Source: Hormiphora californensis
Lineage: Eukaryota; Animalia; Ctenophora
DNA length: 64,000 nt
Reading direction: 5' to 3'
NCBI GenBank assembly: GCA_020137815.1
Contig: CM035358.1
Span: forward strand, 1,984,001 to 2,048,000
Under the pieces are notes generated by a model, which saw only the letters and a list, made by a program, of their open reading frames with translations, did not search any database and was not told where the DNA came from. Both the position numbers and the translations under genes were made by a program. Below, piece by piece: positions 1 to 64,000 of the stretch (its first letter is position 1; the number at the start of each line of letters is the position of its first letter).

Positions 1-209
1 TGAGAAGAGAGAAAGAGAGAGATAAGGAGAAAGAGAGAGTGAGAGAGAGAGAGAAAGAGAGAGAGAAAGTGAAAGAGAGACGTAGAGAGAGAGAGAGAGA
101 GAAATCAGAGAGGGAAAGATAATGATGAAACCCGGAGAGGGCAAAGGTGTCAGTTTGACAACAAAATGGTCACCTTTCCAGCCAACTAATTTCTGTTAGT
201 TTTTGGCAT
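1..209. mobile_element. Partial MITE with AG-microsatellite core (same family as 52494-52800, opposite orientation)
   Basis: 131-209 is the near-exact reverse complement of the arm at 52494-52573. It is preceded by (AG)n and the same junction sequence. Confidence 0.75.
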
Positions 210-548
210 AATAATAATAATAATATTCCGTGCTTATATACCGCCCATACCCGACGGAAACATGTCAAAATATTGGCGATGTTCCGACGAGTCATTAGAG
301 CGGTATATCCTAGAGTATAAATATCGCACACGAACAATTCTGGTTGAAAAAAGACAATATATGGAAAAACCTAATTAACTGGACTTATCAAACTGGGGGA
401 ATAACTGGTCCCATGAACCTGTAGATATAATCTTAAACACGCTATACTCACACCTGCTCGAAAAAAAGGATACTAGGTAGTGATTTAATAACATGACTCG
501 AGAGAGGATGACACTGATTGCCCGTAGGCCCCACAACTACAACAAACA

Positions 549-3500
549 TTACAACTCAGCCATGGGTTCCCCATCACCCACTCCAAATGCACCAACGAAG
601 AGATGTGTTTTCAGACGAGCCTTGAAGGTATCAACGTTGGGGATTGACCTAAGCTCCAGGGGTAGCTCATTCCAAATAGTAGGCAGAAATACTGATATTC
701 TCCTACGTCTCAATTTAGAGTTGGCGTTGATACTGGTCATCTTGGGGTGTTTTAATCTGTAAGGATCAATAACATTTGTCATCCTTGTTGTCCTGGAGAC
801 TCCCCAGCTTTCATCAAGAGGTACCATTTCCTGGAGGTAACCTGGTGCTGTTCCATGGACTATCTTATATGCGATTAGACAAGCTTTGAAGTCCAGTCGG
901 TAGGAGATGGGTAAAATATGACACTGCCTGAAGTATTCCGAGTAATCATCTTGATGCCCATGGATGTTGAATATAAAGCGTACACAGGAGTTAAGCGTTT
1001 TCTGGAGCCCACCAAGAACACGGGCAGGAAGTCCACAGTACAGAATATTACTGTAATCGATCCTCGATATAATCAATTGCTTCACCAACATTATCTTCGT
1101 TTGGATATCAAAACATCTGTGTAGCTGCCAGAGATTCCGCAGTATCAGACCACACTGTTTCCTCACATTATTAACCTGTCGTTCAAGATTAAGATTGTGA
1201 TCCAAGAGTATCCCTAGGGTTTTCCCATCTGTTCCACTGCATTCGCTGGGGAATATTTCCGTTCCTCCAAAGTTGATAACTGGGTCGAAAGAGACTTTAC
1301 TTAAAGAACTGCGCTTTCCAAGCAGGATGAATTCTGTTTTTGCCTCATTACACTTCAACCACTGTCCCACCATCCACCTCTTCACCTCCGCTAGACACTC
1401 CTCAATATCCACCTTCGTCCTAGACCAGCCAGTAGAATCTGTAGGAACCAGACTCACATAGAGCTGGGAGTCGTCTGCATATAACTTTATCCGAAGTCCA
1501 TACGGTTCCACAATGTCTTGCACAGCTTCGATGTAAAGTAGAAACAAAATAGGACCAAGAAGGGACCCCTGGGGCACTCCACATAGTAATGCCAGGGTAT
1601 CCGAGAGACAATCACCAACCGAGACTCTAAAAGATCTGGAACTCAGGTAACTCTTAAACCATTGAAGAGGATCGCCATCCACTCCAAACCGATTCTGCAA
1701 CACCTCCAACAACTTCCGGTGATCCACTGTGTCAAACGCAGCGCTCATGTCCAAACAGATCAGAGCTACAACATTTCCTTTATCCATTTCACCTAGTACA
1801 TCATCAAACATGCTGGCTAACAGCGTTTCGCAGCTATGACCAGCACGATAACCGGATTGATGCTTGCCCAAAAGTGCATTGCGTTCAAGGTACTCATTCA
1901 GCTGTGTGAGCACCACCTTTTCTAAGACCTTAGAAAGGAATGGGATGTTTGATACAGGACGATAGTTGCTGAGAGTTTCCCTATCTCCGTACATATTCTT
2001 GATGGTAGGAAACACGATAGCTTTCTGGAGAGATTCTGCAACTGTTGACTGACGGAGAGATTGATTTACCATCGATGTTAATACCGGAGCAAGATCCCTA
2101 ATACACTCCTTTACCACCCAGGTGGGCAAGGGATCAAGGTCACAATGTTTGCTTGACATGGACTTTACCACCAAAACAAGTTCCTCCTCAGATATCTCTT
2201 TGAATTCCTTCCACGTTGAATGACAGGCCTTTCCGGGTTCCTCAAAGTCGCCAGCTTGCTGTTGCTCCTCATTGACTTGGGTTCGAATCTTTTCCACTTT
2301 GGAACTAAAGAACTGCGAGAAATCGTCCGCCAAACTCTTGGTGTTTGTTGTTTCAGGAAGAATTGTTTCAGCTTTTCCAAGGAGTTTCTGGAGCTTACTT
2401 TGCAATTTCTTTGGGTCACCTTTGGCAGCAACCAAGTCCTCTTTAATGAAAAGTGACCTCTTTTCCCTATCCATCTTTCCATACAGTTTCTTCAGGTCAT
2501 TAAATCTCCGTTTCGCATCCACAGTTCCAAGTTTCCGCCAACACCGTTCTGCATTCCTCCTCTCACGTAGTAATCCTCTAAGTTCCTCATCCCTCCACGG
2601 TTTAAACTTTTTTCCAGTCCTCACCCGCTTCCTCGGTACTCGCTTCTCCACTATACCTTCCAGCCAACGATAGAAATTCACAACACCCTCTTCTGGATCT
2701 CTACCTCCCTCAAAATCCGCCTTCCGCAAGTCCTCTTTAAATCCTTCCAAATCCACAGACTTGTAATCCATGTATTCCCGATACACTGATTTCTTCAGAC
2801 AGGAGTTCGATAGGTCAGGTCTCACTTGAATCCCAAACTGCACCAGGAAATGATCCGATGTAGTACCATTGGGAAATATGGTTAAATCACCCAGAGTAGT
2901 TTCCCTCGCAGTTATCACCAGGTCCAAGGTTCCTCCAAGCTGGTGAGTAGGCAACAGTGGCACTCTTTGTTGCAGATCAAAAGAATCCAGTAGCTCCAAA
3001 AGTTTCCTCGCATAGAAGTTATTATCATCCTGCACCTGGAAGTTTAGGTCACCAGCGATGATCGGGGTACCTTGCTTCATAACAAGCTCGGACAGGTAGT
3101 CACCAAACTCCGACAGGAAAGTTGCTTCTGTAAGTCTCGACTTCGGTGTGTAAGGAGGGCGGTAGACATTACAGATCCTCTTCGGTTGATCTCTGTCACT
3201 GATCAGGACCTCTTGTACTTGAAAAGACTTATACTTGGTCTTCACCGGACACTGCCGAAGAACTATTCCATCTCGAAAAAGAATTCCAATTCCCCCACCT
3301 CCTCTGTCTCCTCTGGGGCATGAGAAAAGATCCCATCCATTATCTCTGATTTCTTGGAGTTTCCCTGTGTCTGTTGATTTCAAAAATGTCTCCTGTATGA
3401 GACAAATATCACAATCCTTTTCTTCCAGATGCGAAATAACACCTCCAGTTTTGTTGATAAGAGAGCGGACATTTAGTGTCCCAATCTTCCAAGTCTTTTC

Positions 3501-3551
3501 CTGTGTAGTTCCTCCTTTGTCCTCGTCCAGTACAGGTTTTTTCCTCCTTGC
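549..3551 (-). CDS. LINE ORF2: apurinic endonuclease + reverse transcriptase
   Basis: The frame is open from about 3551, upstream of the 3383 call: KIGTLNVRSL, ICLIQETF, NVYRPP, AGDLNF, TLDLVIT, SDHFLV (APE); NYRPVSN, QSGYR, LDMSAAFDTVDH, GVPQGSLLGP, LYADDSQ (RT). C-terminal WNELP..R...FKARLKTHLF is typical of CR1/L2. Confidence 0.95.
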   Translation of the reverse strand, partial: ARRKKPVLDEDKGGTTQEKTWKIGTLNVRSLINKTGGVISHLEEKDCDICLIQETFLKSTDTGKLQEIRDNGWDLFSCPRGDRGGGGIGILFRDGIVLRQCPVKTKYKSFQVQEVLISDRDQPKRICNVYRPPYTPKSRLTEATFLSEFGDYLSELVMKQGTPIIAGDLNFQVQDDNNFYARKLLELLDSFDLQQRVPLLPTHQLGGTLDLVITARETTLGDLTIFPNGTTSDHFLVQFGIQVRPDLSNSCLKKSVYREYMDYKSVDLEGFKEDLRKADFEGGRDPEEGVVNFYRWLEGIVEKRVPRKRVRTGKKFKPWRDEELRGLLRERRNAERCWRKLGTVDAKRRFNDLKKLYGKMDREKRSLFIKEDLVAAKGDPKKLQSKLQKLLGKAETILPETTNTKSLADDFSQFFSSKVEKIRTQVNEEQQQAGDFEEPGKACHSTWKEFKEISEEELVLVVKSMSSKHCDLDPLPTWVVKECIRDLAPVLTSMVNQSLRQSTVAESLQKAIVFPTIKNMYGDRETLSNYRPVSNIPFLSKVLEKVVLTQLNEYLERNALLGKHQSGYRAGHSCETLLASMFDDVLGEMDKGNVVALICLDMSAAFDTVDHRKLLEVLQNRFGVDGDPLQWFKSYLSSRSFRVSVGDCLSDTLALLCGVPQGSLLGPILFLLYIEAVQDIVEPYGLRIKLYADDSQLYVSLVPTDSTGWSRTKVDIEECLAEVKRWMVGQWLKCNEAKTEFILLGKRSSLSKVSFDPVINFGGTEIFPSECSGTDGKTLGILLDHNLNLERQVNNVRKQCGLILRNLWQLHRCFDIQTKIMLVKQLIISRIDYSNILYCGLPARVLGGLQKTLNSCVRFIFNIHGHQDDYSEYFRQCHILPISYRLDFKACLIAYKIVHGTAPGYLQEMVPLDESWGVSRTTRMTNVIDPYRLKHPKMTSINANSKLRRRRISVFLPTIWNELPLELRSIPNVDTFKARLKTHLFVGAFGVGDGEPMAEL

Positions 3552-3821
3552 TTACATCTGAAGTCCTCTCCATAAGCCGTGCTCGTTCATTTATGTACGA
3601 TGGACACCACATACTAGAAGCTGTATGGGTCCTCGCATACTTCTTGTCCTCTCTTGATCCTCCAACTGCACAGTTCACACACTTCATCTTACCGGTCTCG
3701 TTGTTCTTCTTTGCTCTACAGTCCTTTGTCTGGTGTGTTCCAGCACAAAAGCAGCACACAGGATTTTCCTTCTGAGGACAGTAGATCGAGCCTGCTATAT
3801 GTCCGTATCCTTGACAGTGAT

Positions 3822-4409
3822 TCCCAGTGGTGCTCGATTGAAAATCTTAACTCTATCGAAATATTTTGAACGGCAAAATTTGAAGAAAATAGCTCATCTG
3901 AACGGCAAAATTCACAGTAACATAAACCGAGCCCCATTTGTGACTAAGTGTGGTCTAATGAACAGTTTAGAACCGTAGATAGGCGGTAGATCGGTAAGAT
4001 AGAGTTAATCGATTTTATAGGTCTAGTGAGACTTAGTCAAAATTTGACAAAATGGCTTATTTGATGAGTTAAATTCAAAACAACCAAAACCAAACCCCAT
4101 TTGTGACTAAGTGTGGTCTAATGAACAGTTTAGAACCGTAGATAGGCGGTAGATCGGTAAGATAGAGTCAATTGATTTCATAGGTCTAGTGAGTATTAGT
4201 GACACGAATAAGGTATATAGTTGTTAAAAATCGTCAATCTACATTTCCGATGTGGCCGAGTGGCTAAGGCGCCATACTTATGACACGCAAGGTCCCGGGT
4301 TCAAATCCCGCATATCAATTTTGCATTTTTTTACTGAAATTTTCCAACGGCAACGCTTTTATGAACGGCCAATTCAATTTGAACGTTAAGCAATCGAGCA
4401 CCACTGGGA
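3822..4409. mobile_element. Non-autonomous DNA transposon (19-bp TIR, 7-bp TSD) with internal direct repeat and tRNA-like sequence
   Basis: TIR TCCCAGTGGTGCTCGATTG at 3822-3840 and its reverse complement at 4391-4409. TSD CAGTGAT at 3815-3821 and 4410-4416. Direct repeat of about 110 bp at about 3925-4037 and 4087-4200. Confidence 0.9.
4246..4318 (+). pseudogene. tRNA-like sequence (Pol III A and B boxes) inside a MITE
   Basis: A box TGGCCGAGTGG, B box GGTTCAAATCC and a downstream T-run. The anticodon arm does not pair cleanly. Confidence 0.6.
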
Positions 4410-5442
4410 CAGTGATAGCATTGAATCACATGATACCTGTTCTTGACAAAATGTTGTCGAAGACCCAAGTTGAGTTTATCACCGTTGTTAGACAAAAGCC
4501 TCCGGATCTCTGGAGCCATCTGGATCACTGCATACCTGTCTCTTTCGCTCACAAACACCACTTTCAACTTCTTATCCTCATGGTAAAGCTTCCTGATATC
4601 CTCATTTTTGTCCAAAATCGCTGCCAGGATAGTCTCCTTTTCCAGTAGTTCAGGGTTCAAATCATTAATCGTCACCTTTGGTTCAAGCTTCTTGGCCTCC
4701 TCTGAGAAGAATGACATGGAACAGTCCTGTGCAAGAGGAGTCAAAACTTTCTCCGCTTCTTTCATCTGGTCCTCATTAGGAAAGTACAGCCGGGTATGGT
4801 CACTGTTCACTCTGGATCTCACCACCGGTATCGTCTTCAACGCAGTTTCCACTTTGGGTTTGACCTCATCAGTCCACTTCTTCGCACAGAATCCTGCCTC
4901 TCCTTCCTCATTGATGCCAGTTGTAATATTCACATAGTGTTTCATCGTAGGTGTAACCGGTTCCTCTGGATCACCACCACCAATATCACTTTTCCCATTC
5001 TCCATAGGTTTGACCAAAGCAGAGATAGTTGAAACCAGATCCTTGTGCAGCTTTGCAAACGACTCTTTCAGATCAGTTTGGTCTCCAGGAACAGAAAACG
5101 GTGCCGACGCCGGAAGCATATTGTAGCAGGCTTTGAGAAGATGCCACAACTGAGGTTTATGGACAGACGACGGACAAACAGAGTCACCCCTCTCAAGGCA
5201 CACTAACAAATCACTACCCTTATAATCATTGCTAAATACTTCTCCTGATAACACGTCTTCAAAATCACTCTTAGTGATACATATGTCATAAGATTTCGTC
5301 ATCCTAAAACACCCGTTGCACGCCGGCCAACAACAAACTCTTCACTGATATCACTCGTAAGTTAAGTTAAAGTAGGCCTAACAGAGATCTAAAAGATTAG
5401 AGAATAGATGCTAACACAGTTATCGGAACGATTGACGGCAAA

Positions 5443-5483
5443 CTCAAATTAATTTGTTTAAAGTAGTGTTGAAAAGTTTGAAA
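5443..5483 (-). other. Spliced-leader-like 41-mer, copy 1 (5' end of full LINE)
   Basis: Identical to 11515-11555 (+) and 15033-15073 (-). Resembles the ctenophore SL exon ending ...AAACAAATTAATTTGAG. Not followed by a GT donor, so not an SL RNA gene. Confidence 0.85.
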
Positions 5484-5576
5484 AACAAGCCATTTAATGG
5501 AAGAGTAAATGAGCTATTCACAGTAACTGTTATTTATGAAGCCTAGAAGCCTAGCTTCCATTTTTCAGGGACTTAC

Positions 5577-8724
<3,148 letters not shown>

Positions 8725-9192
8725 GGTGGAGCATGTCCCTAATTTGGATCATTTAAAGGGATTTTGAGGTTGTATACCGGTGGTAAACCGAAAAAAGGTG
8801 AGCGGGCAGAGATTAAGGAAGGGTCAAAAGTGTGAAAATAAAACTCTGCTGATTATCCTAAAATGTCAATAAATAACCACACACTTGAGATGTAAATAAA
8901 AAACACTGGCCTAGCAAAACTCTATCTCAAATCACGGACAAACAAACGTTCAAAATGGTCCGTTATTTTACTAAAAAAGTTCTGACAGATAACTGAAACT
9001 GGATCACCACGACCACCGGGGCTTCATACCTAATGACCTAACAAATTCTCCGCCCTGGTTTAGAATATTATACTCGCCCAAATGTGTCTAAATTGGTGTA
9101 TTCTGTGTTAATATTATGGTCCAGGCAACCTCAGGTTTACTTTTTTTGAAGTGGTTAAAACTCCTCAGACTAGAATCGTTACTATTGTCCGA

Positions 9193-12100
9193 CTAGGAGT
9201 TGCCATATTGTCTCTGGTACTTGGAGGAACGTTGCAGGATTATACTAGCGAAGAAGTTGTAACACATGAAGGTCATACCAGTCGACATGAACGCCTGAAA
9301 ATAAGAGATGAGTTGTCAAAATACTAGTAATATAAGGAGCAATTCGTCGTGAAAATAACGCAAAAGTTTTATCGGGAAAATATTTAGAACCGGTATATGA
9401 CAAAAGGAAGGTGAAGGACGAAGGTCGACCACCCTAAGGATGCCCAGTAAGGAATTTTCTACTAATTATGTACCAATGTACCCCCACTGGGGTTCCTTGG
9501 TCCCCCAGAGCCCTGGCAAGAGTATCACTGGAAACACAACTTGCAAACAATAATTTAATTTAACTAATAAACTAATTAATACCCTACCTTGAGTAAACTG
9601 GGAACACCACCCTTATAAAATCCCCTTACACCCTCGTCTCTGTACATCTTGTTTACGCAGTGAACTACACCCCGGTATTCGGGAATGTTGTACAGACCTC
9701 CCTGTGAAACTACCTCTCTGAAGCCTTGTACCTGGGAGTCAAATAATTAAATTAAATTATCAATTGAACATTATCAATTTGATATAGAGGCCAGAGGGAA
9801 ATTTTGGTGCTAGCAAAGCAAAGCATGGCGACCTGGATAGATTCAATACAAACAAATCAATAATGCAAAGAAAAGTATATGCAGTAAAATAGGAAGGACA
9901 AGATCAACATATTATTTTACACCAGATTTTTTAGATTTTACCTGTAATCTTTTCTTCACTAGATCCAAAGGCAACACCTGACACTTTAGCTAAAAGACCG
10001 GACAGGGCACCAAAAGCGAAGCTCACGGCACTGGGAATTGACTTGCCTTCCCTTGGGAAGAATCTGAAGAGAAATATATCAATGTGTGTTAATTGTAAAA
10101 TAAGAATAAGTTTTTGCGCTATGTAGTAATTGGGGTTGGCCTGCTGCTGATAAGCTAAAATTGAACTTTATTTGTTCAATGTGTGTGTGTGTATATAATG
10201 TGTGTGTGTGTGTGTGTGTGTGTATTCTCGAGCTTTGAGCTGCCAATTAGAGATCGTCAAAGTCACTTACATATCATAAATTACAACGAAAGATGTATAA
10301 GCACCAAACTGCATGCTTGCATAGGGGATGACTTGACATAAATTCGGTAACAATCCACGGTAAAATCCTCTCAACCCATCCGATTGAAAAATCTTACTGA
10401 ACGCTTCAAACGTCGTCCGATACATCTGGAAAAAAAAGTTTCTCGGTGAAACAACCATATTTAATTAATTACAACTGAGAACATCATCATGATACAGTCA
10501 AACCTCGATTAACCGGGCTAAAATCCTTCCCCCGATGGCCGAGGAGTCCGGTAAATCGAGGTATAATTACTGTATCCAATTAGTACATACTGTATAATGG
10601 TATAATGAGAGGGTGCAAACCTTGGGTTGCCTCTGCATGACCATCCGGGTACGGACAGTGTCAAGGGGCTGGGTTAGAAAACTAGCCGTCATACCAGCCA
10701 CACCACCACAACAAAAACTGTAGGAGGGAACACGTAATATTAGACAAATAATAGATCTGTATTAAATCTGAACACTTTGTTATCAAGCAAATAACTATTA
10801 AAATTATGAATTTCAAAAATAAACACCTTATAAGAGGTTTATGATAGGCTTCATTACGGTGAGCCATCAGCGTCAGGGCTTTAGATGTTGCCAGCTCAAA
10901 TGTACCAAATTGTGTAGACACGTAGACGATAGAGAGCATTTGAGATGATGTATGACCCTTCCTGAAATATAACTGTCAAAACAACGCCAGAGATTATACA
11001 CAACTTCATATAAATCGTCTGTTACAGTAGAGATAATAGCGTTTTCTTTTGACCATCTTGATTGAAGCCGGATGTGTTGTCTCTACAGACTATTACTCAT
11101 ACAGCTCATAAACAGTTATCCGATATTTATCCTGTCCATAAATTGCTACTTAAAGTTCGTACCAAAATGCTCTGACGCCTTCTTCTCGTAGGACCCGAGA
11201 AAATCCATCGATTATGCCCTTGTAAAATCCGTTGTGCTTCTAAAAATATAAAACGGTTATAATCATGAATTTAGATTGGTAATTAAGCAGCATTTACCTT
11301 GCCAATGGGATCAGAATGTAACTGGAATCGGATCTTTAGTACGTCAAAGGGGGACACAACAGCTCTGGTAATAATTCCACTCCCTGCACCTGTGACACAG
11401 TTATATACCGTTAGTCATACATTCAGACTTTCACAGTTTTACCCATGCTTTACCTAGTGTGTTCTCCCTAATGTATGTAGCCCAGCTTGGGGGTGGAGTA
11501 AACCCCTCAATCTATTTCAAACTTTTCAACACTACTTTAAACAAATTAATTTGAGTTTTAGGATAAAGCTGATGTAACAGCCCACGAGGGGCAGAAAGAA
11601 AATGGTAAATACTGATAATGAAGAAGAAGCAACTCCTCGGATTTACCTGGCAGCTCATCCTGGCAAACCGGCTACTGATATTGATAGGAGGAATGTCAAC
11701 GACTGCCAAAGTGATACAGTATATTGGGTAAAAGACTTGTTGTCGGATTGTTCAGGGTTTGGATACAGTAACCCAGAGGCAGTGAGATATGGAACTGGTC
11801 CTCCACCAAGGTCTACCTGGGATGATTTAGAGGTTCCGTCTGCGAGCAAGCTTAATACGCTGTCGAAGAAAAAGCTTTTAGATTTTACTAAGAGGGCGTG
11901 TGGTATTTTTCTTGAACAGACATTTCCACTAATTGAAAAGTTGCGTGACAAGGGTTCTGAAAGTATGATGGTGAGAGAGTGCGAAAAGGAGCTCAGACAA
12001 CATGGAAAGGAGCTAATTAAAGCTCAACGAGACCTCGTAGCAGCACAAGAGGAACTACTCAATATCCAGAGGCAGTTGCTTGAGAAGAGGGAGGTTGAGA

Positions 12101-12824
12101 TTACAGCTGTGCAGTCAACGGCACAGCAAGAATTGAAGAGCTTCGCATCCGTTTTGGAGAAAGAATGTGCCTCGGCTCTGGCTCCAAGAAAGATTCAATC
12201 AGCGATTGTGGCAGCCTCTGAGGACCGTGGGTGCAACATCATCATCCATGGCCTGGAAGAGTCAATAAATAGTAGCGTAGAGCTTGAAACTCAAGTTGAG
12301 TCTCTTCTTGTTGAGCTAGGAGAAACTCAGAACGTGAAATCAGTGGAGCGCATGGGAAGGCAGTCCTTAACTGTCAGACCAGTGAAAGTCGTACTGAAGA
12401 GCAGAGACGCTCAGATGTCGATCCTGTCGAAAAAATCCCGACTAAAAAGGACCGGCAAGTTCGATAAAGTCTACATTTCGCCTGACAGGACTTTGGAGGA
12501 ACGAAATGAGAGAAAACAGCTTGTTGATCGACTGAAGGAAATGGTTCAAAGGTCTCCTGGAAAACACTACTTCATTCGTGGGAAGGAGGTGGTGGAAGCA
12601 CCAGGGACTACTGAGAATTGAAATTAAATTTGTTGAGTTTAGAAGTGGTGAGCGAGGAAAGGACAGTTGAGTTGAAAGGTGGTCATTTGTTTGATAGCCT
12701 CAATTTATTTTCAAGTTTCAAGTTTTTTTCAAGTTTATTCTAGGAGATCCCATAAACTTTCCCATTCTTTACCTGCTAATACAGCATCGCTTGGGTGGAG
12801 TTTTATTTTCTTTCCATAAATCAT
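9193..12824 (-). CDS. SLC25A19: Mitochondrial thiamine pyrophosphate carrier (multi-exon)
   Basis: Exon 1 12824-12773 (MIYGKKIKLHPSDAVLA) and exon 2 11389-11298 (GAGSGIITRAVVSPFDVLKIRFQL). Later exons give QPLDTVRTRMV, GLRGFYRGLLPNLCQVIPYASMQF, PLDLVKKRLQ and GVRGFYKGGVPSLLK. Three carrier PxDxxKxR motifs. Stop at 9193. Confidence 0.85.
10495..10574. mobile_element. Tiny Tc1/pogo-type MITE
   Basis: TA-CAGTCAAACCTCGATTAACCGG ... CCGGTAAATCGAGG...ACTG-TA. A related remnant lies at about 24373-24410. Confidence 0.6.
11515..12738 (+). mobile_element. SL-capped ORF1-only non-autonomous retroelement in SLC25A19 intron 1 (antisense to host)
   Basis: 41-nt leader at 11515-11555, a single intact ORF, a 3' UTR of about 90 nt and a (TTTCAAG)n-like tail. 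Possible 4-bp TSD TCTA. Confidence 0.8.
11602..12621 (+). CDS. CR1/L2-type ORF1-like protein (coiled coil + RRM-like/CTD), 339 aa
   Basis: Coiled coil followed by NIIIHGLEES, RMGR...RPVKVVL and VYISPDRTLEERNERKQL. Intronless; no RT follows. Confidence 0.8.
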   Translation: MVNTDNEEEATPRIYLAAHPGKPATDIDRRNVNDCQSDTVYWVKDLLSDCSGFGYSNPEAVRYGTGPPPRSTWDDLEVPSASKLNTLSKKKLLDFTKRACGIFLEQTFPLIEKLRDKGSESMMVRECEKELRQHGKELIKAQRDLVAAQEELLNIQRQLLEKREVEITAVQSTAQQELKSFASVLEKECASALAPRKIQSAIVAASEDRGCNIIIHGLEESINSSVELETQVESLLVELGETQNVKSVERMGRQSLTVRPVKVVLKSRDAQMSILSKKSRLKRTGKFDKVYISPDRTLEERNERKQLVDRLKEMVQRSPGKHYFIRGKEVVEAPGTTEN

Positions 12825-13294
12825 GTCTGTTGTTTCAGATTCATGCCGGGTGCTACAAGTTCCCACTTAGAAAGTTTAACTGGACAAACTAGAATAAAAA
12901 GGTACAAACTTTATTTTTTAAAATCCCTTAACGCCATAACGAACAGAGCAAAAATCTAACAAAACTTGGCAAACGGCAGGGGTAGATCCAGCGGCCAACC
13001 CGAGCCCCGAAACTTTCGGGCTGTGTCTGCCCTATCTATTGAAAAGCGCTGCCTTATCCCGCGCTACCGGCTACGTTTGCCAAGCCTATCTTATATCTAG
13101 ACTCATGGCGCCGTTACGATCAGGGTTTTTACTTGAAAAGCGCTGCCTTATCCCGGGGGGGGGGGGGGGGGAGCGGCGTTTGCCAAGGTTTTTACGGGGC
13201 TCATTAAAGGTGAGTGCCAGTTCGTTGTGGTTACACTAGGGACTGCACTCTGCAGTGGGTCCTAAAAGGGATCCCTAAAAAAGTTCAGTATTTA

Positions 13295-13653
13295 CACAGC
13301 GTTTACACAGTCTTTACACAGTCGTTACACCCAGAGCGCCCGCGCCGCTCTGGGTGTAAAGTGCGTTTCAAACGACTTGACCTGAGATTCCTGGAAATTC
13401 AGGATTTCCCCTTTGTAAATACACGCGCGATGCGCCGAATTCCAAGAATTAAGGGTCAAGTCGCTTGAAACGGACTTTAAAGACTGCGTCTTTCGCACTC
13501 GATTTGCAGCGTTATCGGAAACTTTTTTCGCCGCAGCGCTCAATTTACTCGATTGTGCAGCACACAATCCAATATTTTCTTAGAAAAAGCCGCAAAACGC
13601 AGCACGCGCCGCTCTGGGTGTAACGACTGTGTAAAGACTGTGTAAACGCTGTG
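13295..13653. mobile_element. MITE with TA TSD inserted in the left TIR of 13268-15212
   Basis: About 45-bp TIR CACAGCGTTTACACAGTCTTTACACAGTCGTTACACCCAGAGCG, flanked by TA on both sides. Confidence 0.85.
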
Positions 13654-13765
13654 TATACTCGGATTTTTTGAAACTGTCACCCCCCTTAAATAAAAAAATT
13701 TGTCATTTCTCCGGTTCCTGATAAGATAGAGACTTGAAATTTGGAGGTTCGCAAGAACTTAGCAT

Positions 13766-15073
13766 TGAATGAATGAATGAACATCACAATTTATATTAGA
13801 GTTCTTAACAGACTCTTCCCGCTCTTACACTATAGACATATATAGTTAAGTATATATATCCTACAAGGCCGAGAGGCTAAGAGCATCGGCAGTTACCTAA
13901 AGCGGGGTAACATATATAGAAACAGTCCGATAGATAAAGTTCAGTTCGCTATCCGACTTGGATCACATTGTTTCTGATGTAATAATTGCCACCTGGATCA
14001 TCTGTCCGAACCCGTTTCAAGGTGGCTAGCAGAGCTTTTCGCTCCTTTAGTTGGGAGGGGTTAAGATCCGGTGACAGATATATGGTAGAGTGTTTTTTGG
14101 ATTCTTTGAGCTGCCGTGCCTTCTTCAGCAGCGCCAAAAGGGTTGCTCTCTTCTCAAGAGATACCAAGAGCGGCCTAGGGCGTTCCTCGTTTCTCTCACC
14201 GATACGTTTCATGTTAGCAACTTTCGGTTTCTCGTTCAGTTCTTCAAATAGCTCATCCACATTGGTTCTATCAGCATTCTCAGTTGATTCTGGGAGCCCA
14301 AATATTACCAAGTTCTTCTCTCGATTTGTCTGGGGTATTACTGTAGCAGAAAGAGGCTTAGAAGTTGGTGGCTTAGGGGGAGTTGGTAGCTTTTTCGCCA
14401 TAGGGGAGGCTGCGGCATAGTTTTGAGCCAGGACTGTCGAGTAGGCTTTCACCTTCTGCACTGACGTTTCCACTGAGCTCAGTTGTTCTTTCTGGGCATT
14501 GATGACCGTTTGTTGCAGTTCAATGATCAAAACACGATTTCGTTCAAGCTCTTCTTTGCACACAGAGAGTTGCTTCTCGAGTTTTTCTGCTGTGATTACG
14601 GTGTTCAAATTGTTCATCGCTGCTTGAGCAAGTTTAGCACTGGAAACAAAGAGGTTGGTGGTGACATCAACAACTTGTTTTGGAGAAAGGTCCTTGAGAC
14701 GATGTTTGAAGAATGTCCCCATGTTATTTTCGGTTGGGCCCGAGCAATCAGGAGTAAAATCCCTCGCAGGTGCATATTTGATGGAATTATAGCACTGACT
14801 AACGTTCTCGGGTGTGATACTTATCTGTTGTTCGGGAACAGCAGCCCAATGCAGCCGTTCAACTCCCAAAACAAAGTCATCAATGGATTCGATCAGTTGT
14901 TTTATCTTGGGGTTATCGCCCTCGTACGGTAAGCGAAGAATATTATCCAATCTTTTATCTTGATACATCGGCTTCATTATCAGCGTTTCACTTTTCTGCC
15001 CTTTGGGGCGGTCACATCACCATATCTACCTGCTCAAATTAATTTGTTTAAAGTAGTGTTGAAAAGTTTGAAA
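13766..15073 (-). mobile_element. SL-capped ORF1-only non-autonomous retroelement
   Basis: 41-nt leader at 15033-15073, a single intact ORF, a 3' UTR of about 170 nt with a small terminal hairpin (AGAGT...ACTCT) and a (TTCA)n tail. Confidence 0.8.
13949..14977 (-). CDS. CR1/L2-type ORF1-like protein, 342 aa
   Basis: Coiled coil followed by REKNLVIFGLPES, RIG...PRPLLVSL, IYLSPDL and YYIRNN. Same architecture as 11602-12621 but divergent. Confidence 0.8.
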   Translation of the reverse strand: MKPMYQDKRLDNILRLPYEGDNPKIKQLIESIDDFVLGVERLHWAAVPEQQISITPENVSQCYNSIKYAPARDFTPDCSGPTENNMGTFFKHRLKDLSPKQVVDVTTNLFVSSAKLAQAAMNNLNTVITAEKLEKQLSVCKEELERNRVLIIELQQTVINAQKEQLSSVETSVQKVKAYSTVLAQNYAAASPMAKKLPTPPKPPTSKPLSATVIPQTNREKNLVIFGLPESTENADRTNVDELFEELNEKPKVANMKRIGERNEERPRPLLVSLEKRATLLALLKKARQLKESKKHSTIYLSPDLNPSQLKERKALLATLKRVRTDDPGGNYYIRNNVIQVG

Positions 15074-15375
15074 GATCTTCGTAACTTCCAAATTTCAAGT
15101 CTCTATCTCATCAGGAACCGGACTTATGGTCATTTAAAGAAATTTGAAAACTCTAGGGGGGTGACAGTTTCAAAAAATCCGACTTTAAATACTGAACTTT
15201 TTTAGGGATCCCTAAGGCTAAACGGTCGAAAAGTGGGTCCTAAACGGTCGAAAAGTCAAAAATTATAAAAATTTCGTAAAAATTTCGTTAAAAGTTAAAA
15301 GTTTTCGTGGAAGCTCTTATAAACGGTTTTCCCACGCGCGCGGCGTCGCGCGGCGTAAAAAGCAACACAGTGCTG

Positions 15376-15745
15376 ACAAAAAATCTGGGCTGCGCGTGGA
15401 TTTTTCAAATTTTTCGTTCTCTCTTTTTTTTAAATTTTACATTTTAGTAAAAGTCTTCCGGTGGGCCTCGACCCCCACCGGGGCTTACAAAAAATCTGGG
15501 CTGCGCGTGGATTTTTCAAATTTTTCGTTCTCTCTTTTTTTTAAATTTTACATTTTAGTAAAAGTCTTCCGGTGGGCCTCGACCCCCACCGGGGCTTGCA
15601 GCCCTGAGCCCTGCTCGCGGGGACTCCGCCCCTACACCAACGCGGGTGCTGCGCTCCTGGACCCTGCTTGTGGGGGGGTTTCACGCCCCAGGCCCCGGAC
15701 GCACAGGGACGCGCTGGGCCGAAGGCCCAGCTCCGTCGACCGTCA
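15376..15745. repeat. About 112-bp direct repeat (x2) followed by a GC-rich hairpin cluster; probable TE fragment
   Basis: ACAAAAAATCTGGGCTGCGCGTGG...CCCCCACCGGGGCTT occurs twice. Hairpin GCTGGGCC-GAA-GGCCCAGC follows. Confidence 0.65.
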
Positions 15746-16068
15746 CTGATTTCAGTCGAGTGTAAGCACTCACGGATTTTAGGATTAGGGCTAAAGTAGG
15801 GTTAGAACTTAGATTTAGGGCTGAGATAGATGGGGCTGTATTGTATTGGGGGCTTAAGATTTCCTATCGGATAAACCTTGAATTGGCCAAAACGGTTGAG
15901 TGCAGGCTACTTTTTTGGCAGAGTGCACCTGTAAACAGGCCTTTAAACACCCAGATTGTAACAGCGCCTTCTTCACGCCTAGCCCTCATCGGAAGTTTAG
16001 CTGGATAGGTGGGGAAGGTTTCCGAGCATGTTGCAAGGCACAAGGAATGTTACGCTGTCTCTCCTTAA

Positions 16069-17080
16069 GGCCAGAGGGGGGGGGTCGACCGATTTTTGAC
16101 CCTTATTTTGGGACATTTTTGGGGTTACCATCATGTGATAGCGCTTGGCATACCGGACCAGATGGATATGACAAAATTGATTTTGCGCGAACGGTTTGGG
16201 GGGAAAATGGGGTTAACTTTTGGCCTGAAATCAATGTAAACCCCATTATTTTAGGACTGGTAGGGGTTGGAACACCCAATCGAGTGTCAAACACTTTGTC
16301 TTATCAAGAGGGATCACTCTGCAAAGTTTTATACCATAAGTCCAACTGGTCTTTGAATTATTTGGGGTTAACAAAATATGGAAAAATCGACATTATGGCT
16401 CCCCTCTAAACCACATTTTTACACATGGTTAACCACTTTCTGAGAAAACGGCTATGATCTAGACCTTGTCGTTTGGCACACTTGTTCTACAGACCAAGGA
16501 GCATGAAACATATGTAGCGATTTTTGATTAAGGCCCTCATTCAAAAATTATGGGGGTTTACAAATGTTTGGTCGAGAAAAATATCATGTAAACCCCCATA
16601 ATTTTTGAATGAGGGCCTTAATCAAAAATCGCTACATATGTTTCATGCTCCTTGGTCTGTAGAACAAGTGTGCCAAACGACAAGGTCTAGATCCTAGCCG
16701 TTTTCTCAGAAAGTGGTTAACCATGTGTAAAAATGGGGTTTAGAGGGGAGCTATAATGTCGATTTTTCCATATTTTGTTAACCCCAAATAATTCAAAGAC
16801 CAGTTGGACTTATGGTATAAAACTTTGCAGAGTGATCCCTCTTGATAAGACAAAGTGTTTGACACTCGATTGGGTGTTCCAACCCCTACCAGTCCTAAAA
16901 TAATGGGGTTTACATTGATTTCAGGCCAAAAGTTAACCCCATTTTTCCCCCAAACCGTTCGCGCAAAATCAATTTTGTCATATCCATCTGGTCCGGTATG
17001 CCAAGCGCTATCACATGATGGTAACCCCAAAAGTGGCCCAAAATAAGGGTCAAAAATAGGTCGACCCCCCCCCTCTGGCC
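16069..17080. mobile_element. About 1-kb palindromic non-autonomous DNA transposon, Kolobok-like
   Basis: TTAA TSD, GG...CC termini, near-perfect inverted arms of about 490 bp and a short loop near 16565-16585. Confidence 0.9.
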
Positions 17081-17110
17081 TTAACTAGTAATTCCCCAAA
17101 ACTAGCCAAA

Positions 17111-19645
17111 ATGTCGGATCCTGTCGAACAACCAGCGTTGACAACTGTCCCTACTGCTCTTCTGAGAAAGCGACGACAGTTGAACAAAGAACGTGTCGCC
17201 AGAGCTGTCGAAAAGAAGCTTCAGGATCAGGTTATTATTATTATTAAGGGTACACCTGGCGTTTTTCATCATCGAGTGCCCAACCAAATGACTTCACCAG
17301 GGTTTAGGCCATACAAAATGGACCTCAAATATGCAATTTTAGCCCTAAAGTCGAATTCATATTTTTGCTACAGCCTATTTTCAAAGTGGCGTTTTTTCAA
17401 TTTTTGTTGAAATTTTTAACCTCAGGACCACTTTTTTTGAGATAGAAACATTAAATTCTTGGAATTTGAAGAGAATATAAAGGTGAATAAGCCCAAAGAA
17501 GGATTTTTGAAATGGAGCTTATTTCTGGCCATGAGAACGGTTTACTTTTTTGCTTCTTTGACACGCTGGCTGAGAATGTTCCCATGCTTCATTAGAGATG
17601 AAAATCTGGAAATAGTTGCTCAAAACGATTATCTATGTGGCCCAAAAATTTTGGAACTTTCCCGCCAAAGATGTGGTGTACAGAGCTTTTTTTGTGAAAC
17701 CTGTCTTTTTGAAAAAGAGGGAAATTCCCTGTATCTCAAAAACGGATGATCGTAGAGACCTGGGACCAAGCTTAATCGATTCAGAAGGTCCGATTTTGGG
17801 GGGGTCTTCTGAGAGACATTTTGCTCCTACTCCAACCGTTTTTGCTGTAATTGCGAAAAAGGTATCAGCAAGTAAGGGGGAAATCAGCCCGAAGCAGGCT
17901 ACTGGAATAGAGTTGTTTCCCTTTTTCATAGAATTAGTTTTTTGCAATTACAGCAAAATCGGTTGGAGTAGGAGCAAAATGTCTCTCAGAAGACCCCCCC
18001 AAAATCGGACCTTCTGAATCGATTAAGCTTGGTCCCAGGTCTCTATGATCATCCGTTTTTGAGATACAGGGAATTTCCCTCTTTTTCAAAAAGACAGGTT
18101 TCACAAAAAAAGCTCTGTACACCACATCTTTGGCGGGAAAGTTCCAAAATTTTTGGGCCACATAGATAATCGTTTTGAGCAACTATTTCCAGATTTTCAT
18201 CTCTAATGAAGCATGGGAACATTCTCAGCCAGCGTGTCAAAGAAGCAAAAAAGTAAACCGTTCTCATGGCCAGAAATAAGCTCCATTTCAAAAATCCTTC
18301 TTTGGGCTTATTCACCTTTATATTCTCTTCAAATTCCAAGAATTTAATGTTTCTATCTCAAAAAAAGTGGTCCTGAGGTTAAAAATTTCAACAAAAATTG
18401 AAAAAACGCCACTTTGAAAATAGGCTGTAGCAAAAATATGAATTCGACTTTAGGGCTAAAATTGCATATTTGAGGTCCATTTTGTATGGCCTAAACCCTG
18501 GTGAAGTCATTTGGTTGGGCACTCGATGATGAAAAACGCCAGGTGTACCCTTAAATCTGTTTACAATAATTTGACACTGTCAATATTGCCCTCCTATTTG
18601 CGAGGATCAGGTTAGATCTGTTAGCTCAATTTTGTTATGAGCTCCAATTTATGGTAAATGATTTTATTACATTTACACAGTTGCCAGAGATGATTCCAAA
18701 TACATTTTAAGAAATAACCTTCTAATCCATCCACTAGAAAAAGGCCGGCAAAGCGAAGGCACCATTCAAGCGTGCAGAATATTTCGTCAATGAGAGTTAC
18801 AGGAGCACCATGAACACCAAACGAATGGGGAGACTGAAGCATACCATTGCCAAAGTCCCTGAATCTGTCTCCATTCTTTTTGTTATGAGAATCACCACTG
18901 TACGAGGTCCAATGCCGCAATCCGTCAGGAAGATTCTTCAGGTATGCAGTCGTTCGATGAAACTTGTTATGTTCTAACCCTTCTTTACATTTGGGGGCGC
19001 GAAACACAGTCTAGCTAGGCAAGATGAAACCAGTACTGTTGCTTTTCAAAATACTGTATAAAACCTAACTCATTTCTTTGTTACTAGAAAGAAGCGTTAT
19101 GTATCATGTATACGAGATTTAATAATAATAATTCTTTGTTACAGAGTCTCAGACTGAATGAGCTGAACAATGCAGTGGTTGTAAAGCGAAGTGATAAGAT
19201 GATTGAGATGCTCCGAGTTGTTGAACCTTATATCACCTGGGGTTACCCTAGTCTGAGATCTGTTCACAATCTTGTCTTCAAATACGGTGATTATACAGAT
19301 ATATCTGAATTGATTAAACATATGATCACATACAATTGATTCGAACATCTAACCCACTTTTTTCTCTCAGGATACGGTCAAGTGAAAGACGAGAAGGTTG
19401 CTCTGAGTTCCAACTTCATTATTGAGAACACCTTCGCTGAGCAAGGCATGCTGTGCATTGAGGACCTGGTAAAACAGCTTTATGAAGTTGGACAGCACTT
19501 CGATGCGATTAACAAGTTTATGTGTGTGTTCAAGCTGACCCCGCCCAAAGGAGGATTCAGGAGGGTTGCAACGCCCTTCAAGCAGAATGGAGCCTGGGGA
19601 AACAGGGCTGAGAAGATCAACTCTTTGATCAGGAAGATGCTTTAA
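17111..19645 (+). CDS. RPL7L1: Ribosomal protein L7-like / ribosome biogenesis protein RLP7 (4 exons)
   Basis: Exons at about 17111-17230, 18738-18941, 19145-19286 and 19370-19645: VPTALLRKRR, FKRAEYF, LFVMRI, RKILQSLRL, VEPYITWGYPS, LCIEDLV, FKLTPPKGG, GAWGNRAEKINSLIRKM. Divergence favours RPL7L1 over RPL7. Confidence 0.75.
17248..18550. mobile_element. About 1.3-kb palindromic non-autonomous DNA transposon, Kolobok-like, in intron 1 of the RPL7-like gene
   Basis: TTAA TSD, GGGTACACCTGG...CCAGGTGTACCC termini and near-identical inverted arms of about 610 bp. Confidence 0.9.
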
Positions 19646-19829
19646 TTAACGAGATGACATTGTGAAGTAGTAGTGGTGTAACTTTTAATTTATTTTAAGC
19701 AGCATTTTATCATTTAAAAGAACCGTTTGTTTTTAGTTTCTTCAAACCTTCCCCCCAAAAACTCTTAAACATTACACAAACCTCCGCCCAAAAAACTCCT
19801 AAACATTCCACTCACACTAGTTTAGCAAT

Positions 19830-29982
<10,153 letters not shown>

Positions 29983-30254
29983 GACATTATTTTAAATTGT
30001 AAGACACTTTATTCAGAGTTCAAACATTGTTTGTGTTGTAAGAGGGGTGCTGTGTACCACAGCTCAGAGTGAATGGTGGTGTGTACTAATTTTATTCTAT
30101 AATATATTGTTAATCGTTACGTTGAAATTCAACGGTTGAATCAATCAGAATATTTTTAATCAAACGGAAAAGTAATTTTCAATTGTCGGCATTTCGGTGG
30201 GGTTTTTAATTCAATTCTTATGTTATTATCAATGTTATTATTCGTTAATTTTAA

Positions 30255-30865
30255 TCACACTTTATACAAAATCACGTCGGTCTCACTTTTCTTTCTTAAC
30301 CATGGGCAAAAGTTGTAAAGCGCGCGTAGTTCCTTATTATGAAAGAACAGCAGTTCAGCATTTGTTGGCGCGCACACAGCGTGGGACTTAGAACACAACA
30401 AGTTCCCACAACTGCTGCTGCAGCATTGCTTACCTCGGCACCCTAGCTCCCCAACTTTCATATCCCCCTGTTCTAGTATATGATGTTCAGGTTTCGATAA
30501 GGGTTGGAAATGGTGGTAAGAGAACCGAAGAAACTTGTCGTCTCCCACGCTGGATCTCAAGGTAAAACTAAATATGAGCACGAAATGACCATTGACCACC
30601 TCAAGTTCAACTTCATGCCCCCATCTGTATTCCCTCTCTTGCTGTGTGACCAGCCCTTCTTGTCCCAGGTGTATTTGGTCTTGTGGAGAGTGGACTTAGC
30701 AGACAATTGAACGGACATCAGAGTGAACTGGTTTACGGGCACAAATCTTACTGGGTGAACATCGATGTAGAAAGCGTTCCCTTTGAGGTAAGAAATACGA
30801 ACAAACTCTAAAGTTTTATTTCCATAGCGGATGCTGGGTTCCAGGAAACTCTTTTTAGAATGCAT
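30255..30865 (-). CDS. Possible hypothetical protein (two overlapping ORFs, frameshifted)
   Basis: Non-repetitive, protein-like ORFs 30557-30865 and 30255-30599 overlap. No family recognised. Confidence 0.25.
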
Positions 30866-30973
30866 CTTACTACTTAATCCCTTGACTTCCCATGCCGTAG
30901 TTAAACGGTTTTAATAATCTGGTAGCATTTGCCATTCCATGCTCTGGTCTACCACTAAAATTCGCGCTTCCCT

Positions 30974-31005
<32 letters not shown>

Positions 31006-31904
31006 CTCTCTATCTCTCTCTCTATCTATCTATCTATCTCCCTCTGGCCTCTATCCCTCTCCATCTATCACTCTTCCCCGGAACATGATAGTTCCCACCG
31101 CTTAGTTACCTTATCACTTCACCTCTCTCCCCAATATCAGACTGCACTTGAAGAACGAGCAGACGAACCCGTATTACATATTTTCTGGACTGATGCTGAC
31201 ACGGAGGCGTACAGGTATGGAACGGGGTTACTTCTAGGGGTTACTTCTAGGGTTACTTCTAGGGTTACTTTTAGTGGAGAGGGAGAGAGTGGTAATCGGG
31301 TAACGAGTAAAGAGGGGGAAGATATGTCATATGATAAAACCAGATAGTCACTAACAGTAACTATGCAATAGATAGAGATGGGGATAGGAGATAATACCAT
31401 AGAGCCACGCCCGTTCTGCCACAGCGTATTGCACGATGGCGTAGCGTGGTATAATAATATTATGATGCAATATCATTTCCATGCTGGGTAATACTTTATC
31501 ACTGCTGCATATGAGATGAAATTCCAATCAATATTACAGATTTAAAAAAGTACACAATATTCGTTTTTTCGCCCAAATCCAAGTTTCTCTCAAAATCGTG
31601 GTAAAATATGTCAAGTTCTCGCTTCCCACACGTCCCCTGTAAATATAGCTGTAGCTTGCTCTTACATGAAATTGCCAAGAAATTTATACTGCTCGTGCAG
31701 CAGGACACATTGGGATAGCTTTGTGAGAGAGAGAGATCCGAGGAGAGGAAGAGTAACATAGAAATAGAGGGAAGTAGAGGCAGAGAGAGAGAAGAGAGAG
31801 AGAGAGAGAGAAGAGAGACAGGGAATATAAACTACTATTTCAAGACCATCCTTGGCTTTCTGTGTGACAACACCCAATTGATTCTTATAATCGAAACCCG
31901 AGCA

Positions 31905-32040
31905 GTTGACACATAATTATGTTCTGAGTTGACACATAATTATGTTCTTGTAGTTGACACATAATTGCACAATACCCACGTTCTTGTAGTTGACACATAA
32001 TTATGTTCTTGTAGTTGACACATAATTGCCCCCATGTTCT
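31905..32040. repeat. About 25-bp tandem repeat (GTTGACACATAATTATGTTCTTGTA)
   Basis: About 5 degenerate units. Confidence 0.75.
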
Positions 32041-32055
32041 TGATATTGTACAATA

Positions 32056-32330
32056 GGGCGGGGGGGGGGGGGGTCCAGTCCTAAAAAAAGCTAAGCCATC
32101 GGCCAAAATTAGGGTACCTTTAGCTTTTTTAGCTTCATTTAGCTTTTTTTTTAGCTTTTTTGTGCCCTTTTTCAAGACATAGAAAATAATTTTGAATTCT
32201 TATAAGAAAATGGGGGCTAAAAAAGCTTTAAAAAAAGCTACAAAAAGCTTTAAAAAAAGCTAAATAAAACGCCATCGACCAAAATCAGGGTACCTTTAGC
32301 TTTTTAGGGCTGGACCCCCCCCCCCCCCAC
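32056..32330. mobile_element. MITE with G-run termini
   Basis: (G)nTCCAGTCCTAAAAAAAGCTAA / TTAGCTTTTTTAGGGCTGGA(C)n. ACAATA occurs on both flanks. Confidence 0.7.
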
Positions 32331-32388
32331 ACAATATAATCACGTTCTTGACTCGTGGACAGTAATAACATCTAACCGTATCGGTGCC

Positions 32389-35300
32389 TCAGACTGACCC
32401 CTGTTGATCGGTGGTCCCTGAAAGACCACCTGTAGTGTCCCCAGCAGCTGTACCCGAACCCCCTAACACCCACAACACTTGTGGCGTGAAGGAGATGAAA
32501 ATGACCGGGTTTATAGCAGATAAAAGTACAGGGCACACCACGGCGTACATGAAATACAGTACACAATCACTTTTAGTCCGGTCCGAGGGGGGTGCAGTGG
32601 ATGCGATTAGTCACCACGTTTATGTAGAATATCATGAATATAATGCTTCCAAGGTTCGTCAGGATCACCTTTCACACTGCATTTCACACCAACTTTCCGG
32701 AGCTGCACCGCCCGTTTATCACGTGCCGAGTTGATCAGTTCCCGAACTGTCAGGGCACTGGCTCCCATGCTGACTGTAGTGCAGACTATACACGGTGCGG
32801 TGAAGACAAACACACTAGCGAGGTTGTCCAGCCCGGGGAATACGTTCCAGACTGACTGGATGCGGGCGTAGTAGACTGTGGTAGTTGGGGATCGGAGGAA
32901 GAGGACCAGGAGGACAATTAGAATGTAGAGTATGTAGATTACAACGGCTAGGACGAATAGCCGCATCTTGATTGGACGGAATGGGTATCGAACCTGATAA
33001 AGAATCCTGTTAGTTGTTAGAATAAGCAGCAGTCAATCCAGATTAATTGATCACGGTTATCTTTCGAGTAAAGCAATGCTTTGTTTGTTTGTTTGTTTGT
33101 TTGTTTGTTTGTTTGTTTGTCTATTTGTTTGTTTGTTTGTTTGTCTATTTGTTTGTTTGTTTGTTTGTTTGTTTGTCTATTTGTTTGTTTGTTTGTTTGT
33201 CTATTTGTTTGTTTGTTTGTTTGTTTTTCTATTTGTTTGTTTGTTTGTTTATTTGTTTGTTTGTTTGTTTGTTTGTTTGTTTGTTTTGCTGTACCTGGAA
33301 GAACCTGGCAATGGCCAGTAGTCCCGTGAGAAATGGAGGCGTTATCAGAAAAGCCCAGGTCACTACTCCTGCAACAGAGAGAGAGAGAGAGAGATAGAGA
33401 AACAATGACGAAAATTGCTTGATTGTGGTGGTAGAACACTCACTGTAGAACTTTATTTAGAACTATACAGAGTTGATTGTGGTCATGAAAATTAAAACAC
33501 TGATGGTCATGTTGATATACTCGATGGTCATAACGGTGAGAATTCTGATTGAGAGTGAATTGAAAAGAGTTTATAATATAGAGCTGGGGTTGTGTTTAAA
33601 AACAGTTGCAATATAGTGCTAGAGTCTTTCTCTTCTGTTTGATATGTAAATATGCTATGTTCCTCATATTAAGCACACATACTATCATTAACACGCCTAT
33701 AGGTACACCTTTGCATATAATGTGGTTTAGGTTTTTTTATTAGAGTCATCAACTTTAGAATTCTATAGAAGTTGCAATTATATATTTGCAATCATAATAA
33801 CTAAGTTGCACTTGGAAGAGTAAAATTGTGTGCTGTATTTGAATTTGTTTGTGTTTATCTCTCTCCCTTTAGTTAGGAACACTATTGGTGCGCGGTCGTG
33901 CCTACGGAAGGAGTGCTTGGATCATCTTGAAACCGGTTTTAAGTTAACTAATGCATATCCAAAAGTGTCTGTAGCTATTTGGGTGATGTTCTGACAATCC
34001 AATCACGAGTTATGACGAAAAAAACAGTCAAAAAAGACGTTTTAAAGTGACAAAAAGGAGGATCTGAACACAGCCCTTATATGAAGGGTTGGGGCTATGA
34101 AACTTCTTGAGTGGACAGAGAATCATCCAAATTTGCAGTGCCAACTTTGGAATAGTTTCTATCTTTTGTAGTTATCTAATTAGAGCCGTTTAAACATGTG
34201 AGACGATGCTGCAGGGGCCTCTAATACTAGGTATTTTTGCTTGTGAAGTGATCACTTGACGAGATTTACCCAATTAGAGAGCAGATTAAAGCATACAAGC
34301 GGTGAGAGCAAGCAATATGGGGCGGAAACAGTACCAAATCACCCTGTTTTGCAGATCGTCTCACATGTTTGAACGGCTTTAATTAGATAACTACAAAAGA
34401 TAGAAACTATTCCAAAGTTGGCACTGCAAATTTGGACGATTCTCTGTCCACTCAAGAAGTTTCATAGCCCCAACCCTTCATATAAGGGCTGTGTTCAGAT
34501 CCTCCTTTTTGTCACTTTAAAACGTCTTTTTTGACTGTTTTTTCGTCATAACTCGTGATTGGATTGTCAGAACATCACCCAAATAGCTACAGACACTTTT
34601 GGATATGCATTAGTTAACTTAAAACCGGTTTCAAGATGATCCAAGCACTCCTTCCGTGGGCACGACCGCGCACCAATAGTGTTCCTAACTACTTAGAATT
34701 TCCTTTTTGCCATATTGATGTGACATATATATGGCATATTTACCCATTAATTACATATACAAATTATCAACAATTCACCTACTAAATTGCCTACTATAAT
34801 GTTGCTGCTCTCGACTGAGCTTTCTCGTGCTGAATCGACACTCAACATTACCTACTATAATTACCTAGTAAAATAACGGTGATTCCAGGATTATTTTTCA
34901 CCTCGAACCACGGTTCACTACAGTCCTCTTCATCACTACACCCTCTTAGAACGTTGTAACAGACCTGTAGTATCTCGGGTTTATTATATTGTTTGAAGTT
35001 CGGGCACTGTGTTTTGATTCTTTAAATCAGGGCCAATAGACTTCTCCTTAGTCCCTTTCGGTTTTTGGTATCGAAGACACTTCGAACTCAGGCCGCTTTG
35101 CGGCCTTCGTTCGGCCAGCAAGTGAGGGGTAACTTTGTTACCAATTCGGTATGGGGTTTTATACAGACCCCTCTCCCTATAGTCCGTTCGCTAGCGCCTA
35201 GCGATGGGGCAGAACTCTCTAGACCTCTCTATCCTCTTACCATGATAGGTAGAATGATGCAGGTGATAAAATCCAGGAAGGTCAAGGCTCTGAACAGAAA

Positions 35301-35441
35301 TGCGGGGACTGTAGCGGGTCGGTTAGCATTGTACAGGTGGACCAGAGGGTTCAGAATAGTTGAAATTAGGCAGGCTGTTAGGAGGTAGACTGCAACAAAA
35401 ATATCGGGGAGATCGGAGGTGATTGTCCGGAATAATGCCAT
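32389..35441 (-). CDS. Rhodopsin-class (class A) GPCR, multi-exon, with two +1 homopolymer frameshifts in the last exon
   Basis: TM1 ACLISTILNPLV, TM2 LFRALTFLDF, TM3 GLLAIARFFQ|VRYPF, TM4-5 in ORF 32607-32966, TM6 ILTNLGSIIFMIF and TM7 LLSAINPVIF. Exons at about 35441-35240, 34964-34902, 33370-33296 and 32993-32389. Confidence 0.7.
33080..33287. repeat. (TTTG)n microsatellite
   Basis: Direct reading of the sequence. Confidence 0.95.
33872..34689. mobile_element. Palindromic MITE with arms of about 345 bp in a GPCR intron
   Basis: GTTAGGAACACTATTGGTGCGCGGTCGTG... is inverted at the other end, and the element is flanked by TA. Confidence 0.85.
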
Positions 35442-35464
35442 GCAGTGGAGGAGAAGCTGGGAAA

Positions 35465-36021
35465 ATGTCACGGTTACAAAACTCGGGGCTTTTGTTTTGG
35501 GTTTGTCCATGGTTACACAACCTCGGGGTATGTTGGTTATCATGGTTACAAAACCTCGTGGATGGTTGTGTCATAATTACAAACACTCGGGGATGTTGTT
35601 GTTATGGTTACAAAACTCAGGGATGTTGTTCTGTCATGAAGTTCCAAACTTGGGATGCTGTTGTCATGGTATACAAAACTCGGTGGATGCTTGTTGTCAC
35701 GGTTACAAAACTCGGGGATGTTGTTGTCATGGTTACAAAACTCGGGGATGTTGTTGTCATGGTTACAAAACTCGGGGATGTTGTTGTCATGGTTACAAAA
35801 CTCGGGGATGTTGTTGTTATGGTTACAAAACTCAGGGATGTTGTTGTCATGGTTACAAAACTTGGGGATGTTGTTGTCATGGTTACAAAACTCGGGGATG
35901 CTGTTGTCATGGTTACAAAACTCGGGGATGTTGTTGTCATGGTTACAAAACTTGGGGATGTTGTTGTCATGGTTACAAAACTCGGGGATGTTGTTGTCAT
36001 GGTTACAAAACTCGGGGATGT
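35465..36021. repeat. 30-bp minisatellite (GGTTACAAAACTCGGGGATGTTGTTGTCAT)n
   Basis: About 18 units, homogeneous on the right and degenerate on the left. Lies directly upstream of the GPCR first coding exon. Confidence 0.95.
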
Positions 36022-36869
36022 TAAGTTGCAGGGAATTTATTCTGTAGCGAACAAGATTCAAGCACATATTATTCAGCGAAATCTCTCTGCTATAATTAAG
36101 CTTGTCAAATAAAACAGCTGGGCAATTTTGAACGACTTTAAATTTGTCGAAATTCAACAGGATAAAATAAATAGGAGCAAGACGCCGGCTAATTATAAGT
36201 TATTTTATCTCCACTCCGCTCATACGTCAAAGACGGTTGTCAAAGAAAACATCTGGGCACTTTTGAACGACTTGAGCTTTTTCAAATTCGTCGAAATGCA
36301 ATAGGAGCAAGACGCCGTTTTGGTTATTTTACCCCCACCCCGCTCATACGTCAACTACGCCATTCTATACTCTCCCCTGAATCGATATAAAAATAGTTCG
36401 GTACCAGACACTTCAGAAATCATATTGAGACTCTATCGACACTTCCAAACTATCTCTCTCCCTCTCTTGCTCTATCTCTCCCTCTCTCTCTCTCTCTCTC
36501 TCGCTGAATGCATTGAAATACCAGGGCAAGTAACTAAGTAACTGCTGCAGTGTGGTTAAGTTGAGCACTAAAGCCCACTTGATCCGCCGCGGGTGCAATA
36601 ATTATCCCAGAAAAAACGGGGAGAGAAAACTAAGAAAGGTAGAGAGATGAGAGAAGGAGAGAGAGAGGGAGGGAGAGAGAGAGGAGGAGAAAGGCAAGAA
36701 AGAGAGAGAACGGAAAGAGAGGAGAGGATGAGAGAGAGAGAGAGAGAGAGGAGAGGAAGCGGAGACGCGAGAGACGAGAGAGAGAGAGCAGAGAGAGAGA
36801 AGTAGATCTCTCTCTTTCTCTCTCTCTCTCTTCTCCTCTCTCTCTTATCTTCCATCTCTCTCTCTCCTC

Positions 36870-36904
<35 letters not shown>

Positions 36905-39204
36905 CCACTGGACCCTGTTTATGTCAAAGATAGAATCCAGAAAGGAAATAGTATCAGTTATATATGTCACTCGGTGCTGATCAACTGACCAGATCACGCA
37001 CATGATAAAGGCGACCCCGCGCTTAGCCGAATAGCCTATTTAAATCGACTGGGGAAGGTCAGAGTTGCGCTTGTCCTTCCTCGCTGTTTGTTTAATTCAT
37101 TTGTCATAATATTAAAATAGGTGTGATAATGAACTCGGGTCCCATTAGGGGCTTCTGAACAATAGCGATATGATGAAGTAACAGGAACAGATGAAAATGT
37201 TTATAAATGAAGGGCTATCAAAGAGAGAGTTAGATAGAGATAAAGAGAGAACAAGAGAGATAGAGATAATAAATAACTGATTAAACTCTTATGGGGCGCG
37301 GAGAGAAGGTCGAGCAAGGCAAGTTATATAGCTAGGGGTGGATCAAAAGCTGACTCCATTCCTTTATTGATCGAACAAAAGAAGTAATATGTATGTATTG
37401 CGATCGGGAGATAGATGGGGAGACACATCCCTCTCTAAGATGTGGCAGAAGTATCAAAGAGAGAAGTGTAGAGTCAAAAAAAGAACATTGTATCAGAGAA
37501 CTGAAGTATGTGTAACAGAACTCTTTCTATTACCCCATTACGTTCTTTCACTTTCTCTCTATCCCTCTATCTTTCTCTCTATCCCTCTATCTTTCTCTCT
37601 TTCCCTCTATCTCTTTTCTATCTTTTATCACTTTCTCTTTTTGCAGCTAATGTATATCGCACAAACTATAAACTATAATTTGATATCTATCTCTCGATAT
37701 CTATCTCTCTATCTCTCCTGATCGACGTTTATCTCCTTCTCTCCCTCCCTTCCATCTCTCTCCCTTTCTCTGTCTATTTCCACCGTACTTCCACCCCTCT
37801 CATGGTTGTAAACATCACACCCCCAACCTTCCCCCTTCTCCCCGAATTCCCACCAGTCTCTCTCCCCCTAACCCCCACCTTCCTTTCTCCTACTGTACTA
37901 AAAAAAAGACGGTAGCAGGTGGCAAAATATCAAGGTCACTAGTAGTGCAACCAAATTTGAACCATGATGTTTGTACTAGGACCATCTGATTCCCTTTCTG
38001 GTTCTTCCCTTCCCACCGCGAGAGAGACTGGAGAGAGAGATCCTCAGAGCGAGCGACGCGAGATTGCTCATCTCTGATATCTCTCTCTGCGCTCTCTCGG
38101 GTCTTTCTTTCTTCTGTAGTGTTCTCTCTATTGTCGTATTAAAGTTGACCCCTTCACCTGATCTCAAAGGGATGACCCGAATGAACTGAGCATTTACTGT
38201 AATTGCAACCACTGGAAAAGAAATAAAGATAGAAGGAGAGAGAGAGTGGAAGGAGAGAAAAAGAGAGAGATATAGTAATATATAGAGAGAGAGAGAGAAA
38301 AAGAGAGAGATATAGTAATATAGAGAGAGAGAGAAACTGAAAATAATAGTAAAACAGTGTTAAGCCGCAGACTGGTTACGCTCTGTCCCCCCTCACTACG
38401 TCACACAATGCCAGGCAGGTGACACAGTACTGTTAAGAAGAGAGCGCACATGCTTCAATGCATATGTGGTGTTGCCCCCCGAGAGTAGGATCAATTGACC
38501 AGTCTTTCTGGAGCCTGCATCCCCCTCCCTAGTTTCAAACATGATGTGTGTCTCTATCTCTCTCTCTCTCTCATCTTCTCCATGTCTCGGCATGACGCGT
38601 CTCAACAAAACTGGGACAGTTTTGGCTCTGCACAAAGCGAGGAAGAGTACACGGAGAGGGCCGATCATGATCATCAGTATAGGATCTCATTGATCAGGCT
38701 GTAACAATAGCTATATCTAGTCTAGACGTGGGTATCGGATGAGTAGCAGGTCACCTGGTGGTGAGTGATTGTATATGATGGTGAGTTGTGATTCCTAGCG
38801 AGTTGTGATTTCAAAATGAAACTAAGATGGTTCATGGCGAGTTGTGATTTCTATACAACAGTCGAGTCAAGTTCATTACAATAGTTTAATGAGTGGCATT
38901 AAATCAGTAAACTAGCGACACTAGACAAAGTGGGAAGGAGAGCTAGGGAAAGAGAGAGAGAGAGAGAAATTGGCAGAGAGAGAGATTGGCAGAGAGAGAG
39001 AGAGAGAGAGAGAGAGAAATTGGGGCCAGACACACGTTAAAAGCACGTGGCTAGTTACCTTGTTCTTGAGGTGCGAATGAGCGGCGAGCCATTATAGAAC
39101 TCAATATAAAGCTACTCAAATAGAATTGTATAGACTCAAATTGAAATAAATTAAAATGAAAGTAATAATTCCGGCATCCTTCGGCTTCGTTACAATGAAT
39201 GAAG

Positions 39205-39315
39205 CCAGGAACCGACCGAATCAGGAAATACTGGTCCATGATTGGCTGATAACCAGTCACGTGACCTAAATAGCGAGTTCTGATTGGTTGTTTACTTATG
39301 TCGGTCGGTTCCTGG
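39205..39315. mobile_element. 111-bp MITE
   Basis: TIR CCAGGAACCGACCGA and 7-bp TSD AATGAAG. I recall its translation (QEPT..SKQPIRTRYLGHVTGYQPI) as a frequent repeat in Pleurobrachia gene models (not verified). Confidence 0.85.
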
Positions 39316-40780
39316 AATGAAGATGTTCCGACGAGGATATTGATCAGTCGGTATGTGGACACAATAACGGAGACTATAATACACCTTTGCAACTTAAGTA
39401 ACGCGTATAATATGCAGCATTAAAGAATCGTTAATGCAGGTTCGAGCTCTCTTTTTCTCTTTAATGTATCCCTTTAATGCACCAACTACTTCTGAACCAC
39501 TACTATTTCCCTTGACCGATAAATCGAAAAGCTATAAGGAAAAGAGAAGCGCCTAGAGATCCATGATTTAATAGCTATAAAGATCTATCCTTAGTGCGAA
39601 TTTGGATATCTACTTTACTATCGTAAGAATCTTTTAAAAGCGTTAGACTCTTAGTATTATAAGGGACCAAATTACAAAAAGTATTTAGATGTTTTTTGAA
39701 AAATTTAAAAAATCGTGGGTCAATTTACTGCACGGCACGCGTTGTTGAGTTGAAAAGTGCTAACAACCCAATCAAAAGACGTGTGACGCCAAGCTCGGCT
39801 ACAATTTTCAAAAAATCTTACTTTTTGTAAGTTGCTCTGTAGAAAGCAGTTAACAACAATTACCTCTTTCACCCCGAAGATAGTTTGCGAGTTTGCGAGA
39901 TCAACTGAAGTGATCTCAACTGCAATTATACCATCTTCTCTCCACCCCACTTCCACTTATGTCCTTGTCTCTTATTCCAATTTCATCATTCTCCCACCCC
40001 CTCCTTCTCCCACCCCCTTTCTCCCTTTGTTAAGTGGTTGCCGGTTTAGAAAAATTACACAATCTGTCACATTGAATAAGGCTCACTTGGGAAGGATTGA
40101 TTTTTAAAACGAATATATAATTAGGTAATATTTATTTCGAACTGCATAGAATGTGTTTACAGCTGTAACAAATTGTTAAAATTAAAATTAAAATGCCAGA
40201 AAATCAGAAGTCCTTCTCTAGTATAATAGTCAGATGGTGACAGTAGACACGGAGGGAAACACACGATACTCAGCTGCTACTGACCCACGCTGAAAGATAT
40301 TGACTATGTCAGAAGTTGTTATATTTCTCAGTATTTAAAACACAGTTCTCGGAAGTTTGTCTCTCGGAAATTTGTCTCTCGGAATATTTGATATGTCTTA
40401 TAGCCTGCTAATTTTGAATGATTTGAGACTATGAAGTGTGAATTAGTCAAACAAAAGCTTAAATTGTTCGTACTGACACAAAGGTTATTAAGGTGTGAAT
40501 AACTAATTGGGAAAGGAATCTCTATGGTCCCATCCCTCAATCTCAACCATAGTGGAGACGGCCTCAAAGAAGAAGAAGAAGAATAACTAATTGATATACA
40601 ATGAAGTTGTGTGTCTCACACCGTCATTTTATTATCATAGAGCGAGCACGCTCTGTGCAATGGTTCGGTAGATCAACAATGTATGGTAGGAACAGACTTG
40701 TGATAGGAGTCAAGAAGAGTTGGGATTGAAGATATATGTCGCAGATACGTCTAGCACAAGCGAGAGAGATAGAGATAGTT

Positions 40781-40854
<74 letters not shown>

Positions 40855-41811
40855 GAAGAGATAACATTATATGGAGATATAGGAAATGGAACGTCAACTA
40901 TTAAACGTGTACTATTGACACGCCCGGGCCCCGGCACCTATTAGACAGTGCGACAGAATGATGGTGCGACAAAGGGAAACGATTCCAATGGTTACGTCAA
41001 ACAAATGTTTCGCTACCACGGAGGGCAGATCGTGAGTGACAGAAATGTACAAAGAAATTTGAGGTTCGACGGTGTGATGAAGCGGGGGTCAGAGAGAACC
41101 TTATTGGTCGATAAACAGGCGTTTAAAGATAAAGCTATTTACAGCTTCAACTAACAACTTCGCAAATTTTTAGCCTTGTCTCCCTGTTTTATTCTCTCTC
41201 TTTCCCTTTCATACCTTGGACATGAATTTCCCTAAAACCGAGAATTCCCTTTCCCTTCTTTATGACTAGTACGTAGTCAGTGTATGTTTCTGGTCCACAG
41301 TCCACAATCGCATAGTTTGATCGGGCACTGAAATAAAACATTTATGTAAAGTGGCTGGTCAAGGTAATGCCTCACGAATGCCAGTAAAATGGATAAGAAA
41401 GAAAATAATTTTTTGACGTGGCTCCTTCTTGTGATGGATTAAATTCAATACTTAATTAACGTAGTGATGAATGATTTTGTACAATTAAATACACCTAAAG
41501 TAGAGGTTCCTACTCAGGCCACATCTTGTCCACCCTTTCTCTGGGTGATGGGTAAACACCTGCAAAGAAAGGAACTGATTTTCAAACAAATATATAGACA
41601 ATCTGCACAAGTACTAGACAAACAAACTATACTAGCATGCAGTAAACAGACAGGCAAATGTCAAAAAAGGCACACGCTCACAGCTCGCCACTTACAGTGA
41701 ATCCGCGATGTGAACTTCAGGACGGGTTTCAGATGGAACAGACTGACCCACCCAACATGATAGATGTTATCAAGAGACACCGCCACCCACTCACCAAGAC
41801 CGTTACTCATC

Positions 41812-41820
41812 NNNNNNNNN
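41812..41820. other. Assembly gap (N run)
   Basis: Run of n characters. Confidence 1.
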
Positions 41821-41933
41821 CCCCCCGTCCCCCCCCCCTTCTCTCCACGTTCCCCAACATCTCCCTGACGATTAGGAGTCTTGGGTTTCCCTCTATGGGT
41901 TATAATTTCTCTCTTTCTCGCTCTCTCTATCTC

Positions 41934-41985
<52 letters not shown>

Positions 41986-42796
41986 CTTTCTCTCTCGCTG
42001 CATGACTTACTTCTACTTGTATTTAGTATTACCCAGTGCTTGATAGAGCGGTACTATTTGAAGCTAATCACCTTGTTAAACCCTCATGACAGCCAAGTTT
42101 TACTACCGGCTAAATTCTTTTCAGTTTTATTTTAAACTCTTCGTGAAACTATTTCAACTTTTATAACAGTATTTTCGAATGTACCTTTGGGTACTTACAG
42201 TGAGTTGTACCTTTTGGGTACTTACAGTCTAGTAGCTAGGTATAAGGGTGACGCCGGGATTGGGTAGCAAGGCCCAACGTATTAACGGAGCATAATTTTG
42301 GATATAGGAAAGAATATTGAAAGATTTCGGCAGATGTATTAGAAAATTAGGTACAAACTAGAGTGTACTAACAATGGGAAAGTATGGCTGTCCCCGTCTT
42401 TTAATTTTAAACCCCAGCTTCAGGCTGTGCTGACGGTGCGTGACTTTACAGGTAGTTTCAGCGCCCCAACGAATTCTTCCACATTCCTGTGAAGGGGGAG
42501 AAAAGGGTTGGATTTGGCCATGAAGGCCGAATAATTTATTATTCCAAGCAAGATTCTTTCTTTTGTTTCCCCATCCATTTTTGTCCTACTATAAAGTTTT
42601 TATTATTTTTCTAATTCCTCCATTTTCTCCTCTTTTCCTCTTTCTCCCGATAGGTTCTCTCTCTCTACTACTAATTAAGGCTTGTGAAGTGTGGGCATTT
42701 TCTATTGTGTGATTTATTGTGATGAGGAGGAGTCTACATGTACTTCAGGAAATCCCTATAGTCTCAGCTATTTTTAGGGAGAAAGAGAGAGAGGGG

Positions 42797-42898
<102 letters not shown>

Positions 42899-44101
42899 GA
42901 GAGAGAGAGAGTGAGAGAGAGAGCGAGAGAAAAGAGTCGACGAGCTATAGTTACAGTTCCTACTGATACAGATCTTCTTTCTTCTAAATTTTCTGTGCAC
43001 TTTTATTCTTCCCCTATCGTGTGGTAATTTTTAGATCTATCTGTTTTTTTACCCTGGTATATTTTGAAGATGATAAGATAGATGTATCCGATATTTGCCT
43101 TGCTCAACCCTCTCTCGACCTACGACGTAAGAAATTTTGTAAAGGAGTGTTACATCATAACAATCCGATATAGTGAGTGGGTTGCAAATATTCTTGGTTA
43201 CGAAGTCACGATGTGTATCCTAGGGCTCGCAATGAGGGGTAATTTCATTACCAACATGAATATGCATGGCTTGATGAGATAATTGAATGATTCATACCAT
43301 CTTCTAAAGGGTTGTATCCCTAGTGTATATTTACCTTGTTAATTGAGTTACATAAATTATCCTAATAATGCTTCTCGTAAACTTACTATCCTTCCACTTT
43401 CTATATATAAACGCATCAACTCGCTTTCTCAATCCATCTAAGAGATTGATCTCTCACTCGAGCTTGTCGGTATCATATCCCATTCCTCTATTCTATCTAC
43501 TAATATCACTATAGATTCCAAGAAGTTTTCCAAGAATTGGGGGATATATCTAGGATCTATCATTTCTGTTGTTATGAGTTCTACATATTACTGTCCTATC
43601 ATTTCACGTATTTATATCAAGCGTTGGATTAGGTGTTGACTGCTGTTGTCAATTCGCAGACAAGAAATATATTTGCATACGTTATGCCAGAAAACTTTAA
43701 GACTTAAGAGCTTTGCTGATCTACTTTTAGAGAGATACCGAGGAAGAGAGAAATAAAGAGATAGAAAGACAGAGGTAGAGAGAGAGAGAAATAGAGAATT
43801 ATTCTCATTCCTATCCTATGGTTAGCTGCACGTCACTAGTGCTCTCTTGACGCATTATATATACCGCTCTTTGAAGAATATTTAATTTAGTAGCTCTTGT
43901 CATGCATGTGCTAGAATCCAGTATACTACTGATTAGTATCTAGATATTGCATACTGGCATATGTCTGTTGATCAATTATTATCTAGAGTAAGGGTTAGAT
44001 TGGAACGACAACAATCTACCATCTAGAGAAAGACAGTGGGACACCCTGTACTCTATAGATCTCGTGATTCGGCCTGTTTTATTATCTGAAAAAGTATCAT
44101 A

Positions 44102-44868
44102 TCATATCTTACCTTGGGAGTCTCCCTTATCGGGCTGGAACCACAAACTACTCATCGCCTGTCTGATCTGTTCCTTCTTCAAAGATTCTGCATCTTCGTG
44201 TGGGATGGTTGCTAACAATTCCTCCTTGTCAAACCAAACCCCTCGATCTAATATTATTGCTCCGTCTGGTGCTGGTTTCTCTTTTTTCGTGGTGGTCTTT
44301 GGTTTCAACCGGCCCACTTTAAGAGTTCCCACTTTGATCTTTGTTTTAGTTACTTTTTGGCGGGGCTGCTGGGCGGTAGTTTTTGAAATCTGATGAGTGG
44401 GTGATTGTTTAACAACTTTCGAGGAATTTTGTTTGGCACTTGCTGAAGATTTATGCTTAGCAACCGTTGAAGATTGTTGCTTAGAAGTATGGTCAGGTTG
44501 TTTAGTTTTGGAAACTTCTTCTTCAGATGTAGTTTGTTGGTCTGTCTGATTATCAGCAGTCTGTTCCTCATCTCCATATCTGTTCAATGGTCCAGGTAGA
44601 TCAGGTAACGGTGGTTCGTCCGGCAGGTCAGGAAGCCCAGGTGCTTCATTCGGGATACCTGGGGGTGTCTTAGGCAGGTCAGGCAGCTTGGGTGCTTCGT
44701 CAGGAACTGGCAACTTGCCAATTCCATCTCGTAGAGTTTTTTGTCTTGCTTTAGCTGTTGACTGGACGTCTTGAAAGAAGTTTTCACCCTGAAATGGTAT
44801 TGATAAGTTATTCGTCTGCTTGTTCGATTTTCAGAGTTATTCTCTCTCACTAAACTCTCCCTGAACAA
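44102..44868 (-). CDS. Hypothetical Pro/Lys/Gln-rich coding segment (possibly frameshifted)
   Basis: 203-aa ORF with (P..P.LPDLP) repeats plus an overlapping upstream ORF. Not simple-repeat derived; no family recognised. Confidence 0.35.
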
Positions 44869-46205
44869 GGACCATTGACCAAGTGTCGTGACACGGTCTG
44901 TTGAAAAGTTAACAAAACGACGACAAGTCGAGCTAAAGGGGGTGTGTGGTAGAGATAAAGAGAGAGCGAGAGAGATAGAAATGAGGTGTCACTTCAATAG
45001 CATGGGTAGTAGGTATTTAGTTCAGTCCTTTCAACACAGCGTTCTTTTGACCTTCATGATATACTATATGTACGTGACACCTTTGACTTCGCTTGACAAC
45101 TTTTACTTTATATATTAGTCGCTCTATGTCTCTCCCTGCCCCCCCCCCTACTACTTCTCGCTCTTCTGACCTGGATAGAGTGTCCTAGAAAGAGAAGCAA
45201 AATAAGCATTTTGGTACAGAATCATGTCCCTGGATCACGTTCTTCCATCCTACAATGAGAGGTTTAGTAGAAACAGACTCCTTAGTGACACTATGACAAA
45301 TGGCAAGCAAGCGCCGGTTGATTAGATAAGACCTGTAGCGAAATAAGAATCTAATATCAAGTTGTTGTATCAAGGGGACAATGTCAAGAGAAGAGTGAGG
45401 GCACTGCATAAGGGCGTTCCAGGGATGGTTTTAAACACTGATGTGACAGGGAACGTGGAATATACAATATACAATACACACGACATAGTACACCTCAATT
45501 CTCAATTCGCTCCATCTAGACATTCAATTATGTATGCTAAGAATGCTTTTACAATTTAGCTTCAGAAGGACTGCATAACGAGAGAATTAAATGAGACCCG
45601 GTGATTGTTAGACACAGGTCAGGTAGCATCACGTTATATATACAAGACTGCAAAGATTTCAGGGGAGACTTTTCAATAGCTGGTGTCATTAAAACCTAGT
45701 GCTACGTTAGAATTTCGTTGGAACAATCACACATTGTACCGACTATGATTGTACTGACTATGACAGACATGGACATGGACTATGACAGACATGGGGAGAT
45801 ACAGGGCACAGGCAAATGCCTAAGGAAAAGAAAGAACATCACAGATAAAGAGAAAGAAGGAAAGATATTCAGATTAGCTTTTTCATGATTAAATGGCTTA
45901 TGTTCATATACAATAAAGAGTTAATGCCCCCCCCCCCAGGATTTAATTACGACTTTTGATTTGCCTGTCATGAGCTATTGTAGTCTGCATTATGCAGAGT
46001 GGTAGTCGAGTAGTCTGCATTATGCAGAGTGCAGTGTGTTCATGCCATGGGTTGTCTAATTGTCGCTGCGTACATTATACTCTAGCCCTAGTCCATTATT
46101 CAAGACCATGAATACGACCTTCCCTCTCTCTCTCTCTCTCTCTCTCTTTGATCTTTCTCCCCTCTCTCTATCATATTTCTCCCTCTCTCTCTATGATATT
46201 TCTCC

Positions 46206-46281
<76 letters not shown>

Positions 46282-46520
46282 TTCTCTCTTTTCTCTCCAT
46301 CCTCTCCATGCATCAGTCTCCGAGTCTCTCTTCGTTTCTTGGTGCTTCAATCCTTGTCCATCTTTAGTAATTTGTCATTTGTCTATGATAACTGATTTCG
46401 GCATAACAATAGCCCCCAATACTGGCTAACCTGTCCCTATTTAGTTGGGCCCATCTTCCACTTAGACTTTATGAGTTTCTATCTCTCCCTGTGTACTCCC
46501 TATCTATCTCTCACTATGTA

Positions 46521-46567
<47 letters not shown>

Positions 46568-47163
46568 TCTCTCTCTATCTCTATATCTCCCACTCTCCCT
46601 ATGTCTCTCTATCATCTTTTTTCTTTACTTTCTCTCATCTCAATCTCAATCTACGCCCATCAATGTGCGATGTGAACCTATTGTTTTCGGCCCGTTTCAA
46701 AGGAGAATTTAGGTACACTGCATATATTGCACCCCCCCCCCCCCCACAAGAGGGACCGGGTCAGCCGTCAGAGTAAGAGAGGCGAGAGAGAGATAGGAGA
46801 GATAGTAAACGAGAGAGTGGGGACATTATAATTATTGGAGGGAGAGCAAACAATAATTTTAGCGCAACACAAGATTTAGCTTTTTAATGTGCCTTTAACA
46901 ACACTGTAGTGAATGTCACAATGTGCTTGTTTTGGGATCTCATCCCTCTCTCTATCTCTATCTCGTTCTATCATATTCTAACTTTGTCTTTCTTCCTTAC
47001 GTTTCTTTTGATCATCTCAATATGAATATGATATAACGTCGTGTTATAATGGTTATGATGCTTGGATTTGTTCAGCAGTAGTATGAATCTAGACCCACAT
47101 ATCGGGGGATCAAAGAGAGGCTCTTGTAGTGAAATAGAGAGAAGGAGAGGGGAAAGAGAGAGA

Positions 47164-47239
<76 letters not shown>

Positions 47240-47391
47240 GGGAGAGAGAGAGAGAGAAAGAGAGACTAGAAGGAGTTGTGTATATGCACATAACGTGTAC
47301 CGAGATCGCCAATTTTACCACCTCCACCAGAAATTACAATCACGCAAAGATCAAGCTGTAGTAGCCTCTTACTGCACATGTTTTTGTTTGT

Positions 47392-47470
<79 letters not shown>

Positions 47471-48253
47471 ATGCAATTCCTGTGATGGCCTAGTATAGCT
47501 GGTATTCCTGCCAGTACGTTTGTCTGACTACGATTTATTGGCCCTAGACTACAAAACTATGCACACATTTCAAGAGACCAACTCATGTTTCAAGATCAAA
47601 TCATGATCATGTTTATCGATTCTTTTGTTATGACTATTGTCGATTAATTGACCAGGTTTCATCTTAGGGCTGGTTTTTCATTTGCTGATAGAGTGTATAG
47701 AATTGCTTAGATTGCTTTATCTTTCTATCTTTCTATATCGCTCTATCTATTGTGTAGTGTTGTCCCCTCTATCGTTCTATCCTCCATTATATAGTTTTTC
47801 TCCTGTTGTAATTGTAATGTCCCCTTTATGTTATGTATGCACTCTCACCTGCTATGTAGTAAATTAGTCATTATTGATGATGCAACCCTTGTATATATTC
47901 CTTCTCTTTTTAGTCATTATCTATCACTGTCTCAGGCCTATCTTTTCCAGACCTCTTATTTTCATTGCTGTCTGGTTCTTTCTCTTTGTTTCCTTTTTTG
48001 TCACTGCTGTATCTATTTTATTCTCTCCTCTCTGGCCTTTCCTGGGTCCATTAGAACTATTATCTCCTTTGCTATTACCACATTTTGAACATTTAAGCAC
48101 TTGAGCTTTGTACCACCTCTCATTGTGTTTTTAATCTTCCAAAGTTTTACAATTTAAAATCTTCTCAATGTGTTTTACAACTTGAAACCCCTCTCTAGAA
48201 TTGTCGCAACGGCACTATGATTACATGAACAGAGAACGGACTCCTGAATCAAG

Positions 48254-51028
48254 ATGATATTGCTTCTGTTGATCGTGCCCGTAGTCTCCCCCTCCCTCCT
48301 CCTCTTCTACCTACCAAACAATATGTACAACACCGAACTCCGCTCCACAGTTGCATACGGAATGCGCCAAGTCCAACTCCGGGTGCGATTCCAGATTACC
48401 CATCAAGTTCACAGTACTGACAATGTGGTTAAGACCCTAGTTGAGTGTCTGAATGGAGGGGATGTACTCGCTGTGTTGGGTGTTTTCAAAGATCAGGATA
48501 TTGAGGATCTAGCGGCTATAGTTGATGCTTACAATATCCCGGTGTTTGTGCTGAATCGAATTGGAACTACCCCATCCTCACTCAACTTTTACCTGACGAA
48601 ACCGACCGTCCAGAGCGAGCTAGGGAACCTCCGTCGAGTCCTCGATCACTTTAAATGGGAGGAAGTGACCTATTATCTAGAGTCCACTGAGGCATCCCTA
48701 CTGTCCGGCCAGGGTCGCTGTTGGGACAAGAGGGTGCTGGAAGGTACCGAGATGGCAGGGATATCATGTACAAACTATAGTGTGGTCGTGACAGTTGGGT
48801 ATTCAGCGTTCAACCGGCAGTTTCTGACCCGGTGGGGACAACAGACATGTCGGGGTCTGGTCGTGCTTCAATATTATCTGGGTGATGGGTCCGGGCTGAC
48901 TGCAACAAACGGGACATTCCTCTCGGGGGATCTGTTGATATTGCAACAGAGGAGGTACCCGGTGGTGGAGACTGCTACTGGAGGAACTGCACAGGTTCTA
49001 CCTGGATATAAATATGGGTGCCTTACACCAGGGTAAGTAATGGGACTCGTTTTCTCTTTCATTTGTTCTTTCTCCCTCTTTCCTTTTCAGTTTCTACTCA
49101 ATTGTTTCTTTCCTCCCAACTCTATTTTCCCCGCAGATGCGAGAAGTATACGATCAAAGACTCCTACCAACAACCCGAATCTGTCCTACTAATCCTGGAC
49201 ACCATCAGACTCCTGGAGTCCCTGCTCAGACAGGGCTACCAACTCACCCGCGATAACATCATGGGCAGAGAGTTCCGGTCGGTGGGTGGCCAGTGGACCT
49301 CGCTGGATGTCCAGGGTTACAGCTACAACCAGTTGGAGTTATACAAATCAGGGGTAGCAGGTCGGTTGGAGCTGGTTGGATCTCTAGATGAGAACCGAGT
49401 TAGAGAGATCCCCACAACCTGGGTATCCAGTGCGGGAACTGCACCCCTAAAACGGGCCTGTGGAGTCCCCGTCTCCACGGTCACGGAGAGTGCGGCTGGA
49501 GATGATGGGAGGGGTGGAGAGAAGATGACAGTAGCGGTTCAGGTCCTGGTTAACCTACTAATGGGGGTACTTGCTGTCACAACCTTAGTATTCTGGTTTG
49601 TATTTCGGAGAAACAAGACGATTCTACCGATCAGTATTGCCTTTCCGTATCTCTACTGTGTCCTTCTCATCTCCCTTGCCTCCACACTACTGATACAAGG
49701 GGAGGAATCAACGCGAGTGTGTCTACTTCACATGGCTCGTAATATCATGGATTATGTCTACTTTTCAATATTCTTCTTCCTTCTTGTCTCGTACAGGTCA
49801 CCCTCCCTCGTCCCCTCGGCCATCTTTCTAGGAGTCCTCATTGCCGTGAAAATAATCATCCTGCTCCGACAGACACTGATCCAAAGTGACAATACCACCC
49901 GATTCTGCTATGGAATCAACTCAGAGCCGACCAGTAGTTTCCTTATCTTCGCACTCCTGCCCTTGTCAGCGCTCTGTATCTCCCTAAAACACTTTGCTAA
50001 CCTCAGACAGATCTACTGGTTCCTGTTTGGTTTGTGTGTGTCCCTCACCCTGGAAGCAGTTGTATTCGCCCTACCCCTTCCCCCGGTGTGCCTCGCCGCA
50101 CTATACGCATCCAGGGCACTTCTCATGTGTGGGTGCTTCGTCCAGTGCGGAAGCTCGGCCGCCCTGAAAGTGGCGGAAAGTGAGGAGGGGGAGAGGATGC
50201 TTGAAGGGGGAGGAGGAGGAGGGAGTAAAGTGAGGTTCTCACTACAAGACCCAACCCGAGATGCCCTATCCCCTCAGCTCACCTGGGATGAGAATGGAGA
50301 TGCGCCATATCACCATGACGACGAGGATGATGGTGGACCCCGGAGTAGGTTGGATACCTTTCCAGTTAGAGTGAGATTGGATCACTGCCTCACTCCAGTT
50401 TCCACCAGTGAGGAGTTAATGAGTCAGGGCGAGGTGGCGCCCAACTCTAAACACGGGCTAGTTGGCATCACTGAGGAGGATGACTGATGATGATGAGAGT
50501 TCTATACCGGATACAATCCAGATAAATCGTGATGGTTACCATGGTAACTACCCTCCGCAAATTCCAACCCGAGCAAACGGAGATTACTTGCACAGGCAGC
50601 AGGATATGGGAGAGGGTTACTCAGCGGTTACATACTCCTCCAACAATAACGGATCCTCGTCTACACTATCTGAGATAATCAGGAAACGCCGACAAAGTAA
50701 TTCTGATAATGAGGAGGAGCAGCTGGTGACATGTCAACACGAGGTCACGTGTCGTCACGGTGTGACATGTGTACATGGGAGCGAGTTCCGGTACATGCAG
50801 AACGGTGGTAACCATGGGGGTTCTTGTGGTTACCATGGTAACGATGGTAACGAGGTGGAATCTTGTGGTTACCATGGTAACGGTGGTAACCATGAGGATT
50901 CTTGTGGTTACCATGGTAACGACGGCTACGGTCACATCAGGCCGGGCAAGGAACATGACTATGTGAACTTGGGAGAACATGATCATCAGACTTTAGCACG
51001 GACTGTAGCTGCGATGACTTCTGTGTAG
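48254..51028 (+). CDS. Class C GPCR-like protein (Venus-flytrap-like ectodomain + 7TM; GABA-B/mGluR-like), 2 exons
   Basis: Signal peptide, AAIVDAYNIPV and RVLDHFKWEEV (ANF-receptor-like). In-phase intron at 49033-49136. TM helices with VFRRNKTI, EESTRVCL and extracellular Cys. Probable 1-nt indel near 50485 in the C-tail. Confidence 0.7.
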
Positions 51029-51915
51029 CACACAATGTACACTTTATTGTTTTTTTTTGTGAAATGAACATGTTCGAACACGGACAATCCTAGGCAAATG
51101 AGTTCTTGGAAATGCGATGTAAAGGTACATAGTGGATCGGTTTGTATTTGACGGTTTACCAATGCGAGTTGCAATTCTGAAGTGTCGAGAGAAACTAGAA
51201 TCAGAAGGGAACAAACTTGGTACTTTACCAAAACTCGAGAAAAGATAGCAGGAAACTAGAATGGAACAAAAGTGAATCTCTATTTATTTCTTGTTTGACT
51301 CATATCATTCTATTTGTGTATAATTCTTTCCTTTTTTCATTCCCAAAATTCTTGTTCTTCAATTCGAAACAGATCCAGATTAATTTGACCTTGGTTTCAA
51401 TATTTTTTTTCACAAGAAATATATTTCACCATTCACTGCTGCAGTACATCACACTGTGACAAGAATAAAAAGTAAACCTGTCTCTTCACTTTTTGGTTTA
51501 CCACGGGGTGGCTACATATCAAATGTGGATTGGGCCACATTTTATACCTTTTCCTGTTCAATACTTGTCACCCGCCATATATTGTGCTGCACTAAAAAAC
51601 TCTGTTTTGCCGCTCAGCAATCTTATCTCATTCCTATCTTTATTCTGAGTTGAATCTCTCCTTATTCTGAGTTAGATCTCTAATCTCTCCTTAATCTGAG
51701 TTCCCCGTGTGTGTTGTTGGCGGTAGTTTGTGTTTGATAAACGCAGGTCAGTTGCAAGCAATCAATCTGCAGAGAGTGGCCCAAAACAACAACAACATTT
51801 TACTGAGAGAGAGAGAGAGAGGATAGGAGAGAGAAGAGAGAGAGAGAGAGAGGAGGAGAGAGAGAGGACAGACCACGAAAGAGAAGAGAGAGAGAGAGAG
51901 TGAGAGAGGAGAGAG

Positions 51916-51975
<60 letters not shown>

Positions 51976-52195
51976 GAAGGATCCTGTTCAGTGTTAGATA
52001 TTAATTATGCATAAGGATAGACACGAGGGCCAGGGCGATCACGATCAAGTCCACAGCAGTGAATACACAATTTTAGTAGTAGAGGAAAGATAAAGGCCAG
52101 GGGTTGCTCGACCCTCTGACCTCTCTCACAACAATAATTGGGCTAGGGGTAAGTTTTAAAACACAGACACATTTCAAAACCCTCATGTTTCCCAG

Positions 52196-55100
52196 GAATC
52201 ACGTGAAAGAACAGCTGTCAGGATGGTACGATAAACTGCAGAAGCACAACATTCAAAACTACCTTGTTATCCACGCAATCTTCCAGGTAACAGACAGACA
52301 GACAGACAGACAGACAGATAGACATGAAATGACAGGGGGGGGGGGACATGTTAATTGTTAATAAATCACCTCTTTTTTCCGATTTTGTTAATTTACGTTA
52401 ATTAAACAAAATTAACAAAATTAACAAATGCTAAAATATTGGTGTTATCGGTTGATAATACGACTTTAACTGATTTAATTTTGTAGTTTAATTATGCCAA
52501 AAACTAACAGAAATTAGTTGGCTGGAAAGGTGACCACTTTTGTTGTCAAACTGACACCTTTGCCCTCTCCGGGTTATTTTCATCATTATACTTTCCCTCT
52601 TGATTACTACTCTCTGATTTTCTCTATCTCTTCTCTCTCTCTCTCTCTCTCTCTCGTTCCTCTCCTCTCTCTCCTCTCTTCACTCTCTTTCTCTCTCTTC
52701 CCAGTTCCTCTCTTTCCGTAACCCGGGCCGGGCAAAGGTGTCAGTTTGACAACAAAAGTGGTCACCTTCCAGCCAACTAATTTCTGTTAGTTTTTGGCAT
52801 TTAATTTAGGTATTTTTGGTATTTTCTGATTTAAAGTACGATGTAAGACATGTTCTGGACGGCAGAACTTGTAAAGACCGCCAGGAATACGAAAATTTGA
52901 ATTTTGACGTCATTGTGACGTATAGCGTGACGTCACGACGTTATAACGTCATGCTAGTGAAAAATTAGTATTAGCCTCATCTAGTAAAGATGCTGACCTA
53001 GTTTGAGATCGATTGGACAGATTTGAGGTCGCTATGGCGAAAAAACACACTATCGTCATATCTATTTTCATACAGTCTTAACACTTCAGACGCGATTTAA
53101 GACCCTGAAAATAGAGTTTCACAAATTCGCAATACAGTTTCTGAAAGTTTAGACGATTACCTTCGTAAGTGTGGTCTCCATTTTCAATCAGAAGCCGTCT
53201 CTCAATGTGTAAATGAGCTCAGAAATTTGGTTGATTTGAAAATGTCTTAACTTTATGACAGTATTTTAGGACGTTCTGGTTGCGACCTGAAGATGAAAAT
53301 CGCCAAAAACACAATTCAAACGATTATCTTTCGAATACAACAAACGAGAAGTGTCTATCTTATGTAGTCTTTCCAGAAAATTGTCTGCAAATTGTGTAAA
53401 AAAGCGTCTATATGTATGTATGTATGTATGTACATGGATATATAGACCAGGGACATTTATTGCTTTTTTCACCATGTCAGAACTCTGAAACTAAAAGAGA
53501 TAGAAACTTGCCCTTTTGAACTCCAGTAGATCTAGTCTACGTGACACTGTGTGTGTGTGTGTGTGTTCAGTACCTCCCGTCGTTCCACCCCATGCTGAGG
53601 TTATTGATGACCCTCAGCGGCCCGTTACTGACTCACTCCTTGCCAGATGACCCCCACACGCAGGGTCAGTCGGTATGATTCCACTTAGATTCACTGGTTT
53701 CCCAGCAGTCTCTTTATGGTACCGCAAAAGGAGCATGCGAGTCTGGTCGGATTTGGCACGGAGAAATCTTCCCGCAGACATGTGATGGGACTTACCGTCC
53801 AATTGGTTGGTCTTTGGTTACCACTGTCACGACAACATGTGGAAGTAGGTGATTTGCCGGATATCATGATATCCTATCAAGGGATTAAATGCTTATCTTT
53901 ACACCAAGGGTTGTAGTCTAAGCTAGCTAGTAATGTATTTCACAAGTACGACCCAAGGGTCGGTCAGGCGATGTTGCATCGCCGGGTGGCCAGGTGTATA
54001 GATAGTTGGTTGTAAAACAACGTTCATGGTTTCCCTGAGTGCATTTGACCAGTATCAGTTCACTCAGGGCTTCGCGTAATTAATGCGAGGGGTTCTCAGT
54101 GTATGGCTGTTTGCTATTTGAATAAGGGTACCATTGATTAAGTGTCCCAAACTTAATGGGCTTTTCCCTGACTACTACAGGGTCTTTCAGATTTGTAGGT
54201 TTGTCACTTGCCTAGTTTGGGGTGTGCGTGTCTGAGGCTCGTGTGATTTGTTGTAGGTGTGGGGATCACGCATGTGCGGAGCTTGGATAGTTCTGTTTAG
54301 TCTTTTTGTGATCTGTCATAATGTTGTATAGGGTCCTCGTGTTGTATTGGAACATGTTACAGTTGGTGAACCAGCTTTATGAATTTTTAGGTCAAGAGTC
54401 GATGTGTGGAGTAGATGTTGTGCTCGAGTTATTGTAATCTGTCTTGTGTCTTAGTTCGTCAGGTTTGGGCAGTGGAGTAGATTGCTCTGATGTTTCTTTC
54501 TTGTGCAGAGTTTGCATAGGGGCTTATTTTATTGTCCCTGTGTGCGAGAGAGCATCCTAGGTTGTTTTGGTTTGAGATTGCTAGTGTGAGGCTTCTTAGC
54601 GTGGGTTTGTTTGTTATTGTAAGTTTTGGGTAAACATTCAAGAGTTTTTTGGAGGATAGTGTGGTCCATGATTGTAGTTTGATTTTTCTAGGTCGTTTAG
54701 GGTTAATTTATCTGTGTGTTGTTTTAGTCGGTGTAGGATTGTGTCTCGTGAGTGGTAGGGGTTTTGGGCAGTTTTCGCTATTGTTTGTGCCTCTTTTGGC
54801 TAGTAGATCAGCTTTTTGTTGACTCTTCGATGCCTATGTGTGCTTTGACTTTGTTTAATGTCACTTTGTTGTTTTCTTGGAGTGACTGGATTTTTTGTTT
54901 TGTTGTTTCTAGATGTTTGGATCTTGTAGTGCTGCTGAGTAGGTTTGTTAGAGTGGTTTGGGAGTCAGAATAGAAGTTGATGTTCGCTTCTTTCGTGTTT
55001 GTCTCCAAGAGATGGGTGGTTGCTATCAGTATGGCCTGCATTTCAGCTTGGTTGATTGTGTTTTCTGGTGCCATTGTTTGGGTTAATGTTTTAACATCGG

Positions 55101-58100
55101 TTGAGTTGGAGAAATATATGGCAGCGCCTGCTCCTACCTTGGATGTGGAGTTCTCTGTCATTTTGGCACCGTCCGTAAGATGTTGATGTGGTAGGAGGTA
55201 TGCATATTTTTGTTGTGTTGTGATTTTTGTATTGTGGGGGCCATTGAGTCAATGTCTTGGTTGGGCAAATCTGGGTTAGGTGGTTTGTCATGTCTTTGGA
55301 TTGGGTCAATTTTGCCCTGTGTCCATGATTTGGGTCGGTTATCCATATGTTGTTAATTTTTAGGTGAATGTAGTTGTTCAATCTCTCTTTGTTGATGAGG
55401 AACGTTATGTTGTCTACCCCTGCTAACTTGGTTAGTAGTGCGGATTGGGTGTGTTTTTGCCCTCCGGTGATGCTTCTTGTTATGGTATTTTGTGTTTTCT
55501 GGAGGTTGTTCATGCTTTCTTTGTTTTTGAGGACTGTGTGTCCCCAGCTGCCTGCCAATATAGAAGATTTGGCATTAGGATTTGGTCGTGGATGTATCTT
55601 GCCGCGTTAGTTACTAAGTCCCCATATTTAGGTTTATAAGGTATTTTAGGGGTCGGGCTGCGGCTTTGACCTTTTCTGTTTTGTCTTTGATATGGGCTTT
55701 GTAGTTTAGTTTGTCGTCTAGGATTACTCCTAGGTACGGTGCGTACTTTTGGATTTGTAGAGTTTCTTCCCCCAGTGTTATTTCTTTTATGGTTGTTTTT
55801 TGGTGCGGGTTGTGGAATGCTATCACGTTGGTTTTTGCTGTGCTAAGTGATAGGCCTTGGTCGTTGACCCATTTTCTGATAAGGTTGATTTGTTCGGCTA
55901 GTATATCGTGCATAGTGGAGTTTAGATCTAGTCCGGTGATGATGATGACGATGTCATCTGCGTACAGGATAATGAGATCTAGATTGCATGCTGTGTATTT
56001 GATGGTATTCATGCATAGGTTCCATAGGAGGGGTGAGAGGATTCCCCCTTGGGGGGTACCCCTATGGATTTTGCAGACAATGTTTTCTCCATTTAGCTCG
56101 AGCATGATGCTGCGGTTTCTTAGTGCGTGGCTGATCCATTCGTAGATTTCGGGCGGGAGTTTTATTTTGTCGAGGCCGCGTTCGAGTGCTCTGAATGTAA
56201 CTTTGTCAAAAGCACCCTCGATATCGAGGAAGGCTCCTAGGGCATATTGTTTGTTTGCTAGTGCGTCTTCGATGCGGTTGGTAAGTGTATGTAGAGCTGT
56301 TATGGTTGATTTGCCTTTGCGGAAGCCGTGTTGGTTGTCGATAAGTTTTGTGTTGATTTTTAGGTCGTCTTGGAGGAAATTGAGGATGCCCCTTTCCATT
56401 AGTTTGTGGATGTTGGATGCTAGGCATATTATACGGTAGCTTTTGGGGCTTTTGTAGTCGGTCTTTCCTGGTTTTGCAATGATTATTCCTTTTGATGTTT
56501 GCCATAGCTTGGGTTTTAGTCTGGAGGATAGTGTTAGTAGCATAAACTGTCTTAGTTTGGGGGCGATGATATCCCAGGTGTCGATAAGCATTCCGTTTGT
56601 TATGTGGTCTAGGCCCGGGGCTTTTTTCCTTTTTAGTTGTTTGACTGCTTTCTTGAGGTGGTTATCAGTTAGTTGCTTTTCTAACGGGATTTTGAGTTTT
56701 TGTGCCTTTCTCTGTTCCCATTTTTGGTCTTTTGGTTCTGTTGGAGGGAAGTGGGTCTCTGCCAAGGCTTTTAGCATTATTTTGGGGTTGTCTGACTCGG
56801 TTGTTGGACTGGTTCTTATTGTTGTTAGTTTGTCTTTCCTTTTACTTCCTTGAAGTTTTTTGCTCACTGCTCCTACAGTGGTGAGGGTTGAGATCTCGGT
56901 TTTCCATCTGTCATCGTCGCATCTTTGGATTTCTTTCCCTAGTTCTCTTTTTAGGGATTGGAATTTTGTTTTTTGGATGTCGGTTTTTTTGGTACCTTTT
57001 AGGCATTTTAGTTCCTCTTTGATGGCTGTGGCTGCTGGTGACCAGGGCGTTGTGTTTATCTTATTGGTGTTCGTGGTGGGCGTGGAGTCATTGTACGATG
57101 ACGTGAGGGCTTTACATATCTCGTTATAAGATTTGTCGATTTGTATTTGGTTGGGGTTAGTTGGCAGGTTTATTGTTTCAAAGCGGTGTTCGGTTAGCTT
57201 TCTGAATTTCTGGGTGTCGGTGTTTTTTTCCAGTTTTACTAGATTGTTTTTGGTGGGTCCCAGGTCTAGCTTTGTGTGTAGTCTTTTGTGATCTGATAGG
57301 GTAGAATCCACCAGGGTCCAATTTTTGACTCTTTTGTGGGCTTCTTCGTTTGTGATTGTGAGGTCGATAAGCGATTTGCCTCGCGAGTTTTCGAAGGTGT
57401 GCTGGTTTGATGTGTTTTCGATGATGAGAAGTTCTTCCTCTAAGAAACATTGGAGAGATGTGCCTCTTGCGTTCGTGATTTTGTCTCCCCAGGATTTGTT
57501 TCGGGCATTGGAGTCTGTGCAGATTATCCAGGCGTGTTTGTGTTTGGCTACGTATTTGCTGGTTTCGATTAGTTTGGTTTCTGTATCTGGGTCAATTTGT
57601 TGAGCCCCTTTTGGAGATGAAAGGTAAGCCGAGGTAATAACTATTGCTTTGTTGTTGGTTGTTTTTAGTTTGACACTGACTAGTTCGACGTTGGATAGGG
57701 ATGCTAGTAAGTGCGCTTTTTGGGCTCTGGTTCTTCCCATAATGACGCATGCTTTGGGTTTTTGTCCCGCCACGGCGAAACAGTGCGTGTTTTTGGGGAC
57801 AAATTTTATGTTGGTGCTGTTGTTTTTGCCTGTGTAGGGTTCTTGAAGGGCGAGGATTGAGTTTTCGTTTAACAGAGTCATGGCTTTTTGGGTTGCTGCG
57901 ATTTCGGTGTGTAGGTTGTGTTGTATAATCTCGGTGAGGGTAGTGTTTTTACTTGTGTCGCGTTTCTTACGTTTTCGGTGGCCTTTGGTGATTGGTGGGG
58001 GTTTCGCGAGTGGTGGTGATACCTCGGGTGTGCCGGTGGTAGTCGGTCTACTGGCGGGGGTGCTGTGTGTGACTAGGTCACTAGTGGTGGTGTTAAATGT

Positions 58101-61100
58101 GGCTGGGTCGCTAACGGGGGTGCTGAGTGTGACTGGGTCACTGACGGGGGTGCTGTTTGTGGCTGGGTCACTAGCGGGGGTGCTGTGTGTGACTAGGTCA
58201 CTGGCTGGGGTGCTGTGTGTGACTAGGTCATTAGCGGGGGTGCTGTGAGTGTGTCAAGCGGGGGTGCTGTGTGTGTACGGTCACTAGGGGGGTGCTGTGT
58301 GTGACTAGGTCAATAGCGGGGGTGCTGTGTGTGACTAGGTCACTAGCGGGGGTGCTGTGTGTGACTAGGTCACTAGCGGTGGTGCTGTGTGTGACTGGGT
58401 CACTAGCGGGGGTGCTGTGTGTGACTAGGTCACTAGCGGGGGTGCTGTGTGTGACTAGGTCACTAGCGGGGGTGCTGTGTGTGACTAGGTCACTAGCGGG
58501 GGTGCCGTGTGTAACTGGGTTACTGGCGGGGGTGCCGTGTGAGATTAGATCTCTGGCTAGTGTATGGTCTGCGTTAGTGTCTGTAGTGTCGGGTCTGTCG
58601 GTGTTTGTATGGTCTGATAAGGACATGGCTAGAAAGATGTGGAAGATGTTAGTACAGAGGATAGGAGGATATTATGGCGGGGTGCCGTGGTAGTATACTG
58701 TTAGGGTAGGAAGGTATAGAAAAACACTTTTGAGTTTGAGATATTAAAAAGATTGAAATATGGTTGTAACATATAATCATACATCATTGATTAGGAATTT
58801 TTAATCGTTTCTACCACGCTGGCGATGGTGGCACGCTTTTTGGTTAGCGTGATTTTCTTTGTTTTGACCACGAAAAATGACCACAGCTCCGGTTTTTCAA
58901 GTAATGCTTCATTAATTTTATACCCTTCCGGGAGCCTTATATAGATCCGTATGCTCGTGTCCATTACCCGGGGTGGAATGAATGCTGAACACTTGGTGTT
59001 CTCACCTGTGATCTTGTCACGTACTATACCTTGTATTATCATGTCGATCTCACCCTTATCTTTCAGTAGGTCCATTGACAGGCTCTTGGTGATAGTGACT
59101 GTGAGGAAGTCGCATTCTGTTTCCAGTCTGGGCGGGGTTAGGGGGGGGGCGGTTAGTGGGAGGTTTTGGTTAGTGATCTGTGACCTTGAATTCATGTTTG
59201 GTTGTTAGTCGGGGGATTACAATTTGGGTTTGTGTGTCTTTACCTTGGGATGTACGTCAGCTCGTTTGGGATTTGTTCGTTTTTGAATACTGGTCCTCTC
59301 ACAAATATACATCGCTGGAGTTTGCTCTTGTGGAGAGAGGTTCCGGATAGCATGCATGGTCTGAGAAGAGTGCCTTGATAAGCACTTATGTCCTTATCTT
59401 GTAGGATGATCATCTCATGATGAAATAGTATCCCTCCTTGTATCGGGATGTCGGTCCTGGTTGGGGGAGGGAGTTAGTTTTTGGGGGGTGTGGTTGTGAG
59501 AGGAGGGGGGTACTATAGACTTTTTTTTGGGGGGGGGGGGGGGGAGAGTGAACTCCTCTCCACTGTGGGGTGGCTGTGTTTTTGAGGTTACCTTTCTTCT
59601 TTCTGTCTTTTCGCCCGGCGTTTTTCGGCCTCGGTCTGTTTGTCGTTGTTTGGTGATCTGGATCTCTTCTTCCCCCGGGGGGCCGATGTTGTCGGTTCCT
59701 CGTTGGGGGTTTTGTTCTCGGGTTTCTTTTTCTTGGCCGCTCGGGTTTCCATTCCTCGTTTACCGACCATGTTTGCTAGCTACTTTGGGGGTGGGTTGGG
59801 TTAGTTTTGGATTGGGGTGTGACCGTGGGGTCTAGAAACTTGGGATTGGGATTGCGCGCGCAGTTTGTTCGATCAGGGTTGGTCTTTCGTCCCCGTGGCG
59901 TTGTCGCGCGTTACGTTGTAAGTATTGGTGTGGTAGGTTATATTGTGACTGATCTGTTTTTTGGAACAGATAGGGTGTGGGGGTTATCTTTGTACCTGAG
60001 GAGGAATGGGTTAAGTTGTGGATTTATGTGTGGAATTTGGGCAGCGGTTCCCCAGGGGCGACCAGCCCCTACTTGGTTATTACTGGGTTTATCTCTGCCC
60101 TGTCATAAAGACAGCCATGGGCAAGAGAGCTGTTTTACAGGCGACAGCAGCCGGGTCGACGGGCCCTCAATGGGCCCTCAATGACGGGAGTCGGGTGACG
60201 TGACACTGTATACCAAATTTCAGACCGATTGGTGCAGTGGGGGCTTTGCTATGGGCGTCGCAAAATGCCATTTTTGGCTAAAAACTGAAAAAACTTATTA
60301 CTGCTTTCTGGCACGCGCGGCTGGGGGAGGTGGTGGTCACCTTTGCGCTTGCCAGCGCAGTGATAACTTATCTAACGCTTGTATACCCATGCAAGGCCTC
60401 CTCCGATAACCAAAGTCCAACATACAAGTTTTTTGGCTCCAAATCGATCAAAATTTAAAGAGTACGAATATTTCAATTTAGCGTGTAAAATGTCACTTGA
60501 ATGTAATTTTTTCATTGATAATCCATTCTTCAGACGAAAGAAAGTGATGTACAACGTTTCTGTTTGAAAAATACGAAAAAACTCCCAAAATTGCTTTTTT
60601 TGGTCAAAAATTGAAAATTTGCTTCGCTACAAATCCTTGTGTTTTTTTAGAAAAAATTATTTTTGGGATATTTTTCGATTGAAGGTAAATTTGAGTCTTA
60701 TTAAGTTTTTAAGGTTAGAAAATGTGGATTAGTGTCATTTGACCTCAATTGCGGTTCAGGTTGGCTAGTTTTTGTTCGAATTTACAAAATAGAACAAATC
60801 GTTGTGGGAAGGCTGTAGTAGACGGCTTGGGGGTATGCAAATCATGCAGAAGGAACATCTTTGTTCGCAGAACAACATGCAGCATGTGTAATACCAAAAA
60901 ACACGTGCTAAAGGGACTTTAGATGGTATAAATGGCATTTGTTAATGTTTGTTAACTTTTGTTAATTATGTTAATAAATCACCTGTTTTTTCGATGTTAA
61001 TATTAACAAAGTTAACAAAATTAACATGTCCCCCCCCCCCCCAAATGACAGATAGTCAAATATACAGACAGACAGACACGATTAAACAGACACACTGGGA

Positions 61101-63458
61101 CACGCAGCCGAAATGAGAGAAATTAACGGGAAATTAACACCATCCCCACCCAGGATCGATTGCCGCCTATTCTTCACAAATTCTCTGTTACCAAGACCTC
61201 TATGATGGAACGAATTAGGGGCGACTTTGGATCCCAGCGGGCAGATAGGACTTTCATGTTTAAAGCTGAATCTAGCTCCATCTCTACATCGCAGGTAGGA
61301 TGGAATCTTGTCGGGTGTTTTGACTCTGTTGTGCGAAAAGGTTTTAACATCCCCAATACCCATTTTACATCTTTGAGCGCCTCCTAGGCAAGTAGCGGAA
61401 TTACAGTTTTTGACATCCCTCCAACGCTAATCACCATCTCACTCCCTTCCCCTCTCTCTCTCTCTTTCTTTCTCTCTCCCCTCTCTCTTTCTCTCTCCCC
61501 ACTCTCCTTTATTTTTAACACTTCTATCATTATTTAGTCGTGGGTATCGGCAGTGGAGAAGATACGGACCTCCATTATTAAAAGTGTGACTCTAAACCTG
61601 GCAGCGATGGAGAAGAATGTTAACGTTATACGGGACAGTCATGAGGTGATTTATGGGCAGGAAGTTGGGGGAACGCGGGGGGGGGGTGTCGAGCAAGCAA
61701 GGGTAACAAGAGGTGATTCATTGTTCAGTGGTAGCAAGGTGGGTGAGCCAAATTGGGGTTACAGTAGAGAGGAGCGAGAGCGGGTTACTGCTTACTGTAG
61801 TGAGTATTGACTATTGTTCTGCGATTGAGTAAAATGATATCCTATATAGCTTTATCTGGACTGTATTTACAGGATGAGAACTTTGATCTGTACCAGTATA
61901 TATCAGCCAAGGAACAGCTATGCTCTCTATATGAACAGACAGGGCTGTACGAGGAGGCCTATAGGAGCAGTGAGGAGATATTATCTCTTTTCCGACAATA
62001 CGTCGCCTCAATACGACACTGTCAGGTAAACTTTTAGATACTAGTCCAATAGCAATCGATGGGCAACTAATGGGATTTTTTAGTTCAGTGTTCACACCAG
62101 GCCTTCAGCTCAGTGCAAGTTGGGCAGACGTACAGTAACATTGTGGAACGGGCCGTGGGCCTCCAATACCATATTGATTTGCACTTTGCAGTCGGCTGAA
62201 TTATGATAATATTGAAACATGATCTTTTCTCAATATACTTGAGCAGGCCGGCTGCTCCCTTCAGTTGTTTTGATTGCTTATCCCTGAGTTTTTAATTCTC
62301 ACAGGCTGTAATTGTACGATCACTTCTCTGTTAACAGATAGTTCCGTGGATAGAAGAGTTTCTGGAGGCTAAGATATCAACTTGGGATGGATTGTCGCTA
62401 GGTGATCCCGTTTCCATAACAACGCCCCACTCTCTCAACTCCCTACAGATGTGCTGCACAGTGTTTCGGAGGTGAGTGTAAAACAGATTTGGTCCTGTCT
62501 GACGGTTGTTTTGTTCAAACCCTTTTTATTTTTATTCCTTCGCCGTCGCGGGGCGCGAGGAAGGAGGGTCGAACAAGGCAATCTGACGGCACCGACCCGA
62601 TCTGAGCGCACTGTCGTTTTGAGAATCAAAACGGTGTCACATATCAATAGCTGAAGAAGTCAGACATAGATCAGTCGAATGCTCCTGTTCTTAATGGAAT
62701 ATTAGTACTGCAAAATCGTTGTTTCTCTTTAATTGTCACATATCAAGATTATTATTAGTTCCCCCTCCTCACATATCCCCCTCACTTCCTACCAGGATTG
62801 TTCAGCAGCTGACAGCGCTACAAAACCCCCGTGATTTAGCGAGGAAAGGACTACACTTTCTGTTACAGACGGTCCACGAATGCAGGACACTCAAGGTAAT
62901 AATTTGGTTACTTCTTCTTCTAAAGAGTGCATGGGTAGGGGAACCCACTAGGAACTATCGCGATGTGGCTTGCACTGTGAGTGTTCATGATAAGTGATCC
63001 CGAGGGGTGGTGATAACTTTGGTTAGGCTTTAGCATATATCCACTTGATCCACTAGGGTAGCAGCCTGAACCCCCATTGGTGGATGTAGTAGACAATTGT
63101 GACAAGTGAAACAAGGTTTTACAAAAGGATTTTGTAAAACCTTGTTTCACTTGTCACAATAGTTCAGCTCTCCGCATCCCCGGATCGAGCACTCTACCAG
63201 GATACAAACTTCTAAATCTAACTAGGGATGTAGTAGATAATTGTCTATAGTTTCATATCTACCTTTAAGCTAAGGGCCAAATGGACAAAAGTTTCACCAC
63301 CCATTGGGAACTTTTATCTGCATCACATTTACGCAGGTAACAATTATATCGTTCTTAGAATTCTTGAGATTCTTGAGGGTGTTTTAAATTCAAGAAGGAA
63401 GCACAAATCTTGAATTCCCTGCATTTTCTGGATAGCCCGGTAACTATCTCGTCGTCTC

Positions 63459-63526
<68 letters not shown>

Positions 63527-63533
63527 GTGAGAG

Positions 63534-63614
<81 letters not shown>

Positions 63615-64000
63615 CCATTTCTTCCTGACTAAATCGTCACACCTCTCTCCAGGTGCAAAATCCCTCTTTCTCTCTTTTTCTAATTCTCTCTCACTATCTC
63701 TTTCTCTCTATCTTCCTCTCTCTTCCCCCCCCCCCCCTCACCCTCCCTCTCCCAGGTGTCCTATCCTCGTGGCGCCCTGGTGATCTGGGTCTATCTGGGC
63801 TGTATGGACCTCCTAGATGCCGTGAAACATGCCTCTCAACAAAATAATATGGTAATTGTTCACCCTATCAGATCAATGCTCTAACAGAGTTTCCCCGCCG
63901 TTCTGGTTCTCATTTTGATGACTGATAGAGACACTAAAGAAAGTAATAAAGAGGTAATAGCAAATCAATACGTTCAGGATATATCTGAGGCGTTGGCGGT
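52196..64000 (+). CDS. TRAPPC10: Trafficking protein particle complex subunit 10 (partial, multi-exon)
   Basis: Exons at about 52196-52286 (VKEQLSGWYDKL), 61154-61294 (KTSMMERIRGDF), 61538-61645 (SWVSAVEKIR), 61873-62025 (KEQLCSLYEQTGLYEEA), 62338-62470 (STWDGLSL), 62796-62895 (LARKGLHFL) and 63756-63851 (PRGALVIWVYLGC). These are colinear with the TRAPPC10 N-terminal half as I recall it. Confidence 0.75.
52494..52800. mobile_element. MITE with TIRs of about 80 bp and a CT-microsatellite core
   Basis: ATGCCAAAAACTAACAGAAATTAGTTGGCTGG... is inverted at 52721-52800. Confidence 0.85.
54808..57881 (-). pseudogene. LINE ORF2 APE-RT-RNase H, frameshifted after the RT domain
   Basis: ALQEPY, TDSNAR, IDLT and SDH (APE); KAPGLD, QHGFR, LDIEGAFD, PQGGILSPLLWN and YADD (RT); TDG, QAEMQAI, YSDSQ and VKAHIG (RNase H), in shifted frames. 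Confidence 0.9.
58045..58545. repeat. 30-bp tandem repeat inside the LINE (minus-strand frame reads THSTPASDLV)
   Basis: About 16 units of CTAGCGGGGGTGCTGTGTGTGACTAGGTCA. Confidence 0.9.

What the first reader, a model, noticed from the sequence alone, without database searches (positions are those of the whole stretch)
11515..12738. ORF1-only 'half-LINE' no. 1: SL + intact ORF1 + short tail, no RT
Seen: a 1.2-kb unit consisting of SL, a 46-nt UTR, an uninterrupted 339-aa ORF1-like frame, a short 3' UTR and a TTTCAAG-like tail, antisense in SLC25A19 intron 1. Established: LINEs truncate from the 5' end, so a 5'-complete, RT-less unit with its own tail is not ordinary decay. HAL1 is the precedent in the L1 clade. 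Inference: a non-autonomous CR1/L2-group family that keeps ORF1 and borrows ORF2 in trans. An alternative is a bipartite system in which ORF1 and ORF2 mobilise as separate SL-capped RNAs.
Basis: partly seen in the sequence, partly recalled or inferred. Interest (0 to 1): 0.8.

Follow-up and report, generated by a model that had tools for sequence, protein, structure and literature searches.

The report
Comb-jelly leader-capped half-retrotransposon family
In a comb jelly, a repeated 1.2-kb mobile element, present in one allele of this site and absent from another, starts with the host's spliced-leader tag and encodes only a predicted RNA-packaging protein; it likely borrows its copying enzyme from full-size LINE elements and likely gets its front end from host trans-splicing.

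Summary
Confirmed. Window 11515-12738 is a 41-nt ctenophore spliced leader (SL), a 46-nt UTR, an intact 339-aa ORF, an 86-nt 3' UTR and a TTTCAAG-type tail, antisense in a mitochondrial-carrier intron. The ORF model's best matches are human L1 ORF1p. It is a mobile family, not a domesticated gene or a one-off deletion. An empty allele exists, and other copies end at the tail in at least five other flanks. ORF1 dN/dS is 0.17-0.27. A subfamily with 70% protein identity has the same ends and no ORF2. Only 1 of 118 listed relatives lies on a contig of 3 kb or more, versus 16 of 36 for an autonomous control. Tails differ between subfamilies, and a probable second leader occurs in two clades, suggesting heads come from trans-splicing. 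ORF1-only LINEs are known (HeT-A, HAL1, Ag-Sponge), SL-headed retroelements were noted in flatworms, and this scan found SL-headed LINEs before in dinoflagellate DNA. I found no description of this ctenophore lineage. The partner LINE, expression and the route back to transcription remain untested.

The parts
11513..11516 (+). 5' copy of a probable 4-nt target-site duplication (TATT), overlapping the first two T of the leader
   Evidence: Filled allele has TATT at both junctions. The empty allele in run X5 has exactly one 4-nt block between the same flanks, differing at 2 of 4 letters (table 7). A 4-nt match alone could be chance.
11515..11555 (+). 41-nt spliced leader, lacking the first 2-3 nt of the published leader
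   Evidence: PMC8527503 passage; 41/41 identical in elements 2 and 3 and found exactly in L002
11556..11601 (+). 46-nt 5' UTR with a conserved TGATGT..GCCC/GGGC hairpin motif at 11570-11594 (function unexplained)
   Evidence: 46/46 identical in L002 despite dS 0.52 in the ORF. The motif is also in element 2 and partly in L001, and is consistent with N-terminal read-through peptides of P0003, P0057, P0065 and P0123. Folding energy is not unusual (z -0.46).
11602..12621 (+). ORF1, 339 aa: predicted long coiled coil (119-192), RRM (about 208-295) and C-terminal domain; type II, L1-ORF1p-like
   Evidence: AlphaFold2 model; all 9 Foldseek matches at E<=0.001 are human L1 ORF1p, best 1.7e-5; VIA-align Z 10.4, rmsd 2.3, 88 aligned, to 2w7a; dN/dS 0.27 and 0.17. 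Pfam Transposase_22 was not hit.
12622..12707 (+). 3' UTR with a predicted stem-loop at 12671-12704, candidate ORF2p recognition signal
   Evidence: Fold z -2.15 and -2.42, but only -1.11 for the L002 counterpart. About 90% identical in L002. A different repeat enters at about 12686-12691 and shares the last ~45-60 nt in runs X4, X5, X7 and X10.
12708..12735 (+). TTTCAAG-type microsatellite tail
   Evidence: Depth falls to flank level after about 12727 in 3 of 3 DNA runs laid, with loose ends into other flanks at 12725-12728.
12736..12739 (+). 3' copy of the probable 4-nt target-site duplication
13766..15073 (-). Element 2: distant relative with the same design (SL, UTR motif, 342-aa ORF1 at 13949-14977, (TTCA)n tail, no RT), inserted between the arms of an inverted repeat
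   Evidence: (26% identity, E 4e-23)
207..5483 (-). Element 3 (comparison): full-length SL-headed LINE with an unrelated CCHC-type ORF1 broken by a TIR insert, an EN-RT ORF2 (549-3080) and a (TAT)n tail; not the tail-sharing partner
   Evidence: (no 3' similarity to element 1)
11390..12772 (-). Host intron of a mitochondrial-carrier (SLC25 family) gene

Best explanation
The unit is a recently inserted, polymorphic copy of a multi-copy ctenophore retroelement family that encodes only a predicted L1-type ORF1 RNA-binding protein, likely receives its spliced-leader head from host trans-splicing, and likely is copied into the genome by the ORF2 enzyme of an autonomous LINE that recognises its 3' stem-loop and TTTCAAG tail. 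Shown: anatomy, many copies with common ends, an empty allele, purifying selection on ORF1, and ORF1-only relatives across 26-98% protein identity. Inferred: (1) an RNA polymerase II transcript is trans-spliced, giving a capped SL 5' end; (2) ORF1p coats its own RNA in cis, which explains why ORF1 is kept; (3) a partner ORF2p primes at the tail and copies the short RNA to within 2-3 nt of the cap; (4) subfamilies change partner by exchanging 3' ends. How an SL-headed copy is transcribed again is open. My odds within this explanation: about 55% re-trans-splicing at the copy's own leader end from host read-through RNA, and 45% SL-less source copies with their own promoter and outron.
For: Empty allele: an X5 contig joins 11469 to 12739, with 139 letters on its shorter side. 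Depth over the ORF is roughly 10-600 times that of the flanks in X1, X4 and X5 (not a copy number). At least five other 3' flanks start at 12725-12739. L002 has the SL, an identical UTR, the same 3' end, a different 5' flank and no ORF2. L001 has ORF1, a 3' UTR and a (TGA)n tail, and element 2 has a (TTCA)n tail. Selection: 15 of 20 listed copy variants in the ORF are synonymous against 22% expected (p 9e-7), and dN/dS is 0.27 and 0.17. Contig-length control: 1 of 118 versus 16 of 36 members on contigs >=3 kb, or 1 of 22 versus 6 of 6 clusters (p 2e-5). None of the best 150 profile hits is longer than 352 aa. Head refreshed rather than inherited: the SL is identical in 4 of 4 heads read as DNA across unrelated elements, and a second leader-like peptide heads members of both the element-1 clade (P0057, P0066, P0013) and the element-2 clade (P0286).
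Against: No partner LINE was identified: the repeat sharing the 3' end is known only from 15-30 letters of loose-end consensus. No expression evidence was obtained: 0 contigs of RNA run X15 laid (the tool says this can be false). In X5, summed depth falls from about 58,000 to 18,000 near the stop codon, which fits subfamilies with other 3' UTRs but also copies that run on. P0054 (69% identity) lies on an unread 5,405-nt contig. Contig lengths are an indirect measure and members are not independent. The leader ends in GAG, a poor acceptor by the usual YAG rule (recalled), and stronger-looking acceptors 3-6 nt downstream have been kept, which argues against simple self-renewal. The second leader is inferred from peptides only. 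The L002 stem-loop is not significant.
Confidence: 0.76

Rival explanations
1. Bipartite LINE: ORF1 and ORF2 are carried on two separately mobile SL-capped RNAs that need each other, so the ORF1 unit is half of a system and not a parasite.
For: None of the 118 listed relatives but one is on a long contig, so no autonomous parent with this ORF1 has been seen. An unidentified repeat shares the 3' end.
Against: No ORF2-only SL-headed element was seen. The one SL-headed RT element in the window has its own ORF1. Three different tails on one ORF1 lineage fit partner switching better than a fixed pair.
Confidence: 0.09
2. The leader was captured once and is now inherited as DNA; the element starts transcription at the leader from an internal promoter (the conserved UTR motif), with no trans-splicing in each cycle.
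For: The 46-nt UTR is fully conserved at dS 0.52 and its motif persists at 26% protein identity, as a promoter would. The leader's terminal GAG is a weak acceptor (recalled rule).
Against: The leader is identical in unrelated elements, including element 3, which lacks the motif. A probable second leader type cuts across the element tree. All four DNA heads lack the same first 2-3 nt.
Confidence: 0.08
3. Processed retrocopies of a domesticated host ORF1-derived gene (L1TD1-like) that is trans-spliced like other mRNAs.
For: SL plus ORF plus short 3' end is also the anatomy of a retrocopied mRNA, and purifying selection fits a host gene.
Against: Microsatellite tail rather than poly(A); many copies; at least 22 diverged clusters on unit-length contigs; synonymous bias among the copies themselves; three different tails.
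Confidence: 0.03
4. A one-off or recent internal deletion of an autonomous two-ORF LINE whose other copies keep ORF2.
For: The X5 depth drop near the stop codon and one relative on a 5.4-kb contig.
Against: The same RT-less design in L002, L001 and element 2; common 3' ends; the contig-length control.
Confidence: 0.04

Closest known systems
Ag-Sponge (Anopheles gambiae, CR1 clade; seen only as cited in PMC5786205)
   Same: Non-autonomous LINE derivative that encodes only ORF1p; probably the same LINE group
   Different: No SL head is mentioned in the passage read. Here the lineage spans 26-98% protein identity with at least three tail types and no identified parent. The original paper was not read.
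HAL1 (half-L1; passages in PMC5753468, and PMC5786205)
   Same: ORF1-only, with an L1-type ORF1 fold
   Different: HAL1s arose several times from L1 in mammals. This element has a microsatellite tail, a probable 4-nt duplication and an SL head; poly(A) tails and longer duplications for L1 are recalled.
HeT-A (Drosophila, Jockey clade; PMC5786205 passage)
   Same: ORF1-only lineage that depends on another element's RT
   Different: Jockey-lineage ORF1s are RRM plus CCHC, and HeT-A is telomere-targeted (recalled). This element is dispersed and has a coiled coil-RRM-CTD ORF1.
SL-bearing retroelement loci in flatworms (PMC12582326 passage) and SL on Hydra TE transcripts (PMC12220107 passage)
   Same: Retroelement RNA receives the host leader; 597 flatworm loci with partial leaders are linked to LTR and LINE elements
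   Different: There it is a passing remark on discarded loci, or on RNA only. Here near-complete leaders define the 5' end of intact families, autonomous and non-autonomous.
Dinoflagellate SL-relic retrogenes (search listings; mechanism recalled)
   Same: Genomic DNA headed by leader sequence after reverse transcription of trans-spliced RNA
   Different: Those are mostly host genes with stacked relics. Here a single leader heads a mobile family, with no stack.

Membership tests
ORF1-present non-autonomous LINE (HeT-A / HAL1 / Ag-Sponge type) | Encodes an intact LINE ORF1p | tested here: met
ORF1-present non-autonomous LINE (HeT-A / HAL1 / Ag-Sponge type) | No ORF2/RT between ORF1 and the tail | tested here: met
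   indirect family-wide support
ORF1-present non-autonomous LINE (HeT-A / HAL1 / Ag-Sponge type) | Multi-copy and mobile as a unit (common ends, different flanks, empty site) | tested here: met
ORF1-present non-autonomous LINE (HeT-A / HAL1 / Ag-Sponge type) | ORF1 under purifying selection | tested here: met
ORF1-present non-autonomous LINE (HeT-A / HAL1 / Ag-Sponge type) | 3' end shared with an autonomous partner LINE | tested here: inconclusive
   An unidentified repeat shares the 3' end; element 3 does not; no genome held
HAL1 (L1 clade) | Derived from an L1-clade element (poly(A) tail, L1 parent) | tested here: not met
   The tail is a TTTCAAG microsatellite, not poly(A); no L1 parent seen. 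The L1-like fold is not clade-specific.
CR1/L2 group | RT phylogeny places the parent or partner in CR1/L2 | not testable with these tools
   No RT in the element; partner DNA could not be fetched
CR1/L2 group | Microsatellite tail with 3' stem-loop, short or no target-site duplication (features recalled) | tested here: met
   stem-loop support is modest
Type II ORF1 (Transposase_22, PF02994) | Coiled coil + RRM + CTD architecture | tested here: met
Type II ORF1 (Transposase_22, PF02994) | Pfam or PDB sequence-profile match | tested here: not met
   No hit; similarity is structural only (14-18% identity)
Type II ORF1 (Transposase_22, PF02994) | Homotrimer | not tested
   No complex prediction was run
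Ctenophore spliced leader | Identity to the published leader, and a genomic SL RNA gene with a GT donor | tested here: met
   GT-starting consensus behind 11555 in X1 and X7
Domesticated ORF1 gene (L1TD1-like) | Single-copy and fixed | tested here: not met

The most novel reading that the evidence does not exclude
These are members of an old, self-standing radiation of ORF1-only retroelements in ctenophores that has given up both reverse transcriptase and promoter. Host read-through RNA is cut at the copy's own leader by trans-splicing, which rebuilds an exact capped 5' end every cycle (the job a ribozyme does for R2), while exchangeable 3' tails let the lineage switch between RT donors. Such elements, with SL-headed full LINEs, would account for much of the 718 and 491 genomic leader copies counted in Hormiphora and Mnemiopsis.
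Probability: 0.33. Interest if true: 0.82.

Novelty: new variant of a known kind. Interest (0 to 1): 0.62.

Why it matters
It adds a ctenophore case to the short list of ORF1-only non-autonomous LINEs, and one that looks like a long-lived, diverse lineage instead of a recent deletion product. That makes the value of ORF1p to a parasite RNA testable apart from ORF2. It shows spliced leaders as the actual 5' end of mobile elements in an animal, and it offers a testable account of the hundreds of genomic leader copies that PMC8527503 counted without mentioning retrotransposition in its main text (0 occurrences). In practice these loci can pass for SL RNA genes or host genes: P. bachei gene models fall in the family. 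Their presence/absence alleles are also population markers.

Tried and rejected
Whole-genome copy count: no genome is held. Leader scans of viral and prokaryote collections gave 0 matches, which is uninformative. The single metagenome scan gave only 2 loci from 142 candidate stretches. Rfam gave no match at gathering score in 1-20,000, and the weak hits over the element (E 4.4-4.5) are treated as chance. Hammerhead reading of the UTR motif: rejected by inspection because the core spacing and cleavage triplet do not fit; a box C/D-like reading is only a lead, and folding is not unusual. Pfam and PDB sequence searches do not recognise the ORF. ESM Atlas best hits are unnamed clusters at 0.89, commonest taxon Ctenophora, a lead only. 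Element 3 as partner: rejected, no 3' similarity. The wide structural search and the trimer prediction were not obtained. Derelle et al. 2010 is not held, so a published second ctenophore leader could not be checked. Searches for a prior description found none for ctenophores; Repbase, Dfam, subscription journals and supplements were not searched and may hold these families.
Full report
Observation. The unit is as described: a 41-nt head at 11515-11555, a 46-nt UTR, an open 339-codon frame at 11602-12621, 86 nt of 3' UTR and three T-rich TTTCAAG units at 12708-12733. The head equals, by eye, the last 41 of the 44 nt of the Hormiphora californensis spliced leader (PMC8527503, passages read). 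The same 41 nt head two more elements in the window. A member of the 98%-identity protein cluster is a Pleurobrachia bachei gene model, so the host is a ctenophore, probably a pleurobrachiid (inference). The element lies antisense in the intron 12772-11390 of a mitochondrial-carrier gene; SLC25A19 orthology was not tested.

The protein. Pfam and PDB sequence searches do not name it. An AlphaFold2 model from a 22-sequence alignment (mean pLDDT 75.9, pTM 0.36) shows a long helix, an RRM and a small C-terminal domain. All 9 Foldseek matches at E<=0.001 are human L1 ORF1p. VIA-align gives Z 10.4 (rmsd 2.3, 88 aligned) to its central domain, against 8.5 for the next unrelated RRM. This is a type II ORF1, which occurs in L1, CR1, L2 and R1 elements (PMC4120745, passages), so it does not fix the clade. 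Residues 1-200 are barely tested by the fold search.

Mobility. No genome was held, so I laid contigs of 6 of the 24 listed runs. In run X5 one contig joins 11469 to 12739 with 48 letters between, which is an empty allele. Its junction has one 4-nt block where the filled allele has TATT on both sides; this fits a 4-nt duplication, though the empty allele differs at 2 of the 4 letters. Summed depth over the ORF is about 10-600 times that of the flanks in X1, X4 and X5 (not a copy number). It stays high to about 12727 and then drops to flank level in 3 of 3 DNA runs, including a second organism, B. Loose ends at 12725-12739 lead into at least five other flanks (703 and 60 further rows were not shown). 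Against: X5 depth falls about threefold near the stop codon. RNA run X15 laid nothing, which the tool says can be false.

A family without ORF2. L002 (70% protein identity) has the leader, an identical 46-nt UTR, the same 3' end and tail, and another 5' flank. L001 (55%) has the UTR hairpin, a different 3' UTR and a (TGA)n tail. Element 2 in the window (26%) has the leader, the motif and a (TTCA)n tail. None has an ORF2, and no RT similarity lies near elements 1 or 2. As an indirect family-wide test I compared contig lengths. Of 118 listed members with a length, from 22 chosen clusters, 1 is on a contig of 3 kb or more (median 1.3 kb). For the ORF1 of the autonomous element 3 the count is 16 of 36 from 6 clusters. 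By cluster this is 1 of 22 versus 6 of 6, p 2e-5. Two rows without lengths were dropped and one member was not listed. Members are not independent, and the exception (P0054, 5,405 nt) could not be read. A profile search found 15,921 representatives at E<=0.001, and none of the best 150 exceeds 352 aa; the distant ones may well belong to autonomous LINEs. ORF1 is under purifying selection: dN/dS 0.27 versus L002 and 0.17 versus L001, and 15 of the 20 in-ORF variants shown in the read tables are synonymous (p 9e-7; the tables show only the best-supported variants).

Where the head comes from. The leader is identical in 4 of 4 heads read as DNA, including the unrelated element 3, and all lack the first 2-3 nt. 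Gene-caller read-throughs show the same leader peptide on P0169, and a second 14-residue leader-like peptide, sharing its start, on P0057, P0066, P0013 (element-1 clade) and P0286 (element-2 clade). That is 5 of 301 proteins scanned; only read-through calls can show a head. Leader type therefore seems not to follow the element tree, which favours addition by trans-splicing over inheritance (inference; the second leader is unconfirmed). Whether an SL-headed copy can be a source again is open. The leader ends in GAG, a weak acceptor by the usual rule (recalled), and TTTTAG or CAG just downstream has been kept, so SL-less source copies or an internal promoter remain possible. The conserved UTR motif is unexplained.

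Partner. A different repeat joins the 3' UTR at about 12686-12691 in X4, X5, X7 and X10 and shares the stem-loop and tail. It may be the autonomous donor or another ORF1-only subfamily; I could not fetch it. Element 3 has a different 3' end.

Known systems. ORF1-only non-autonomous LINEs are known: HeT-A (Jockey), HAL1 (L1) and Ag-Sponge (CR1) (PMC5786205, passages; PMC5753468, passages). SL on retroelement RNA or DNA has been noted in Hydra (about 30% of TE reads; PMC12220107, passage) and in flatworms (597 loci; PMC12582326, passage). PMC8527503 counted 718 genomic leader copies in Hormiphora and 491 in Mnemiopsis, with no mention of retrotransposition in its main text. Passages of PMC11184263 and PMC12859917 held nothing relevant. 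Eight searches found no description of SL-headed ORF1-only elements in ctenophores; Repbase, Dfam, subscription papers and supplements were not seen. Two earlier scan notes report SL-headed full LINEs in dinoflagellates; I did not check them, and none matched this sequence or genome.

Verdict. Each ingredient has precedent, so it is a new variant of a known kind. What is new is the combination: a deep, diverse ORF1-only lineage with trans-spliced heads and exchanged tails. Interest 0.62; 0.82 if self-renewal through trans-splicing is shown.

Noticed in passing
window 207-5483 (-): A full-length LINE also starts with the exact 41-nt leader. Its CCHC-type ORF1 is interrupted by a 586-nt insert (about 3823-4408) with perfect 18-nt terminal inverted repeats and an 8-9-nt duplication; (TAT)n tail.
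   Followed up: partly
window 13766-15073 (-): Second ORF1-only SL-headed element, sitting between the two arms of an inverted repeat; relatives P0147, P0209 and P0170 are all on contigs under 1.8 kb.
   Followed up: partly
proteins P0057, P0066, P0013, P0286: A shared 14-residue N-terminal read-through suggests a second ctenophore leader type that shares the first 9-12 nt with the known one.
   Followed up: partly
window 11570-11594 (+) and 14996-15019 (-): UTR motif (TGATGT, GCCC/GGGC hairpin, downstream CTGATA) is conserved while the proteins are only 26% identical; promoter or box C/D-like RNA element, unexplained.
   Followed up: partly
reads at 11515 and 11555: Dozens of contigs per deep run join the leader to different upstream and downstream DNA; one downstream consensus starts with a GT donor and likely marks the SL RNA gene.
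   Followed up: no
window about 54000-60500 (-): Another EN-RT element (ORF 55614-57881) with strong strand skew and a tandem repeat upstream; no leader match near it, so not every LINE here is SL-headed or 5'-complete.
   Followed up: no
window 6619-7275 (+): MULE transposase fragment (Pfam E 2e-4, below cut-off).
   Followed up: no
window about 16050-18550: Long foldback (inverted-repeat) elements; the Rfam miRNA hits at 16503-16646 are below gathering score and reflect these hairpins.
   Followed up: no
window 13024-13600: Very high-depth short repeats in reads, with many joints; nested small mobile elements next to the host gene's 5' end.
   Followed up: no
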